From a virus (Duplodnaviria; Caudoviricetes): a stretch of 59,808 nt of DNA. Both the position numbers and the translations under genes were made by a program. Below are positions 1-59,808 of the stretch, one piece after another. The stretch lies in the IMG/VR virus record IMGVR_UViG_3300033150_001833, positions 1-59,808 of that record; one strand, written 5' to 3'. Positions within the stretch are counted from its first letter, which is position 1; each line of letters opens with the position of its first letter. The notes beneath the pieces were generated by a model. That model was not told the origin of the DNA and did no database searches. It worked only from the letters and a program-made list of their open reading frames with translations.

Positions 1-5
1 TTGAT

Positions 6-458
6 TTGGCAAAATTGTTTCATGATAAATATGGAGGGTTTAAGCTTAGCGCAGTTGAAGATGCATTTTGTGGTTCTTTTGCTGATGCAAATTGGAGAGA
101 TTCTATTCTTAATAGATATGTTTTTTATGGTGATTTCAAGTTGATTTTTTCAATATATGCTCCACCAAGATTTTGGGAAGCTGCTGAAGCTCATACAATT
201 AATTTGGTTCCAGAGAGAATGAATGACCAGGAGTTTTTTCCCCCGATGCAAGATGGAGTTCACTATATAACTTATAAAGAGGACTTTTCAGACCTGCGCG
301 ATGTGTGTAATATTAACAAAGAAAAATTTCAGTACATCACACATAATTGTTTTGAGTTGTATGATACATGGATAAATAAACAAGATATCCATAGAGTCTC
401 GCCAAATTTATTAGCTTATATATTAAGTGAAATCGAGGCTGCGCATGGAAGTTTATGA
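6..458 (+). CDS. Glycosyltransferase-like protein, C-terminal part (5'-truncated by window)
   Basis: PRFWEAA...DGVHYITYKEDFSDL resembles the GT-B/CgeB-like C-terminal domain. Confidence 0.5.
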   Translation: MAKLFHDKYGGFKLSAVEDAFCGSFADANWRDSILNRYVFYGDFKLIFSIYAPPRFWEAAEAHTINLVPERMNDQEFFPPMQDGVHYITYKEDFSDLRDVCNINKEKFQYITHNCFELYDTWINKQDIHRVSPNLLAYILSEIEAAHGSL

Positions 459-1070
459 TTATGATTATTTCGAAAATGGCATTGAATCTGGGAAAAGCAA
501 TTACAGTCGGTACCGATGGATACCAGAGAGCTAACAATTCCGATGGCCATGACAATAATTGATTATCTCGGAATAAGGCAGGAGCATACAGTATTAGATT
601 TTGGTTGTTCAAAAGGATATCTTGTTAAAGCTATGCGGTGGCTTAATAGACAATGTTATGGAGTTGATATTAGTAAATACGCCATTAATAATTGTGATAA
701 TGAAGTTGCCAAATATTTAAGTCATAATCTTGGCACTAGACGGTTCGATTTTTGCATAGCAAAAGATGTATTTGAACATATTGAACTTTCTGAACTTGGT
801 TGTTTTTTAAAACAGTCCGTTGCAAAAAAATATTTTGTCATTATTCCGTTAGGTGAAAATGGCAAATACAGAGCCCCAGCAAATAATATGGATATAACTC
901 ATATTAATTGTATGACAGAAAATGAGTGGATAGATTTTTTTTCAAAATATCTTGATGTTGATGAGTTTACATTTTGTGTTAATGGAATCAAGGATAATTA
1001 TTATAATAAATTTCCGGAAGCGCACGGTTTTTTTACTCTAAAAAATGGGGGAGGTTTAAATCATGATTAA
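445..1070 (+). pseudogene. Class I SAM-dependent methyltransferase, frameshifted near the N-terminus
   Basis: VLDFGCSKG motif I, GVDIS, DVFEH. ATG445 frame (MEVYDYDYFENG...RWIPE) joins the 516-1070 frame (LTIPMA) if one AG is removed from agagag at 525-530. Confidence 0.75.
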
Positions 1071-1461
1071 AATATCATTATTTTTGTTGAAATCTGGGGC
1101 AGAAAACGCTGATATTGAAGAAGCTGTAAGATCAGTTACAAATAAAAACGTTGTGCCTGTCTATTTTTATCATATAAATTCAATAAGCGAGATTAACGAA
1201 ATTGAAAAACAAACTGATTGGTTTGTTGTTATGTATGATAATGAAACTATTAGTCCAGGGTTAATGGATGTACTTTCAATATATTTAGAACACTCAAAAC
1301 GAGATGCTCTTGTTTTATTTAAGAAAAAAAATTTAACGCTTACCAAGGCGCCAAGAGTGTTCAGGCGGCATATTGAATTGATGCCTGATAATCTACTACC
1401 AGTAGATACAACAACAGTATTTGAAGTAGTATTAGACGGATGGGTTAAGGAGCTGAGTTGA
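1063..1461 (+). CDS. Short GT-A (family 2-like) fold protein
   Basis: Hydrophobic N-terminal strand, WFVVMYDNE (DxD-like), PRVFRR; lies in the modification cluster. Confidence 0.4.
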   Translation: MIKISLFLLKSGAENADIEEAVRSVTNKNVVPVYFYHINSISEINEIEKQTDWFVVMYDNETISPGLMDVLSIYLEHSKRDALVLFKKKNLTLTKAPRVFRRHIELMPDNLLPVDTTTVFEVVLDGWVKELS

Positions 1462-1652
1462 TGGATAAAATAAAGGTGGGAGATTGGGTTAGGGTATTCG
1501 GTGAGGGATATGACGCTTTCCAGGTTGAGTGGATTAATGGGGACATTGTTGGAGTAAATGGTGATGCTGAGTCACTATCAAAAGTTACAAAGCTTGATTT
1601 GAATAAATATGGCATTCATACATTTGTTCATCATATGTGGTATGAAAAATGA
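1458..1652 (+). CDS. Hypothetical protein
   Basis: Overlaps neighbours with coupled stop/start, has RBS. Confidence 0.6.
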   Translation: MMDKIKVGDWVRVFGEGYDAFQVEWINGDIVGVNGDAESLSKVTKLDLNKYGIHTFVHHMWYEK

Positions 1653-2166
1653 TTCAATTACAATTTAATCCAGTAGATTACAGGCGGTATATGGGAGCAT
1701 TAAACAGAATATTGTCTCGATCAAAAAGGATTGCAATGCCTTGAATTTTCATACCTTGCTGATTGATAATATTTATAATGCAGATGCTAAATATGGGTTT
1801 CCCGGGAATGCACCATATAATCATAGATATGCAGCATGGAAAAAATCATGGGGTAATTTTTGGGTATTATATGGAGATCTTGTTAATAACATCGTTAAGA
1901 AGAGAACAACGAATGGATGGGCTGTCGGTATTCCAAAAGGGAAAATGGATTCGGGTGGAAAATCATGGTTCGGTAAAACAAAAACTCATCCGGCGCCACT
2001 AGGTGAATCAAGAGAAATAGCAATGTACGCTTATTATTTGGAATACGGGAGAAAGGGCCAAAAACCAAGACCAATTGTTGGTCCGACTAGAACAGAATAT
2101 GCTGAGAATGGTTGGCAAAAAACTGGTGTTAAGGTATTAAATAGCATAAAGATGCAGTGGAGATAA
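1649..2166 (+). pseudogene. HK97 gp10-like tail completion protein, apparently frameshifted at ~1730
   Basis: C-terminal YAYYLEYG...PRPIVGP motif. Coupled ATG1649 frame stops at 1744, and the remainder is in the -1 frame (1741-2166). Confidence 0.55.
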
Positions 2167-2167
2167 A

Positions 2168-2401
2168 ATGAAAGTCTTAAACATTCATCCTAAAGACGTT
2201 CATGTTGTAATTGAATTGTCATTAACGGAAATCGTTTATATTTTGGAGTACCTAAGTGTAAGTGTTGCAAACCCTGATAGATCTGGATATGAGAAATTTA
2301 ATGATGCCAAGGAATTTATAGAAAAAGATTTTTTCCCTGGACTCGACAAACTAACGGAGCACATTAATAATGAGTTTGGACCCGACAGCGCGCAGAGCTA
2401 A
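2168..2401 (+). CDS. Hypothetical protein
   Basis: ORF within the structural operon. Confidence 0.6.
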   Translation: MKVLNIHPKDVHVVIELSLTEIVYILEYLSVSVANPDRSGYEKFNDAKEFIEKDFFPGLDKLTEHINNEFGPDSAQS

Positions 2402-2831
2402 TATTAAAGATTCCGTAAAACGGTTTTTTCGCAGTACATATTCAGGAGAATTAACCTTTGATAAATCTTTATCTTCACCCGATTTAATGAATACTAAAGC
2501 AGTAGATCGGTGGGTTAATATTGATATTGGGGAAGTTGACCGAGGTTACATAACAACAGTCTCTCTTGAAATAATGTGTGCATCCAGAAAAGACCCAGAG
2601 GGGTTCAAGCTAGCACAATTAACTGACACTGTAATGGGGCTTATAACAGATACAACAATGTCAGATGGTATGAAGCGGATTCCGTTTTATCGTAGCATGA
2701 TTACCGGTGAATGGCCGTTGTTGGGCGCTTTTGTCGTACAGGATGTTTTTGAATCAAAAGAAATGTATGCTCCCGATAATACTAAATATATTATTTTATC
2801 TGCTATTTTAAAAACAGCATCAAAAATTTAG
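2370..2831 (+). CDS. Putative tail terminator protein
   Basis: Size and position upstream of the tail tube gene. Confidence 0.55.
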   Translation: MSLDPTARRANIKDSVKRFFRSTYSGELTFDKSLSSPDLMNTKAVDRWVNIDIGEVDRGYITTVSLEIMCASRKDPEGFKLAQLTDTVMGLITDTTMSDGMKRIPFYRSMITGEWPLLGAFVVQDVFESKEMYAPDNTKYIILSAILKTASKI

Positions 2832-2839
2832 AGGCAGTT

Positions 2840-3103
2840 ATGAGTTCTAATTACGTTCATTGTTCGTTGTGTGGTAAGGTACTCTTGGAACGTCAAGCAA
2901 ATGGTTTGTGGCGGTTTATTTTTGGTCGAGATAAAATTCATGGATTTGCTGTTGTTGATATTCAAATTTATGGATCAATTAAAATGAGATGTTTAAGGCG
3001 CCGGTGTAGAGCGGAACATCCTAATCACTGGAATGTCTTTAATTTTTTCCCAAATCAGGAATTTCCTCAGTCGGCACTGCCGAATCAATCAACTTCTAGT
3101 TGA
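2840..3103 (+). CDS. Com-like zinc-ribbon protein
   Basis: CxxCGKxL...IKMRCxxxxC pattern. Confidence 0.5.
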   Translation: MSSNYVHCSLCGKVLLERQANGLWRFIFGRDKIHGFAVVDIQIYGSIKMRCLRRRCRAEHPNHWNVFNFFPNQEFPQSALPNQSTSS

Positions 3104-3148
3104 ATCTTCGCCAATCAAGTTAAATCAATAAGAAGGAGGTGATATAGT

Positions 3149-3733
3149 ATGGCTCGTAAAGGACCTGTTACAAAAGATACGACTACTATTGCGTTAGGGT
3201 TGGCTCAGATTCGTGTTCTTGAATCAGCTACAAATATAGCCAGTGTTGATGCTGTTGGTAGTAGTAGTGATTCGATTGGTTCTCTTGCAAGTACCAAGTT
3301 TACTGGTAGCGCTGAGTATTATAATTTGGAAGGTGGTTTTCCGTTAATTCCTGAGTTTACTACAGCAATCAGAGAAGCTGCTAGCATGGAGTGCTCGTGG
3401 CGTGAATTAACTCCGTTTAATGTAGCGATGTCTTATGGCATTGATCCTACTTCCGGGTATGATGCCGCTCATTCTGGGGAGGTTGCTCTTGGCGGTAGGG
3501 TTGCGCCTGCATATGTTCGTATGGAGGCATTATATACGTATCCAGATGGTACGAGTAAGATGCATATTATTTTCCCGAGAGCCCAGGTTAAGTCATCTCT
3601 TGAATTGGACCTTCAATCAGAAGATTCGGTTGCAGTGCCAGTGACATTTGAAGCGATGAACGCATCCAGTGATGTTTCTGGCGGCGATGCTGCATGGGAT
3701 GATAAACCTTTGGGCAGAATTTATTGGGAATAA
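3149..3733 (+). CDS. Major tail (tube) protein
   Basis: Strong SD AAGGAGGTG; IIFPRAQV...VPVTFEA C-terminus; precedes chaperone and tape measure. Confidence 0.75.
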   Translation: MARKGPVTKDTTTIALGLAQIRVLESATNIASVDAVGSSSDSIGSLASTKFTGSAEYYNLEGGFPLIPEFTTAIREAASMECSWRELTPFNVAMSYGIDPTSGYDAAHSGEVALGGRVAPAYVRMEALYTYPDGTSKMHIIFPRAQVKSSLELDLQSEDSVAVPVTFEAMNASSDVSGGDAAWDDKPLGRIYWE

Positions 3734-3763
3734 CCTTTAACTAACCTGAAAAGGAGTATTATT

Positions 3764-4249
3764 ATGGCGGAGAATGATAGACTTAATCCGCAGATTACGG
3801 AAATTGAAGTTGGCACACGTAATCTGCGGAGCATTACTGTTTACCCGATGTCTTTGGCCGATGAAAAACTTTTTGGAGACGTTATTCAAAAAGCGCTACA
3901 GAAATATTTTGATCAGAAAGTCGGTGAAGAGGAAGCTGAGATTGTTGGATTTGTTGATTTTTTATTTAAACTGATTGAAAAAAACCTTATTAAAATACTT
4001 AGTTTAATTACCGATGAAGATAACCCAGAGAAAACTCTTGAAGAAATGACCAATTTTCAGCTCAGTGAGCTTATAATGACTATATATAAAGTAAACTTTG
4101 AGCAACCAGTAAAAAACGCCGAGAGCCTTCTCGACAAAGCGAAGAACTTACTGTTACGATCGAGGGGGCTATCACCACAGTCATCGAGCGATATCCTCAA
4201 TACGGACTTGACCACTTCTACAGACGAAGTTTCAAAGACGGAGGATTAA
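3764..4249 (+). CDS. Tail assembly chaperone (gpG-like)
   Basis: Lies between tube and tape measure; slippery A AAA AAC at 4111-4117. Confidence 0.8.
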   Translation: MAENDRLNPQITEIEVGTRNLRSITVYPMSLADEKLFGDVIQKALQKYFDQKVGEEEAEIVGFVDFLFKLIEKNLIKILSLITDEDNPEKTLEEMTNFQLSELIMTIYKVNFEQPVKNAESLLDKAKNLLLRSRGLSPQSSSDILNTDLTTSTDEVSKTED

Positions 4250-4539
4250 CCAGAAGTCAATTTTTAGTATTGTACGAAGAAACTCAAAAAAGAGAAGAAC
4301 TTCAAATGAAATTCATGGCTGCTATTCATGGCATTAATCTTGATGAGCAAAATGAATCATTAATCGCTCCTGCATCGTCGGAGATTGCTGGAACAAAAAA
4401 ACAGTCTGGTGGTTTTATGTTTAAGGCCCCTGGAGCATATAGCAATATGACGCAAGAAGAAAAGGAAAGAGAGACGCAACGCATGAAAGGAATGCATAAA
4501 CAGTGGGCTCTAAATAAGGCAAAAGTAATGGGGACCTGA
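4111..4539 (+). CDS. Tail assembly chaperone -1 frameshift extension (gpGT-like)
   Basis: -1 frame is open from the slippery site through ORF 4270-4539. Confidence 0.75.
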   Translation, partial: KKRREPSRQSEELTVTIEGAITTVIERYPQYGLDHFYRRSFKDGGLTRSQFLVLYEETQKREELQMKFMAAIHGINLDEQNESLIAPASSEIAGTKKQSGGFMFKAPGAYSNMTQEEKERETQRMKGMHKQWALNKAKVMGT

Positions 4540-4540
4540 T

Positions 4541-7500
4541 ATGGCTGATAAAACACTAACGCTTGGAACAGTCTTTACTGCTAATATTAGTAGTGTTACC
4601 GCTGCTATTGGAACATTGAGGAATGAAATGGCGCTCCTTAATAAAGGAATGACCAGTATTGGATCTCAAGCTTCAGGTGCGTCCAAAAAAGTTTCATCGA
4701 TGACCAGTCAGCTAAGTAAGGCGAGCGCTGGTACAAAAAAATTAGGCAATGCTCAAGCATGGACTGGTAAACAGATAGGTAAAGTTACTGGAGCATGGGA
4801 AAAACTGAAATCAGCTATGAAAGTCACTGCGTCATATGGCCTTGCATCCATGGCTATTTATGGTATTTACCAAGCGCTGCAATCAGGCATCACCGAAATT
4901 ATCAACTTTGACCAGGGTCTTAAAAATCTGCAAGCTATTTCTGGCGCAACAGCAGCACAAGTAATGGTAATGGGTGACGCTATCAAAAGCGTTGCTAAAG
5001 AAACCAAGTTTTCAACCGTTGAAGTTGCTGATGGAATGGTGTTACTTACTCAAGCTGGTTTTTCAGCCACCGAAGCCATGGCTGCTATAAGGTCTGTATC
5101 TTTATTAGCAACTGGTACCTTATCAAGCCTTCAGGTTACTTCTGATTTACTTACTACCACGATCAGGGCGTTTAGTCTTGAAGCCACGGAAGCTACTCGT
5201 GTAGCTGACGTCATGGCTAACGCCATTAATAAATCAAAATTAACAATTGATAAACTTAGAATATCCTTTAATTTTGTTGGTTCAGTAGCTGCTCAAACTG
5301 GTTTGTCTCTGGAACAGACAGCTGCATCAATGATGGTGCTTGCTAATAGTGGTTTACGGGCAAGCACAATTGGTACCGGGCTCAGGCAAGTGTTAGCTAG
5401 ATTAATGGCTCCTACTGGTAAGCTCCGGGAAGCATTTGAACAACACAATATTGAATTAGCTAAGGTAAATCCACGATTAGTTGGGTTTGAAACAGCGATT
5501 AAAAACCTTCTCCCCGTCATGTGGGATAGCGAGAAAGGCGCTGTCAATATGGCAAAAGCATTCGCGCTTTTTGGTTTGCGAGGGTCCCAGGCTGCGGGGA
5601 TACTTGTGAAGGCTTTTGCTGGATCTGAGTATGCGACCATGCTTGAAAAAGTATATGAGGTTGGTGCTTCGGAAGCAATGGCCGGTATTCAGGCAGAAGG
5701 TTTGGGTGTTAAACTTAAAAATTTGGCTGATAGATTTAAACTTGTGGCAGTTGCTTCAGGAGAAGCTGGCGTTGCTCATGCAATTGGATTGCTGATAGAT
5801 GTTCTTAGAAGCGCTGCTGGTTTAATGGAGGCATTTGCAAAGAATGTTGTTGGCTCCACACTTGTTGCATGGGGCGCATGGTCTCTTGTAATTGTTGGTA
5901 TTATAAAAAGTTTTAGAGTTTTAAAGTCTGTTATGAAAAGTATTGCTGTGTGGACTGGATTTCGAGCAGCAATAGGTACTATGATCTTTCAGTTTAAAAT
6001 GCTGAATGCGACGCTTCTTGTTTCAAATAATTATGTTAGAGGATTAAAAGCTGCGTGGATGGCATTTACATCTATGATTGCAAATATGTCGGTAATGGGT
6101 AAACTTGTTTTGATCTTTGGATTGGCGGCAACGGCCATTGGTCTTTTATCGGGCAGAACTAAAAAATATATTGAAAAGCTTGCAAAAACTGTTGAAACAA
6201 ACAGGGCGGCTATTGATTCAATCAGGCAGTATTCAGATTCGCTGGAAAACTTGAATGAAAAATTACAAAGGGGCGAGGATGTTACAGCTCAATATACTAC
6301 TACAATTGAACGTCTAAAGAAGGATCATAAAGATTTGGCTTTGTATGTTGATTTTAACACTGCTAGTCATGAGCAACTTAATCAGGCTATGATGGATATG
6401 CAGTGGGATAAATTCAATGCTGGCCTCGACGATTTAACTAAATTGGTTATTGCTCAGTCAGAACGTGTTGAACATCTTCGTACAGTCTTTGCTAATCTTG
6501 ATACAGATATTGCCCTTACTAGTCTTGGAATAGTGGGTCCTGATATAAAAGATGATGAGAATGTTGTTAAAAAAACATTTGAAACATGGGCCATGGGTCG
6601 GCAGGCATTGGTAGATTTAGCTAATACTCAACAATCATATATCGCGGCCATGGTATATTTTACAAAAATAGAAAAACAGAGCGCTGATGAAGCAAGAGAA
6701 AAGATCAAAATATATTTTGCAAAACACAATGCTATTGAAAAAGTAACGGATGCGCTCAATCAATTTAATAAAGCTCTTGAGAAATCATCAAAAATTGATC
6801 CTACTATAAACTTGAAAGATATTACAAAAGAATATGAATCATATTATAACACGCTCGACCTTCTTGGACAGGCGCATTTAGTTCAGGAAACAGCCAGCTC
6901 AATGTTGGCACAAAAACATCTTGAAGCTAATCTTCAGAAAAAAATAGGGACCCATAAAGATGCATGGAAAATTATTGGGGCTTTGATTGGAGAAAGTCAA
7001 GCCAAGATTTTGATGAAGCAAATAGATACCAACAAAAAAGAAAAAATGAGTGCAAGTGAATTAGTTGAATTTAAAAAAAGTGAGCTGAAAAAATATATTG
7101 ATGCTGTTGAGGCCGCTTATGAAAAAAGTGTTGTGTCCGAGAAGGATTCATATAAAGATTCAATCGCTGTTATAAAAGAAACATCTGATACAAAACTCGC
7201 CAATGAAAAACTGACCACTATTCAGCGAAACAATATTATTGCGCAATCTCTTGCGAAAGAAAAGAAATTAACAGAAAAGCACAACAAAACTCTTGAGGAT
7301 ATGGCGCAAAAGCATGAAGGCGTAATGATAGGCATTAAATCTGCCGGCGCTCAACTTGCAATTGATGATAAATCCGCAGATATTGCTACATTAAAAGCAA
7401 AGAAAAAACAAGCGGATATGGAGATAGCTATTGAATTAAGCAAGAGTAAGGCAATTCTTGAGATTAAAAAACGGGCAAGCATTGATGATATTGCTACGAT

Positions 7501-8626
7501 GGAAGCAATCAACAAAGAGGAGCGTGATCTTGAATTACAGGCTATGAAAAAAAGCCTGAAAAACTATCAAGAATATTATGAAGACCTGAAAAAAACCGAC
7601 AGTGTGTCTAAAACAGAGTTGCTTGCTGCTGCTCTTAAGCTTAACAAGATGATAGAAGCAGTAGAGGATAAAAAAACAAGCAACATGAAAGACGATACAA
7701 AAGACCGGAATGTTGCAGAAAAAAAAGCTTTTGATGAAAGTCTTGCAAATACTCAACTATATTCAGATGAATGGGTAACCATTATTAGGGAAATGTACTT
7801 GAAGGGGATGATAGGTCCTGCTGAATATAGAGATCAGATGACACAATATTTAGATGATCTTGCAGAGCAATGGAAGAAAGGTATAGTTCCGGTAGAAGAA
7901 TATTTGGCGGCTGTTAAGAAAGCGTTATTGGAAACAGCGATCAGTGAAGAAGATGCTAATGAAAGAAGAATAAGGGCAAACGGAACTTTTTGGGAAGCTT
8001 TAAAATGGGGATTTGAAAACAGTAAAACAGATCTTCTTTCCTGGCAGGATATTGTAATAGAGGTAGGACAAGGGTTCGTTAAACAGTTTGCTAATAATGC
8101 AGCAGGCGCATTGATGGATTTTGTCGATGGGACGAAATCAGCAAAAGAAGCATTTCAAGATTTTGCGCGCAGCACGCTTCGGTGGATTGCTGAGTTGATA
8201 ATCAAACTTACAATTATGAAGGCTCTGCAATCAATGGGTCTGGGTAGTAGCCTTGATGCTAGCGCCGGACTTGGAGCTGCTTGGGATACGGTTTCGTCGT
8301 GGGGCAGCGGCGGGATTATAGGAGTAACGCCCCAGCCTGTAAGAATTGTTAATCCCAATATATTTGCAAATGCTAAACACTATCAAAGTGGTGGTATAAT
8401 TGGCAATGAAGTTCCTATTATTGCTCATAAAAATGAGGGTATTTTCACTCCTGAACAAATGGCGGCAATGGGCGGCGGTCAAACAACAGTAGAATTAACC
8501 AACGTTAATATAGTAGATGACAGAGCATTGTCGCAATTGTTATCAACATCAAAGGGCAAATCAGCGATGTTGAATTTTATTGGAGAAAACGCAACCATGG
8601 TTAAAAAAGTATTGGGGAGTCGCTAA
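4541..8626 (+). CDS. Tail tape measure protein (TP901-like core)
   Basis: 1361 aa, Ala-rich; TKFSTVEVADGM...ADVMANAINKS...GTGLRQ motifs; coiled coil. Confidence 0.95.
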   Translation: MADKTLTLGTVFTANISSVTAAIGTLRNEMALLNKGMTSIGSQASGASKKVSSMTSQLSKASAGTKKLGNAQAWTGKQIGKVTGAWEKLKSAMKVTASYGLASMAIYGIYQALQSGITEIINFDQGLKNLQAISGATAAQVMVMGDAIKSVAKETKFSTVEVADGMVLLTQAGFSATEAMAAIRSVSLLATGTLSSLQVTSDLLTTTIRAFSLEATEATRVADVMANAINKSKLTIDKLRISFNFVGSVAAQTGLSLEQTAASMMVLANSGLRASTIGTGLRQVLARLMAPTGKLREAFEQHNIELAKVNPRLVGFETAIKNLLPVMWDSEKGAVNMAKAFALFGLRGSQAAGILVKAFAGSEYATMLEKVYEVGASEAMAGIQAEGLGVKLKNLADRFKLVAVASGEAGVAHAIGLLIDVLRSAAGLMEAFAKNVVGSTLVAWGAWSLVIVGIIKSFRVLKSVMKSIAVWTGFRAAIGTMIFQFKMLNATLLVSNNYVRGLKAAWMAFTSMIANMSVMGKLVLIFGLAATAIGLLSGRTKKYIEKLAKTVETNRAAIDSIRQYSDSLENLNEKLQRGEDVTAQYTTTIERLKKDHKDLALYVDFNTASHEQLNQAMMDMQWDKFNAGLDDLTKLVIAQSERVEHLRTVFANLDTDIALTSLGIVGPDIKDDENVVKKTFETWAMGRQALVDLANTQQSYIAAMVYFTKIEKQSADEAREKIKIYFAKHNAIEKVTDALNQFNKALEKSSKIDPTINLKDITKEYESYYNTLDLLGQAHLVQETASSMLAQKHLEANLQKKIGTHKDAWKIIGALIGESQAKILMKQIDTNKKEKMSASELVEFKKSELKKYIDAVEAAYEKSVVSEKDSYKDSIAVIKETSDTKLANEKLTTIQRNNIIAQSLAKEKKLTEKHNKTLEDMAQKHEGVMIGIKSAGAQLAIDDKSADIATLKAKKKQADMEIAIELSKSKAILEIKKRASIDDIATMEAINKEERDLELQAMKKSLKNYQEYYEDLKKTDSVSKTELLAAALKLNKMIEAVEDKKTSNMKDDTKDRNVAEKKAFDESLANTQLYSDEWVTIIREMYLKGMIGPAEYRDQMTQYLDDLAEQWKKGIVPVEEYLAAVKKALLETAISEEDANERRIRANGTFWEALKWGFENSKTDLLSWQDIVIEVGQGFVKQFANNAAGALMDFVDGTKSAKEAFQDFARSTLRWIAELIIKLTIMKALQSMGLGSSLDASAGLGAAWDTVSSWGSGGIIGVTPQPVRIVNPNIFANAKHYQSGGIIGNEVPIIAHKNEGIFTPEQMAAMGGGQTTVELTNVNIVDDRALSQLLSTSKGKSAMLNFIGENATMVKKVLGSR

Positions 8627-9231
8627 TGTTTATTCTTGAACCGGCTGAAACATGCTGCGCATTCTTCCCTCGATGGGATAATGACGTTATTTTAAAAAGA
8701 CGGTTTGTTACTGTTATTGTTGCCGCTGAGGAAGGCGACGAACAAAGAAGCGGAATTCACCCCACGCCTGCTCATTCTTTGTCGTATAATTTAATTACCA
8801 GGAATATTGCTGAAACTACTTATTTAAAGAGAAGGTTTAACAAATATATTAATAAAGTATGGGCTGTGCCAGTATGGCCGTACAATATGGAATTAACATC
8901 CGAGGCAACTGCAGGGTCGAACGTTTTAAATGTTAACAGCGCTTTTTACAGAGAGTTGGATAGTATTAGTTCAAATAATGAATATGCAGATGTCATTTTG
9001 GTGGCTGATTATAAAACAACAGAGTCGGGGGAAATCGTGTCTTTTGATGAAACAAGCATTATACTAGCTCAACCTTTAAGTTCTACATGGAAACAAGGCT
9101 CTAAATTATATCCGCTAATGAAAGCAACTTTAAATTATGCCATTAATCTTGAATCTCTGACCCCTGATAACGCAAAGATAAATTTTGAATTTCATGAGTC
9201 ATTCAGGTCGATTGTCTCTGGTGAGGTGTGA
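8626..9231 (+). CDS. Distal-tail/baseplate-like protein
   Basis: Follows tape measure; resembles the C-terminal domain of the next two genes (WAVPVW...ELTS vs LWFPS...VLTS). Confidence 0.6.
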   Translation: MFILEPAETCCAFFPRWDNDVILKRRFVTVIVAAEEGDEQRSGIHPTPAHSLSYNLITRNIAETTYLKRRFNKYINKVWAVPVWPYNMELTSEATAGSNVLNVNSAFYRELDSISSNNEYADVILVADYKTTESGEIVSFDETSIILAQPLSSTWKQGSKLYPLMKATLNYAINLESLTPDNAKINFEFHESFRSIVSGEV

Positions 9232-11414
9232 TGTCTACTATAATTACATTTAGCATTGATCATACTAAAATTGACGCTACATTAACAGATTTCCCAGTAA
9301 TGATTAAACTGGATGATTTGAATGATGTTTGGGCTGAAATTGTTTCTAATAATGATCGGAAAAAGCTGAAAGTTAAAACTTCGCCCGGAGATGTAGAGTG
9401 CTATGTTGAAATAGAGCATTTCGATGTTAGCAGCAAAAAAGGTGTCCTGTGGACTAAAATACCTTCTATTTCAAGTTCGGCAGATACTAAGTTTACCCTT
9501 GAAGTTGGCTTGGTTTCGGATAACACATCTTATGTTGGTGATACCGGAGACGCTCCAGCAAAAGATGTATGGGATTCTAATTTTATTGGCGTTTGGCATA
9601 TGGCTCAGGACCCGAACGGGGATGTTGCGGATGCCATAAAAGATTCAACAAGCAATAGCAATCACGGCACTCCAGCCGGATCTATGACTTCTGCTGATTT
9701 GATTGATGGGAAGATTGGCAAAGCAATTGATTTTGATGGGGGTGATGACGAGATAAATTGTGGAGTAGACGCATCATTGGATCTTACAACAAATTTTACT
9801 TTGGAAGCCTCTATTAAAACAGACCATGATTGGGTTCCGTCTAATCAAAAATATTATAACATTCTTGCCAAACATAGTTTGTTTGCTTCCGGTACTTATG
9901 GACTGCGTATTTATGAAAGATCAACAAATTCTGAATTACATGTTCAGTGTGGAACACGCAATAGTGAGAGAGCATCAACTACTTTAGCTTTGAAAGATGT
10001 ATCATTTGCTAATGGTGTCTGGAATCATATAGTTGGGACCATGTTGGAAGCAGGAAAAATCAATCTTTTTATTAATGGTGTGGAAGATTGGGATGCCCAA
10101 GATGATGCTATAATTATAAACAATATTACAGGAGAACCACTAAAGATTGGATCATCTACTATTGAGGATGCTGCTGATTTAAGATGGAAAGATCAAATAG
10201 ATGAAGTACGAATTTCAGATATTGCTCGTTCTGCTGCCTGGATAAAAGCTACATACTATAGTAATTGGGACATGCTTATTACGATACCAGCTCCTGTAGC
10301 AGCATTCACATCGGACGAAACTGGTGGTGAGATTCCTTTAACTATTAACTTTACCGATCAAACAACCGGGGACGTGACTTCTTGGAGCTGGTCTTTCGGA
10401 GATGGTGGAGTTAGTGAGCTTCAAAATCCAAGTCATGAATACACTATTGCCGGCACATACACTGTCAGTCTCACCGTGACTAGCCCCGGTGGTGAAGACA
10501 CGGAAACTAAGGTTGATTATATTACTGTTACGGCTCCCCCGGCGCCAGTGGCAGAGTTTACAACAGATGAAACCAGTGGGGTGGTTCCGCTCACAGTGAA
10601 TTTTACCGATCAAACAACCGGAAATGTAACTTCTTGGAGCTGGTCTTTTGGAGATGGCGGAGTTAGTGAGCTTCAAAATCCAAGTCATACTTATTATGAT
10701 GCTGGTGTATACACCGTTAGTCTTACCGCAACCGGCCCAGGTGGCTCTGATAAAGTCTCCAAAACCATAACAGCAATAGCAACTGGTGATGTTGATGGTT
10801 TTGATACACTCAGGGGAAAATATATTTTCTCTAAGTTTCCTTATTGGTCATGGAATCCGCAAGAAGATTTTTACCATAAAAATGATGCTTTTAATCCGAT
10901 TGGTTTGTCCTTTGATGAAGAAATAGTTCAATACCCAAGGTATCAATCTGCATTCAGGCTTATTTATAATACCAAGGCACTAATTAGTTTGATAAATAAA
11001 TTCTTCGATTATCATTTAGGGCAATTAACAGCTTTATGGTTTCCATCATTTAAAAACGATTTTGTTCTGACATCCGATATCGGGGCGAGCGACACCATAC
11101 TCAATATTGAAGATATAAAATACGATAATTTTTATCCGCAGACACCCGGAACAGGCCGCTACATCTTCATATACGTTAATGACAACACATGGTTTGTGAG
11201 AAAGGTTATTGAAGCTCCGACATCAACATCCTTATTAATAGACAGAGCGCTTGAAATGAATATATCAGTATCACAAATTAAGACGATTTCCATTTTGTAT
11301 TTGGGTCGATTTAGTATCGATGAAATAGAATGGACATATATTACTCCTGATGTCGCTTATACTACATTGTATTTTGTTGAACTACCAGAAGAATATGCAA
11401 ATTTACCGTGGTGA
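9228..11414 (+). CDS. Tail protein: DUF2341-like + LamG/ConA + 2 PKD + distal-tail-like C-terminal domain
   Basis: LTDFPVMI, GVWHM, IDEVRISDIARS, WSWSFGDG...NPSH (twice). Confidence 0.8.
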   Translation: MMSTIITFSIDHTKIDATLTDFPVMIKLDDLNDVWAEIVSNNDRKKLKVKTSPGDVECYVEIEHFDVSSKKGVLWTKIPSISSSADTKFTLEVGLVSDNTSYVGDTGDAPAKDVWDSNFIGVWHMAQDPNGDVADAIKDSTSNSNHGTPAGSMTSADLIDGKIGKAIDFDGGDDEINCGVDASLDLTTNFTLEASIKTDHDWVPSNQKYYNILAKHSLFASGTYGLRIYERSTNSELHVQCGTRNSERASTTLALKDVSFANGVWNHIVGTMLEAGKINLFINGVEDWDAQDDAIIINNITGEPLKIGSSTIEDAADLRWKDQIDEVRISDIARSAAWIKATYYSNWDMLITIPAPVAAFTSDETGGEIPLTINFTDQTTGDVTSWSWSFGDGGVSELQNPSHEYTIAGTYTVSLTVTSPGGEDTETKVDYITVTAPPAPVAEFTTDETSGVVPLTVNFTDQTTGNVTSWSWSFGDGGVSELQNPSHTYYDAGVYTVSLTATGPGGSDKVSKTITAIATGDVDGFDTLRGKYIFSKFPYWSWNPQEDFYHKNDAFNPIGLSFDEEIVQYPRYQSAFRLIYNTKALISLINKFFDYHLGQLTALWFPSFKNDFVLTSDIGASDTILNIEDIKYDNFYPQTPGTGRYIFIYVNDNTWFVRKVIEAPTSTSLLIDRALEMNISVSQIKTISILYLGRFSIDEIEWTYITPDVAYTTLYFVELPEEYANLPW

Positions 11415-11420
11415 ATTATA

Positions 11421-12896
11421 ATGGGTTTTGTTGGAACCAAATGGAATTCTGCTGATAAAGCATCGGACATAACTCTATCTGACGGTGATTTAACGGTTTC
11501 CGGTAACTCCAGTGGATTTGTTCGTACAGTAGATGGTAAATCCAGTGGTAAATGGTATTGGGAAATTACTATTTCTGCCAGAGGAGATTATGATAGCCCG
11601 AGAATTGGAATTGCTACAATAGGCGCTGATCGTGATGATGATCTTGGCAAGACTGATAGTTGGGTGTTTTATGGCTATGATGCTACTAAGTCTATAAGAA
11701 TGACCAATTCAAATAGTTATTTTTATTGCGGCGGCATAAGTGTATCTGATATTATTGGAACTGCGCTTGATCTTGATGCAGGTAAAATTTGGTGGTCGAT
11801 AAATGGAGTGTGGTGCGAAGGTGGAGATCCAGCCGCCGGGACTGGTGAAGCATATTCAGGTATCAGCGGAACTATTCATCCTGCTCACCAACCTGCTAGT
11901 CCATCTTCAACATGTACTGCTAATTTTGGAAATTCAGCATTAACATATTCACCTCCCTCCGGGTTTACTGCTGGTTTTGGCGAGGAAGTGCCTCCCCCTA
12001 CAGCAGCGTTTACATCAGACAAAACCAGCGGTGAGATTCCGTTGACTATTAATTTTACAGACCAAACAACTGGAAATGTAACTTCTTGGAGTTGGTCTTT
12101 TGGAGATGGCGGGGATAGCGAGCTTCAAAATCCAAGTTATGAATACACTAAAGTAGGTATATATACTGTTGTTCTTACAGCAACTGGGCCTGGTGGCTCC
12201 AGCCAGGACTCAGGGACCATCACGGCGATGCCGGTTGGTATTAGCGGGTTTGGAACATATAGAGGGAAGCATATTTTTACTAAAATTCCTCACTGGTCCG
12301 AAAACCCGCAGGAAAACTTTTATCGCAAGGATGATGTTTTTGCTCCAATTGGTTTTTCATTTACTGAAGAGGTGGTTTCGTGTTCAAGATATAAAACCAT
12401 GTTTAAATATAGTTGCCACATGAAATCTCATATCGCAGCGGTTAATGAATTCTTCGATTATCATTTGAAATCTCATATCGCAGCGGTTAATGAATTCTTC
12501 GATTATCATTTGGGGCAATTAGTATCACTATGGTTTCCATCATCTAAAAATGATTTTATTCTGACATCTGATATCGGGGCGACAGACACTACGCTTAATA
12601 TTGAAGATGTTGAGTATAATGATTTCTATTCGCAACTTTCAGGTACGGGGCACCATATTTTTATATATGTGAATGTTAATACCTGGTTTGCGAGAAAGAT
12701 TGTCGGGGCTCCGACATCAACATCTTTGTTAATAGATGAAGCGCTTGGAGTAAACGTGCTAATGTCACAAGTTAAAATGATTTCCATCTTATATTTAGGT
12801 AGGTTTGATATGGATGAAATAGAATGGACATACATCACTCCTGATGTTGCTTCTACCAAGCTAAGTTTTGTTGAATTACCGGAGGAATACGTATGA
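11421..12896 (+). CDS. Tail protein: SPRY-like + PKD + distal-tail-like C-terminal domain
   Basis: SGKWYWEI, IIGTALDLDAGKIWW, ANFG; C-terminus paralogous to 9228-11414. Confidence 0.8.
   Translation: MGFVGTKWNSADKASDITLSDGDLTVSGNSSGFVRTVDGKSSGKWYWEITISARGDYDSPRIGIATIGADRDDDLGKTDSWVFYGYDATKSIRMTNSNSYFYCGGISVSDIIGTALDLDAGKIWWSINGVWCEGGDPAAGTGEAYSGISGTIHPAHQPASPSSTCTANFGNSALTYSPPSGFTAGFGEEVPPPTAAFTSDKTSGEIPLTINFTDQTTGNVTSWSWSFGDGGDSELQNPSYEYTKVGIYTVVLTATGPGGSSQDSGTITAMPVGISGFGTYRGKHIFTKIPHWSENPQENFYRKDDVFAPIGFSFTEEVVSCSRYKTMFKYSCHMKSHIAAVNEFFDYHLKSHIAAVNEFFDYHLGQLVSLWFPSSKNDFILTSDIGATDTTLNIEDVEYNDFYSQLSGTGHHIFIYVNVNTWFARKIVGAPTSTSLLIDEALGVNVLMSQVKMISILYLGRFDMDEIEWTYITPDVASTKLSFVELPEEYV
12421..12512 (+). 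repeat. 45-bp perfect in-frame tandem duplication
   Basis: tgaaatctcatatcgcagcggttaatgaattcttcgattatcatt x2 (KSHIAAVNEFFDYHL x2). Confidence 0.95.
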
Positions 12897-13720
12897 GAAC
12901 ATCACCATCGACCGACTATACAGGATATGAGGAAGGATCAGAACGTCGGCCAGCGGAATTATACCATATCTGGAGAGGTGAAAGTAACTGGTATTATACC
13001 AGCGGCCGTAAAAATATTTCGTACGGTGGTAATACATACACCCATGCCCCTATTCAGAGAGGAGCAATTCAGCATGATTCCGAAATTAATGCGTCAACAG
13101 TCGATATTGATTGTGCCAGAATCATGCCTCCGTTAGATGAATATACAACGTACAATCTTGTGGATGTAATATGGATTACGGTTTATAATGTTTTCTGGAA
13201 TCAAGATCCAATTGAAGCTATTCCAATATTCTCGGGTATGGTTGAAAAAACCACTAACCAGGGTCCAGCAACTCGCATGCATTGCGTGTCTCTGGAATAT
13301 TTATTAAACAGAAACATCCCACGATATCGGTATCAATCGGGCTGCAATCATACTCTCTACGGCGATCGTTGTGGTATAATAGAGGCAGACTATCAAACAA
13401 CAGCGACAGTCGATGCAATAAGCACTAATCAATTTACACTGACCCTTTCTGGCGCTACGTTTGAAAGCAATGCTTCACCGTATTATCTGTACGGGAATGT
13501 ATATTTTGGGAGTCACTTACGCATGATCGTCGGCCATACCGGTTTAACTATTACGATGAGATATGCAATCGAACCCCTGCAAGTTGGCGATGAAGTTCTG
13601 GTATCCGCAGGTTGCGACAAAACCAAAGAAACATGTTATACAAAATTTAATAACATCGATAATTTTTTTGGATTTCCGTATATTCAGTTTAAAAACCCAA
13701 TTCTAAAGGCGGCAATGTGA
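12893..13720 (+). CDS. DUF2163 / BR0599-like baseplate hub protein
   Basis: CNHTLYGDRCG and AGCDKTKETCYTKFNNIDNFFGFPYI signature. Confidence 0.9.
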   Translation: MRTSPSTDYTGYEEGSERRPAELYHIWRGESNWYYTSGRKNISYGGNTYTHAPIQRGAIQHDSEINASTVDIDCARIMPPLDEYTTYNLVDVIWITVYNVFWNQDPIEAIPIFSGMVEKTTNQGPATRMHCVSLEYLLNRNIPRYRYQSGCNHTLYGDRCGIIEADYQTTATVDAISTNQFTLTLSGATFESNASPYYLYGNVYFGSHLRMIVGHTGLTITMRYAIEPLQVGDEVLVSAGCDKTKETCYTKFNNIDNFFGFPYIQFKNPILKAAM

Positions 13721-14208
13721 TGCGTTGGTATTTTGAAGATATAAACAGGCAATTACGATTAAAGGCTATTATTGATTCATGGATAGGCACGCCATTTAGG
13801 CATAGATGCGCTGTTAAGGGCAAACAGGGCGGAGTGGACTGTATTCATTTTGTTGCTGAGGTTTTTAAGGAACTGGGCGTAATTCAAGATTATACTGTGC
13901 CTGAATATGAGCATGATTGGCATCTTCATAAATCTGAGGAAAAATTACTCCGTAGCATTTTTAAATTTGCTGAGGCTCTAAAAGATAAAGGTTCTTTGAA
14001 AAATGTTGGGTTTAATGATCCGAAAAACGGAGATATTATTATGTTTCAGTTTGGAAGAACTGTATCGCATGCTTCGATTTATTATGACAAACGCATTTAT
14101 CAGTCCTTAACAGGCATGCGTGTTGAACCAAGACCGTTCCATGATAAATCAACTGATTTTAGAAAAAAATATGAATTTAGAATTTTCGAAAGGATTACTA
14201 CGCCATGA
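13717..14208 (+). CDS. NlpC/P60 tail-associated peptidase
   Basis: WIGTPFRH...GVDCIHFV...SHASIY. Confidence 0.9.
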   Translation: MMRWYFEDINRQLRLKAIIDSWIGTPFRHRCAVKGKQGGVDCIHFVAEVFKELGVIQDYTVPEYEHDWHLHKSEEKLLRSIFKFAEALKDKGSLKNVGFNDPKNGDIIMFQFGRTVSHASIYYDKRIYQSLTGMRVEPRPFHDKSTDFRKKYEFRIFERITTP

Positions 14209-15143
14209 GTGGTTTATGGGGAAATATGGGGATAGCCACTATGATAGGAGCCGTAGCATTTTTTGCAAGTGGCGGTAATCCTTATGTTGGCATGTTAGCA
14301 TTTACTTTAACGGCTGGCGTTATGTCATACATAAATCCGGTTACTCCGGATATTGACTCCCCTGGCCAACCTGAGATCGGCGAGTTTAGAATATCATCAG
14401 CTACAGAGGGAGCTGTGATTCCCGATCTTCTTGGAACTACAAAATGCACCGGAAATATTTTTTATTATTTTGGTGAACGAGCTGTAGAGCAGACCGAAAC
14501 AGCAGAAGGTGGAAAGGGGATGGGTAGCAGTCAAGAATATGTTACTGGATACAAATATTATTTATCATGGTGCATGGGGATGTGTTTAGGTCCTGTAGAT
14601 ACGCTATATTCAGTATATGCCGGCGAAGAATTAGTGTGGAATGGAGTTTTAGAAGTAAATGAATTTGGTTACGAAACCATCACTCTTGATAATTTAGGGT
14701 CCATGACTTTTTATTTTGGGACCGACAATCAACCTGCAAATGATACTGTTGGTGAGTCTTTAATTGACCCTAACTTAAATCCAGCATATAGAGGGCTTTG
14801 TTATGCATTCTTTGATGATGTTTGTGTTGGGCGAACTCCAAGTTGTCCTGTTATGCGGTTTGTTTTAGGTAAAAGACCGAAGTTTGGATTTAATATTGAT
14901 GAAGAAATTGGATTGGATTGTAATCCGGCTCATGCAATATGTCATATTCTTACTGATGAAATGTTGGTTGGTTTGGATGAAAGCATGGTAGATAATACTA
15001 CGTTTTCTGATGTTGCTGATACTGCATACAATGAAGGTCGAGGTATCAGTTTATTAATGGACATGCAACAACCAGCAACTACATATATTGAATCTATATT
15101 AACCCATGTTGGAGGAATGTTAAGCAGTAGCGCTGACGATTAA
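14205..15143 (+). CDS. Tail tip protein, N-terminal segment
   Basis: SATEGAVIPDLLGT, GYKYYL, PAYRGLCY, NPAHAI. Confidence 0.8.
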   Translation: MSGLWGNMGIATMIGAVAFFASGGNPYVGMLAFTLTAGVMSYINPVTPDIDSPGQPEIGEFRISSATEGAVIPDLLGTTKCTGNIFYYFGERAVEQTETAEGGKGMGSSQEYVTGYKYYLSWCMGMCLGPVDTLYSVYAGEELVWNGVLEVNEFGYETITLDNLGSMTFYFGTDNQPANDTVGESLIDPNLNPAYRGLCYAFFDDVCVGRTPSCPVMRFVLGKRPKFGFNIDEEIGLDCNPAHAICHILTDEMLVGLDESMVDNTTFSDVADTAYNEGRGISLLMDMQQPATTYIESILTHVGGMLSSSADD

Positions 15144-15145
15144 TT

Positions 15146-15613
15146 ATGGCACATTCATTTAAACTTTCTTTGTTGCGCGGAACAATCAGCTTGGATGATA
15201 TTCCGGATGTTCCGGATAAGGCATTAACAGGGCCGCCAACAATTTCACGAGCATCGCTGATAAAATGTATTAATGATGTCAGATTAAATTTTGCATTGAG
15301 AGTAAATACATATATGTCAGGAGAAATTGTTGATCCTCTCGAATGGGATTATGAAGAAAGTGATAAGTCTATTAATCCAGGCGAATCATGCAATATTGCT
15401 GTAATTGGAGATGGCACTCCATTTATGTGGGAAATTAAAGCTGACGGGTTTTTCCTCGATGCTGACCACTTAACGCAATCAGGAGAAACCACAGAGGTAT
15501 CAAGGACTCTCTATTGCGATGAAAATGCTTATGGGTCATGCGCTATTAAAGTCACTGACACTAACGGTTTAAATACTTTTGGATATGTAACCTGCACGAA
15601 AGATTGGATATGA
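15146..15613 (+). CDS. Tail tip middle module + small passenger domain
   Basis: FKLSLLR...INDVRLNF, paralogous to the N-terminus of 16983-18305. Confidence 0.6.
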   Translation: MAHSFKLSLLRGTISLDDIPDVPDKALTGPPTISRASLIKCINDVRLNFALRVNTYMSGEIVDPLEWDYEESDKSINPGESCNIAVIGDGTPFMWEIKADGFFLDADHLTQSGETTEVSRTLYCDENAYGSCAIKVTDTNGLNTFGYVTCTKDWI

Positions 15614-16980
15614 ATATTAGAGAAGCGGTAGTAATGTCTGAAGACACCGCAAGCAAACAAGCAGTGGGTGTTAATCATAAATCTGTTCGATTTATGATGT
15701 TTACAAATGTTCAGAATGCTCAGTGGGCGGCGGACAGGATAATATCTGAAAGTTCGTATCCACTGGCTACTGTTGCGTTTGAAAGCAATAGGAAATTATT
15801 TCGATATCTACCAGGCGATGTCGTAAAATTAACTTATAGCAGATACTCAGAAAGTATTATTTGTAGAATAACAAACATCCATGAAGAAGATTTATTAACA
15901 GGCAAAATTATTGTATCCGCCATAGAAGACGCAAATTATGCTGGAAGACTGCCTATTAGCGGAACTTCACCTGTTTCAGATGACCCACCGGACCCCGTTG
16001 CCGTAGTCCCGTTAACTCATTTCGGAATTATGGAAGCGCCATATGCTGTCTGCGGAGATGATATTCAGATAATCGTAACCGCTGCCAGAGAGGTTGGTGT
16101 TGAAGTCGGATATTTATTATACATGTCTCTGGATGGATCTACATATACTGAAATCAAGAATGTTCATAAATTTGCAACACACGGAGTTTTGGCATCTGAG
16201 TATCCCGCAGAAACTAATATTATAGATGACGATACGGGTTTTGATATTACTGTAACCATGGATTCAAGTTTTTTACAAAGTTGCTCCAGAAATCAATTAT
16301 TTACAGCCACGAATATGGCAATCCTTGGTGAAGAAATTATTACGTTTCAAACTGTTACTCCTTATGGGGTTGACAATAAATATAAAATAGAAGGTATTTA
16401 TAGGATGAGGTTTGGAACTCGTCAAGTTACTCACAACATCGGGGAGGACTTTTATTTTGTTGGCACAAGCAAATATGAGGTTGTGGAGAACGTTGAATTT
16501 AATATGGGTACTACTTTATATTTTAAAGTAGTCCCGTATTCAACAACTACATCGGGGAGTATTGCTGATGCTGAGGCAGAAGAAATCACTTTTACCGGAT
16601 TCGCAAGAGAGCCCTACGATCCGACTAATTTAACCGTGAATGATGTGGCTGTTAATCCGTCATACACCACCGATTGTGATCTTGCATGGAATCCAAGAGT
16701 AAGAGGTGTTGGCGCAGGGCTTGAGAACCCGGATTATTATACCGATGAAGAAGATGTATGGGAAGGATTATTTGAAGTGCAAGTTTATGTTTCGGATGCG
16801 CTGGTAAGAACCGTAACTGATATTGACAATGATCATTTTATATACACTGAAGCTATGAATATATCTGATAACGGAAGTTTAGCTAGTAAGATTGATTTTA
16901 AGCTTAGGAATTATATTGATGCGGGCGGTGGACAGATTTTTTATTCTGACTGGGTATTAATAACCGCTATAAAGGTATAG
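15604..16980 (+). CDS. Tail tip protein, C-terminal segment
   Basis: SYPLAT...PGDVVKL, EIITFQT, GIYRMRFGT, FN3-like end. Confidence 0.75.
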   Translation: MDMNIREAVVMSEDTASKQAVGVNHKSVRFMMFTNVQNAQWAADRIISESSYPLATVAFESNRKLFRYLPGDVVKLTYSRYSESIICRITNIHEEDLLTGKIIVSAIEDANYAGRLPISGTSPVSDDPPDPVAVVPLTHFGIMEAPYAVCGDDIQIIVTAAREVGVEVGYLLYMSLDGSTYTEIKNVHKFATHGVLASEYPAETNIIDDDTGFDITVTMDSSFLQSCSRNQLFTATNMAILGEEIITFQTVTPYGVDNKYKIEGIYRMRFGTRQVTHNIGEDFYFVGTSKYEVVENVEFNMGTTLYFKVVPYSTTTSGSIADAEAEEITFTGFAREPYDPTNLTVNDVAVNPSYTTDCDLAWNPRVRGVGAGLENPDYYTDEEDVWEGLFEVQVYVSDALVRTVTDIDNDHFIYTEAMNISDNGSLASKIDFKLRNYIDAGGGQIFYSDWVLITAIKV

Positions 16981-16982
16981 GA

Positions 16983-18305
16983 ATGGCAACATCATTTAAA
17001 TTAAAACTTTTCAGAGATGATATTAATATTGAGGATATCCCTGAAATATCTAATGACAACGCAATTATAGGCGCTCCGTCATTTAAAAGAGACCAGGCAA
17101 GTAATATTAATGATGTTCGAGTCAATTATAGTCATGCAGACCCATGCCCTGAATCTAACATCATATTTGTTGCTACAGGGGGCGGGACAGTGTGTACCTT
17201 TGAAATAGGAGATTATTCCCATAATGTAGGCACTATACTTGACAGCGTTGAGTATGACGTTTATTCGCAAGCTGGATATGAAGCTTCGAAATTTAGTCAA
17301 ATTATTCATGCATCTGGTAATATTTATGTAATTGTTTACCGTAGCAGAAATGCCTATAATTACATCCAAACGTTACATATAGGTGACGGGACAAACGATG
17401 ACAAAGGTATTATTACTCTGATCGAGGATTTGCGCATAGCTGATTGTGCTTATTCTGGTGGAGTAATCAAAACTTCTCCTGGTCATTTTACAACTCCGTA
17501 TGCTATTCGTTACGGATCACTACAATATTGTACATTTACAATTGATGATGACGGCGCAATTGCTAATAATAGTGTATCAAATATTTGGCCCAACGGAGCT
17601 ACTGGACAGGTTCTTCCCGGAGCTATGTGCTGCGATAAACTTTTTTTCTCCGGGCCGGAGCCAGATCATTGGGTGCCAGGCGCTTTATGTATATGTGATT
17701 TACCACCAATTTGGTATTTAGCAGGTGAGCCGCCTACTTGGCATTTAAGATACGAAGAAATTGAACCAATAGATACTGCATTATATGGCAGGATGGTAGA
17801 GGTTGATAGTCGTACCAATCTTGGGGATATAAAAGTTTTATATTATAAAAGGCTTGACCCAACTCGTTTCACTATGACTATCCCTGGTTATGACAAAATA
17901 GATATTGAAACATCAATCGATGTTGATCCTTATTATGCCAGTGCACTTAGTTTGGAAGGTTATCCAAAAATTGCAGTTGCGTATACTGTATCTGGATATT
18001 ACCCTCTACGATTAAAAACTTATTATGTATATGTAACGCAAGTTAGCGGATTTTGGGTAGCCCAATTAATATCATCCGATTCCAAAACTTTTCCTCCTGA
18101 GGATTCAGGATTTAGTTCTATGCAAACAGTTATAACACATAAAAACAGGGATAAATATTTAATCGGAGTTGGTCGCTATGTTCATACTATCAGGATAAAG
18201 AATGACGGAACAATAGGTGATCCTCTTAATACAATAGATTTCGGTAGTATTATCAGCTTAAATCATATTCTTAAAATAGAGCTGCCTGAAATACCAGAGG
18301 AGTAA
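16983..18305 (+). CDS. Tail tip middle module + large beta-rich passenger (putative receptor-binding protein)
   Basis: FKLKLFRDD...INDVRVNY N-terminus followed by beta-rich repeats. Confidence 0.6.
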   Translation: MATSFKLKLFRDDINIEDIPEISNDNAIIGAPSFKRDQASNINDVRVNYSHADPCPESNIIFVATGGGTVCTFEIGDYSHNVGTILDSVEYDVYSQAGYEASKFSQIIHASGNIYVIVYRSRNAYNYIQTLHIGDGTNDDKGIITLIEDLRIADCAYSGGVIKTSPGHFTTPYAIRYGSLQYCTFTIDDDGAIANNSVSNIWPNGATGQVLPGAMCCDKLFFSGPEPDHWVPGALCICDLPPIWYLAGEPPTWHLRYEEIEPIDTALYGRMVEVDSRTNLGDIKVLYYKRLDPTRFTMTIPGYDKIDIETSIDVDPYYASALSLEGYPKIAVAYTVSGYYPLRLKTYYVYVTQVSGFWVAQLISSDSKTFPPEDSGFSSMQTVITHKNRDKYLIGVGRYVHTIRIKNDGTIGDPLNTIDFGSIISLNHILKIELPEIPEE

Positions 18306-18308
18306 TAT

Positions 18309-18752
18309 ATGGCAACGGACAAGTACGGACTAGTAACAGTTGATTTTGGAACAACAGGCTGGAACGGAATTCTTAAAACTTCCATCGAACAAATTGATGC
18401 GTATATGCAAACATATGCCAGGTTCAAGGTTGGTCCTGCTGCATCAATAGCGCCGTATAAACCGGTATGTTTGCAAGATGGCGTATGGGAGCTTGCCAAA
18501 GAAGGCACAAACCAGATGCCTGTTGTTGGTATTTCCATAGAACCTTCGACAAAAACCAGTGGGGAGTATTTGCGTGCTCAAAGAGCCGGCTTAGTCACCA
18601 ATACTGACTGGTCGTGGAACCCTCCATCTGGGGAAATATGGTGCAATTCAGACGGAGATCTGGTGCAAAATATTTCTGGTGAAGAATGGATGACTCGCCA
18701 GGCACGAGTTGGATGTGTGCATAGCGCTACAAAAATATTCGTGCAGCTATGA
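18309..18752 (+). CDS. Putative virion structural protein
   Basis: End of tail operon, has RBS. Confidence 0.55.
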   Translation: MATDKYGLVTVDFGTTGWNGILKTSIEQIDAYMQTYARFKVGPAASIAPYKPVCLQDGVWELAKEGTNQMPVVGISIEPSTKTSGEYLRAQRAGLVTNTDWSWNPPSGEIWCNSDGDLVQNISGEEWMTRQARVGCVHSATKIFVQL

Positions 18753-19096
18753 TTGTGAATGACTTAAATTTGGTAATAGAAGCTTTGGTTGAATTCAAAG
18801 AACAAACCGATGCCGGCAACGCTAATATTGATGGATGTCCTTTTAGTCTTATGGAAAACTTTACCAAAAGTGGTTATGTAGGTCCGTTCTGGAAGTGCAG
18901 CGTATGTAGATTTCTGTTCCCAGAAATCAGAACAAATAATATTTATGCCACAGAGGGGTGCCCGTGTCAGAAATTGGGTTGTGATTATGTTAGAAACATT
19001 GTCTATGAGTTTCTATATGACATTGATATTCTTCATCAATATCAGATTGCTTGTTCAGATAATGTTGAGCACACAAAAACCGGTTGCCTTTCATAA
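18749..19096 (+). CDS. Hypothetical Cys-rich protein
   Basis: Coupled ATGA overlap. Confidence 0.5.
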   Translation: MIVNDLNLVIEALVEFKEQTDAGNANIDGCPFSLMENFTKSGYVGPFWKCSVCRFLFPEIRTNNIYATEGCPCQKLGCDYVRNIVYEFLYDIDILHQYQIACSDNVEHTKTGCLS

Positions 19097-19292
19097 CCTG
19101 ATTTTTACATCCTGGAACACTGCATATTTTACGGGTTTTTTTATGATCGTGGTATCTTAATTTAATTTCATTGTATCGACATTCAATGCAACAATATTTT
19201 TGATTGCTCTGCTTGGGAATAAAGATTGTATCGCAATTTCTAGCTGCGCATATTTTCGATGTTGGAGACATTTTGTTATCCTTTATTTCCAT
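18990..19292 (-). CDS. Zn-binding hypothetical protein
   Basis: Multiple CxxxxC / YC..C motifs. Confidence 0.6.
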   Translation of the reverse strand: MEIKDNKMSPTSKICAARNCDTIFIPKQSNQKYCCIECRYNEIKLRYHDHKKTRKICSVPGCKNQVMKGNRFLCAQHYLNKQSDIDEEYQCHIETHRQCF

Positions 19293-19606
19293 GGTGATTT
19301 TCTTTTTTCAAACTTGGGACATTGATAGCACTTCATATCTTCACCACCATGTTTGGTTAATGCAGCCTTACTCAGGCAATCATGATAGTGAATGCACAAT
19401 TCTGATGCATAAATCCTGGCTTTAGTATTTAGCGCTACACTCGTTATTTTTGTTTTTTTGCGTGTTAATTGATGATTCTGCCTTCTTAATTCTGCGCATT
19501 TAATACATCGACCGAACTTTTTATATCGCAAACTTTTGCCGGTATTTTTATAATCGTGACCATGAACACATAACTTACCCAAATATTTATTGTCATCAAT
19601 TTTCAT
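19283..19606 (-). CDS. Hypothetical protein with Cys/His N-terminal domain
   Basis: YLGKLCVHGH...SLRY...CIKC. Confidence 0.6.
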   Translation of the reverse strand: MKIDDNKYLGKLCVHGHDYKNTGKSLRYKKFGRCIKCAELRRQNHQLTRKKTKITSVALNTKARIYASELCIHYHDCLSKAALTKHGGEDMKCYQCPKFEKRKSPWK

Positions 19607-19985
19607 TTTTTTTGTATATACCCTTTTCTTTAATCAGATAATCATTCACCATATCAAATCGAATTTTTTCATCGGTATCGCAAATCATGTCGAGCAGCGT
19701 GGCCCACCTATTAGCAACTGCGAACCGTTTTCGTTCTTCGGACAAAGTGTTTTGAAGCATATGGATTGTTGTATTTAAAGTTTCGGTTCTAAGTTTCAAT
19801 ACCTTGGTTGCTTTTTTATGATCAGGCATACTTATAAATACAGAGTAAATCCCGATGCAACAAAAACCCAATATCGCTACGATAGTTGCCAGAATTGCAG
19901 CATTCGCAATGAATGTAATTCGTTTTTTGTAAGTCTCAGCTCTTGTTAAATAGCTCATATTATCATCTCCTTTTCGGCCATTCAA
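19596..19985 (-). CDS. Membrane-anchored coiled-coil protein
   Basis: N-terminal TM helix followed by coiled coil. Confidence 0.6.
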   Translation of the reverse strand: MNGRKGDDNMSYLTRAETYKKRITFIANAAILATIVAILGFCCIGIYSVFISMPDHKKATKVLKLRTETLNTTIHMLQNTLSEERKRFAVANRWATLLDMICDTDEKIRFDMVNDYLIKEKGIYKKNEN

Positions 19986-21983
19986 AATATGTTGCCGGGC
20001 ACCCTGATGGAGGTAGTGCCGGCGAGCATAATATTAATGTTTCGCGGCTTCTGGTAACTGCAACATAAAACATTCTACGTATTGCATCTTGATTATTTTT
20101 TTCCATATATGCCGCCCTGCTAAGATCCGGAAATACAACAACACAGTCTGCCTCTCCCCCTTTCACCGAATGGACAGTTCCAATAATAAGTTTCGGTTTT
20201 TTGCGCAAAGTATCAGCTCCACAATATTTAAGAACAGACATAGGATAATTTAAACTATTCATCCTGGATTTTACAACGTTATTTTTAAGCCATTGTATAT
20301 CTCTGCTTAATGCAGCATTAACAGCAGCTGGCGATAATATATCATTAAGAACTTCACGAGTAGTGTGAAGACCCATTGCATGTTCATCAACCGCCTTTTC
20401 CAAAACTGCTAAAGCTTTCTTTCCTTTTTTCTTGATCAGGCCGGTTTCTCCAACTTTAATAAACCTGGCCCACTTTAAAAATTGCGGAACACTCCAATAA
20501 GCATCATCAGATTTATCAAGAAAATTTATATCATATCTTTGCAATCGATATGGATTATGAAATGGGATACCCTTAGCTCGTAATAAGTGCTTTAACGGTT
20601 CAAGCATATAGGAACATGATGCCAAAAACATAACATTTTTATCTTGTTTTATATATTGAAGAGCAAGCTCCAAAACTCCATCTGGAGCTTTGAAATTATC
20701 ATTATGATAAATAACTTCACCAGGAACCGGATCAAGATTATCATCCATGCGAGCCCTATATTCTTTTGGTTCCCTGATAGTAACTTTTGAGATTATTTTA
20801 TTGGCAACCTTTAAAACCGTTTCTGGAACTCTCCAACTTTGTTTTAATACCGTTTTAAATTCTTTTGATATGGGCGGATTAATAAGAGATTTAACATCAG
20901 CGCCTATCCATTCATATAATGTTTGATCATCATCAGCGCACATAACAAACCACTCCATCGCTGCGCCCCATGATCTGATCAGTTTAAATTGCACTGGTGT
21001 GAAGTCTTGGGCTTCATCTAAAAACATAACAGCAGGATTATTAGGAGCAATTGGAAACTCCTCGATTGCATTTTCAATTAAATCTTCAAAATCAACAACA
21101 TTAAGTTCTTTTTTGAATCCATCCCATGCTTTCTTAAAACTTCTAAGGCTAACCCTCCATGTACTTTCTGGAATCATCTTGGCTTTCAAAATCTGGATTT
21201 CAGACAAAACTTTATCACCGTTATTTTGTGGATTAAAACAATCATCATATTCATCTGCTGACTTCCCGCTCCCTGATAATAACCAACGAGGATTTTCAGT
21301 ATTCCATTCTTTAATATGCTTAATTGCAAGGTCCGGCTGGCCAAACGCTCGATAACATAAACTATGAAGAGTGCCTACGTTTCGTTCATCAACCTTAATA
21401 TCCCTAGAAGCAATTTCTTTGGCCGCTGCCCTGGTAAATGATGCAACCATAACTTTATAACTTTATCATGACCGTATTTTTCAATTGCTCGGGGAACATG
21501 CCGGCGGGCTAGTACTCGGGTTTTGCCTGTGTTATGAACAATGAATTCATTAGCTACATAATTATGATACGGAGAAGCCATCGCCACAGCAAAGGTCGGT
21601 CCTTTACCAACATACTCAATGCGTTTAATGGTATCTTTAGCAGGAAAAACACATCCATCATAAACATTAACAACACTCCCGGGTTTTAAATTGGCTAACT
21701 CAACAAATTCACCCGGAGTTTTAAATGGATGATCTATCGTTGTTGTTATTGATCTGCCGGATATTGTAGTTGTTTTATATAATTTTTGAATTTTGCTGTA
21801 TGAAATATATAAAATATCATGGGGTCCGATTAACTCACCCTGCAATGATAATAACTGTTTAGGAATAGTCATACAGTTAATTTTAAAGTATGCCATTTCT
21901 ATTGTATATGGTCTTCCGCTGATATTTAAAATAGTATCAACAGCCAAACATCCTGGCGGACCGAATATACGGTATTCTTTCAT
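19963..21983 (-). pseudogene. UvrD/Rep-like SF1 helicase with mini-intein, frameshifted by an 8-bp duplication
   Basis: GPPG[intein]TGKT, SFTRAAA, TLHS, DEAQD, TVHSVKGGEAD, YVAVTR; aactttat x2 at 21451-21466. Confidence 0.85.
21531..21950 (-). mobile_element. Mini-intein (140 aa, no homing endonuclease) in helicase Walker A
   Basis: N-terminal CL, block B TIDHPF, C-terminal NYVANEFIVHN followed by Thr. Confidence 0.9.
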
Positions 21984-21994
21984 AATGCTTCAAC

Positions 21995-22249
21995 CTATTT
22001 AAGTGGCAATTCAATTTGTTTTTCCTGAACAGACACGGTATATTTCTCTGATTTCAGCTTGGGTTCTGGGTAGAACTCCAAGCTTGGTGTAATTTCGACC
22101 TGTTCGTTGTTGCCATCTAGGTTCAGTTTGATTGTCAAATTTAGATCATAGCCACTTTTCTCAAAAGCTGTAGCGATGTTCTGATGATAATTATTAATTA
22201 GATTTGCCACTTCTTTTAAAATTTGTTCAATTGTTCTGTCTAAGTTCAT
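21995..22249 (-). CDS. Hypothetical protein
   Basis: SD GGAGG upstream. Confidence 0.65.
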   Translation of the reverse strand: MNLDRTIEQILKEVANLINNYHQNIATAFEKSGYDLNLTIKLNLDGNNEQVEITPSLEFYPEPKLKSEKYTVSVQEKQIELPLK

Positions 22250-22433
22250 GGTTTTCCTCCTCCAATTTCTGTGCCCGTGCTTTCCATATTCTCAATTCCT
22301 GTCTTAATTTTAACAACTCAGCTGCTCGATTGCCTATTGTCGCAGCATGATGAATGCCGTAACCGGCAAAAACGATAATCAAAATAGAGAAAAATGATAT
22401 TACTATTACCATTATGTCATGGGTTCCCGGCAT
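22227..22433 (-). CDS. Small TM + coiled-coil protein
   Basis: Hydrophobic helix followed by charged helix. Confidence 0.6.
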   Translation of the reverse strand: MPGTHDIMVIVISFFSILIIVFAGYGIHHAATIGNRAAELLKLRQELRIWKARAQKLEEENHELRQNN

Positions 22434-22664
22434 TTAGACCTCCTTCGCATCCAGAAGACACTCCTCTTCTAATTCTGCGTACATAGTTTCATAAACATAG
22501 TTAGCCATAGCCAGCGGTAAATCAATATTCTGAAATTGTATTTTATTTATCTCCGCCCGCTCTCTACACGGTTCTTCGTGCCTCGACCCCGGAATTTCCG
22601 GCGCAATCTCATAAAAAACCCTGACCGGAATCTTGATTTCTGTATCAATATAATTCTGCACCAT
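22434..22664 (-). CDS. Hypothetical protein
   Basis: RBS, operon context. Confidence 0.6.
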   Translation of the reverse strand: MVQNYIDTEIKIPVRVFYEIAPEIPGSRHEEPCRERAEINKIQFQNIDLPLAMANYVYETMYAELEEECLLDAKEV

Positions 22665-22825
22665 TATTCCCCCCCCAATTTAATTTTTATCCTCTTTGAT
22701 CATCTTGTTTAGCTCATCAATGAGCTTTTTTGGTGTCCTGGCACTCCGACACCCTTCTTCTATTTTGATTTTTCTTGTTCGCTTTCTTTGTTTTTTAATT
22801 CGTGCTCCCATATTGTTCATCCTCC

Positions 22826-23178
22826 TTAAAATAAAATATCCATTACATCAGCGGCGCTCCTGGTGGTATGCTTGTGATCTAAGGAAGTAATTTCTTTCCT
22901 CATAGCAAAAACAACATCACCAAAAGCTTCTATTATTGTTTCTGCAGTAGTGCTATCTGCCGCCATTGCCATAGCACGCCACTTAATAAATTTTTCGACT
23001 ACATCGTCAGAAGCAATAACCATCATATTCAATCCGATTCTTTGCAATTTAATAGCCATTGCTTTCACTTTCCCCTGATTTAATTTCGAGGACCCTGATT
23101 TAATTTCGAGGATGCAAGCATGTCCATAACCACACCAATAAACTCTGAATACAGCTCTACCTTTTTAGTCTGTGTCAT
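22826..23178 (-). pseudogene. Hypothetical protein broken by a 20-bp tandem duplication
   Basis: ccctgatttaatttcgagga x2 at 23073-23112; removing one copy fuses ATG23178 (strong SD) to ORF 22826-23068. Confidence 0.75.
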
Positions 23179-23200
23179 AAATTTCTCCTTTCTTCTTTAA

Positions 23201-23449
23201 TTAGCGAACTCCTTCTTCACTATACCATTTCACAAATGTATCTAAGTCCAATCCTTCAACCTCAATCTCCCCAACATCAACAAGCAATGTTGCTGTTGCC
23301 CACTCACCTTTCATTAAATTGATTTTGACTCCCCGCACTACATTCGAGATATCTATGCCAGTCTCCATATGCTCAACTTTTACATGATCTGATATTGCCA
23401 CAAACGGGTGGCTATCAGCAGCCGGCTTCAGTGTTATCTTCAATCCCAT
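23201..23449 (-). CDS. Hypothetical protein (directly after the last attC-like core site)
   Basis: GTTAGTT-AAGGAGG-ATG. Confidence 0.65.
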   Translation of the reverse strand: MGLKITLKPAADSHPFVAISDHVKVEHMETGIDISNVVRGVKINLMKGEWATATLLVDVGEIEVEGLDLDTFVKWYSEEGVR

Positions 23450-23462
23450 ACAACCTCCTTAC

Positions 23463-23495
23463 AACTAACGAGAAAATTACTCGCTCTTTTTAGTC
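23463..23495 (-). other. attC-like right arm only
   Basis: AAAAAGAGCGAGTAATTTTCTCGTTAGTT. Confidence 0.45.
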
Positions 23496-23634
23496 ATGTG
23501 AATTTCATAAATGACGGTTCTTCCAACCTTCATGCTCCAAAACTCTGTGATGTTGAATGAAAAAGTTTCATTATCTTAGCTTTGGCCTTATAGTATAGGT
23601 TTTCCCTATATTACATATAGGGGATGTCTGATTA

Positions 23635-24168
23635 CTAAGGAAATATTCGAATATCCTCATTAGATTTCCTCTTTTTTAATTGATAATTTAGCTGTCGTTT
23701 AATAACATGCAATGGCCAAAAAGGTTTACCACATTCGTCGCAGCTTATCGAAGCCAACAATCCCGAATGCGCGACACCACAATGGGGACATACTATCGCT
23801 CCATGTGGAAGAATAGCCTGGTATGATTGTTCAGGTGATTGTTTTGATATTTCTGTTTTATCATCACCATTTTCGGTCCCGCTTGATGCACCATCTTTAT
23901 AGGCACGCAACAGAGGTTCGGCTGTTTGAAAACTGTTAATCGCTCGAATATTATAAAGACCATATTTCACGCAATACCGCTCGCCAGGACCAACATATTC
24001 GCCGCATTCCGAACATGGCCCACCTTCAGCCTCAATTTTGAACTCAAGAAGCTCGTGCCAAATAGCACAAGCATCGCATGGATTATCATTCAGTCCCCTG
24101 CCTCCGCATGAACAATAATTATTGATAATGTTCATTAGCTGGTCTTCGCTTATTATTATCTTATACAT
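23635..24168 (-). CDS. Cassette gene: multi-zinc-ribbon hypothetical protein
   Basis: Several CxxC pairs; SD AGGAGG. Confidence 0.6.
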   Translation of the reverse strand: MYKIIISEDQLMNIINNYCSCGGRGLNDNPCDACAIWHELLEFKIEAEGGPCSECGEYVGPGERYCVKYGLYNIRAINSFQTAEPLLRAYKDGASSGTENGDDKTEISKQSPEQSYQAILPHGAIVCPHCGVAHSGLLASISCDECGKPFWPLHVIKRQLNYQLKKRKSNEDIRIFP

Positions 24169-24175
24169 TTATACC

Positions 24176-24235
24176 TCCTATCGTTTTTAGTTGGTCTGCA
24201 CTACTTTTTGGCGTTAGAGTCCAACGTTGTTGCCA
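24176..24235 (-). other. attC-like site (degenerate)
   Basis: GGCAAC AACGTTGGACTCTAACGCC AAAAAG TAGTGCAGACCAACTAAAAAC GATAGGA; same family as 24986 and 27766. Confidence 0.6.
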
Positions 24236-24449
24236 CAAACCATTCACGCCACACTTCAGTTATCTGCCAGAACATAGCTCTAATATTTGTAAATATCATG
24301 CGAGCATTCTTACGTTTGTAATGTTTTACAGCCGACATAAAAAAAGCCAGCGCACCATTGATGTGAAACCACACCAGGAAGTATTTAGCTTTAGGATTTC
24401 TCGACATTTTCCTAAACACAAGATAATATGTTTTAGTGATAAGATTCAT
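24201..24449 (-). CDS. Cassette gene, hypothetical
   Basis: ATG lies within the upstream core site; C-terminus reads into the attC. Confidence 0.5.
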   Translation of the reverse strand: MNLITKTYYLVFRKMSRNPKAKYFLVWFHINGALAFFMSAVKHYKRKNARMIFTNIRAMFWQITEVWREWFVATTLDSNAKK

Positions 24450-24541
24450 AATGTCTGAACTCACCAGTGGGCAGGAAACTCAAAATGTCGATTTACTCCG
24501 ATAGCCGACCCTGCCCATCTGCGTGCAGCGCCTGGTTATCA
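24446..24541 (-). other. attC site
   Basis: GATAAC CAGGC GCT[G]CAC[G]CAG[A]TGGGCAGG ... CCTGCCCACTGGTGAGT TCAGAC ATTATGA; three extrahelical bases. Confidence 0.85.
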
Positions 24542-24740
24542 AAATATCGTTTTTCAGTTTTCTATTTTGCAATTTTCAATGTCTGATATGGTCCTATGCC
24601 AATGTCGGAATCATAATACATCGGATAAATATACCATCCGTCTGATTCTCGGCATATCCCGCCATATTTCAGATGCGTATACCATCCAGATTCTTCTTTT
24701 CTCCATTCAAAATGACTGCCACTCATAATCTAAATTCCTT

Positions 24741-24798
24741 TTATAACCACATTAGTTTAGCAGGCGGCTATTCGCTCCGCTGGAACGCTTTGTTATGC
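24741..24798 (-). other. attC site
   Basis: GCATAAC AAAGC GTT[C]CAGCGG[A]GCG..CGCCTGCTAAAC..GTTATAA. Confidence 0.8.
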
Positions 24799-24985
24799 TA
24801 TCCTCTCAATCGCCTTAGCTAACGGCAACCATTTCGATACACGTCCCCCACATTTGGCGCATATATATCCGTGATCGTCTGTATACACTTTTCCATATTT
24901 TTTACATGCGGGGTTGTCCAGGTTGCAATACCTGCCTCCAGGCTTCTCAAATTTTATTTTGTTTTTTTTTCATTTTTTCCTCAAA

Positions 24986-25046
24986 GCATAAAACTTAGCT
25001 GACCTGCGGCTGCTTTTTACCATCAGAGTCGAGCAACTGGTTGTGC
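24986..25046 (-). other. attC site
   Basis: GCACAAC CAGTT GCT[C]GAC[T]CTG[A]TGGT AAAAAGCA GCCGCAGGTCAGC TAAGT TTTATGC. Confidence 0.8.
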
Positions 25047-25255
25047 TGTATATGTATATTATCTTCCAAATCCAAGCCACATTTCTTGCAGGAATTGTCA
25101 ATTCCATTATTTACATAGTAATGGGCAAAGGTTTTTTCGAGCAAGCTTATCCTTTTCTCGTTTTTTGTTGGTGTGTCAGGATAGCAAACATGACAAGAAA
25201 CTTTATATTCTGTCCCGCATTTTTTACATATTACACCCATAATTACTCCTTTCAC
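24995..25255 (-). CDS. Cassette gene, Cys-rich hypothetical
   Basis: C-terminus NQLLDSDGKKQPQVS is translated attC. Confidence 0.6.
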   Translation of the reverse strand: MKGVIMGVICKKCGTEYKVSCHVCYPDTPTKNEKRISLLEKTFAHYYVNNGIDNSCKKCGLDLEDNIHIQHNQLLDSDGKKQPQVS

Positions 25256-25274
25256 TCGTCGGCCGCCACATTGT

Positions 25275-25478
25275 TTATAAAAGTTTAAGCTCGTTCGGCC
25301 ATACTAGGCATTTATGATTCCCCATATTATATCTTACATCTGGCTTTATATCAGTGTAAATAATATATGCAGCTACATGCTTACTATCTATTGATGATTT
25401 TATTATTTTTTCTACTGTAGCATTACCCAAATAATCATGGACAACCCTATCACCAATTTTAAACTTTTCCGCTTTTTT
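25275..25478 (-). CDS. Hypothetical SH3/KOW-like small protein
   Basis: FKIGDRVVH..LG...V motif. Confidence 0.5.
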   Translation of the reverse strand, partial: KKAEKFKIGDRVVHDYLGNATVEKIIKSSIDSKHVAAYIIYTDIKPDVRYNMGNHKCLVWPNELKLL

Positions 25479-25722
25479 CATTTTTTTCTTTAAGTTTAGC
25501 AATTACAAGGCCAACGGCATAATCATTAACCCATCTGGGGTCATCCATGAATGCCATGACTGTCGCTCGGTCACGATTAAGATCATACAAAATCCCCTCG
25601 GCAGGTTGTTTTATAAACTCCTCTATGTCTGCCTCTTTTGGTCCGTCCAATGTCATAAAAACAATTTTACCTTCTTTTTCTTTTTGAAGGACCAACTCTT
25701 TTAATTTCTCTTTATCAGTCAT
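25459..25722 (-). CDS. Hypothetical protein
   Basis: ORF in array. Confidence 0.6.
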   Translation of the reverse strand: MTDKEKLKELVLQKEKEGKIVFMTLDGPKEADIEEFIKQPAEGILYDLNRDRATVMAFMDDPRWVNDYAVGLVIAKLKEKNEKSGKV

Positions 25723-25893
25723 GGTTCATCCCCTTATCGCTATCAATTTAACTGAAGAAATATCCTTCACTTTACATGTACAGCTTTGTTGTTTTAAAGA
25801 ATAAGCGTCTTCCGCTTGGTTCCATGCCCATGATTGGGCAGGTGGAATCTTAGCTCTTTTACAATATTTCATTTTCCATCGCCATTTGTACAT

Positions 25894-25952
25894 ATTTACC
25901 CCTCTAATCAGCCGCCGTGCTCTTTTCGGTCAGCTGCATTGCTTGATTATGC
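25894..25952 (-). other. attC site (core degenerate)
   Basis: GCATAAT CAAGC AAT[G]CAGCTG[A]CCG..CGGCGGCTGATT AGAGG GGTAAAT. Confidence 0.75.
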
Positions 25953-26134
25953 TTTTTAGCAGAAAACCTATGAATATAAGTATCGCCTCCAGTATATGTT
26001 ATCCTACAATCTTCTCTTCGATCTCTGTGCATTGCCCTATGACGTGTAATTCCAAGATAGTGAAAACTTTTTTTACAGGTATGGCAATAACAATTTTTAA
26101 ACCTCGTCACTTTCATTTTACCCTTTTGAAGCAT
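25904..26134 (-). CDS. Cassette gene, C2H2-like zinc finger
   Basis: CHTCKKSFHYLGITRHRAMH. Confidence 0.6.
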   Translation of the reverse strand: MLQKGKMKVTRFKNCYCHTCKKSFHYLGITRHRAMHRDRREDCRITYTGGDTYIHRFSAKKHNQAMQLTEKSTAAD

Positions 26135-26185
26135 AACAGATTAAGTCAGCAACGTTTTTCAATCTGCCAGGACAACTGATTATCT
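26131..26185 (-). other. attC-like site (degenerate)
   Basis: AGATAAT CAGTT...CGTTGCTGACT TAATCT GTTATGC. Confidence 0.6.
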
Positions 26186-26421
26186 GTCTCATCTTTCACC
26201 AATTCTGGTTTACCGATAAAAAGTGCTGCACTTCTAAAAGCATCAAAACATTGATCATGTACGCCGTCTTCGTCATTGGCCCAAATAATGATTCCTTTCA
26301 ATAATGCTTCAATATGGTTTTTAGCTTCTTGTTCCACATTGTAGTGTGGACAGTTAGGGTGATGTTGTGTAAGTAACAACACATTATCACGTGCCCAATT
26401 TTTACATTCGCAATCTATCAT
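26146..26421 (-). CDS. Cassette gene, hypothetical
   Basis: SD AAGGAG after core site. Confidence 0.6.
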   Translation of the reverse strand: MIDCECKNWARDNVLLLTQHHPNCPHYNVEQEAKNHIEALLKGIIIWANDEDGVHDQCFDAFRSAALFIGKPELVKDETDNQLSWQIEKRC

Positions 26422-26434
26422 ATTGCTCCTTCCC

Positions 26435-26556
26435 CGATAACGATTGAATTAAGCGATACGCCCACAAATCGGGGATACCAAATCATAGCCAAGCGGATCG
26501 GGCTTCATGTCTTTGCAGCACGGATTTCTCACATCTGCTTTAACGGGTTGGTATCG
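26435..26556 (-). other. Long attC-like site (degenerate)
   Basis: Right arm CGTATCGCTTAATTCAATCGTTATCG; left CGATAC..GTTAAAGCAGATG. Confidence 0.5.
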
Positions 26557-26685
26557 CCAACCCGTTTGTGTTTGATACCAATCACACATTCTTGTGTTCC
26601 CATAACAGCGCATGCAAAACTTAGAGTCTATGCCATTGCATATTGGACAACCCTTTTTCCTTTTGTCTTCTGATAATGATTTCAT
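26449..26685 (-). CDS. Cassette gene, Cys-rich
   Basis: CPIC..CMRC; reads through the attC. Confidence 0.5.
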   Translation of the reverse strand: MKSLSEDKRKKGCPICNGIDSKFCMRCYGNTRMCDWYQTQTGWRYQPVKADVRNPCCKDMKPDPLGYDLVSPICGRIA

Positions 26686-26908
26686 TTTTTACCTGTTTGT
26701 TTTTTTTGTTATACTGTTTTTATATTTTTAAAACTTCTCGCATAAGGCCATGTTTTTCACATATTTCTCGGCACCTTAAAAAATGAGTGGTTAAGTCCAT
26801 CATTTCTGTAGCACGGCCGCCTGTAATTTCTTTTGATGTTTTTATTAACATCGCAAGCGTTTCAACAAAATCCTTATTATGCACTTTTTTGCCAGCTATT
26901 AATGCTCC

Positions 26909-26955
26909 TTCCAACGGCTCTTTATAATCCCGTCCACTGAACACAGGGGTTATCC
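26909..26955 (-). other. attC-like site with internal deletion
   Basis: GGATAAC CCCTG TGTTCAGTGGACGGG..AGAGCC GTTGGAA. Confidence 0.6.
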
Positions 26956-27131
26956 GATGTTCTTTGTTGCCAAAGACGGTTAGCTTCCATGCCGTCTTTT
27001 GATATTGGCCCTTGCGCGCCGCATGAAACACATTTTATTGCTTTCCACGGTTTGCCTTTTGTTGTTGATAAAAGTGTTAGTTTCAGATTCTCGGTTTCTC
27101 CGCAAAAAGGACATTTTACCAAATGATCCAC
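26922..27131 (-). CDS. Lar-family restriction alleviation-like protein
   Basis: CPFCG...CVSCGAQGP...A...WQQR. Confidence 0.7.
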   Translation of the reverse strand: MDHLVKCPFCGETENLKLTLLSTTKGKPWKAIKCVSCGAQGPISKDGMEANRLWQQRTSDNPCVQWTGL

Positions 27132-27148
27132 TTTTTATTTCCTCCAGG

Positions 27149-27207
27149 ATATAATATACTTAGATTAGCCGCCCATTCTTTGAGTCAGATAGATTTACTT
27201 GTTAGTT
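27149..27207 (-). other. attC site (degenerate)
   Basis: AACTAAC AAGTA AAT[C]TATCTG[A]CTCA..TGGGCGGCTAATC..ATTATAT. Confidence 0.65.
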
Positions 27208-27342
27208 TTTTTGCTTCTTTATAATCATGCCGTACGTGCCTTTTTGATCTTCTATATATTTTCTTTGGCGATGAGAATAATCCCCGTAAATCATTTTTCT
27301 TATTTTTTTTGATTTCTTGCCATTCATCTTTGTCTCCTTAAA

Positions 27343-27393
27343 AACTAACGTTTAATTAAGCAGCTTTTGTCTGCCTGAATTTCTTGGTTATGT
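27343..27393 (-). other. attC site (short)
   Basis: ACATAAC CAAGA AATT[C]AGGCAG[A]C AAAA GCTGCTTAATT AAAC GTTAGTT. Confidence 0.75.
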
Positions 27394-27395
27394 GT

Positions 27396-27469
27396 CGCCC
27401 CCACTCTGGAATCAAACCAGTAGGCTGAAGACTAGGACAGCCAGCCCGCCCATCAGGGATCAGGAGGGC
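27396..27469 (-). ncRNA. tRNA-like element as sole cargo of a mini-cassette
   Basis: GCCCTC..GGGGGC acceptor-like stem, CTGG-TTTGATT-CCAG T-arm, GGCTG..CAGCC central arm. Confidence 0.45.
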
Positions 27470-27529
27470 ACATAACACTAAACTGAGCCGCCGAAGTTTT
27501 TATTGATCGCCCCCAGTGACTTGTTGGAA
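27470..27529 (-). other. attC site
   Basis: TTCCAAC AAGTC ACTGGGGGCGATC..CGGCGGCTCAGT TTAGT GTTATGT. Confidence 0.7.
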
Positions 27530-27754
27530 GGAAATTTTTGGTATATTAATTTCCTTTATAGTTTTTTTTGCTAAATCGATTTCATAAAGATGACCAACAT
27601 AACTTTCTGGCTCAAAATTAGAAACCGACTGTTCTCTTTCCCAAAGTAAAATTGCTGCCTGTTTTGGCGATGAAACAACTTTTTGAGTTACTGGCATATT
27701 TTTTATGCCAGTAAAATAATGAGACATTAAAATAATAAATAATAGTATTTTCAT
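27500..27754 (-). CDS. Cassette gene with N-terminal hydrophobic segment
   Basis: Bounded by 15-bp inverted cassette ends. Confidence 0.6.
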   Translation of the reverse strand: MKILLFIILMSHYFTGIKNMPVTQKVVSSPKQAAILLWEREQSVSNFEPESYVGHLYEIDLAKKTIKEINIPKISFQQVTGGDQ

Positions 27755-27765
27755 AACAAATTTCC

Positions 27766-27826
27766 TTCCAACAATTTAGCTGACCGATGCTACTTTTTGG
27801 TGTCAGAATCTAGCAGCTTGTTATCT
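27766..27826 (-). other. attC site
   Basis: AGATAAC AAGCT GCTAGATTCTGACACC AAAAAG TAGCATCGGTCAGC TAAATT GTTGGAA. Confidence 0.75.
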
Positions 27827-27981
27827 GTCTTCGGTATTTTTACTGTGGGCATAGGAATTCGTGGACATTTAATAGCTGGTTCCTTGTAATTACATCCCCA
27901 TCGAACACAATGAGAAGAGCCAAAAATGTCAGCAGTGTCAAAATATAGCCGATGCCCAAAAATTTTACATAATATATTCAC
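27790..27981 (-). CDS. Cassette gene, DUF1660-like (LCKIFGH...CxR)
   Basis: N-terminal LCKIFGHR motif typical of small prophage proteins. Confidence 0.5.
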   Translation of the reverse strand: MNILCKIFGHRLYFDTADIFGSSHCVRWGCNYKEPAIKCPRIPMPTVKIPKTDNKLLDSDTKK

Positions 27982-27989
27982 AACAAACT

Positions 27990-28043
27990 CCTTTATGTAT
28001 GAATCAGCGTTGAGTGTTCATCCGCCGGACCGGCTTGTTAAGT
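27990..28043 (-). other. attC-like site (degenerate)
   Basis: ACTTAAC AAGCC GGT[C]CGGCGG[A]TG..CAACGCTGATT. Confidence 0.6.
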
Positions 28044-28282
28044 GTTTTATAATTATTAAGTAAAACTGTTGAACATTTTGTGCCACGTTGAACACTCGAT
28101 TGCACGGTAACACCCTCAACAGCTAAATCCCTATCTCGAATAGAGGCTAAAATATGCTCTAATGTCGCGGATATTATTAAGGTTCCGTCATTATGGACAA
28201 GTTCCGCATAGATGGTATTTGGTCTCAGCTGACCATGTTCGTTTCCATCCATTCTAATATTTTGTAAATGATATATTTCCAT
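28004..28282 (-). CDS. Hypothetical protein
   Basis: ORF in array. Confidence 0.6.
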   Translation of the reverse strand: MEIYHLQNIRMDGNEHGQLRPNTIYAELVHNDGTLIISATLEHILASIRDRDLAVEGVTVQSSVQRGTKCSTVLLNNYKTLNKPVRRMNTQR

Positions 28283-28604
28283 TTTTTTCTTCTTTCTTTG
28301 ATTCCGGTGCTATGATTTTAGAATAACGAATATAATTCTCATCAATATTCACTTCCACTATTATAAAACCTGGAATAGTAGTTTGAATTATTTTTTTTAT
28401 CATAGCAGTCTTATCAGTTGACTTTGATCCACTTATTGAGACTGTAATAGTTTTTTCCCAAATATCTTGATTGATAATCATAAATTTTGCTTCTATATAA
28501 TTCAATAGATCCTGAACATCTTTGTTTGGCATGTCCAATTTGGGATTTATTTCTTTTATGTATTCAAAAAAATCACGCCTGTCTTCTTCTGTTAAAAAAT
28601 TCAT
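28254..28604 (-). CDS. Hypothetical protein
   Basis: SD upstream. Confidence 0.6.
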   Translation of the reverse strand: MNFLTEEDRRDFFEYIKEINPKLDMPNKDVQDLLNYIEAKFMIINQDIWEKTITVSISGSKSTDKTAMIKKIIQTTIPGFIIVEVNIDENYIRYSKIIAPESKKEEKNGNISFTKY

Positions 28605-28626
28605 ATTTCCCCCTTTTCCGCTATCC

Positions 28627-28686
28627 CGACAACATGGAAATCAGCAATCTTCTATCTTTGGTTTTGGCAGATTTCCAACATTATCT
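28627..28686 (-). other. attC-like site (degenerate)
   Basis: AGATAAT..GGAAATCTGC...TTGCTGATTTCC AT GTTGTCG. Confidence 0.5.
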
Positions 28687-28919
28687 AATTCGGCGGCCAG
28701 CTTATGAAAATAAATTGCACACATATCACCGTAATCATCAACAGGACTGCCGTCCTCGTCAAGAATATTACTAAATTCTTCCGGGTTTTCGGAGTATCTC
28801 CTTGCCCATTCGTTAAAAATAATAGCCATTCTTTTGTGAGTAATGCTTGTTGTTGGTGGTGCCTTTGGCGCATCGGGCTTTACCGCGTTTGCTGGTCTTA
28901 CATTACTTGCTTTTTTCAT
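28641..28919 (-). CDS. Cassette gene, hypothetical
   Basis: GTTGGAGG core/SD then ATG. Confidence 0.6.
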   Translation of the reverse strand: MKKASNVRPANAVKPDAPKAPPTTSITHKRMAIIFNEWARRYSENPEEFSNILDEDGSPVDDYGDMCAIYFHKLAAELDNVGNLPKPKIEDC

Positions 28920-28937
28920 AGTGATTACCTCCAACGA

Positions 28938-29147
28938 TTATTTATTATTAGATTCCCAGTGAGTCACTTCAACATAAGCCTCGTCATGTGTATCAATATC
29001 CCACATAGGCTTTCCAATTACATCATTCATCCCTAAAAACTCCGCTTCAATTTCTTCTGTAGAAGAAACACTTCCAAACCGCCAATAATTTACACGGCAC
29101 CGTGTTTTTTGACCAACGCTGGGCAACTTTTCTTCAACTGAAATCAT
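28938..29147 (-). CDS. DUF551-like phage protein
   Basis: ISVEEKLP...VTHW signature. Confidence 0.65.
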   Translation of the reverse strand: MISVEEKLPSVGQKTRCRVNYWRFGSVSSTEEIEAEFLGMNDVIGKPMWDIDTHDEAYVEVTHWESNNK

Positions 29148-29177
29148 AATATATCCCTCCGATATTTACCTTTTTTG

Positions 29178-29387
29178 TTATATTTTATCCCAAAGCTCAT
29201 CAGGCAGTCATATATTATTGTCTTTTTTTTCAAAAGCGCTCCCAGCAGTAAAAACAAGCTCAATTTCCTGATCTTCAATAGACCTTAGAAAGGCTATAGT
29301 TTTATATCCTTCTTCTTGCGCTTCAATTTCTCCAGGTAAAATATTTCTATATCGTTCAATTAGATTATCTTTCATTTTTACTTTCAT
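29178..29387 (-). pseudogene. Hypothetical gene with in-frame TGA at 29208-29210
   Basis: 59 codons, TGA, then LPDELWDKI and a TAA that overlaps an attC left-end remnant. Confidence 0.5.
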
Positions 29388-29414
29388 ACTACCCTCTCTT
29401 CAGAATGTAACAGT

Positions 29415-29576
29415 TTAATCTCCTTAAGACGGCGCCCAGGTCTTTAACCTGGAACGGATAGATATCTTTTCGTTTCCACTTTTATTGCGCCGTAAAAGTT
29501 TACGTGTCATTATATCTTTCCGTCGTATGCTTTTTGGCGGCGCCACCTCACATACACGCCGGCTTAAGAAGACTAA
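29415..29576 (-). ncRNA. Putative structured four-way-junction RNA (non-coding cassette)
   Basis: 20-bp closing stem plus three internal arms. Confidence 0.5.
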
Positions 29577-29595
29577 CGTAGAGTTGGAGCTGTAA

Positions 29596-29628
29596 GCATA
29601 ACGAATCAGCTGAAACGGTTTGTTATAA
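29596..29628 (-). other. Collapsed attC
   Basis: TTATAAC AAACC GTTTCAGCTGATTC GTTATGC. Confidence 0.6.
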
Positions 29629-29817
29629 ACCCTCATAACGCCAAGGATTCTGTAAACAAATTTGCCACCGACCACCGTTTTTAATTATATTTAACGCTGC
29701 TTCTTTAGTTTTTGGATTGTGCTTCAATCCTTTAACACTATCAAATCTGTCCAATTTACAATTTATGCCCCTATTAGTATTTATTGGGCCAGAACAAAAT
29801 TTCTTACAAGGTATCAT
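29623..29817 (-). CDS. Cassette gene, hypothetical
   Basis: Flanked by GTTATAAACCC / GGGTTTATAAC. Confidence 0.6.
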   Translation of the reverse strand: MIPCKKFCSGPINTNRGINCKLDRFDSVKGLKHNPKTKEAALNIIKNGGRWQICLQNPWRYEGL

Positions 29818-29834
29818 AATAGCCCCCTTTGGGT

Positions 29835-29914
29835 TTATAACGTTAAACTGACTTGATCATTTGCAATTTCCGAATTATAATATGCTTGTTATGTGCAAAT
29901 GTAATTTGTTATGC
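29835..29914 (-). other. attC-like site
   Basis: GCATAAC...TCAAGTCAGT TTAAC GTTATAA. Confidence 0.55.
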
Positions 29915-30043
29915 GGTGTTGACCCTGGATCATATTTTTTATTCAACGTTTTCGTGCTGTAGGTAGCATTGACATTATAATGAATGCTCTTACCGATATT
30001 TTCATATCAGACCTTCACACTTCCAGCGATTTCAAAGAAAGCC

Positions 30044-30090
30044 GCATAACGTTTGCCTTCACCTGACCAGACCGAAAAACTTTGTTATCC
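30044..30090 (-). other. attC-like site (right arm clear)
   Basis: GGTCAGGTGAAGGCAAAC GTTATGC. Confidence 0.55.
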
Positions 30091-30111
30091 ACCTGTTAAT
30101 TTACTGCTGCA

Positions 30112-30522
30112 TCATATCCCCCTGTATAAATTAACAGAGTCTTCTAAGAACAATCGAACCAGTCGGTGTTTCGTCCCCTGCGGAAGAGTTGTCTTTATTG
30201 CGGAAAAAATTTTATTTGCATCTTCATTGTACAGGGTTTGTGCTTCTTCCAAAGTGTCCGTTTGTGGTAAGTCTGTGTTTATTTCAATCACTATCCCATT
30301 GATAGATTCCTCTTTTCTTATCGGGTCTGCTTTATGTACAATAATTGTATGGTTCATAATTCCTCCGTAAAATAACAATTTTACCTTTTCCCAGTCAGTA
30401 CACGTCTCAGTATCCTCATGCACATCTTTTTTGTGCAGTTCACACCATTTCCATTCACCCAACGGGTCGAGTTCGTGGTGTCTATCGCTGCAATGTTTAC
30501 AATTATTGCAAAACTCTTTCAT
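30112..30522 (-). CDS. Hypothetical protein (probably two fused ORFs; internal SD GGAGG-ATG at ~30357)
   Basis: Cys-rich N-terminal half, internal RBS. Confidence 0.5.
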   Translation of the reverse strand: MKEFCNNCKHCSDRHHELDPLGEWKWCELHKKDVHEDTETCTDWEKVKLLFYGGIMNHTIIVHKADPIRKEESINGIVIEINTDLPQTDTLEEAQTLYNEDANKIFSAIKTTLPQGTKHRLVRLFLEDSVNLYRGI

Positions 30523-30523
30523 G

Positions 30524-30566
30524 TCATAACCGCCCGCATCACAGGCTTATCCTATGTGTGTTGCTA
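30524..30566 (-). other. attC-like site
   Basis: TAGCAAC...GCCTGTGATGC GGGCG GTTATGA. Confidence 0.55.
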
Positions 30567-30749
30567 CTGCCTGATCTGTAATTTAAAATTTTGCGCCGGC
30601 ATCCTAAAAAGATTTTCAAACATACCTTGATTTTCAACATCTTTGGGCCATTTCTGAAAATATACCTGTCCTTTTTTGATCATATGTACATGAATAGCTA
30701 TGCTGTTTCTCTCAATTACCATTCCTGGTTTTATATTAATCATTTTCAT
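30564..30749 (-). CDS. Cassette gene, hypothetical
   Basis: Lies between attC sites. Confidence 0.55.
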   Translation of the reverse strand: MKMINIKPGMVIERNSIAIHVHMIKKGQVYFQKWPKDVENQGMFENLFRMPAQNFKLQIRQ

Positions 30750-31132
30750 TGTAGGCCCCTAACGTCTGGACTCACGGGCGGTGGTCTTTTGCCATCCCCT
30801 GGCTTGTTATGTATTTTGCGTAGCATTAATTCAAGCCTCGATAACGCATTCCATGCTAAGTGCGCTTGATGCAATAACCCAGAATCTTTGTCTTGATCCT
30901 CATGGCGTTCAGCGAGAAGATGACGCCAGAGTGCGTCTGTGTATCGAATAAAGCCATTCTCTACGCTTTGCCACCCGCCACGAGAGTATTTAATTGCTCC
31001 AAAAGTCCCTACTTTGGCAACCTCCGTTAAGGCTAAAGAAAAATCAGAAAGAACACCTGCAAGGACTTTACCAGCATCCAGCTTTGCGCCTTGTTCGTGT
31101 TGATTTAAACCATTTGGATCTTGTTCATGCAT
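30746..31132 (-). CDS. dATP/dGTP diphosphohydrolase-like (DUF5664) protein
   Basis: GAKLDAGK...VAKVGTFGAIKYSRGGW...RYTDALWRHL...DSGLLHQAHLAWNAL. Confidence 0.85.
   Translation of the reverse strand: MHEQDPNGLNQHEQGAKLDAGKVLAGVLSDFSLALTEVAKVGTFGAIKYSRGGWQSVENGFIRYTDALWRHLLAERHEDQDKDSGLLHQAHLAWNALSRLELMLRKIHNKPGDGKRPPPVSPDVRGLQ
30757..30812 (-). other. attC site (left arm partly deleted)
   Basis: ACATAAC AAGCC..GATGGC AAAAG ACCACCGCCCGTGAGT CCAGAC GTTAGGG. Confidence 0.7.
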
Positions 31133-31146
31133 ATTGTTCCTTTATG

Positions 31147-31207
31147 GTATAACGGTTAAGCTGACTTGCCGCTGCTTTTTGTCGTCAAGTCCAGCGGCTT
31201 GTTAGCT
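31147..31207 (-). other. attC site (intact)
   Basis: AGCTAAC AAGCC GCT[G]GACTTG[A]CG..CGGCAAGTCAGC TTAACC GTTATAC. Confidence 0.9.
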
Positions 31208-31359
31208 GCTTTAACCAATGTTTGCATATCTTGCTCAATATCTCTTAAGGCAAATACAATTGCAATCCAACCGCAAACAAGCCTTAAAGCCGGGCCATCA
31301 AACTCAAACTTCCATCCGCCATATTTCCCGACACAAAAATAAAAAGTAAACCCATTCAT
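31156..31359 (-). CDS. Cassette gene, hypothetical
   Basis: Cassette ends GTTAGCTG/CAGCTAAC. Confidence 0.6.
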   Translation of the reverse strand: MNGFTFYFCVGKYGGWKFEFDGPALRLVCGWIAIVFALRDIEQDMQTLVKAANKPLDLTTKSSGKSA

Positions 31360-31376
31360 TTTTTATCCTTTCAGCC

Positions 31377-31512
31377 AGCTAACGTCCTAATAACCTGCAT
31401 GTAGGGCTTGCACACCCCTTAAAAGAGCACTCCCACCCATCTTCCCCTGGCAATTATCGACTCTTACCGACAAGCCGACCCTACGCGTCAGAGTTTGTTT
31501 GATTGATTATAC
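31377..31512 (-). other. Long attC site (136 bp)
   Basis: AAC[A]AAC[T]CTG[A]CGCGTAGGG ... CCCTACATGCAGGTTATT AGGAC GTTAGCT. Confidence 0.8.
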
Positions 31513-31732
31513 GTTTCTGCTTCATCAACCCCCGGATCATCTTCTTGACATCATCCATACAGTCTATGTTGAACACACAGCGAGACGATGGCCAAAAGCA
31601 GTATTGACGCCATGCTCCATACCACTTGATTTGCCCAAGCACGAGACCGGAAGACTTCGATAAAATATTCCATATTTCGGTTTTGCCGGTTTCTCCAACT
31701 TTATCAAATTCCATGTAACGGCTTTCAATCAT
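31481..31732 (-). CDS. Cassette gene, conserved small phage protein
   Basis: LGQIKWYGAWRQYCF...FNxDCM motif; SD AAGGAGG. Confidence 0.65.
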   Translation of the reverse strand: MIESRYMEFDKVGETGKTEIWNILSKSSGLVLGQIKWYGAWRQYCFWPSSRCVFNIDCMDDVKKMIRGLMKQKRIINQTNSDA

Positions 31733-31747
31733 GTTCCCTCCTTAGAA

Positions 31748-31836
31748 ATATAACGTCCTAATAACTTGCATGTAGGGCTTGCACACCCCTTAAAAGAGCC
31801 CTCCCACCCGTCATCCCCTGGCAATTATCGACTCTT
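31748..31836 (-). other. Second copy of long attC (right arm + loop)
   Basis: Near-identical to 31380-31465. Confidence 0.8.
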
Positions 31837-31990
31837 CCTCAACCTGAACGGTCACGGAAATCGTCAGAGTGTGTGTTTGTGTGCACACTGGACACTTCAC
31901 ATGTTTAATTACTTCCAAACCGAAGCAGGGCTTAATTTCGACTTCAAAACCCTGCATGCATCTGCCGCATGGGATGATTATTTTATACAC
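31811..31990 (-). CDS. 59-aa zinc-ribbon protein (not in ORF track)
   Basis: SD GGAGG, GTG start; MYKIIIPCGRC...CPVC; ends inside the attC loop. Confidence 0.6.
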   Translation of the reverse strand: MYKIIIPCGRCMQGFEVEIKPCFGLEVIKHVKCPVCTQTHTLTISVTVQVEEESIIARG

Positions 31991-32051
31991 CTACGCCTCC
32001 ATTTGTTCACGAATTTTGGGATGAGCAACTTTTAAGTGTCAAGTTAAGTAC

Positions 32052-32216
32052 CTAATTACCCTCTATATTGTTATACAAACATATTGCCAAACAAAACCAA
32101 AGTACAACAACAAACCAATCACAAACAGCACTTAAATCTTTTTCAAGCAAATTTATAACAAGATTAGTAAGAGTTATAAATACACATAAAATAATTGCAG
32201 ATATATATATATTCAT
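32052..32216 (-). CDS. 54-aa two-TM membrane protein (not in ORF track)
   Basis: MNIYISAIILCVFITL...WFVVVLWFCLAICLY. Confidence 0.5.
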   Translation of the reverse strand: MNIYISAIILCVFITLTNLVINLLEKDLSAVCDWFVVVLWFCLAICLYNNIEGN

Positions 32217-32288
32217 ATTTTTAAACTTCTCTGTAAAAAGTTGTGCAGTAGCTGCCTTAAACTCCGTTGTAAGGATTTATTAGCATTC

Positions 32289-32912
32289 CTACCTAAAATC
32301 TTTTGCTTTGATTTTGGCAATGACCCGTTCTCCTCTTCGATTAAACAATTCAACTTTTGGACGCATAACAAGCCCTTCAGGTAACATTTTTCGTAACTTC
32401 GATTCGTACCCACCTTTGACCATTGCAACACCTTCAAGCAACGTGCCCTCACCAATAACGGGTACTGTCTTAATCATAAGCTTCTCACCGATATCCTTAA
32501 CGTTGTGATGTTCAAGCCACATACCATTAATATTCACATCGAAAAGGATAAAACTAACGCCGTTTGAAATGTAATTGCCACCACCTTTTTGGATTTTGGC
32601 TCCATAACCTTCACCATACAAACATAATGGAGGCAACTCATTAGTTATGAAGATTTCAGGATAAAAAAGTGCAGCAAGTTTATCAAGGAGGAATTTTGGA
32701 ATATCTGCCCGGTCTGTTTTCCCGGCGAAAGTAACGTGTTCACCGTTCCACTTCACACGGATATTCGTGCCATCTACTTTCTCGGTAAATATCCATATAT
32801 TATTCTTGAGATAGTCGAACTCAGGCTTTGCAAATTGACCTTCCAGTAATGTTTTATGCTTCGTCGCAGGATCACGTAAATATACTGTTTGAATTTTATG
32901 ATACTCTTTCAT
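32289..32912 (-). CDS. RNA ligase family nucleotidyltransferase
   Basis: YHKIQT, motif I EKVDGTN, LYGE, FILFDV, EGLV, IAKIK. Confidence 0.85.
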   Translation of the reverse strand: MKEYHKIQTVYLRDPATKHKTLLEGQFAKPEFDYLKNNIWIFTEKVDGTNIRVKWNGEHVTFAGKTDRADIPKFLLDKLAALFYPEIFITNELPPLCLYGEGYGAKIQKGGGNYISNGVSFILFDVNINGMWLEHHNVKDIGEKLMIKTVPVIGEGTLLEGVAMVKGGYESKLRKMLPEGLVMRPKVELFNRRGERVIAKIKAKDFR

Positions 32913-32941
32913 TTTGTAATTTCTCCATTTGTCAACCACAA

Positions 32942-33412
32942 TTATTTATACAGTATCTCGGTCATTTCTTCATCTGCTGATTTTTTTATCTTTTCCACTC
33001 TTTCCTTTAACAACATCTTGGTTTTTTGTTGTTCTTTTTCATAAATTTCAGCAATTATTTCTTCCTCTGCTAATTTTTCTATCTTTTCCACTCTCGCCTT
33101 TAACATTCCTTCTAATAAAATTAGATAATTGATAGAATAGCCGATCTTTTTGTCAATCATTGCGTCTGTTAACTTCTCAGGCGAACGATCTGACATTTCA
33201 ACTAAATCTAACACTGAAACAATATGTTCTACCCACATACCGACCAGGGCTTTTTCTGGTGTCGTGTCTAATATTCTCGCCGCAATGTTAAAATTATGGT
33301 ATCTATCACAACCCATCGCATATTCTTTAGCCTTTTCTGATAATACAGACCGGATTGATTCTATTCGGTCATCCACTATTTCATCAAACTGTGTATCGTA
33401 TTTCATAAACAC
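32942..33412 (-). CDS. DUF1599/Nmad1-like nucleotide-modification-associated protein
   Basis: KAKEYA..DRYHNF...KIGYSINYLILLE; duplicated C-terminal helix. Confidence 0.65.
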   Translation of the reverse strand: MFMKYDTQFDEIVDDRIESIRSVLSEKAKEYAMGCDRYHNFNIAARILDTTPEKALVGMWVEHIVSVLDLVEMSDRSPEKLTDAMIDKKIGYSINYLILLEGMLKARVEKIEKLAEEEIIAEIYEKEQQKTKMLLKERVEKIKKSADEEMTEILYK

Positions 33413-33413
33413 C

Positions 33414-33489
33414 TCCTAACGCAAAGTTCACTTATCGGAAAGCCGACAAGGATAGTTTTTTGCCGTCAGAGTCGAGCGACTGATTATGC
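33414..33489 (-). other. attC site with mismatched arms
   Basis: Left GCTCGACTCTGACGGC; right ATAAGTGAACTTTGC GTTAGGA. Confidence 0.7.
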
Positions 33490-33668
33490 TGTTCCAATAC
33501 CTTGATTCGCTTCTGTAGCAACATGTTTTCAGCTTCGAGATTGTTTATTTTAGCTTGTTGTTCATGCCGCTCATTTATTTCCATCTGTCGAGAAATCCAT
33601 TCACATTCTTTAGGATTAAAACAATCTCTACCAATTACACCTCCACAACTGTTACATATCATAATCAT
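33432..33668 (-). CDS. Cassette gene, Zn-ribbon + coiled coil
   Basis: SD AAGGAG; CNSCGG..DCF...C. Confidence 0.6.
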   Translation of the reverse strand: MIMICNSCGGVIGRDCFNPKECEWISRQMEINERHEQQAKINNLEAENMLLQKRIKVLEQHNQSLDSDGKKLSLSAFR

Positions 33669-33687
33669 TTCTCCTTTCCCCAAAAAG

Positions 33688-33742
33688 ACATAATATCTAA
33701 GCTGAACCACCGGTATCAGTCGGCTCAAGCGGCTGGTTAGAT
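33688..33742 (-). other. attC site
   Basis: ATCTAAC CAGCC GCT[T]GAGCCG[A]CTG ATAC CGGTGGTTCAGC TTAGAT ATTATGT. Confidence 0.85.
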
Positions 33743-33937
33743 TTCATCCCCATAATCCTGCATATCACGTTCCCGTTCGGCTAATATGCATTGACTCACA
33801 TGATAGGAATTATGAAGCTCCGCAAGTAGCCAATCGGGGGTATATTTAGGATTCACCCTCTTAAGAATTCTTTCAATACTATCTACAACAGATTTTGCCT
33901 GAGTCCGATGATACTTTCTTGCTGACTTTGCTCCCAA
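33737..33937 (-). CDS. Cassette gene, hypothetical
   Basis: SD AAGGAGG; stop is the TAA of the attC left end. Confidence 0.65.
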   Translation of the reverse strand: MGAKSARKYHRTQAKSVVDSIERILKRVNPKYTPDWLLAELHNSYHVSQCILAERERDMQDYGDEI

Positions 33938-33954
33938 AATAACCTCCTTTAAAA

Positions 33955-34014
33955 ATCTAACGTCTTAGCTGACCTGCGGCGACTTTTGGCGTCCGCTCAA
34001 GCGGCTGGTTATAT
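33955..34014 (-). other. attC site (chimeric arms)
   Basis: ATATAAC CAGCC GCTTGAGCGGACGCC AAAAGT CGCCGCAGGTCAGC TAAGAC GTTAGAT. Confidence 0.85.
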
Positions 34015-34545
34015 AGGTAAGTTCACTGTTGATTTAACTTCATTACCCCAAACATCCCAGCCATCTCGCACTTGCCGTGCAAAGATATCGGCTCTATTCT
34101 CAGCTAAAGATTTTATCATCTCATAAAATTTATTTGGTTTTTGGGAATGCTTAATATTTGGTGCTGAAAAAGCTAAAGGGATTAACGGTCGTTTTGGCCA
34201 TAAATCAGGTTTTTCCTTATATCCAACCAATATGAATTCAACATTCCATCTAAAACCAAACAATGGCATCCCTGCAGATTTACCATAAGTTTTTTTCCAT
34301 ACACCTGTAACAAGGTGACTAAACCCCCATGTCTCTAATACCTCTTTAGCATCAAAGAGATGCTTTTGGGTAGCCCACAAGAATAACCAACAATTGTCAT
34401 CTGCAATACTATCTATAGGCAATGATTTGATTTGTTCTATGCTCATAGTTTTGTAATCCATTGTCACCTGTTTTGGCCGTACCTTGCGTGTAAGCTTCTT
34501 TACTGGCCAGGGAGGATCAACAACAATTAATCCATATTTTTTCAT
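34009..34545 (-). CDS. MT-A70 family adenine methyltransferase (cassette gene)
   Basis: IVVDPPW, YKTMS, LFLWAT, HSQKP, DIFAR, GWDVWGNE. Confidence 0.9.
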   Translation of the reverse strand: MKKYGLIVVDPPWPVKKLTRKVRPKQVTMDYKTMSIEQIKSLPIDSIADDNCWLFLWATQKHLFDAKEVLETWGFSHLVTGVWKKTYGKSAGMPLFGFRWNVEFILVGYKEKPDLWPKRPLIPLAFSAPNIKHSQKPNKFYEMIKSLAENRADIFARQVRDGWDVWGNEVKSTVNLPI

Positions 34546-34567
34546 AAGGTCTCCTATACGAAATGCC

Positions 34568-34625
34568 ATATAACATTTAGTTTAACAGGCAAGCTTTTCC
34601 GCTCTGCTGCAATGACTGGTTATAT
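34568..34625 (-). other. attC site
   Basis: ATATAAC CAGTC ATT[G]CAGCAG[A]GCG..TGCCTGTTAAAC TAAAT GTTATAT. Confidence 0.85.
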
Positions 34626-34684
34626 TTTTCCACTTCAAAATAGCTCTGCAATAGTTGCACACTTTATCCCCTCTACGTTTAGAT

Positions 34685-34743
34685 GAATAATATAAAGCTA
34701 ACTTGTGCTGTCTTTTGGCGTCAAGTTGAGCGACTTGTTAGCA
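34685..34743 (-). other. attC site
   Basis: TGCTAAC AAGTC GCT[C]AACTTG[A]CGCC AAAAGAC AGCACAAGTTAGC TTTAT ATTATTC. Confidence 0.85.
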
Positions 34744-34955
34744 ATTTTTGTGAGATCATCTAACACAGATAAATCATTATTTAGAAAGCGCGTGATTATG
34801 GTGGCAGGATCAATAGTACAACTATGTACTAATTTATCGCTATTGCAATAAGGACAACTTGTCTTATGATCAAAATACGAAGCATGCCATTTTTTACAAG
34901 AACGGCAGCAATAGACAAAGGTTACGTGCATACTATAGTTATATTTCAATTTCAT
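34698..34955 (-). CDS. Cassette gene, zinc ribbon
   Basis: CRSC..CPYC; ends NKSLNLTPKDSTS (translated attC). Confidence 0.65.
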   Translation of the reverse strand: MKLKYNYSMHVTFVYCCRSCKKWHASYFDHKTSCPYCNSDKLVHSCTIDPATIITRFLNNDLSVLDDLTKIANKSLNLTPKDSTS

Positions 34956-35019
34956 CCTAATAATCCTTTATGGTTATATTAATGATTTGGAAAACTTGAA
35001 AACTTCCACAACACCTCCT

Positions 35020-35135
35020 CCAATAAGGTTTGCACACCCCTCAGAAAGGCACTCCCACCTGTCTTCCCCTGGCAATTACTGGACCCTACCGACAGCCCAA
35101 CCCTATACAGTATTCTTTGATTTTAATTATAATTT
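35020..35135 (-). other. Degenerate third copy of long attC
   Basis: Similar to 31404-31484. Confidence 0.6.
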
Positions 35136-35155
35136 CTCCAAAAAATTAAACTCCT

Positions 35156-35440
35156 TTAGATTGCTTGAGCAACAATCAGCTCCTGTGTTGTTACAATCCC
35201 TCCATCTATACATTTCACCAAATCTTTTTTTGTTATTCGTTTACCGTATTTATTATAGTTTGCATATATAGTTTGTTTGGATTCAGAAATTCCGAAGTGC
35301 TCCCGAATTTCACGCTGTTTCCATCTACCTTTTGTTAGCTTAATCATTGCTCTTAATCGTTCTCCTACAAACTTAGTAATTTTTATAAATAGCTCTTCTT
35401 TTTCAGAGTCCAGCATTTTCTCTGGATTTTTCATCATCAT
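35156..35440 (-). CDS. Putative HTH DNA-binding protein
   Basis: QREIREHFGISESK HTH-like; SD GAGGAG before ATG35440. Confidence 0.5.
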   Translation of the reverse strand: MMMKNPEKMLDSEKEELFIKITKFVGERLRAMIKLTKGRWKQREIREHFGISESKQTIYANYNKYGKRITKKDLVKCIDGGIVTTQELIVAQAI

Positions 35441-37136
35441 GCTCCTCGCTTGGCTGTGGCCCGATTTCTCTGGGAACCCGAAACGCAGAACGTGATGTTC
35501 TTTCATGGTTATCAAGAACAACATTAAACTTCTGATTTATACATCCCAACCTTCTAATCAAGGTTCCCAATTGTCTTTGTCGTATGTCAGCACCCTTTTT
35601 TATTTTAGTCCATAATGAAAAATTATCTAAAAATATATACCAACACCCATTATGTATAAACGGCTGCTTATCAATAACAGCCTCATCTAATGTAAGCTTG
35701 TTGGAGCTTTCCAGATAATCTTCTATCCAATATTTAACCACTCCCTTATCACTAACTTCCTCCCCTATTTCTCGAACATTTTCTTCTGCTAATATTAACA
35801 ACTGTTGAATATGATTATCCCATTCTTTTGGTTTAAACCGGGTAATAATTTTACCTGTTGTAGCTGCAATTTTATTTCTAAACTGAGGTTGTGATGTAAA
35901 ATGTTGGATTTTTAAGGTGATTTCTTCTACCTTGCCGTTATATTCAATATGAATTACATAATCCGGGTCTTCAGATAAATATTTCTCAATCTTAATAATC
36001 TTAACTCCCATCCGGATACTTACATCTTTACGTAATTTTTCTGATGGGCTATCTTCTTCAGATGGATTTAATTCCTCAGATAATTGAAGATTTTTAATGT
36101 CCTGCTGAATTTCAAATGATTCGGAAATTGCGTCGTCTCTTGCATTGATAATTGTACGAGCATAATATTGAGTATTATTAAATTTTAGATCATGACCATG
36201 ATATTCACGATGGGCTATTAAAAGATCAACTATTTCTTGCGGTTTCCATTTTGCTCTGGCTGCAAACCCAGCCAGCGCCATATCGTAACCACTTGGGCTA
36301 GTATCATTTAAATCTCCTTGCCTCTGATTTTCCCATGTTGCCTGAAACTTTCCGAATATTGCCCACAACTGCGCGAACTTGGCTGGCGGCGGCTGGCGAT
36401 TTTTTGCAAGAATAAATCTTTTGCCAGCCAGATTGATTTTACTCGAATCGGTTGAGCGGTTATCGTTTGTATCGTCAGGCAAAAATTCCTCAAGATCACC
36501 AGGATTATACCTCAGATCGTTAAATTCTATTATTTTAACAATAACAGGATCTTTCTTGCAATTATAACTCTCCGGGGGCCGTAAGATTCTAACGAGATCT
36601 TGGACACTATCAATGCTCCATCCTTGTTGCATTGCAATAGTGTGAAAACAAAGTTTGATACGACGCAAAAACTTCATTGCACTGATACGATCTTCAGGAG
36701 TCTTGAGTTCCCACATTTCTTTGAACACCCAATATGCCTGAAGGCCATGCCCAGAATGCACAACCACAGTTGGGTCAAACCCATGACCGTGGATAACGCT
36801 CATAGCGTCGTCTAATGTAGGCGGATATCTTTTGCTTTTATGATGACCACAAGTTCCAAAATCAATATCAGCAAAGACAGCCGGCAATGCTATTACCGGC
36901 CTGCCCTTGCTTTCATCAAGATGACAACGTTGATCTTTTTTGTATTTTTTACCCGATAAACCAACCTGAAAATATTGATCTCTCTTTGGGTTTTTTAAAA
37001 TAAAATCAACAGCCTGATCGATATCAGGCGTCCAAAAAGAACTGCCACCCCTTTTCTTCCCGGGTCTCCATATTAACAGGTGTGATCCATCAGGCTTATC
37101 ATCATAAAGCAACCTGAAAAAATCACAAAGATTCAT
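35403..37136 (-). CDS. RepB-type (AEP) DNA primase / replication protein
   Basis: FADIDFG, PTVVVHSGHGLQAYW, DLVRILRPP. Confidence 0.85.
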   Translation of the reverse strand: MNLCDFFRLLYDDKPDGSHLLIWRPGKKRGGSSFWTPDIDQAVDFILKNPKRDQYFQVGLSGKKYKKDQRCHLDESKGRPVIALPAVFADIDFGTCGHHKSKRYPPTLDDAMSVIHGHGFDPTVVVHSGHGLQAYWVFKEMWELKTPEDRISAMKFLRRIKLCFHTIAMQQGWSIDSVQDLVRILRPPESYNCKKDPVIVKIIEFNDLRYNPGDLEEFLPDDTNDNRSTDSSKINLAGKRFILAKNRQPPPAKFAQLWAIFGKFQATWENQRQGDLNDTSPSGYDMALAGFAARAKWKPQEIVDLLIAHREYHGHDLKFNNTQYYARTIINARDDAISESFEIQQDIKNLQLSEELNPSEEDSPSEKLRKDVSIRMGVKIIKIEKYLSEDPDYVIHIEYNGKVEEITLKIQHFTSQPQFRNKIAATTGKIITRFKPKEWDNHIQQLLILAEENVREIGEEVSDKGVVKYWIEDYLESSNKLTLDEAVIDKQPFIHNGCWYIFLDNFSLWTKIKKGADIRQRQLGTLIRRLGCINQKFNVVLDNHERTSRSAFRVPREIGPQPSEEHDDEKSRENAGL

Positions 37137-37137
37137 A

Positions 37138-37863
37138 TCAGGCGCCAGTATCTTGTGTTAAATCATTTACAATCTCTTCAGCAGTCGCCTGAAGCATCGG
37201 AGCAATTTTTTCAGAATACTCTTTCCAGAAACCAGGATTCGGCACTGGCCCTGCTACACTGAATTTTGCTTTAGAAAACTTAACACCATCAGCATTCTTG
37301 TCTGGCTCCAACTCAATCCTGGTGATTCTCTCATAAAAATTAATGCCATTGGAAGCAAGTCGTAGTAAATATTTCTTAGCTGAATTCAAACTTGTAGGTG
37401 GAAGATTTATCACATACGGAAGAGCCGCGTCCGGCATCACGATAAAAATAAACCTTCTTTCCCGGCAAGCCTGAGACCTGGTATTTGGAGCACTCCCAAA
37501 TTCAGATAATGGACATTGCAAACATAGTCCACCGGGCTCTCCTCTGCCGTGTATAAGATCCACAGATACACAGTCAGGGGGTGCACCCCCTCCAGATTCA
37601 TCGTATGATATTGACCAATACACCCGTGCCGTAGCAGTATATACGATAATGCCCTCAATATGTTTGGCATCTTTCTCGCCGTCGATAGTATCATAAGTCC
37701 ATATTTTCCCACCCCCGGCAGGTATGCTAATTTTATCCAAATCCAACGGATTGATCTTAACATTTCCGAGATTTGCCTTGATGATTGAGGTAATATCAAC
37801 GTTCATGGTTACTGCCGCATACTCCGTGGCTTCTGTTGCCACAACTACTTCTCTTTTTTCCAT
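37138..37863 (-). CDS. Conserved phage replication-module protein (putative SSB)
   Basis: PPDCVS...CLQCP...FGS...ACRERR...LPPTSL. Confidence 0.65.
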   Translation of the reverse strand: MEKREVVVATEATEYAAVTMNVDITSIIKANLGNVKINPLDLDKISIPAGGGKIWTYDTIDGEKDAKHIEGIIVYTATARVYWSISYDESGGGAPPDCVSVDLIHGRGEPGGLCLQCPLSEFGSAPNTRSQACRERRFIFIVMPDAALPYVINLPPTSLNSAKKYLLRLASNGINFYERITRIELEPDKNADGVKFSKAKFSVAGPVPNPGFWKEYSEKIAPMLQATAEEIVNDLTQDTGA

Positions 37864-37878
37864 GTCCCATCCTCCGTG

Positions 37879-38286
37879 TTATTTGGTTCTGATTAAATTA
37901 AACTTCTCCGATGGTTCAATAACCTTAATTAAATGTGGGGGAAGCGAATCCCCCGCTCTTTCCACCTCTCTCACATATGCCGCAAACGCATTGGCGTTAT
38001 AGTTTTCCTTGAGAAAGTCTTCAGCAATACCGTCCTCTTTCATGGCTCGTATCACATCGACACGGGTTTTACCATCCTTAAACTTAGGCCATATTTGAGA
38101 TCGAACATACAAAGTTCCAAGACCATCTAATGTCATTTTGCTCACGCCTGCCATCGACATCTGCTCCAACAATATTTGTTCCACCTTCGCTTTTGTGTTT
38201 TTAATTGATTTGATCTGTGCCTCAAGATCTTTTTGTTTTTTATCCAGTTCAGCGTACTGAACCATCATTGCTATATCAACGGTCAT
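37879..38286 (-). CDS. Conserved phage coiled-coil protein
   Basis: Typical gene between helicase and SSB-like gene. Confidence 0.6.
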   Translation of the reverse strand: MTVDIAMMVQYAELDKKQKDLEAQIKSIKNTKAKVEQILLEQMSMAGVSKMTLDGLGTLYVRSQIWPKFKDGKTRVDVIRAMKEDGIAEDFLKENYNANAFAAYVREVERAGDSLPPHLIKVIEPSEKFNLIRTK

Positions 38287-38338
38287 ATTATACCCCTCTT
38301 TATAATAAATTGATGCTGTTAATGGATTCTTGCTTTAT

Positions 38339-39739
38339 TCACGATGTCCTTAATTGCGTTAATACATATTCCACAACGGCCTTTTTCTTGGATAGGCTGT
38401 TATACACATCGGTATCAACAGTACCCTCGGCCAATAAATGATAATATGTTACCGGGGTGGTTTGACCAGGCCTATCGACTCTTGCAAGAGATTGTTCATA
38501 ATCTCTAAGACTATATCCAGTAGAAAAATAAATACAATATCGAGCCCTTGTCAGGTCAATCCCAACACTACCTGACTTAATAATCTGACTTACAATAGTA
38601 TTAAATTTACCATCTTTCCATTCTTTTAGTTGCTTTATCTGCCCGGATAATTCTGCGGCCGGACGACCCATTTTCTCAGATAGTTTTTTAATTCGCTGGA
38701 TCTCATTAGTAAATCGTGCGAAAATAACAATCGGTTCATCAATAGGCAAATCTTCAAATATATCTGCAAGAACATTCAATTTTGCATTGCAAATAATTTT
38801 TGATTCCCCACTATCTAATTTAACAAAACCACCAGTTATCTGCCCAAGTCTAAGTAGCTTAACAAGAACATTAGCCGCTGTAATTTTATCCCCAATTTCA
38901 TCAAGCCACGCAACAAACTCAACCTTCAAACTATTATAAATCTTTTGCGCTTCTCTTGAAAGCCGGCACGTCCGTATCTCGTGCATAACCGATGGAAGAT
39001 CAAGGACATCATTCTTCTTAACGCGGTGTGCTCTCGTATAAAATATGGCCCTTAGTTCCTCCTCTCGTTGATAACCGACAACTTTTTTGAAGTCACCCAT
39101 GTCCTTTATAATAGCATATCGATTTCTAAACTGTGTGAAATTTTTATTATATATATTAAAGTTCATAAATCTGAATTGACCATAAATATCTAATGGCGTA
39201 TCCATGGGGGTACCGGTTAAACATAGTCTGAATTTTGCTCTCCCTAATTTTGCGATCTGATAATTAAACCACGAGGTTTTTGATCTAGGTGACGCTAATC
39301 GGTGAGATTCATCAGCAATAACCATATCCCACATAGTTGATAGAATAACACCCTTGTTTATAATTCTATTCTTTTTATTATAATCAGGCCCCAACCCAGG
39401 GCGCCAAGCTGATTCATAATTAACAATAACAGCCAACCTGTGTGAGGTGATGCGTTGCAATTCCAAAGCACTGCTAAGAATTTGAGCTTTTTTCTTAACA
39501 CTACCTTTGTTTAATACCAAACACTTCCATTTTTCTTTTGAGTGTTTTGCGAATTGCTCCGGCCAAACATCCATAACAGATACCGGGCATTGAATTAATA
39601 TTTTTCGGGCTTCTTTTCTGTTAGCCAATTCGATAGCTTCATAAGTTTTCCCACACCCCATATCGTGGGCAAACATGAACTCTGTAAACGGCATAGCCAT
39701 CCTAATGGCTTCTTCCTGGTGTTCCCATGTTTGTGTCAA
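38339..39739 (-). CDS. SNF2-family helicase
   Basis: DMGCGKT, DESH, LTGTP, GIDLT, QSLARVDRPGQ. Confidence 0.92.
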   Translation of the reverse strand: MTQTWEHQEEAIRMAMPFTEFMFAHDMGCGKTYEAIELANRKEARKILIQCPVSVMDVWPEQFAKHSKEKWKCLVLNKGSVKKKAQILSSALELQRITSHRLAVIVNYESAWRPGLGPDYNKKNRIINKGVILSTMWDMVIADESHRLASPRSKTSWFNYQIAKLGRAKFRLCLTGTPMDTPLDIYGQFRFMNFNIYNKNFTQFRNRYAIIKDMGDFKKVVGYQREEELRAIFYTRAHRVKKNDVLDLPSVMHEIRTCRLSREAQKIYNSLKVEFVAWLDEIGDKITAANVLVKLLRLGQITGGFVKLDSGESKIICNAKLNVLADIFEDLPIDEPIVIFARFTNEIQRIKKLSEKMGRPAAELSGQIKQLKEWKDGKFNTIVSQIIKSGSVGIDLTRARYCIYFSTGYSLRDYEQSLARVDRPGQTTPVTYYHLLAEGTVDTDVYNSLSKKKAVVEYVLTQLRTS

Positions 39740-39756
39740 AATATATACTCCCCCAC

Positions 39757-40014
39757 TTATTTATTGACAAATTCAACGAGCACCGATCCGTCTTCCTTTA
39801 TTAAATTATTCTCGCTGAGTAATGTTTTGGTGAGCAAGTCACCAACATTGATATATCCATCCGACTCTTTAAAAATAATCAATGCAGTAAGCAAGCTCGG
39901 GACTTTTTCTTTTTTTTTTAACCTCGAAATATACGACGGGTGTCGCCTTATCTTATTAGCGAAATCCACATTTTTCATCCTCACCTCGTCTAAGTAATTC
40001 TGAATACTCATCAT
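39757..40014 (-). CDS. Cro-like HTH regulator
   Basis: FANKIRRHPSYISRL...PSL. Confidence 0.7.
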   Translation of the reverse strand: MMSIQNYLDEVRMKNVDFANKIRRHPSYISRLKKKEKVPSLLTALIIFKESDGYINVGDLLTKTLLSENNLIKEDGSVLVEFVNK

Positions 40015-40041
40015 ATTTTCATCCTTTCTGATTTTTCGATG

Positions 40042-40085
40042 AGGATATATTATTTTTGATACATAGTCAAGAAATTTCTTGACTA
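40042..40085. promoter_or_regulatory. Divergent promoter region with 22-bp perfect palindrome
   Basis: TAGTCAAGAAATTTCTTGACTA (40064-40085); minus-strand TTGACT-N17-TATCCT. Confidence 0.65.
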
Positions 40086-40131
40086 ATATGCATTTTTATT
40101 TAATAAGTATGAAAAATACCACGGAGGACCA

Positions 40132-40374
40132 ATGAAAAAAATTAAAGGCATTTCATTGTCGATATCAGACGAAGAAGTTTCATATAATCCAGGATATATT
40201 ATCAGGGATTCGCCATTTATTCTTATTCAAGAATTTGTCAATGGGAATTCATCTCTGCGCGATGAGATTATTAATCTTATTAAAAAAATCCCAGATCCAA
40301 ACAAACATGAAACTTATATTGGTAAAAAAGAACTCAAACTTCTAAAACAAGCATGGAGAAAAATTGATGGGTAA
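40132..40374 (+). CDS. Hypothetical protein
   Basis: SD GGAGG. Confidence 0.6.
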   Translation: MKKIKGISLSISDEEVSYNPGYIIRDSPFILIQEFVNGNSSLRDEIINLIKKIPDPNKHETYIGKKELKLLKQAWRKIDG

Positions 40375-40948
40375 AATATTTTGGTTCGATACAGAAACTA
40401 CGGGGCTTAACCCTGCGATCCACGGAATCACAGAGCTGTCAGCCCTAATTGAGATCGACGGAAACATAGTTGAAGAATTAACTTATTATATTAAACCTCA
40501 TGACAAGGCTGAGATTGATACAACGGCCATAGAAGTACAAGGCAAAACGCTGGATGAAATTTACCAGCGCGGTGAAAACGAAAGAACCGTGTATTTAAAT
40601 CTTAAAAAAAAGCTTGCCAAATATGTTAATAAATTTAACAAAACAGATAAGTTTGTACAAGCAGGTTATAATACAAACTTCGATGATGGATTCCTCCGTG
40701 AATTATTTGCCCGCAACAATGATAAATATTATGGTAGTTGGTTTATAAATGCAAGAATCGACGTTTTAACCCTAGTTGCCATAGCCTGCTCAATCCATAA
40801 ATATCCAGTCAATAATTTCAAACTTACTACAATAAGCAATTATTATGAAATTCCATTAAATGCCCACAGAACTCTAGACGATATCGTGGCTACCAGAACA
40901 TTATATAACATTTTAATAAAGGAGATTAAAGATGGGTGTCCGCATTAG
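40364..40948 (+). CDS. DEDDh 3'-5' exonuclease (DnaQ-like)
   Basis: FDTETTGL, AGYNTNFD, AHRTLDD. Confidence 0.9.
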   Translation: MMGKIFWFDTETTGLNPAIHGITELSALIEIDGNIVEELTYYIKPHDKAEIDTTAIEVQGKTLDEIYQRGENERTVYLNLKKKLAKYVNKFNKTDKFVQAGYNTNFDDGFLRELFARNNDKYYGSWFINARIDVLTLVAIACSIHKYPVNNFKLTTISNYYEIPLNAHRTLDDIVATRTLYNILIKEIKDGCPH

Positions 40949-41261
40949 TGAAGATTCAATAGTTAAAGCCAGCATAAAATGGCTGAAATCACTACCCAAT
41001 TGTAAAGCCAGAAAACGAAGAGGTGGTATATCAAACAGGGGCGAACCTGATATTTATGGCTGCATTGATGGGCGCCATTTCGAAATAGAGATCAAAGCTC
41101 CAGGAAACTCACCAACTAAACATCAAGAAGTTCTATTAGAAGAATGGAAAAACACTGGCGCCATTGCCGGAGTATCGTATTGTCTCGATGACACCAAAGA
41201 AATTATACACGCTGGGCTGCGCCGCTCAGTGCCTTTCGATGCTCCGAAACCCATTTCTTAA
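40932..41261 (+). CDS. VRR-NUC domain nuclease
   Basis: GEPDIYG...FEIEIKAPG...PTKHQ. Confidence 0.85.
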   Translation: MGVRISEDSIVKASIKWLKSLPNCKARKRRGGISNRGEPDIYGCIDGRHFEIEIKAPGNSPTKHQEVLLEEWKNTGAIAGVSYCLDDTKEIIHAGLRRSVPFDAPKPIS

Positions 41262-41502
41262 CCTTTTCTTTGCTCCCCCAACATTTGCTTGGAGCATAGT
41301 TATACAAAAAGTGTACGTAAGCCGGAATATTTAACATATTTTCCTTATCAGCATATCCAACAGCATTGCTTAAATCGTTCTCAAAAACCGCTGTAAGAAA
41401 GTTACCGGCCGGGACACCCTTCTCAATATAACGTACCAAAGAAGGCCGCATTCTTTTCGGAATTTCGTAGACAACACCAGTATAAACAAATTTAAACTTC
41501 AT
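41203..41502 (-). CDS. Conserved hypothetical phage protein
   Basis: PAGNFLTAVFENDL..A...AD...AP..CWGS. Confidence 0.7.
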   Translation of the reverse strand: MKFKFVYTGVVYEIPKRMRPSLVRYIEKGVPAGNFLTAVFENDLSNAVGYADKENMLNIPAYVHFLYNYAPSKCWGSKEKVKKWVSEHRKALSGAAQRV

Positions 41503-42463
41503 CTTCTACCCCCTTTTGCCTTTTCCCCCACCACATTGATTGGTTCACCCTGCGCTGCAACATCTTAGCAGTTGGATGAATGTAAAAGCGTTGAATTGTT
41601 GAGGGTGTATCCCCCAACAGGAACGCAATATCCATAATACTCATACCACCCTCATAGTGCAGCCATGTCGCTACATAATGTCTGAAGGCATGAGGCCCAC
41701 GACCGTCGGCGCCGCGTTTAAGTCCAAGATCAATCAGCATAATATCAACTAGCGCCTTAATCGCTCTAACAGACGGAAATAAAACTATATCCTTTACAGT
41801 AGCAGGAAATAGTTTATATCTTATTGTCATTGTTCTCATTCTGATATATTCTGATAATATATCCTTGGTCCTATCAGAAAAAAAGACCGAACGAGGTTCA
41901 GTCTTTGAGTCACTAATAAATACAGTATTTTCATCGAGGTTGATATCGTTTAATCGAATGCGACTTATTTCTTTACACCTTGCGCCGGTATCAATCAAGA
42001 GGTTCACGATTACTTGATTTCTAATCCAGTTCTGAGCTTTTGGAAACGTATAGTTCCTGCATGCTTCAATTTCTTCATCAGTAAACCATCGTTTTGCAGC
42101 CCTGATTTTTGCCGCTTTCTTATCAGCGTACTGAATTCGATACCGATACTTACTTTCAAAATTCAAAGATGCTCTGAAAAATATCCTCAGAATGGTCAGA
42201 TATAGTTGAATTGTCTTACCTGAACATCCGGTATCTTTTAAATGCTTAACATAATGTTCAACAAGATAATCTATTTCAACACCGTAAGATTCAACATGAT
42301 TGCAATAATCCGCGAATCTTTGAAGGGCTTTCCGATATGACATCCTTGTGGCAGGTGCCAAATGTTTACGCGTTTTCAAAAAACCCTCCATTTTTTTGTG
42401 GTGCGCGTACCATTTCACACTGCTCCACCTCCTATTTTTACTACAGTATCGGGGTCCGGGCAA
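41492..42463 (-). CDS. Tyrosine recombinase (non-IntI)
   Basis: SAM-like N-terminus, TGARCKE, K, HAFRH, LLGD, FY. Confidence 0.85.
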   Translation of the reverse strand: MPGPRYCSKNRRWSSVKWYAHHKKMEGFLKTRKHLAPATRMSYRKALQRFADYCNHVESYGVEIDYLVEHYVKHLKDTGCSGKTIQLYLTILRIFFRASLNFESKYRYRIQYADKKAAKIRAAKRWFTDEEIEACRNYTFPKAQNWIRNQVIVNLLIDTGARCKEISRIRLNDINLDENTVFISDSKTEPRSVFFSDRTKDILSEYIRMRTMTIRYKLFPATVKDIVLFPSVRAIKALVDIMLIDLGLKRGADGRGPHAFRHYVATWLHYEGGMSIMDIAFLLGDTPSTIQRFYIHPTAKMLQRRVNQSMWWGKRQKGVEDEV

Positions 42464-43053
42464 ATATATCCGTCATAAACCCAAATTTCTTTTCTGGAAA
42501 AAACAAAACAATAAACTTGATCGCTCCAGTCTTGCGCAATCAGATTAATTGCTCTGTAGTCCGGCGAATAAGCATTATGTTTATTTGCTAATTCAACCAA
42601 GAGCTTATTACTTTCAGCATGGAATTTATTCCCCCTTTCCCAAATCTTATCACCCTCAGCCAAAAGCTTATTAGCCTCCATCCAAAGCTCATTTCCCCTA
42701 TTCCAAAGCTTATCACTTTTCGCCCAAAGCTTGTCCCCTTCAAGCAAAAACTTGTTACTTTTAGATAGAAATCTTTTTTCGTTATTACCTTTAATTATAA
42801 GCCTGTTTCCTTCAGCTTGAAGTTTATTTATTTCAGCTAAGATTTCGTTTCTTTCAATCCAGAGATTACTACCTTTGTCCCAAAACTTACTTGCTTCATC
42901 CCAGCATTCGTTCTCCCTATCCAAAAACTTATTTGCTTTATCCCACAACTTAAAACTATAGGACGATTCGTCAAATATCTTTTCTGCCAAAGCAATAGCC
43001 TGTTTTTCGTTTATGGCTGCTACTCCAACATATATACCAGATGCTTCTTTCAT
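42415..43053 (-). CDS. Heptad-repeat (GNKLWAE-like) protein
   Basis: Tandem 7-aa repeats. Confidence 0.65.
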   Translation of the reverse strand: MKEASGIYVGVAAINEKQAIALAEKIFDESSYSFKLWDKANKFLDRENECWDEASKFWDKGSNLWIERNEILAEINKLQAEGNRLIIKGNNEKRFLSKSNKFLLEGDKLWAKSDKLWNRGNELWMEANKLLAEGDKIWERGNKFHAESNKLLVELANKHNAYSPDYRAINLIAQDWSDQVYCFVFSRKEIWVYDGYICPDPDTVVKIGGGAV

Positions 43054-43202
43054 AATTTTGTCTCCCCGCGCCGTTGTTTGATTAAACATTCTCTATGCCC
43101 AAACAAGCTGTGACACTTTCCCCACACACCTCACACGGGGCGTGTCTTGCAGAACCTGCCCCCGTTGAAAATAGCTCATATCGGTACATAACTATTCTCT
43201 CC

Positions 43203-43628
43203 TTAATCCCGAATTTTAATCCGTAGTTTTTGCACGGCCCGCGGCTGCATTCCCTTAAACACACACCCGGGGTCGATGCCCAAAGCTTGTGTAAAATTAG
43301 CCAGCTTCAAAGCACACATCGGGCATACTTTCACATCGGGAGTATATTCCTGGGTGTTCGGATCAATCCGCGAGCTACAGAAATAACAGCCCCCGGCAGC
43401 TTCTTCATAGATATTATCTATTTGATCAAATATAATCAAATCCTCATCATCGTCATCTAAACTTATTAGACCCAACCCAATTCTTACCTCCAACATTACA
43501 CAGGTCAGTGCATACATAATAATCCGCGCGGCAACATCATCAGGAATGCTGTTGATAGCCCTAATACCATCACTGCTCCAATCTGCTTTTCTGGCCTTTA
43601 AAATAGATGTTAAATCAATTACTGACAC
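43203..43628 (-). CDS. Hypothetical Zn-binding protein
   Basis: CYFC..CPMC. Confidence 0.6.
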   Translation of the reverse strand: MSVIDLTSILKARKADWSSDGIRAINSIPDDVAARIIMYALTCVMLEVRIGLGLISLDDDDEDLIIFDQIDNIYEEAAGGCYFCSSRIDPNTQEYTPDVKVCPMCALKLANFTQALGIDPGCVFKGMQPRAVQKLRIKIRD

Positions 43629-43789
43629 AATCCCCTCTCTTCCATTGTCTTCTTTCCAATATTCCCATTATCTCAAGAAAACCATCCGGCCCCAGTATTT
43701 TAAATATCTCCATAGCAGTTGACAAATCAACGCCGTATTCTTCAGCCACAGACGTAACATAATTAATTATTTGTTTTTTTGTCATCATA

Positions 43790-44013
43790 TTATTCTCCTA
43801 TAATTGAATCCTCCAGCCAGTCAATCATAACCGGCTGAACATCTGCTGGAGCACAGTCTATTGTGCGCCAGACTTCTTCCTCTATAGCTTCATCGCTGAC
43901 ACATTCATTTCGTGCCGCAAGTCCCTCGAAAAATTCGGGCTCGAACTCCCTAAGAAATTCGGCCAGACGCCCGGCCCTTTTTTCTATCACTTCATCTATT
44001 AGTTGGTTAATCA
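43790..44013 (-). CDS. Hypothetical acidic protein
   Basis: SD GGAGGGG before MINQL. Confidence 0.55.
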
Positions 44014-44054
44014 TAAGTGCCCCCTCCCTGCATGGGCCGGATGTTATTAGTTGA

Positions 44055-44333
44055 TCATTTAAAACAATCGGCTGTTTGAATTTTATGTTGTGCCATAACA
44101 GCGGCGGTATTTGCGCTGATAATAACGCCAACAGGGCTATTAATCTCATACAAAATTGATGTCGTCGGGAACTGAAGAACCCCCAAACCAGTGCTTAAAG
44201 CTTTTTCTGTTTTCAGCTCACCCCGTGCCCCCATAATGCCAGCTCGTACACCTGCCATATAAGCATCTGCAATTGCAGATTCTATATCACCTTTTTTGTA
44301 ACTTCTAAGATTAAAAACTGTTTTTGGATTCAT
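44055..44333 (-). CDS. Hypothetical protein
   Basis: Hairpin-SD leader. Confidence 0.55.
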   Translation of the reverse strand: MNPKTVFNLRSYKKGDIESAIADAYMAGVRAGIMGARGELKTEKALSTGLGVLQFPTTSILYEINSPVGVIISANTAAVMAQHKIQTADCFK

Positions 44334-44360
44334 GCTCCCACCTTCCCCGGCTGTGCCAGA

Positions 44361-44552
44361 TTATTTCAGAATTTCAACAAGGTCGTCCAATTCATCTATG
44401 TTGAGATCCTTTCCCAGCCAGTGTTCAATATCTACCACCAACTCGGAAAAATCTTCCATTTCATGGAGTTTGGGGAGATATGAACTTCCCCCATCGGCGG
44501 TTATCCGGCCTGAATGATTTTCAAGCCCAAAGTAAGATTCTGTGTGTCTCAT
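44361..44552 (-). CDS. Hypothetical protein
   Basis: Hairpin-SD leader. Confidence 0.6.
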   Translation of the reverse strand: MRHTESYFGLENHSGRITADGGSSYLPKLHEMEDFSELVVDIEHWLGKDLNIDELDDLVEILK

Positions 44553-44584
44553 GATTTTTTTTCCTCCCCCAGTCTATGCCGATG

Positions 44585-44809
44585 TTAATATTTCCGCAGA
44601 TATGCTGCCCACCAACGGCGGCATATTCGTTCAAAATCTTCCTGATCATCACACGTAGTCCCTATTGTAGACCCCAATAGGGAGCCAGAATCACAAATTT
44701 GCTGGCCTAATGTACCTGGTTTCCCATTGAGATCAACATAGACATAATATGGCCCGGGCCGTGAAAATGTAACAGGACCGCATTTTTTACTGTTTATCGT
44801 GAATTCCAT
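44585..44809 (-). CDS. Hypothetical protein
   Basis: Hairpin-SD leader. Confidence 0.65.
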   Translation of the reverse strand: MEFTINSKKCGPVTFSRPGPYYVYVDLNGKPGTLGQQICDSGSLLGSTIGTTCDDQEDFERICRRWWAAYLRKY

Positions 44810-44842
44810 AATCTTGTTCCTTTCCCAGCCTGCGCCGGTTTG

Positions 44843-45079
44843 TTAAATATTAAGTGCTTTATTCAGCATTCCATCTCTATATCCATTTGCCATTTTGACG
44901 GTACCCCAACCGTAAAAGTGGGATCTTGGGTCTGCTTTATATCCCTCTTTTCGAGCTGGTTCTACCATGTTAAGTGCTTCTTGATGAGTTTTAAATGGCC
45001 CTGCTACAATATTAAAATGATCACCATCGATTATTGACACGTAAAAACATTCCGTGTCTGTCCAGTTACCTCTTTGCAT
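44843..45079 (-). CDS. Hypothetical protein
   Basis: AGPFKTHQEAL motif; RBS. Confidence 0.6.
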   Translation of the reverse strand: MQRGNWTDTECFYVSIIDGDHFNIVAGPFKTHQEALNMVEPARKEGYKADPRSHFYGWGTVKMANGYRDGMLNKALNI

Positions 45080-45258
45080 TATTATATCCCCTATGTTTTG
45101 TTGTTATTAATAAATAACAATTTGTTTCACTGTCATCATATCTTGTGCCCAAACAATGGCACGAGGTGCGTTAAAAATAATCCAATTATTCGGAATATCT
45201 ACTGGTCTCTGCCCAATGATATAAATTTTTTTTGTTTTCATATTAATACCTTTTTCTT

Positions 45259-45534
45259 TTACAACCAGTCACCATATTTTTCGATGATATGCATCGGATT
45301 TTTACATATCTCCCATTCAGCATCCGGCTCTAATTCAGATGTTGTTTCAAATTTAACAAAATCATTGCCGCTATCATGCCGTAACATAATTATATCATGA
45401 TAGTTACCGCCGTTATTGTGCCGTATCATGGAACCACAATCGCATGGTTCACAGATGCATAATTTGCCAGTTCCCCGGTAGTTTTTTTGCGCTTTTGCGA
45501 CTTTGTTTTTTCTTACACTCGGTAGCAAATGCAT
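45259..45534 (-). CDS. Hypothetical protein
   Basis: SD AGGAGG. Confidence 0.6.
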   Translation of the reverse strand: MHLLPSVRKNKVAKAQKNYRGTGKLCICEPCDCGSMIRHNNGGNYHDIIMLRHDSGNDFVKFETTSELEPDAEWEICKNPMHIIEKYGDWL

Positions 45535-45554
45535 TGCACCCTCCTTTTTGTTGT

Positions 45555-45785
45555 TTATAGTTTTGTGCTTACAATCATAGCAGTTATAGAATCATCACAT
45601 ACCTGGTATGCTATGCTCGGAAGCCGGTCTAAAACGTAACCAGTTTTAATTTTCTTCTGCAATGTTTCAATAATATTATTGATGGACTGTTCTTTGGGAT
45701 TATACCCGGTTAGAATTGCATTTGACACGTCTCTTTTTTGTGTTCGTGGGTTCATGTAACTAATTTTTACTGCAATAGCTTGCAT
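45555..45785 (-). CDS. Hypothetical protein
   Basis: SD AAGGAGGT. Confidence 0.6.
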   Translation of the reverse strand: MQAIAVKISYMNPRTQKRDVSNAILTGYNPKEQSINNIIETLQKKIKTGYVLDRLPSIAYQVCDDSITAMIVSTKL

Positions 45786-45797
45786 GTTGTTACCTCC

Positions 45798-46121
45798 TTA
45801 GTTATTATTTCGTCTCTCAATTTCAGCCAACAAATCATCAGTCGAAAATTTAGCCAACGGATTGCTGCCGGCACCAACGGGGACATAATCCGGGACGTTA
45901 ATGCGTTTTCCCTTATTTTCTGCGATTTGTGCAGCGAGTTTGTATCTATCTGTGCGCAATGCACGCGGGTCATTGTTATTTTCCCATTGTTCAACCAACC
46001 AACACGCCAGACAGTCCATGCCTGCGGCACGTGCAACCTGCGCATCTCTGCTGGAACTTTTGCCGTAGAGTTGCATTTCGCCAACGTGTCCACAACCCCA
46101 TTCTGTTTTTGTCCATGCCAT
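45798..46121 (-). CDS. Hypothetical protein (CGH...CxxC)
   Basis: SD AGGAGGT. Confidence 0.65.
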   Translation of the reverse strand: MAWTKTEWGCGHVGEMQLYGKSSSRDAQVARAAGMDCLACWLVEQWENNNDPRALRTDRYKLAAQIAENKGKRINVPDYVPVGAGSNPLAKFSTDDLLAEIERRNNN

Positions 46122-46136
46122 TTTGTTACCTCCTGC

Positions 46137-46478
46137 TTACTTTATATTTTTCTTCCTTAAATTTTCCCCAATGTCTGCCCCTCTCAGGTGCGCTTCTCTC
46201 AAGTTTTCCTTATCCCTATTTGAGTCAGTAAACTCTTTGACTGTTTTTAATCCCCCATAAAAATACTGCTCACCATTGTTATAAAACGAATCATAAACTG
46301 CCTCACCATTATTATTATGAAAGGCGACCGTACCTACCAGAAAACCGTAGTCTCTCATAATTCGAGGCGGCACAACTTCAAGGAAATAAAAATATATTTC
46401 ATCGTTGATCTCATCTTCTGGGTTTACATACTTTCCGAAATCGCCACCTTGTTTTTTCCATCCATTAAGAGTTTTCAT
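46137..46478 (-). CDS. Hypothetical protein with pentapeptide-repeat remnant
   Basis: YFYFLEVVPP; C-terminal NLREAHLRGADI. Confidence 0.6.
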   Translation of the reverse strand: MKTLNGWKKQGGDFGKYVNPEDEINDEIYFYFLEVVPPRIMRDYGFLVGTVAFHNNNGEAVYDSFYNNGEQYFYGGLKTVKEFTDSNRDKENLREAHLRGADIGENLRKKNIK

Positions 46479-46495
46479 GTATCCTCCTTTCCCAG

Positions 46496-46690
46496 CTATT
46501 GATGGATCGTTGTGTTTGCCAGTTTCGATATCATTTTCGACGTTTTCCTGGCCATAATAAACTCATTTAATCCAATTTGATAAGCAACGGGATCACCTTT
46601 TTCTAATAAAAAGCTATAATCCTCAATTCCTGCCCTTCCTATCTCATCAAGATAATTATTATATAACTTCTTAATTTCCTCTTCATCCAT
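46496..46690 (-). CDS. Hypothetical protein
   Basis: SD AAGGAG. Confidence 0.6.
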   Translation of the reverse strand: MDEEEIKKLYNNYLDEIGRAGIEDYSFLLEKGDPVAYQIGLNEFIMARKTSKMISKLANTTIHQ

Positions 46691-46737
46691 TTTATTATCT
46701 CCTTTTCCCCGTTAAACCGAGTAATTAAAATGAAAAC

Positions 46738-46923
46738 TTATCTTAAATATTTTTTAATAATTACAAGTCGAGTATTGTCAGATTTTTTACATTTTTTATC
46801 CCTGCCTTTAAAAATAATATCAGCCAGCTCTAAAATACCATCCACAGTACCACCGGGAGAATCAATGTCTAATACAATACTAGTTATATAATCATGTATA
46901 ATAATAACATCCTTCTTCTTCAT
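46738..46923 (-). pseudogene. Fragment of S49/SppA-type peptidase
   Basis: IVLDIDSPGGTVDG..ELADII motif in a 61-aa ORF. Confidence 0.65.
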
Positions 46924-47014
46924 AATATACTTCCTAATCTTTTATAGTGTCAGGTTTACACAAGATTGACTCACATTCAGCATCAAACCTAATTGATGGC
47001 TTGTTTTATTATAC

Positions 47015-47728
47015 TTAATCTGCTGTTGGACGTGCAAACTCGTGATAATCGGCTCGGTTCCCAACCATGATTTTATACCAGCCGATTCCTTTTTGTGTCG
47101 GGTGCTGACGTTTCATGTGTCGCAATGTTGGATTATAAGCATAAATCTTTTTTCCGTTAAACCGGATCTCCCGGCTATATATATAATGAGAGTCAACGAT
47201 CTTTTGCATTCCGGTACGTATTTCAACGTTTTTTTTCGGTACTGATTTTACCGGAATCATGGCAACATCGCCATTGCGCAATATCGTACCAAGCTGTTCC
47301 GGTTTTATACCCCATATCCACGCCCTGGCTGCTTGAACAACATAATCAATTGAATCATCTTTTTTTATAGCAGCGTGAACCATATGAGCACTGATCGGGT
47401 GTGCAAAGGGGTTGCCATTTTCGTTATATCCGATCATAAAATAATTTTTTCGGATATTTGCATATCCGTTGGCATACCGTTTTTCATATTGCCGAACCTG
47501 GACAACGTACAATTTTTCCCGATGATCAATACCGTAAACATCAACATTGATGGATGAGCCCCGGCCTTTTCTATCGAATTCGGCGCCAGATTCCCAACCG
47601 CCATGTTCGTCAAATCCCTGGGATTCAATCGCTAAAATACAGTTTCGAGCGGCCTCATAATGATCCTGAGATTCTTTATCAACAGGTGGGATGATTTGAC
47701 CATAAAAACCACGTTCATATTGTTTCAT
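47015..47728 (-). CDS. Hypothetical protein
   Basis: 237 aa, hairpin-SD leader. Confidence 0.75.
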   Translation of the reverse strand: MKQYERGFYGQIIPPVDKESQDHYEAARNCILAIESQGFDEHGGWESGAEFDRKGRGSSINVDVYGIDHREKLYVVQVRQYEKRYANGYANIRKNYFMIGYNENGNPFAHPISAHMVHAAIKKDDSIDYVVQAARAWIWGIKPEQLGTILRNGDVAMIPVKSVPKKNVEIRTGMQKIVDSHYIYSREIRFNGKKIYAYNPTLRHMKRQHPTQKGIGWYKIMVGNRADYHEFARPTAD

Positions 47729-47766
47729 AATTTTTTTCCTTCCCCGGCCTGGACCGGAACCTATGA

Positions 47767-47961
47767 TTAATAAATGTTACCGATAATTGTATTAAATACT
47801 AAATGGCTTTCATCCAATAGATACGGCGGAACCTCTCTATTTGCAGCGATCCAACGATTAATTTCATTTTGTATTCTGTTATAGCGTTGACAATCCAATT
47901 TTGTTAATATTTTGCCGTTATATGCTCTATATCCTGGCGTTAATGTTTTTCGTGGTTTCAT
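47767..47961 (-). CDS. Hypothetical protein
   Basis: SD AGGAG. Confidence 0.6.
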   Translation of the reverse strand: MKPRKTLTPGYRAYNGKILTKLDCQRYNRIQNEINRWIAANREVPPYLLDESHLVFNTIIGNIY

Positions 47962-47972
47962 GTTATTATCTC

Positions 47973-48278
47973 CTAAAAGGAAGGCTTCAAGGTTTCTGTA
48001 AGCGGAACGCCTTTACCTTTTCTTGCGTTCTCAAAGGCTTCCTCGATCGTTTTCCCCCAATAAATGCTGTCCTCTGCACCTTCGCCAGGAGTAAACCAGC
48101 CCCGTGTTGTTGTTTTACCCTTTGCTTCTCCTCTTAATATAGTCCGATTACCCTGAAGCGGCTTAATGCCAACTTCTTCTAATCGTTTGCGAGCCCACCT
48201 TTCAGGGTTTATCAAATCAAGTTCCGCAAAAACGGGTTGATCAAACAGTGGAGCTGCTGGCTTAGACATAGTAAACAT
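47973..48278 (-). CDS. Hypothetical protein
   Basis: Start placed after the hairpin-SD leader. Confidence 0.6.
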   Translation of the reverse strand: MFTMSKPAAPLFDQPVFAELDLINPERWARKRLEEVGIKPLQGNRTILRGEAKGKTTTRGWFTPGEGAEDSIYWGKTIEEAFENARKGKGVPLTETLKPSF

Positions 48279-48307
48279 GATTTCCCCTTTCCCGGATTGT
48301 GCCAGTG

Positions 48308-48526
48308 TTATTTTTGTGTAGTTTTTTGTTTGCGTGTCAATGTGAAAACTTCCCCCCAGTCCCTGACACTCCATCCAGACAGGTTGGCATATCGGCGAAA
48401 ATTTTTTTCTGTTGTGAAAATTTCATTTTTATGCACATCCCAGCCGTGCTGTTGTGCATTTTGTTTCATGTTACCCAAATTTCCGAATGTTTCATTGTAA
48501 ATCCGTTGAAATTCATTTTGTTTCAT
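48308..48526 (-). CDS. Hypothetical protein
   Basis: GGGGGAAATCATG start context. Confidence 0.55.
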   Translation of the reverse strand: MKQNEFQRIYNETFGNLGNMKQNAQQHGWDVHKNEIFTTEKNFRRYANLSGWSVRDWGEVFTLTRKQKTTQK

Positions 48527-48566
48527 GATTTCCCCCATGTTTTAGGATTTCCATTTTCCCGAGTAA

Positions 48567-48875
48567 TTAAAATGAAAACTCATTTTGAATCTTCTTGAAC
48601 AATTCCAAGTCAAATGTTGCTGGTGGCTTTTCCCCATTTTCTACATTTGTCCAGTCCAGTTTATCAAGTTGTTTGACGGCACGATATAACTGCTCGATTG
48701 TTGCCGTTAGAATAATAGCAACCCCAGTAGGGATATGAGTTAAGGTTTTATATTTTTTATATTTCTCTTTATTAGTTATAAAATCATGTATGGCAAAAAT
48801 GCCTTTACATTTTGCATCAACAACCTTCTCCCCATCATGTGTTTGGATAGTGATTTTAGTATTTACCCATTTCAT
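48567..48875 (-). CDS. Hypothetical protein
   Basis: Start after the hairpin-SD leader; LTHIPTG motif. Confidence 0.6.
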   Translation of the reverse strand: MKWVNTKITIQTHDGEKVVDAKCKGIFAIHDFITNKEKYKKYKTLTHIPTGVAIILTATIEQLYRAVKQLDKLDWTNVENGEKPPATFDLELFKKIQNEFSF

Positions 48876-48939
48876 GATTTCCCCTTTCCCGGCTTGGACC
48901 GGAATTAATTGGCCGGCCCCGCCAAAGCGGGGCAGTTGT

Positions 48940-49215
48940 TTAGATCTCCAATTTCGCAATGTAATTAGCAACAATATCCGAGTCACAGTCGCGTTCATTG
49001 GTGATTAACCATTTAGCCGCAAATTCATCGCTGACCAATTCCCATGTCTCAGTAGTACCAGGGTACTGACTCCATGAATTCAACACCCATTTACCGAAAT
49101 GGGTCCTATAGAGTCCCTCATGATCAGTTTTTCGATCCCAGCCTTCATCGAAAAACTCAGCTTTATCTTTATCAAACCATCTTCCGCTATCATCCGTTAG
49201 CGCGATTCTTTTCAT
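48940..49215 (-). CDS. Hypothetical protein
   Basis: LYRT..GKWVL..WSQY motif. Confidence 0.65.
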   Translation of the reverse strand: MKRIALTDDSGRWFDKDKAEFFDEGWDRKTDHEGLYRTHFGKWVLNSWSQYPGTTETWELVSDEFAAKWLITNERDCDSDIVANYIAKLEI

Positions 49216-49227
49216 ACTTCCCCCTTT

Positions 49228-50454
49228 CTAACATCTCACACCCATAACTATGGACCGAAAATCTCCATCACTGAAGAATACAGGCTTTTCCTGATTAGTG
49301 ATTCCGATCTTGACTGTTTTTCCCACATGGTTGAGCGTCTTTTTAATACAAGCGGCGTCCATAAAAATTTGCACCTCTGGGCTCACAGACCCCTCTTTAA
49401 ACGGAAGCCTGCATTTCTGGTATTCGCCCTTGTCATAATCAGCGGCTTTTATACTTAGGTGCCCGTTAAATACAAACTCCGCAAGCTCACTGATCAGCAA
49501 TACCTGGTCTACAGACGCTTTTAAAACTTCGCCATCCACGATAATTTCATTTTCGCTCTTGGCTTCCAGGATGCCGATATATGACGGAAAATCTACATCG
49601 ACATTACGGAATATAACGCTTAGGTTGTCGCGGGAAAACATAACATGTGCGTTGTTGTGTGCAACGCTTATTGTATAATCGTCTGCTCCCGCCATCTTCC
49701 CCAAAACCCGCAAACCGCGGGCTTTTAATGTCAGATTATCCTGACACTTAAACTTCAACGCTTGCACATGTAGACCTGCCCCATCAGTGGCAACCATCTG
49801 CTGCTCTTTCGAATCAAACAAAACCACCTGATAATGAGGTCTGCACTCTCCCAAATTACACCTATCGGCTACACTCGCCAATGACTTCGCCGATACGTGC
49901 CCCACGTTATCCCATCCGTGAATTTCCGGTATAATTGGAAATTCCTCCGGATTTTCCAGTGGAATTTTCCTGAAATGTTCTCCAACTGACAACATATCCA
50001 TCTCTGGCTGGAGTTCTATTGTCTCACCTTTTTCTGAAGAAACGATTTTTAGAAGCAATCCCGGATTAATCAGAAAACTTTCTTCTGTCTTTATTTTGGA
50101 TAAACGGTTCTCTTCTGTTTGAGCGGATGCTGCAGAAGCCTCAAAAATTGCTCTGACCATATCTTTTTTCTTTTTTCCAGCCAAAACCCCTGCATATTCA
50201 CATAAATTCCTCAGCTGGGGAACTGTCAGCTCGGCGAGATCTTCTTCAATGGGATGAATCACAGTATTATTGATATCCCGCTGATAATCTCCCAGACAAA
50301 TGGAAACCTCGGCGAAAGTGCTCAAATCCGTGGCCTGAATTTTTTGGCCCGGGCCATCAATATATACGTTTTTAGTAATTGGAAACGAACTTCCATCTGT
50401 AAAACCCTTGATTGTTTTTAGAGCTTTAATTAACTCAAGTCTATCTGCTTTCAT
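49228..50454 (-). CDS. DNA polymerase III beta (sliding clamp)-like protein with SAP-like insertion
   Basis: IQATDL, EEFP, MVATDG, FPSY, IVMGVR; inserted LTVPQLRNLC...KKKDMV. Confidence 0.75.
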   Translation of the reverse strand: MKADRLELIKALKTIKGFTDGSSFPITKNVYIDGPGQKIQATDLSTFAEVSICLGDYQRDINNTVIHPIEEDLAELTVPQLRNLCEYAGVLAGKKKKDMVRAIFEASAASAQTEENRLSKIKTEESFLINPGLLLKIVSSEKGETIELQPEMDMLSVGEHFRKIPLENPEEFPIIPEIHGWDNVGHVSAKSLASVADRCNLGECRPHYQVVLFDSKEQQMVATDGAGLHVQALKFKCQDNLTLKARGLRVLGKMAGADDYTISVAHNNAHVMFSRDNLSVIFRNVDVDFPSYIGILEAKSENEIIVDGEVLKASVDQVLLISELAEFVFNGHLSIKAADYDKGEYQKCRLPFKEGSVSPEVQIFMDAACIKKTLNHVGKTVKIGITNQEKPVFFSDGDFRSIVMGVRC

Positions 50455-50458
50455 ATAT

Positions 50459-50917
50459 TTACCTCCTTGTTTGTATACCGGCGAGACTGCCGGCGTCACT
50501 ATTTGCACCTACAATTACATGATCATGCATAGATGCCCCTATCACATCTGTTGCTATTGATATTAGTTTCGTTATCATCACATCTTCCTTGGAAGGCGCT
50601 GGGTCACCAGATGGATGGTTATGGCTACACACAATCCCTGTGGCTTGCGTTGCTATAATTTTCTTAACGATTTCTCGTGGATATACGGCAGCGTTGCCAA
50701 TAGTACCTGTGAACATCTTAGTGATATCCAAAATCTTGGTTTTAGTATCCATAAATATAACCCAAAATTGCTCCACATCCGGCTCGGCTGCCATCAGTGG
50801 CTTCATCGTATTAAAAACTTCTTTCGATGTTCTTATGGTTTCGCCGCGGGTATTTTCTTTCACCATGTTAGCGAACTTACCCGTGACTAAGTCACGGTAA
50901 AACCGTTTTTTGTTCAT
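50459..50917 (-). CDS. RadC-like JAB domain protein
   Basis: VYPREIVK, SHNHPSGDPAPSKED, HDHVIVG. Confidence 0.9.
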   Translation of the reverse strand: MNKKRFYRDLVTGKFANMVKENTRGETIRTSKEVFNTMKPLMAAEPDVEQFWVIFMDTKTKILDITKMFTGTIGNAAVYPREIVKKIIATQATGIVCSHNHPSGDPAPSKEDVMITKLISIATDVIGASMHDHVIVGANSDAGSLAGIQTRR

Positions 50918-50935
50918 TATTTTCCTCCAGTAAGT

Positions 50936-50963
50936 GCAGCCAGCCTATGGCTGGGCTGGCTGC
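50936..50963. terminator. GC-rich intergenic hairpin
   Basis: gcagccagcc-tatggctg-ggctggctgc. Confidence 0.4.
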
Positions 50964-50979
50964 TGTGAAGACACAGGGG

Positions 50980-51162
50980 CTATTTTTTATAAATATTCAA
51001 ACCCATAATAGCGTCGGTGCCTTCTATGGGCTTGTTCCCCTTTGTGCTGGCTATAATTGTTGTTTTGCCAGACTTGGACTTCCCGAAATCTTTTGCAAGA
51101 TCAACTTCGATGATTAATTTTGTACCTTTTACTGTTGATTTCACATTCATCATGGTTTTCAC
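50980..51162 (-). CDS. Small conserved basic protein
   Basis: GKSKSGKTTIIASTKGN; SD AAGGAGGT. Confidence 0.7.
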   Translation of the reverse strand: MKTMMNVKSTVKGTKLIIEVDLAKDFGKSKSGKTTIIASTKGNKPIEGTDAIMGLNIYKK

Positions 51163-51319
51163 CTCCTTTTTTTCTTGACATTGATTATTCCGTGATATAT
51201 TCTCTCATTATGAAACTTCAAACATTCCAAGACGAAATTCACAAGGAGTCAAACAACACCCCGCAAAGTAGTAAAAAACGCCAAAATGTTGACGTTTAGT
51301 CAATCCTTCTAACTTACCG

Positions 51320-51640
51320 AAATAACTCAATGAGTAAGATGAGTAAGAGTGAGTAAGAACTTTTTGAAAGTTCTTACTCATGCATAACCTCTTGATATTA
51401 TTAGAAAAAACACCCACTTTTTTTCAAACCTAAAAAAGAAGTTACTCACACTTAACCTTCAGATATCCTTGGGAAAAATCGCAAAAAATCGCAAATGAGT
51501 AACTTAATAGAGGAATTTTTGTCGAAATTTTGCTAGAGTAAGATACTCTCTTACTCATGAATGATTTCAATAGGTTACGTGATGAAGTGTCTTACTCTTA
51601 TATACTCATCTTACTCATTGAATAATTTCAGTGAGTTATA
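51320..51640. repeat. Cluster of GAGTAAG/CTTACTC repeats in a non-coding region (origin-like)
   Basis: About 10 copies in both orientations. Confidence 0.6.
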
Positions 51641-51920
51641 AGTTTTTTGGTCGGTTTTAGTGAGCGTACGCTCACTATAGAAAAAAAACGTAAAAAAAAT
51701 TTCCGAAAGGGGTCAGATCTACGCTTAGTGTGAACTTTGACTAGTTTCGGCGGTTTTTTTTCACATAAAGGATAGTCATCGGCGTTTTGATTTGCGTCTC
51801 GGTCGTTTTTTAGAACTCAAAAATTACATCTTCCCTATATATAGGAAAATTCTGTGAAATGTAATAATTTCAGGGGGTTAGATAAATTGTTTAGGTGACA
51901 CTTCTCGAAAATAGCAGTAA

Positions 51921-52055
51921 TTACAACAGGTTGTGTTTTAATTTATAGATTTTTTCGAGCATTCCGTTGCTTGAAAGAATAAATTTATCCAGTTTGGTTA
52001 ATTGATTTGGTTTTTTATTGAGCAAACTGAAATATTGGTTCTCGATGTAGTCCAT
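51921..52055 (-). CDS. 44-aa hypothetical protein (not in ORF track)
   Basis: SD TAGGAGGA; MDYIENQYF... Confidence 0.5.
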   Translation of the reverse strand: MDYIENQYFSLLNKKPNQLTKLDKFILSSNGMLEKIYKLKHNLL

Positions 52056-52150
52056 AATAATCCTCCTAATGGTGATCAAACCGGGCGGGGAAACAATTCC
52101 CCCGTCCGGTGATAGAGCCGAGTGAGCAACAACTCGGCGGAGGGCCGATG

Positions 52151-53071
52151 TTAAATTACGGCTGATTTTTCTCTGGCTTTGAAGGCTTTTAGTTCTGCTA
52201 GAAGTTTATTGGCGATTTTTTCCATGGTTTTGGCGGTTTTTTCAATTTGTTCTGTTTTTGCTGCATTTGCAGCGATTAATAATTCTGTTTTACTGGTTAA
52301 TAGCGGTGAACTTGCTACCGTTGTCATACATTTAAATATTTTTCCAAACAGGACCCTGGCGTCCTTCTTTTCTTTCCCAGTGGTCGTTCGTAGGGCTTGT
52401 GAAAATACGTCGAGCTGCATTGTAGCAGTGACGTATGCTCTGATTTTTGTGAGCATTGCATCGCTTGTTTTGCCGTTGACGCACCACTCATATGCGTGTA
52501 TATGTTGCCGGGCTGGCAGGCTCGCAATTTTTCGCGCCACAACTTTCGGTAATTTCCCGGAATCCCACGCTGCTTTGATATTCGCAGGCAGCGTAAGAAT
52601 CGGCAAATCTGCCTTAATTGTTTCTGCGGAAATGCCAAAGGCTTTGGCACATTCTTCCACTGAAAAATTTTCTAACAGTCTGGAAATACTTTCCAGTGTT
52701 TCCAATGGACCCATCTCTAACCGCATTACATTATCCATTATTTGGTTCTTTAGGATTTCCCCCGATTCCGTGAAGTCTCGGACGATGCAATCGACAGTGA
52801 ACTCACCATCATCATAAGACCATCCGTGTTTTGGCTTCCCGTCCCAATATTCTTTAATGAATAGGAATGAGGTCCACCTACATTCTCCATTGATAATGAT
52901 GAAACCTCCATCATCAGGATTTTCTCTAACGATGATTGGATTGTTCAATCCTTCATTAGCGATACTTTCTGCTAATGCCCTTAGATGGGCTTCGGGTTTG
53001 TTTTTTCTTGGCTGATTTGGGTCTGGCACTAAGTCAGATATTTTAATTTTTTCCATGGGATTGCCCTCCAT
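52151..53071 (-). CDS. ParB-family protein
   Basis: PDPNQPRK, LAESIANEGLNNPIIVR, IINGECRW, HTH. Confidence 0.85.
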   Translation of the reverse strand: MEGNPMEKIKISDLVPDPNQPRKNKPEAHLRALAESIANEGLNNPIIVRENPDDGGFIIINGECRWTSFLFIKEYWDGKPKHGWSYDDGEFTVDCIVRDFTESGEILKNQIMDNVMRLEMGPLETLESISRLLENFSVEECAKAFGISAETIKADLPILTLPANIKAAWDSGKLPKVVARKIASLPARQHIHAYEWCVNGKTSDAMLTKIRAYVTATMQLDVFSQALRTTTGKEKKDARVLFGKIFKCMTTVASSPLLTSKTELLIAANAAKTEQIEKTAKTMEKIANKLLAELKAFKAREKSAVI

Positions 53072-53279
53072 AGTTGAATTATGGTTTTCTTATGAAAACC
53101 GATGGCGGGCAAAACTTTCGTCATCGCTTTCCATAGATAGGGCAGATTTTCCTATGGTTTTTTTCTTAAAGCAGGCCGGCAATGAACCGGCCTGCAAAGA
53201 GGTTGAAATTAAGACTGATATTTTCCAGACAATACTTAAGATGGTGGGGATGAATATATTTTCCAAGCCCTTCTGCTTA

Positions 53280-53940
53280 GGTTAACTTCCTGCCCATTAT
53301 GCCCGGCTCGAATAACAACACCTTTAGCTTTATCGGCGCTCGGGTACACAAAATATATTCAACCCGGATGTTACCATCCAGTATGTGACCGGAAAATCCA
53401 GCCGCTTACGATTGACCCCATAAGCGAGGCCCCGCCTTTTAAAATGTTGTGGGATCATTGAGGGTCTTTCGCCCACAGTCAGCACGGTATTAATGTGCAA
53501 CTGGTTAGGCATGATAAGCCTAACCCCGTTAATGTGATAGGCACACAGTCCGCTGTTTTGGGTCAGAGGACAACCACCTCGTCGCAAGAAACCCATAAAA
53601 AACAGAGTTCCTTCCAGGGCAAGCCCGACGTTGCTATACCCATCTCACTTCTGCCATATAATGGCCAATATTATCCGTATTCCAGGCTCCTAACAACATG
53701 ATATCGCAAGACAATTCATCGTTAGGCATATTCATAAGGTTAGCATCATGGCCAGTGTTCCGGCTCCGCTGTCTTACATCCCAGTCCCGAGTGACACGCC
53801 AGCCTAATAAAAATCAATTACAGGCGGGCTAATATCGAAAATATGGGGACTTCGGCCATATAGTCGATATCTTAGTCATACAAATTACAAACCTGAATAT
53901 GGGCAGGTTAGAGCCTATTCAGTGCGTGATTTGTACTGGC
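53280..53940 (+). ncRNA. Possible large structured non-coding RNA
   Basis: Dense hairpins, GCAA and CTTCGG loops, no credible ORF. Confidence 0.35.
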
Positions 53941-53967
53941 TGATAAATCATAGATGTCTAAGACAGA

Positions 53968-54100
53968 TATCCAAGATGTCTATCCAAGATATCTATCCAA
54001 GATATCTATCCAAGATATCTATCCAAGATATCTATCCAAGATATCTATCCAAGATGTCTATCCAAGATGTCTATCCAAGATGTCTATCCAAGATGTCTAT
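53968..54100 (+). repeat. 13-bp tandem repeat GATRTCTATCCAA, 9 full copies + partials
   Basis: Directly visible. Confidence 0.95.
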
Positions 54101-54281
54101 AACATCTATTTTTTTTGAATTCACAAAAATTAAAAAACTTTTTTTGCTTCTCACAAACATAGACGGAAAAACCTATTTTTTTACCAATTTTTTTTAATCT
54201 TTTTTACTTTTAATTTTTAGTCGAATGAAATCAATAGGTTATGGCAGAAAAAAAAATAAATAAAAAAAACGAAAAAAAAGC

Positions 54282-54310
54282 TTGACATCCAGTCAATTAA
54301 TGTATATAAT
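54282..54310 (+). promoter_or_regulatory. Consensus sigma70 promoter
   Basis: TTGACA-N17-TATAAT with A-tract upstream. Confidence 0.85.
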
Positions 54311-54369
54311 ATTATATATGGTAAAAATATTTAATATTATCAACCATCTATAAAAAAGGGGGGCATGAC

Positions 54370-55308
54370 ATGAAGGCGAAAAAATACTATCAGTACGATG
54401 AAAAAGGCAATGGAGCGCAAATCACAGACACGCAAACCATTGAAATTCTTAGACTTTACGAAAAAAAGATAAGAAACGCCAGTCCACTAAAACAAGCGGT
54501 CTTACAAGAAACTGCAATAAAATTAATGAGTTATAATAACATCGGGGAGGGAAAAATAGAAAACCTTTGGAACAAAATCGAACGGAATACTACAGTTGAT
54601 AAGTGGCGCAACAGCGAAAAAGATAATCATATCACGGAGTTGTGGGATGATTATACTGCTGAGCAGCGGTTTACACTGGGGTATTGCGACTATCGCGATA
54701 TTGTGCAGTATATATGTAGTAGATTGACAAATGCGGAATGCCAAATATTTGCGCAGTATCACGTTGCGGGAAAAAAACAAGATGTTGTTGCTAAAAAAAT
54801 GGGGGTATCACAACAAACGATATCCAATCATATCAGGAGGTTGAACGCCAAATTACATAGAATGAAAATTAAAGAGCTGTACAGGATAGATTATGTTGCG
54901 CCTGTCAATCGTGATAAGAAAATGCCCCAATATCGTGATGCTAAACTAGTTGATGCTGCCCCCGTTCAGCGTGAACAGGGACCATGGCGGGGGAAGGTGT
55001 GTTATATATATAGTATGCCAGTCAGCCAAAAGAAAAAGTATGAAAACAGACAGGTCAAATATGTTGCTCCAAAAAAAGTCCATAACATGGAGCAACTCCC
55101 AGACAATTTTGTGCCGACCGAATATTTTGCGCCAACACGCCCAAAGTCGGAATATGATTGTATTGACATCACTCCAGTTGTCTACGGCAAACGTGGCGTT
55201 AGGTATGTTGTGAGAAAAAGATCGATATCGTTTCAGGGTGATTTGAATAACAGATATGGCGCGTGTTACAATTACGGCAAAATGAGTCGATTCTACCAGA
55301 CACCATAA
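54370..55308 (+). CDS. Sigma-70 region-4-like HTH protein
   Basis: LTNAECQIF...KQDVVAKKMGVSQQTISNHIRR. Confidence 0.7.
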   Translation: MKAKKYYQYDEKGNGAQITDTQTIEILRLYEKKIRNASPLKQAVLQETAIKLMSYNNIGEGKIENLWNKIERNTTVDKWRNSEKDNHITELWDDYTAEQRFTLGYCDYRDIVQYICSRLTNAECQIFAQYHVAGKKQDVVAKKMGVSQQTISNHIRRLNAKLHRMKIKELYRIDYVAPVNRDKKMPQYRDAKLVDAAPVQREQGPWRGKVCYIYSMPVSQKKKYENRQVKYVAPKKVHNMEQLPDNFVPTEYFAPTRPKSEYDCIDITPVVYGKRGVRYVVRKRSISFQGDLNNRYGACYNYGKMSRFYQTP

Positions 55309-55316
55309 TATAATAT

Positions 55317-55355
55317 ATAAGGTGATATGCTTCTGCATATCACCTTATTTTTTTT
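55317..55355 (+). terminator. Rho-independent terminator
   Basis: 14-bp stem ATAAGGTGATATGC/GCATATCACCTTAT + T run. Confidence 0.85.
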
Positions 55356-55418
55356 GAGCACCTTATTAGTAATGATTACTATTAGCGTTTACGGCTTTCA
55401 GTGCACCTGTCACTATTT

Positions 55419-55603
55419 GTTATACTAATAGTCATACTATTAGTCATACCGTCCGTCATACCGTCCGTCATACCATTTGTCATACCATTAGTCATACCGT
55501 CTGTCATACTATTTATCATACCGTTTTGTCATACTATCTATCATACCATTTTGTCATACCATTTTGTCATACCATTTTGTCATACTATTTATCATACCAT
55601 TAG
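55419..55603 (+). repeat. 12-13-bp tandem repeat (RTCATACY core) ~15 copies, flanked by a ~27-bp direct repeat
   Basis: accttattagtaatgRttactattagc at ~55360 and ~55644. Confidence 0.9.
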
Positions 55604-55974
55604 TGGTGACGGCCTGTTATATCTGATATCGGGTTTTCCGATAACCTTATTAGTAATGGTTACTATTAGCATATCAGTATTATTACGTTCTGTAACCGAC
55701 ACGGGATAGGTAAAAACGCAATCATTTCAAGGACTTACGGGCTAATAATTAAAGTAACACTTCACTGGGTGCCCTCACTGGATATGCTGCGCAAGTATCT
55801 GTAATTATTGAATAAATATAATTGACCTCCCCCCTGCCCGATTCTTAGACCTTCCCCCCCCTGTAATTTGGCTGGTGGGTCCTGCCCGCAAGTTTTTTGC
55901 ACTTTTTCCGGCGTGAAAGCTCCTTTTTTTATAAACTCCTTGACTTAATAACAATTTACATGTTATTTTTAATT

Positions 55975-56507
55975 ATGGGAAAAAACATAGTCCGAAAACC
56001 CTGATACAGGATGCCAAAATTTGGGATAAACTTCGCAAATGTAACGGCATTGATTGTCGTTTTGCCTCGATATGCCCTCACAGATGCGCCAAGACAATTC
56101 CCCAACCGGGGGCGGTGTGTCTTGTGGAGAGTCATTATATTACTGCCAATCTTGACCCCATGTTAAAATTAATTGACCGATCGAAAGATCCGTTTGTAAT
56201 GCAATGGATTGGGATGCACTTAGTTCCTTTATATTTAGATTTGGTTCAACTAAAATTAGAAAAACTATTATTAGAAGAAATAGTGTATAAGGACGGGAAA
56301 GGTCAGATCAGAGTTCATCCAATTTTTGATGAAATAAGGAAGACCCACAGGGAGATTTTTACCGTGTGGAAGACCTCCGGCCTACGCGCAATAGCGGATT
56401 CATGCGGTTTTTTTAAACCTCCTGTTGATTTAAGTTTAGATTTCGGTGATTCTGATAGTTATGAAGAAATGCAGGGGGACTTCGATAATTATGATGGCGA
56501 ATCATAA
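55975..56507 (+). CDS. Putative terminase small subunit (needs -1 shift near start, or starts at 56115)
   Basis: Upstream of TerL; YKDGKGQIRVHPI motif; frame open from 55944 with a Cys-rich N-terminus. Confidence 0.55.
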
Positions 56508-56711
56508 ATGTTATCAGGGAAAATTCTAAATATAAAATGGGCAGGCATGTGGCATGTGCAAATAGAGGGTGTAAGAAAGGTTTTTAATACTGAGTATGCC
56601 ATGAATACATGGTTGTGTTATATTTTTAAGAAGGTCAAAGACCCTGAGAAGAAAAAACTATTATCAAGAGACATGTCTTTAATAATAAAGAATGAAGAGA
56701 AAACCGAATAA
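56508..56711 (+). CDS. Hypothetical protein
   Basis: Coupled to neighbours. Confidence 0.55.
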   Translation: MLSGKILNIKWAGMWHVQIEGVRKVFNTEYAMNTWLCYIFKKVKDPEKKKLLSRDMSLIIKNEEKTE

Positions 56712-58632
56712 ATATATTGGTTACCGCAAGGGCGGAGATGGGTTTATAAAATGGGCCGAGGATAATGTGTGGGTTTCTATCTATCCTGTTGGTCGTGAAT
56801 TTTCCGTATGGGTGCCACTTGGGTCTGAGGGCAATGGAAATATATGCTCAAAAACCAATGAGTCATACCATACTATGTGGGTTAAAGTACACCCCGAGAC
56901 CGGCAGGTCGTATAGTGGGATGTGGAAGAATCAAAAAGCGGTTTTACGCCAGGCTCTTGAAATGAATGCTGGTAAGTTTCGATATCGGCTTATAATTTTT
57001 TGTTGGCCGAGAGGCGAGGGAAAGTCATTATTAGCGGTATTATTGCAATTATGGAAGTGGTTTTGTTGGCCTCGGCAAGACATTAAGTTTTGCGCTAATA
57101 GTAAAGATCAGACAGATCATGCACATCTAAGCATCGCAAAGGAAATAATTTTAAATTCACCGAACCTGTTAAAAATAGTTGGGAAAAAAAATATTTTAGA
57201 ACATGAGATACGGAGGCGCAACAATTATGGGCATCTTGTGAGCAAGATTGAAATTATAACTACGTCGAGCGGTTTATTTTCTAATATTAATGGATATGCA
57301 TTTTCTGAAATATTTGAATTAAAGAACAAGATATTTTGGGAAAAGGTTGATGGAAACATTAGAAACATTCCTAACGCATTTGGGGTATTAGATTCAACAG
57401 TGTCGTCGAAAGATCATTTATTATATACACTGTATGACGGATTTATGAAGGGCGCTGATCCCTTAACTTTTTTTTCATATCGGTGCAGCGCTGGATTGGA
57501 TTATAAGGATTTTTGGCACCCGAATCAGACCCAAGCCCAGTTAGATTCGTACAAGGCTAAGCAACCGCTAACGTACGCCAAACAATTTAAGAATGTGTGG
57601 TCCGCTGGTGGCGAAAGAATTTTTTCAGCCGAGCAGGTTGATGCAGTGAATTATATTGGTGCAGAGGGGACTGTGAATCATAGTCGTGTTATTGAATTAA
57701 TACAGCGCAAATCTCAGATTATTGATAGTAAAGATAATTTTAGTAAGGATGGCGCCAGGGGGTTATTTGTAGATCACTCCATGGAATTAGAGCAGATAGA
57801 TTCGTTATTATGGTCTGTGGATGATGTTTACCAATTAGCGTTAACACATACGGGGTCTGTAATGGCTTCGAGCAATGCACTGGATATTTTGGGAGATATG
57901 TTTGATACTGAGTGGGCTGTGATTGCTGGTGTTGATAGGGCGCAGCCATTTAAGAAAAGAACCGGGGCAAGAACCATATATATAGTTTTGGCAAAGGGTT
58001 TGCCGGGTAGTCGGAGTAACCCGGATATTGGGATACACATCGCTGATGACTCAAGCAGCGACAATGTTAAAGGTTCTGAATATATGATTCGTGGTCCGGC
58101 ATATGTATATTTTTATTTACATGTTGCGGATATTATTGATCATTCATTAGAGGGGTTAAAGGCTGAAATTTTAATGACCCATGATGAATTTGGTGGGATT
58201 GACAGTATTGGTTCTGAGTCGTGGGGTGTATTTGATATGGCGGCATGGGCGGAGACGTTGGATATAAAAACAAATTTATGGGTTCCGACTTATGCGAGGC
58301 AGTTGGGAGCATTCACAGAATTGTTTACTTTGGTTGACGACGGTCGGATAAAAAGTCCGACTGTTTTTATTCCTGGAGCGAGGGGCGACGATATTTTAAT
58401 TGAGGAATTGCGTTATTTTGATCACGATGAGGATATTCGATGGTTTGGTAGTCCAGAAAAAAACGCGAGGCAGGGAGTACAAGACGATGTGATGTATGCT
58501 TCTGGGTGGGCGATCTATGGTGGTAGGGAATTAACGGTTCACGATTTCAGACCGAGGATAAAAAATTTATTTTTAGGCACTATTATTCAGCCAGATGGTT
58601 TATTAGGTAATTATTTTGTTGACATAAAATAA
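56692..58632 (+). CDS. Terminase large subunit
   Basis: Walker A PRGEGKS, ANSKDQ, nuclease AGVD...QDDVMYA. Confidence 0.88.
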   Translation: MKRKPNKYIGYRKGGDGFIKWAEDNVWVSIYPVGREFSVWVPLGSEGNGNICSKTNESYHTMWVKVHPETGRSYSGMWKNQKAVLRQALEMNAGKFRYRLIIFCWPRGEGKSLLAVLLQLWKWFCWPRQDIKFCANSKDQTDHAHLSIAKEIILNSPNLLKIVGKKNILEHEIRRRNNYGHLVSKIEIITTSSGLFSNINGYAFSEIFELKNKIFWEKVDGNIRNIPNAFGVLDSTVSSKDHLLYTLYDGFMKGADPLTFFSYRCSAGLDYKDFWHPNQTQAQLDSYKAKQPLTYAKQFKNVWSAGGERIFSAEQVDAVNYIGAEGTVNHSRVIELIQRKSQIIDSKDNFSKDGARGLFVDHSMELEQIDSLLWSVDDVYQLALTHTGSVMASSNALDILGDMFDTEWAVIAGVDRAQPFKKRTGARTIYIVLAKGLPGSRSNPDIGIHIADDSSSDNVKGSEYMIRGPAYVYFYLHVADIIDHSLEGLKAEILMTHDEFGGIDSIGSESWGVFDMAAWAETLDIKTNLWVPTYARQLGAFTELFTLVDDGRIKSPTVFIPGARGDDILIEELRYFDHDEDIRWFGSPEKNARQGVQDDVMYASGWAIYGGRELTVHDFRPRIKNLFLGTIIQPDGLLGNYFVDIK

Positions 58633-58713
58633 TTGGCATGGTATTTTTTAATAAAATTTATTTTAATGATACAAGATTGACACCATGCCCCCACAGCTCC
58701 GGTGTTTCCGAGG

Positions 58714-58746
58714 AAAGTCGAGTCTCGCTGAGGCTCGACTTTTTTT
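58714..58746 (+). terminator. Rho-independent terminator
   Basis: AAAGTCGAGTCTC-GCT-GAGGCTCGACTTT + T run. Confidence 0.75.
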
Positions 58747-58765
58747 GTTAATGAGTAGAGGTATA

Positions 58766-59808
58766 ATGGATTTTAAAGATATTCAGGAAAAAATTTTAGC
58801 GATTCCGGATGAAGTATTTATGCACTTACAGGCTTCGATGCCGTGGCAGCCGGGTGTTTTGTATGATTATACTAAAACCGACGTTGATGGTTGTCCGGCC
58901 GGTAGTTCTGATATTAAAGAGGAAGATTCTGTTGATCGGGAATATTTACAGAATGAGTGTTGGAGATTATTTAACAAAAATCCGCAGGTAAGGACATCTG
59001 TTCGTGGCGTTGCCGGTAGAATAACAGGCATGGGGTTTGAACCTACCTCTGAAATAATTAAAATTCAGGATGTTTTAAGAGAAATTGAGTATGATCCAAG
59101 GAACAGATTATATAATTATTGGTCAAAATATGTTGTTAGGGCATTAATTGAGGGTGAGTTGTTTTTAATTCTTACTTGTCACAAAGACGGTTTTATAGAA
59201 GTTGATTTTTTAGACCCGAGTCAGATAGACACATCCAAGGGTGATGAATCTTCGGGTATTATTTTTCATCCTACCAAGAAATTATTTCCACTATTTTATT
59301 GTATTCGGTCAAATTCCGTTACTCAGCAAATTCCGAGTATTAACATCGCCAGATATCCTGATTTGTTACAATTACTATCTGATAATCAATGGTACCGTAA
59401 AGAAGAAACGGCTCAGTCCCGGAGCGATGATATAAAATTCAAGAAAATTGGAGGGTTTTATCGGTTTATTGTTATGTGGGACCGCGGTTTTATGACTCGA
59501 AGAACAGTAAGTTATTTAAGAACTGTTTTAGAGTGGTTAAATCATTATGAATTATTAAAAAAATTTGAGATTGATCATAAAAAATCATGCGGGGCATATG
59601 CCTGGGAGATATCGTTTGAGGATGTGAAATCATTCAAACTATGGGTTAGTATGACTGACGATGAGCGGAAAAAAACTGCTTTGATGCAGCCGATAATTCC
59701 AGGGAGCAAGATATTTTTACCTCCGGGGATGACCCTAACAGCCAAAAGCCCGAACTTACCGAAAATAAGTGGGCAGGACACGGATGTGATGGAGATGGCT
59801 GTGTCTGG
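58766..59808 (+). CDS. Portal protein (3'-truncated by window; not in ORF track)
   Basis: Reading frame from ATG58766 appears to run to the window end; follows TerL; NPQVRTSV...GMGF...IEGELFL. Confidence 0.8.
   Translation, partial: MDFKDIQEKILAIPDEVFMHLQASMPWQPGVLYDYTKTDVDGCPAGSSDIKEEDSVDREYLQNECWRLFNKNPQVRTSVRGVAGRITGMGFEPTSEIIKIQDVLREIEYDPRNRLYNYWSKYVVRALIEGELFLILTCHKDGFIEVDFLDPSQIDTSKGDESSGIIFHPTKKLFPLFYCIRSNSVTQQIPSINIARYPDLLQLLSDNQWYRKEETAQSRSDDIKFKKIGGFYRFIVMWDRGFMTRRTVSYLRTVLEWLNHYELLKKFEIDHKKSCGAYAWEISFEDVKSFKLWVSMTDDERKKTALMQPIIPGSKIFLPPGMTLTAKSPNLPKISGQDTDVMEMAVS

What the first reader, a model, noticed from the sequence alone, without database searches (positions are those of the whole stretch)
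23463..35135. Phage-borne integron cassette array: ~30 attC-like sites organise the accessory genes
Seen: most intergenic gaps in this 11.7 kb contain an element reading (minus strand) RYYYAAC-5nt-left arm-loop-right arm-5/6nt-GTTRRRY. In the best-preserved sites the left arm carries 2-3 unpaired extra bases (24446-24541, 31147-31207, 33688-33742, 34568-34625, 34685-34743). Sites are mostly 50-136 bp, diverse in sequence and co-oriented with the genes. Each core site is usually followed directly by an SD and a single small ORF. Established: this is the architecture of integron attC sites and cassettes, normally found on chromosomes and plasmids. Inference: the cargo is phage-type (DUF551, Lar, DUF5664, RNA ligase) and lies inside the replication operon, so this is probably not a captured host array. 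It may be a phage that shuffles its accessory genes as cassettes, using a host IntI in trans or its own recombinase.
Basis: partly seen in the sequence, partly recalled or inferred. Interest (0 to 1): 0.95.

Follow-up and report, generated by a model that had tools for sequence, protein, structure and literature searches.

The report
Integron-type cassette array inside a phage
An uncultured marine phage carries, between two replication genes, an island of small genes many of which are followed by integron-type recombination sites, a kind of array already reported in a few phages but here unusually long.

Summary
The repeats are real and they are attC-type sites, but there are about half as many as claimed. 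A covariance model (CM) built only from 7 class 1 integron attC sites of an E. coli P1 phage hits the window 8 times at E<=1. Seven of those hits lie on the minus strand inside 23.4-35.1 kb. A broader model gives 13 of 14 there. It gives 0 hits in 340 kb and 1 in 81 kb of control phage DNA. Six window sites score at or above the three attC sites of phage TJE1, two of which IntI1 recombined in published tests (PMC9892861). In all I count 14 distinct sites, up to 18 with weak ones. Only 11 of 18 keep both the AAC and GTT triplets, and the hairpins are weak.

Two relatives at about 70% protein identity have the primase-polymerase gene next to the UvrD-type helicase gene. The window has a 13.4 kb island between them. 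Marine metagenome contigs about 90% identical carry the same genes in another order, and 6 of 10 well-supported joint ends fall in model-supported sites.

No integron integrase is present; the phage's own recombinase is Xer-like. Phage attC clusters are already published, so this is a large new member of a known kind.

The parts
21984..35402 (-). Accessory island of about 45 small minus-strand ORFs, inserted between the primase-polymerase gene and the UvrD-type helicase gene
   Evidence: In relatives L009 and L091 the two flanking genes are adjacent: they overlap in L009 and are about 195 nt apart in L091.
33955..34014 (-). Best attC-type site. The TAA stop of the MT-A70 gene lies in its 5' core.
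   Evidence: R1 32.5 bits, E 4e-6. R2 52.9 bits. Loops (5,6),(1,0).. as in aadA2. A metagenome joint ends at G 33961 of its 3' core.
31147..31207 (-). attC-type site after ORF 31156-31359, which reads through it
   Evidence: R1 23.5 bits, R2 38.4 bits. It passes the strict scan. A joint ends at 31146, one base after its 3' core.
34696..34743 (-). attC-type site with a degenerate 3' core (no GTT)
   Evidence: R1 23.8 bits. nhmmer family member.
34568..34625 (-). attC-type site whose two cores are perfectly complementary; it precedes the MT-A70 cassette
   Evidence: R1 17.9 bits, E 0.033. Fold.
33688..33742 (-). attC-type site. The TAA stop of the 66-aa ORF lies in its 5' core; the 3' core reads ATT instead of GTT.
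   Evidence: R2 21.1 bits. Loops (5,6),(1,0),(1,0).
33414..33489 (-). Weak, decayed attC-type site (AAT in the 5' core)
   Evidence: R2 12.0 bits, E 1.8. nhmmer E 4e-13 to the repeat family.
30757..30812 (-). attC-type site within the 3' end of the PF18909 gene
   Evidence: R2 18.3 bits. R1 9.3 bits.
30044..30090 (-). Short attC-type site in a 294-nt gap
   Evidence: R2 14.4 bits and R1 12.4 bits.
29571..29628 (-). attC-type site. The TAA stop of ORF 29623-29817 lies in its 5' core.
   Evidence: R2 23.3 bits and R1 15.8 bits. Passes the strict scan.
27766..27826 (-). attC-type site after the DUF1660 ORF
   Evidence: R2 13.9 bits and R1 11.4 bits. nhmmer 3e-14.
27470..27529 (-). attC-type site after ORF 27500-27754
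   Evidence: R2 18.0 bits. Passes the strict scan.
27343..27393 (-). attC-type site closing a 127-nt ORF-less unit
   Evidence: R2 15.0 bits. Fold.
25890..25952 (-). Decayed attC-type site (AAT, no 3' core)
   Evidence: R1 11.3 bits and R2 14.3 bits.
24986..25046 (-). attC-type site; two single-base bulges on the left arm; 3' core lacks G
   Evidence: R2 22.4 bits. nhmmer 2e-15. Fold.
24741..24798 (-). attC-type site after ORF 24819-24950
   Evidence: R1 22.5 bits and R2 19.1 bits. Passes the strict scan.
24446..24541 (-). Long, weak attC-like hairpin (3' core ATT)
   Evidence: R2 12.1 bits, E 1.8. Fold -15.9 kcal/mol.
24184..24240 (-). Decayed member of the repeat family, with no cores left
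   Evidence: nhmmer 7.5e-10 only. Not hit by R1 or R2.
34009..34569 (-). MT-A70 DNA methyltransferase cassette between two model-supported sites
   Evidence: Pfam PF05063, 99.6 bits. A 34% identical homolog in L022 ends at an R1 hit.
26922..27131 (-). Lar restriction-alleviation homolog
   Evidence: PF14354, 29.4 bits, cut-off 28.6.
30746..31132 (-). dATP/dGTP diphosphohydrolase N-terminal domain gene (PF18909)
   Evidence: 77.8 bits. None of the 28 homolog loci in other viral contigs has an R2 hit.
32289..32939 (-). RNA ligase gene, in a 2.3 kb stretch without model hits
   Evidence: PF09414, 63 bits.
31370..31490 (-). One of three copies of a second, G-rich repeat of about 90 nt (others at 31740-31860 and 34990-35110). 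Two copies end in a GTTA box before a Shine-Dalgarno sequence.
   Evidence: 82% mean column identity. No Rfam match. Not hit by R1 or R2. Weak folds.
41492..42463 (-). Xer-like tyrosine recombinase, not an integron integrase
   Evidence: TIGR02249 gives 42 bits against a cut-off of 265, N-terminal half only; the best family is XerA at 109 bits. It lacks the insertions shared by three IntI proteins.
35403..37136 (-). Primase-polymerase gene, the conserved flank upstream of the island
   Evidence: PHROG 2478. 72% and 69% identity to L009 and L091.
19963..21983 (-). UvrD-type helicase gene, the conserved flank downstream of the island, interrupted after its P-loop start
   Evidence: Pfam. tblastn to L009 and L091. 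Sequence read.

Best explanation
The region is a cluster of integron attC sites that lacks an integron integrase (a CALIN). It lies inside a 13.4 kb accessory-gene island of an uncultured marine phage.

About 14 sites, or up to 18 with decayed ones, are true homologs of attC recombination sites. All are co-oriented with the genes. Several bound single-ORF units of 250-700 bp, including an MT-A70 methyltransferase. Other anti-restriction-type cargo in the island (Lar) lies in stretches without detected sites.

Inferred mechanism: cassettes entered, and can still be reshuffled, through a host integron integrase acting in trans on the folded single-stranded sites. The crossover falls at G/TT of the 3' core, either between two attC sites or at secondary sites. 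Many sites have since decayed: the core triplets are lost and the hairpins are weak. Part of the array is therefore frozen, and part of the shuffling seen may be ordinary homologous recombination between the repeats.

Shown: site identity, array layout, the insertion relative to kin, absence of an integrase, and rearrangements ending at sites.
Inferred: which enzyme acts, and whether the array is active today.
For: - R1 was trained only on 7 class 1 attC sites. It gives 7 of 8 hits at E<=1 on one strand of the region. Its window scores of 15.8-32.5 bits exceed those for Vibrio and Shewanella attC sites, which are at most 22.5 bits.
- R2 gives 13 of 14 hits in the region. It gives 0 hits in 340,353 bases of 30 control loci with default filters and 1 hit at E<=1 in 81,452 bases with filters off.
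- R2 scores the three TJE1 attC sites at 20.3-22.5 bits. Two of them were recombined by IntI1 according to PMC9892861. Six window sites score 21.1-52.9 bits.
- A 22-letter pattern taken from three window sites finds IMG/VR loci with co-oriented R1 arrays. A longer pattern finds bacterial loci with co-oriented R1 arrays.
- The folds show the attC plan of 5 and 5-7 nt spacers and left-arm single-base bulges. Four ORFs stop at the TAA inside the 5' core.
- The island is absent from two relatives.
- Of 5 joints with a side of 31 letters or more in contigs about 90% identical, 6 of 10 ends lie in model-supported sites. One is exactly at G of the 3' core of the best site (33961) and one is a base after the 3' core of the second best (31146). 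Two more ends lie in attC-like boxes that the models do not support.
- IntI-mediated insertion of cassettes outside att sites is published (10.1101/2022.09.11.507474; abstract read).
Against: - No integron integrase is present in the 78% of the genome that is held, and no host is known.
- Only 11 of 18 sites keep both AAC and GTT.
- Constrained folding energies are mostly -2.4 to -8.6 kcal/mol, against -9.1 to -18.7 for ten bona fide sites.
- Three stretches of 1.5-2.3 kb hold 4-7 tightly packed ORFs with no detected site.
- One joint lies inside ORFs. Two joints lie in the 5' core or the arm rather than at G/TT, and they may come from likeness between repeats.
- The listed loose ends and cut-off contig pieces mostly stop near gene boundaries, including boundaries without a site.
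- The contigs are short, come from unnamed organisms, and were laid at 85% likeness.
- Covariation within the window set does not exceed the shuffles.
- R2 is not fully independent of the window, because a window-derived pattern fetched part of its training loci.
Confidence: 0.65

Rival explanations
1. Relic of a single capture. A piece of a bacterial integron array, or a few cassettes, was picked up once by illegitimate recombination. It is now a decaying, inert part of an ordinary phage accessory region, and the shuffling among relatives is ordinary phage mosaicism.
For: - 7 of 18 sites have lost a core triplet and the hairpins are weak.
- Long stretches have no site.
- Many contig ends lie at gene boundaries without sites.
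- No integrase is present.
- The whole island is one insertion relative to two relatives.
Against: - Cargo with a Pfam match is phage-type. The G+C content of the island (0.36-0.43) equals that of the flanks.
- The two best-preserved sites are the ones where joints end at the 3' core.
- Six sites score at or above the three TJE1 attC sites, two of which were tested and recombined by IntI1.
Confidence: 0.22
2. Phage-own intergenic stem-loop repeats that drive module exchange by homologous recombination, as PeSL elements do in T4-type phages, and that resemble attC only by convergence.
For: - The repeats form a sequence family: 8 members at nhmmer E<=2e-8.
- Two joints cross within the shared 5' part of two repeats.
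- A second repeat with 3 copies also sits between genes.
Against: - A model trained only on bacterial class 1 attC sites finds them.
- Patterns taken from them retrieve attC arrays in bacterial genomes of several phyla.
- Promoter-like and terminator-like sites are at chance level: 53 against 43.9 +/- 6.1, and 8 against 9.1 +/- 3.1. The defining promoter-plus-terminator make-up of PeSL is therefore absent.
Confidence: 0.08
3. The conserved sequence is a shared C-terminal peptide tail, because six ORFs read through the repeat in the same frame, with AAC read as Asn.
For: 6 of 8 family members are read in one frame and give similar tails.
Against: - The same DNA consensus (TAAC, AAG, then the arm) is the consensus of 44 attC sites from unrelated loci (alignment lines).
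- Two family members end the ORF at the TAA in the 5' core instead.
- All three frames meet a stop within the element.
- 6 of 8 in one frame is only weakly unusual.
Confidence: 0.03

Closest known systems
[quoted passage not shown] 2023, PMC9892861), for example Tetrasphaera phage TJE1
   Same: - Co-oriented attC sites after single ORFs in a phage, with no integron integrase.
- A DNA methyltransferase among the cargo.
- R2 finds the three TJE1 sites at 20-22.5 bits, a range that 6 window sites reach or exceed.
   Different: - 14-18 sites over 10.6 kb, against 3 sites and 4 ORFs in TJE1 (paper, Figure 2 legend).
- Many sites are decayed.
- Comparative evidence shows an insertion and rearrangement.
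- The paper's Supplementary Table S1, which lists all 17 clusters, could not be seen, so I cannot say that none is as long.
Sedentary chromosomal integron arrays (Vibrio, Shewanella) and class 1 mobile integron arrays
   Same: Site plan, orientation, cassette size, a stop codon in the 5' core, and a short leader with a Shine-Dalgarno sequence after the 3' core.
   Different: - No intI, and no recognised attI or Pc.
- Weaker hairpins.
- The sites are neither uniform as in chromosomal arrays nor all intact.
- The cargo is phage-type.
PeSL promoter-stem-loop cassettes of T4-type phages (PMC2839356 and PMC4122927; search listing and abstract starts only)
   Same: Repeated intergenic elements flank small variable genes in a hyperplastic region and mark exchange points.
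   Different: The PeSL make-up of promoter plus terminator is not found here. These elements match bacterial attC models.

Membership tests
Integron attC site | Match to an attC covariance model | tested here: met
   R1, built from 7 class 1 sites, gives 4 window hits at E<0.01 and 7 at E<=1, all on the minus strand in the region. IntegronFinder's own model could not be run.
Integron attC site | Inverted cores ending in AAC and starting with GTT | tested here: inconclusive
   11 of 18 sites keep both triplets and 7 do not. Full RYYYAAC and GTTRRRY words are not enriched.
Integron attC site | Imperfect inner inverted repeats separated from the cores by spacers of about 5 and 5-7 nt | tested here: met
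   Loops of (5,6), (5,7), (5,5) or (5,4) at 5 sites, as in aadA2 and cmlA1. The inner helix is 92% paired in the fitted alignment.
Integron attC site | Extrahelical bases on one arm (the 5' arm of the top strand) | tested here: inconclusive
   14 left-arm single-base bulges in 9 of 18 sites, against 6 right-arm-only loops. Bona fide sites give 13 against 1.
Integron attC site | Recombined by an integron integrase as folded single strand | not testable with these tools
   Needs the attC x attI conjugation assay.
[quoted passage not shown] | Two or more co-oriented attC sites within a few kb and no IntI nearby | tested here: met
   13 R2 hits on one strand. No IntI over the cut-off in the record. 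The label itself is IntegronFinder's, which was not run.
Complete integron | Integron integrase with its specific extra domain | tested here: not met
   TIGR02249 gives 42 bits against a cut-off of 265. The recombinase lacks the insertions shared by IntI1, Vibrio IntI and Shewanella IntI. 22% of the genome is not held.
Complete integron | attI site and Pc promoter at the head of the array | not tested
   No model for attI was available. Promoter-like sites are at chance level.
PeSL elements of T4-type phages | Early promoter joined to a terminator-like stem-loop | tested here: not met
   Promoter-like and terminator-like counts equal the shuffles.

The most novel reading that the evidence does not exclude
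A phage lineage keeps a working, integrase-less cassette platform for its counter-defence and other accessory genes. The cassettes are drawn from, and returned to, the same pool that host integrons use, through the host integrase in trans. It would be the phage-side mirror of chromosomal integrons that bank anti-phage defence cassettes.
Probability: 0.25. Interest if true: 0.8.

Novelty: new member of a known kind. Interest (0 to 1): 0.6.

Why it matters
Integron arrays in bacteria are now seen as banks of anti-phage defence cassettes (10.1101/2024.07.02.601686; abstract and passages read). Short attC clusters have been shown in a few phages.

A long array in a phage would suggest that phages draw on the integron cassette pool at scale rather than by accident. 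This one has methyltransferase and Lar-type cargo, is inserted between core replication genes, and has rearrangement joints at its best sites.

It also offers concrete sites and cassettes for a direct recombination test.

Tried and rejected
- Rfam gave no family at gathering level over the window or at E<=1 over 23.0-35.6 kb.
- Megablast of the region and tblastn of the terminase against cultured phages found no match.
- Strict word counts and a strict structural scan understate the sites.
- The SNF2 gene found no relative in viral contigs.
- The PF18909 gene found 28 loci, none with an R2 hit. This serves as a control, not as relatives of the array.
- The second repeat (3 copies) could not be shown to be an attC: R1 and R2 do not hit it and the 5' core is absent.
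- No attC-like site was seen at the primase-helicase junction of the relatives.
- Joints with a side of 25 letters or fewer were set aside as unreliable: 20067/21951, 22850/34617, 22930/35856, 28296/35129, 31764/36934 and 35147/37204. Two short skips inside genes, which do not change gene order, were not analysed further: 23871/23917 and 32626/32882.
- The two runs hold only 0.08 and 0.05 of the sampled words, so I draw no habitat claim beyond their labels.
- The pattern scan of bacterial genomes named no single host group: 9 loci in several phyla.
- Supplements of PMC9892861 were not seen.

Full report
WHAT THE WINDOW IS. The window is a 59.8 kb linear IMG/VR virus record, estimated 78% complete. 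Tail and other structural genes lie on the plus strand. A terminase, a sliding clamp, ParB and a sigma factor are also present. The replication module is on the minus strand. It holds an SNF2 helicase, a primase-polymerase at 35403-37136 and a UvrD-type helicase at 19963-21983. No cultured phage resembles it. G+C content is even across the region and its flanks, at 0.36-0.43.

THE OBSERVATION. Reading the minus strand shows repeated elements at the 3' ends of small ORFs. Each has a core ending in TAAC, a 5-nt spacer, an imperfect hairpin, a spacer and then GTTA/G. A Shine-Dalgarno sequence and the next start codon usually follow within 10-20 nt. Eight of the elements form a sequence family (nhmmer E 2e-15 to 2e-8).

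Full RYYYAAC and GTTRRRY words are not enriched. Looser boxes are enriched by strand and region. TAAC[AC]AG occurs 11 times on the minus strand in the region, 7 times in the remaining 48 kb, and 3 times on the plus strand in the region. CGTTA[GT] gives 19, 14 and 1.

INDEPENDENT MODEL TEST. I took 7 attC sites from the class 1 integrons of E. coli phage P1 record MH445380. From them I built covariance model R1, using only the 10 outer pairs.

Searched together with the window, R1 recovered its 7 training sites. It found Vibrio and Shewanella phage-borne attC sites at no more than 22.5 bits. It found nothing in 50 kb of P1 backbone. In the window it found seven sites at 11.3-32.5 bits, all on the minus strand inside the region. 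With filters off over the whole window, 8 hits have E<=1. Seven are in the region on the minus strand, and the four with E<0.01 are all there. The eighth is a 33-nt hit at 8322-8354.

BROADER MODEL AND CONTROLS. A 22-letter pattern taken from three window sites matched 41 IMG/VR loci. In many of them R1 finds co-oriented arrays: 8 hits in L036, 7 in L042, 5 in L019, and 4 each in L010 and L044. Forty-four R1 hits from these loci and the named phages gave model R2. R2 is not fully independent of the window, because a window-derived pattern fetched part of its training loci.

With filters off over the window, R2 gives 14 hits at E<=1. Thirteen are in the region on the minus strand. Nine have E<=0.1, all in the region.

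The controls were clean:
- 0 hits at E<=1 in 340,353 bases of 30 other phage loci, default filters.
- 1 hit at 14 bits in 81,452 bases, filters off.
- R2 finds the three attC sites of Tetrasphaera phage TJE1 at 20.3-22.5 bits. Qi et al. report that IntI1 recombined the two TJE1 sites they tested (PMC9892861, section 3.4 and Table 2). Six window sites score 21.1-52.9 bits.

A longer pattern spanning both halves of the site matched 9 bacterial or archaeal genome loci. They include Thiomicrorhabdus, Planctomycetaceae, Nitrospiraceae, Chromatiales and Thiodiazotropha. R1 finds co-oriented arrays in five of them. The window sites therefore belong to the general pool of attC sites of about 60 nt.

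STRUCTURE. With the cores constrained to pair, several window sites show the same loop plan as aadA2 and cmlA1. That plan is an unpaired spacer of 5 against 5-7 nt, followed by single-base bulges on the 5' arm.

Left-arm bulges dominate, 14 against 6 right-arm-only loops, but less cleanly than in bona fide sites, where the figures are 13 and 1. The hairpins are weak, mostly -2.4 to -8.6 kcal/mol with DNA parameters, against -9.1 to -18.7 for ten bona fide sites. Only 11 of 18 sites keep both AAC and GTT. A strict scan finds all 7 class 1 sites. With a looser energy threshold and a shorter length limit, it passes only 5 window sites. Many sites are therefore decayed.

Four ORFs stop at the TAA inside the 5' core. 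Others read through the site in the frame where AAC is Asn. The conserved tail that results is explained by the DNA consensus, which R2's consensus from unrelated loci shares.

MY COUNT. I count 14 distinct sites at E<=1 with either model, and up to 18 with weak ones, against 38 ORF junctions. This is not 'about 30' and not 'most gaps'. Three stretches of 1.5-2.3 kb hold 4-7 tightly packed ORFs with no site.

CARGO. The Pfam matches are:
- MT-A70, 99.6 bits
- RNA ligase, 63 bits
- PF18909, 77.8 bits
- Lar, 29.4 bits
- DUF1660, 22.8 bits
- DUF551, 19.7 bits, below its cut-off

Most ORFs have no family. About nine units are single ORFs bounded by sites on both sides.

COMPARISON WITH RELATIVES. 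Two relatives share the module at 66-78% protein identity: IMG/VR contig L009/L051 and metagenome contig L091. In both, the primase-polymerase gene is followed directly by the helicase gene. In the window these two genes are 13.4 kb apart. Neither relative has model hits there. The island is therefore an insertion in this lineage, or a loss in the other lineage.

Logan contigs of two marine metagenome runs were laid at 85% likeness or more. They hold pieces of the island at about 90-99% identity, but 82-95% of them run on into unlike sequence.

Five joints have a side of 31 letters or more and rearrange gene order:
- The unit with the 66-aa ORF begins exactly at G 33961 of the 3' core of the best site. 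In the other genome it follows a different element, at 27169.
- The PF18909 unit begins at 31146, one base after the 3' core of the second-best site. There it follows a GTTA box at 23469-23463. A third contig also breaks at that box, at 23464.
- Two joints cross within or beside the 5' parts of two sites (34733/27817 and 33487/34695).
- One joint lies inside two zinc-ribbon ORFs (26538/30388).

Six of the 10 joint ends are in model-supported sites, which cover about 8% of the region.

Caveats apply. The contigs are short and come from unnamed organisms. Likeness between repeats can create two of the joints. The listed loose ends and cut-off contig pieces mostly stop near gene boundaries, including boundaries without sites.

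RECOMBINASE. No integron integrase is present. The only tyrosine recombinase (41492-42463) scores 42 bits on TIGR02249, whose cut-off is 265, and it is closest to Xer families. It lacks the insertions shared by IntI1, Vibrio IntI and Shewanella IntI. Its ortholog, at 51% identity, sits in the relative that has no array. Five other array-bearing IMG/VR records also lack an integrase over the cut-off.

VERDICT. The sites are genuine attC-type sites forming a long, partly decayed CALIN in a phage accessory island.

The most likely mechanism is cassette traffic by a host integrase in trans, which is inferred. Homologous recombination between the repeats probably contributes. A one-off capture that is now inert is the main rival.

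The kind is already published (PMC9892861). The length of the array, the phage-type cargo and the comparative evidence are what this case adds. I could not see that paper's supplementary list, so I cannot claim a record size.

Noticed in passing
window 34990-35110, 31740-31860, 31370-31490 (minus strand): Three copies of a G-rich repeat of about 90 nt, with an invariant core of about 50 nt holding four G runs. Two copies end in a GTTA box just before a Shine-Dalgarno sequence. There is no Rfam match, it is not an attC by R1 or R2, and its function is unknown.
   Followed up: partly
window 19963-21983 (minus strand): The UvrD-type helicase gene is interrupted right after the start of its P-loop. 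The first 25 residues match the relatives, then unrelated sequence follows with a weak intein-splicing hit (22 bits, cut-off 35.8), and the rest of the helicase is in a separate overlapping ORF. A 43-residue likeness to the insert lies in the SNF2 gene region of L091 (1026-1154).
   Followed up: partly
window 8322-8354 (minus strand): A lone 33-nt hit of both attC models (15.5 and 16.3 bits) inside the 1361-aa ORF 4541-8626 (probably a tail gene; not annotated by any search), far from the array. Probably chance.
   Followed up: no
L036, L042, L019, L010, L044 (IMG/VR contigs): Unrelated viral contigs carry co-oriented arrays of 4-8 R1 hits and no integron integrase over the cut-off. One of them, the record of L044, has direct terminal repeats. 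Long attC clusters may be commoner in IMG/VR than the published screen of cultured phages suggests.
   Followed up: partly
window 41492-42463 and L009 15659-16537: The Xer-like recombinase and its ortholog both have Asp where the three integron integrases have His in the LLGH motif before the catalytic Tyr.
   Followed up: no
window 30746-31132: A PF18909 dATP/dGTP diphosphohydrolase N-terminal domain gene, a family linked to modified-base DNA pathways in phages (recalled). No partner genes of such a pathway were looked for.
   Followed up: no
L022 3053-3653: An MT-A70 homolog (34% identity to the window's) ends at an R1 attC hit in an unrelated viral contig, so methyltransferase cassettes recur in such arrays.
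   Followed up: partly

Follow-up and report, generated by a model that had tools for sequence, protein, structure and literature searches.

The window analyzed here is the complete IMG/VR record IMGVR_UViG_3300033150_001833, a tailed-phage (Caudoviricetes) genome of 59,808 bases with an estimated completeness of 78%, in which the phage genes include those for the tape measure, tail proteins, the large terminase, primase/polymerase, helicases, a clamp and ParB. Between positions 24180 and 35140 lies what is probably an integron-type gene-cassette array, oriented in such a way that the ORFs and the attC top strand are found on the minus strand and the attC bottom strand is the plus strand. The region (24.2–35.1 kb) consists of a row of small minus-strand ORFs with short imperfect palindromes between them, the plus-strand reading of which is ...TAAC...GTTA.... 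Among the cassette cargo are an MT-A70 methyltransferase, an RNA ligase, the N-domain of a dATP/dGTP diphosphohydrolase, a Lar-like restriction alleviation protein and DUF1660; for 49 of the 56 ORFs scanned there was no match in Pfam, and a search of the window against Rfam returned 0 matches. With 18 modelled sites in one uncultured tailed-phage record, the array is very large for a phage.

The palindromes were modelled as a family of recombination sites. A simple minimum-free-energy search for AAC...GTT hairpins did not separate the sites from background, and RNAalifold applied to a raw MAFFT alignment of the sites yielded no structure, which is why the first covariance model (R1), built on six sites, was given its structure by hand; the second model (R2) was rebuilt on 11 R1 matches. 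When R2 was run over the whole window, on both strands and with filters off, 28 matches were obtained at E≤10, the best 12 of which (E≤0.02) are all on the plus strand and inside 24446–34743, the next-best match having an E-value of 0.047 and lying outside the array, at 55308. Five or six weaker matches fall in the array, and further sites were read by eye. For the pairing analysis, 18 plus-strand sites were taken from 33 R2 matches at E≤10 (23.5–35.6 kb) and the other 15 rows were dropped; 17 of the kept sites have E≤0.56 and the remaining one, at 26131–26185 (E 7.3), had previously been spotted by eye. These 18 model-supported attC-like sites span 10.3 kb, and beyond them about 10 more attC-like sites can be recognized by eye. 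The R2 structure is paired in 80% of cells, compared with 24–58% when the partners are slid, and the alignment contains 13 double-sided changes, as many as in none of 500 shuffles, both figures being taken from a model-fitted alignment that is biased towards structure.

In these alignments GCTGA stands opposite TCNAGC, with one extra base in the plus-strand 3' arm, and since the extra bases sit in that arm the plus strand is taken to be the attC bottom strand, in agreement with the location of the ORFs on the minus strand. The sites have the outer boxes of an attC (R'', RYYYAAC; R', GTTRRRY), an imperfect inner palindrome (L boxes), an unpaired spacer and an extrahelical base, they stand in a single orientation behind small promoterless ORFs, and their G|TT crossover is accompanied by R' and R'' that are complementary in the circular form and not in the integrated site. 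If the sites are counted as attC, the array is also a CALIN, that is, at least two clustered attC with no nearby intI. The R' triplet is AAC in 11 of the 18 sites according to the model alignment, the other seven carrying AAT, ATC or TAA, and R'' is GTT in 15 sites and GATT (GATTAT) in three. Read by position, AAT replaces AAC at R' in four sites (24450–24452, 27153–27155, 33692–33694 and 34689–34691), and GATTAT replaces GTTAT at R'' in four (25945–25950, 26178–26183, 33482–33487 and 31505–31510), as though one A-T pair had been added beside the crossover base. The site at 25902–25952 has a variant triplet on both sides, with pairing kept.

No integron integrase was found in the record, the best TIGR02249 scores being 41.9 and 35.4 bits where the cut-off is 265, and no attI or Pc was identified in it. 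These sub-cut-off scores fall on the sole tyrosine recombinase (41492–42463), situated 6 kb from the array, whose comparison with the PDB retrieves Xer proteins only (XerA/C/D). The array is therefore not a complete integron in the sense of an intI with an IntI-specific domain beside it, in a record that is itself estimated to be 78% complete. A homologue of the Xer-like recombinase occurs in one of five related virus records, 29 kb from that record's array, and a tyrosine recombinase (PF00589) in two of the five, never beside the array; the one record rated as complete lacks any.

The cassette at 27476–27771 carries the longest example of the pairing with which this report is concerned. Its ORF (27500–27754, minus strand, 84 aa) has no family match, and its stop codon is inside its own attC, located at 27469–27529 on the plus strand (bottom strand; R2 53.0 bits, E 1.1e-11); the attC of the upstream cassette occupies 27766–27826 (plus strand, R2 55.2 bits). 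The R'-side arm, at the start of the cassette (27758–27772), is adjoined by the R' triplet of the upstream site and has a purine-rich RBS inside, 3 nt before the ATG at 27754, and the R''-side arm (27523–27537) is its 15-bp perfect complement, encoding K-I-S-F-Q on the minus strand near the C-terminus of the ORF. Counting two bases inside the sites, the pair extends to 17 bp, and in this version it is the longest perfect inverted repeat within 23.5–35.6 kb.

Five more such pairs had been quoted along with this one in the sequence-only reading, and all six proved to be perfect and to lie where that reading had placed them, with lengths of 15, 11, 10, 9, 9 and 8 bp. An 11-bp pair joins 29622–29632, which holds the stop codon of the ORF at 29623–29817, to 29831–29841, where the RBS adjoins the arm, and a 10-bp pair joins 27201–27210 to 27340–27349, again with the RBS adjoining the R'-side arm. 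The two 9-bp pairs are 33736–33744 with 33953–33961, the former arm holding the stop codon of the ORF at 33737–33937, and 29908–29916 with 30042–30050, in a cassette without any ORF of at least 50 aa; the 8-bp pair consists of 31201–31208, inside the ORF at 31156–31359, and 31376–31383. In four of the six pairs the R''-side arm reaches into the final codons of the ORF or its stop codon. Inclusion of the RBS, as in the earlier description of the arms, applies to one pair of the six, that of 15 bp; the RBS adjoins the arm in three others. Relatives of the cassette proteins encoded at 27500–27754 and 29623–29817 were sought in viral contigs and none were found.

Further arms occur elsewhere in the array. 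At 25947–25954 an R''-side arm of 8 bp follows a G-A start (the GATTAT variant) and has its partner at 26129–26136. The R''-side arm of the MT-A70 methyltransferase cassette (34008–34014) pairs over 7 bp with 34568–34574; the ATG of this ORF (34009–34569) is inside the R' box (34566–34574) and the cassette has no RBS; any ribosome-binding sequence would have to be supplied by the upstream attC. Three mini-cassettes bounded by attC sites contain no ORF, namely 27387–27476 (90 nt), 34619–34691 (73 nt) and 29908–30050 (143 nt), and two of these three keep private arms of 8–9 bp, that of the 90-nt unit being 27387–27394 on the R'' side, paired over 8 bp with 27469–27476.

Several other elements of the region were recorded. 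A conserved element of about 110 nt, C-rich on the plus strand, is present in three copies (31384–31500, 31755–31880 and 35010–35115), flanked by an attC-like end on the left and by "GTCAGAGT...GATTAT" on the right; the copies (at about 31.4, 31.8 and 35.0 kb) were considered as hairpins and rejected as such (z +1.4), and they matched no Rfam family. A perfect 11-bp inverted repeat with a 23-nt loop (30093–30103 and 30127–30137) starts at a second GTT belonging to the site at 30050, within or just past the ORF at 30112–30522, and is either the remnant of a cassette, 41 nt long, or a terminator-like hairpin. At two junctions, 28930–28950 and 32930–32950, there is no attC between the ORFs and a common ...CAAC...ATTATTTAT... 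is found at the stop codon of the upstream gene; these may be fused cassettes that have lost a site.

The sequence-only reading held that the pairing is within a cassette rather than within an integrated attC, and proposed that the two be scored against shuffled controls. Site edges were taken from the model alignment, with one edge moved by one base, and complementarity was counted outward from the base after the G. Pairing of the R'' flank of one site with the R' flank of the next (n=17) gave the values 4, 1, 2, 8, 4, 9, 7, 14, 4, 10, 3, 4, 1, 5, 8, 6 and 4, with a mean of 5.53 and at least 7 in 6 of 17, compared with a mean of 3.11 for the within-site pairings (n=18; at least 7 in none of them). 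All other pairings (n=289) had a mean of 3.29 and a maximum of 8, with at least 7 in seven cases; within-cassette complementarity thus exceeds that of random pairings, which is the opposite of the outcome named in advance as speaking against the claim. Not one of 200000 permutations (0/200000) reached the observed next-site sum. When a one-base slip was permitted, the means became 6.65 (next-site), 3.83 (within-site) and 4.07 (other), again with 0/200000 permutations reaching the sum. Four of the 17 next-site pairs have candidate sites read by eye between them and score 4, 4, 3 and 1, as expected of non-cognates. A few non-cognate pairs do reach 8–9, because some ends share box families; the end sequences are partly drawn from these (GTTATGC..., GTTATGTG...). 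On the inward side, complementarity ends at the G/C boundary in 12 of 16 pairings tried, including five of the six quoted pairs.

A model-free scan for GTT...AAC-anchored inverted repeats of at least 9 bp found eight in the 11.2-kb array and eight in the other 48.6 kb, and shuffling of the array sequence (200 shuffles) gave a mean of 1.37 anchored repeats and a maximum of 5. Five of the eight in the array are at site edges, four of them model-defined and one (29908/30050) read by eye, and three lie away from modelled sites. Perfect inverted repeats of 10–11 nt that lack the anchor are common in the region (86 pairs within 1200 nt). The significance thus comes from the anchoring at site edges.

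Stem lengths could be compared in 15 cassettes with both ends defined, made up of 13 model-defined neighbours without a site between them and the two curated cassettes 29908/30050 and 31201/31383. The perfect lengths, with the G counted where applicable, are 5, 7, 3, 8, 10, 8, 15, 11, 5, 5, 9, 7, 4, 9 and 8, that is, at least 7 bp in ten cassettes, at least 8 bp in eight and at least 10 bp in three, with less than 7 bp in five; among these five short ones is the four-ORF unit at 25040–25908 (869 bp), with a match of about 3 bp. The classical baseline consists of one array in a Cellvibrio genome, reached via an unrelated pattern match and standing beside an IntI of 395.6 bits (cut-off 265); it is limited to one array because two other IntI-bearing contigs (L089 and L090) had no repeated attC family in a repeat search and a third (L091) was too short. 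Excluding the G, the Cellvibrio cassettes have 7, 8, 8, 6, 8, 8, 7, 7, 7 and 8 bp, which with the G included makes 7–9 bp in 10 of 10, and the within-site pairs of that array have a mean of 4.45. Stems here are therefore not longer on average (7.6 bp over the 15 cassettes vs 8.4 bp in the classical array), and since an array with a bona fide IntI shows 7–9 bp throughout, stems of 8–9 bp are normal. One or two pairs beyond the 7-bp box are ordinary according to this control, and the claim of an extension well beyond 7 bp is not supported as it was worded, just three of the 15 cassettes (10, 11 and 15 bp) exceeding the classical range. Keyword searches of open-access text found no description of stems beyond the 7-bp boxes. 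The observation itself is real and its main reading, as the footprint of cassettes recombining at G|TT, is correct but textbook, the arms travelling with the cassette and the integrated site being a hybrid; the extension is modest except in the three cassettes.

We consider it probable that this tailed phage carries an integron-type cassette array in which the ends of each cassette are the halves of its own circular hairpin base and in which extra pairs may stabilize weak sites. A cassette is a small promoterless gene with a folding attC, the bottom strand of which is cut where A meets C in the R' triplet, equivalent to top-strand G|TT. All that lies outward of the cut, on both the R' and the R'' side, moves with the cassette, and for this reason the cassette ends are the two halves of its own hairpin base in the circle, the site seen in the array being a hybrid with the R' tail of the neighbour. 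This agrees with the convention of Joss et al. 2009 (PMC2674596), where a cassette begins at the first T of R' and ends with the G of the R' that follows, its own attC being the one seen in the circular form, and with Loot et al. 2017 (PMC5371416), according to whom the array does not require pairing between R'' and the 4 variable bp of R'. In the circular form the R stem usually has 7–9 bp, as in the classical integron, and 10, 11 and 15 bp in three cassettes, where the extra pairs may have been retained since they hold together sites with a weak inner hairpin. A free circle could then fold and insert well, and the array hybrid would be expected to fold poorly, making the cassette harder to excise. 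The recombinase is absent from the record, and the simplest guess would be a host integrase acting in trans.

Folding calculations bear on the role assigned to the extra pairs. Each site was folded as DNA with 16-nt flanks for 12 pairs judged adjacent by eye, giving a mean energy of −8.95 kcal/mol in the circular form, −6.34 kcal/mol in the array form and −6.42 kcal/mol with foreign flanks (circular form vs array form and vs foreign flanks: Wilcoxon p=0.02 and 0.027, n=12). The site at 27476–27523, which taken alone barely folds in the array form (−1.9 kcal/mol, z +0.85), goes from −4.2 kcal/mol in the array form to −15.8 kcal/mol in the circular form. Private stems tend to be longer where the inner hairpin is weaker (Spearman 0.61, p=0.036, n=12, post hoc), which is suggestive only, given the small sample, the adjacency judged by eye and the post hoc test, of long stems compensating for weak inner hairpins.

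The same measurements have to be weighed against a neutral account, in which the cassette reading is right and the extension has no function, being an unselected remnant of the attC's longer parental palindrome or of a recent event, the arms of which no crossover separates and which decays. The lengths form a continuum of 3–15 bp over the 15 cassettes, the match has been lost in five of them, the mean is no higher than that of the classical array and the arms lie in varied sequence, with an RBS in one, stop codons in others and non-coding sequence in others, all of which would be expected of such remnants. What they would not be expected to show is a length that tracks the weakness of the inner hairpin, with big gains in folding energy exactly at the weakest inner hairpins, nor longest arms that are perfect despite a coding sequence on one side and an RBS on the other. 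We regard neutral remnants as a real possibility, though one that we rather doubt. A stronger form of the functional reading makes the private stems a tunable part of the site that rescues weak hairpins, the circle being a good substrate and the array hybrid a poor one, so that capture and retention are biased, with the extensions marking the original hairpin of gene capture and the recombinase being something other than a classical IntI; taken as a whole this combination seems unlikely to us. If true, private extensions would be a direct handle on how cassettes are born. The few long private stems, in their link to weak inner hairpins, point to a possible contribution to site function from pairing beyond the canonical 7-bp box.

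Further support comes from other virus records and from a metagenome. A pattern scan of other virus records gave 18 loci, five of them scoring at least 50 bits with R2, and several records have 3–11 sites. In related virus records at least 7 bp, excluding the G, was found in four of 22 next-site pairs (7, 9, 9 and 11), none of 28 within-site pairs and two of 140 others; many of the low next-site pairs probably have unmodelled sites between them. A public sequencing run labelled marine sediment metagenome (run X1; 0.08 of sampled words, as short contigs) contains parts of the array in diverged form. In one contig the match to the window runs up to 33961, the C of AAC in the site at 33955–34014 and a cassette boundary, and continues through 11 other letters to 27169, 6.8 kb away and inside the site at 27149–27207, of which the contig has a variant, with 83 letters on the shorter side and a depth of 5. 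A relative therefore has its cassettes in another order, broken where the cassette reading predicts. The exact end of the homology at this AAC, the base at which the R'-side arm also stops, supports the earlier claim of real mobility. Two more joints in this run (34733 to 27817 and 33487 to 34695, with sides of 36 and 31 letters) are inside site arms and not at G|TT. A further joint, 28296 to 35129, was set aside as a likely repeat artefact (side 20, TT..TT, depth 673).

These two joints inside conserved site arms are what might be expected if no integron-type recombinase were involved and homologous recombination at conserved hairpins between the genes shuffled the small genes of the phage. 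The same account would sit well with the lack of an IntI in the record, with tyrosine recombinases found in just two of five related virus records and never beside the array, and with the near absence of the site family from bacterial genomes: the attC pattern had 64 matches in 185,579 species genomes (596 Gb), below chance by the search's own estimate, and only three of the 64 loci score with the model. These three are a 3.9-kb contig binned as an archaeon (L035), a contig of a Desulfobacterales MAG (L064) and a contig of a Pedobacter MAG with two sites (L075), and may be prophages or mis-binned phage DNA. Exchange within a repeat would not, however, create private complementarity that starts exactly at GTT/AAC, the sites are built like an attC with its R box, spacer, L box and bulged base, the best-supported joint is at AAC, and the same pattern is found in a classical integron. 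Homologous exchange of this kind is accordingly held to be improbable.

Even less can be said for a role at the RNA level, in which the 5' end of the cassette transcript would pair with its 3' end and mask the RBS as a translational control element. The 15-bp pair, with the RBS inside one arm and the partner 220 nt downstream in the same transcript, would suit such an element, but the other quoted arms end before the RBS or belong to a cassette without an ORF, ORF-less mini-cassettes also have arms (27387/27476), and the pattern is anchored on the recombination triplet and not on the RBS, which makes translational control very improbable. Chance matches in AT-rich DNA, for which the 86 unanchored repeats and the three of eight anchored in-array matches off modelled sites might be cited, are refuted by the controls: no permutation attained the observed sum, eight anchored repeats stand against 1.37 expected and at most 5 in 200 shuffles, and a 17-bp perfect repeat falls exactly at two site edges.

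The cassette array proposed here may be compared with three known systems. The mobile promoter-stem-loop cassettes of T4-type phages, which the account of shuffling by homologous recombination resembles, are considered to move by homologous exchange between promoter hairpins. They resemble the present array in having small accessory genes in a plastic phage region with repeated hairpins between them, and differ from it in that the repeats here are of attC architecture, with a boundary that is sharp at G|TT.

With classical integrons the array shares RYYYAAC...GTTRRRY-type ends, an imperfect inner palindrome with a bulged base, a single orientation behind small promoterless ORFs, and R boxes that match each other within the cassette but not in the site once integrated, as in all ten Cellvibrio cassettes (7–9 bp). 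It differs in that no IntI, attI or Pc was identified in this record, in its sites being short (about 47–62 nt) save a few long ones, in its variant triplets (7 of 18 at R' and 3 of 18 at R''), in the three cassettes with stems of 10–15 bp, and in the occurrence of its site family mostly in virus records. That the family is common in virus records and almost absent from bacterial species genomes, without an integrase in cis, bears on the question of which enzyme moves phage cassettes. Self-pairing cassette ends are the classic proof of where integron recombination cuts, and the presence of the self-pairing rule here indicates that this block of phage accessory genes is truly an array of cassettes, one that site-specific recombination has shuffled.

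A further parallel is provided by the phage CALINs of Qi et al. 2023 (PMC9892861), who screened 10,705 NCBI phage genomes and report 17 CALINs with at least two attC each, and whose tested phage sites recombined with attI1 at G|TTRRRY in five of six cases. As described there, attC arrays without IntI occur in phages, including virulent ones, with methyltransferase cargo, and the array described here is alike in both respects (MT-A70 at 34009–34569), differing in its at least 18 modelled sites in one uncultured record, compared with the criterion of at least two sites used in that study. Complementarity within the cassette is not among the analyses seen in its abstract and in sections 2.1 and 3.4. 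Both the footprint rule and phage CALINs are thus already published, and the stems of 10, 11 and 15 bp alone are clearly beyond the classical baseline.
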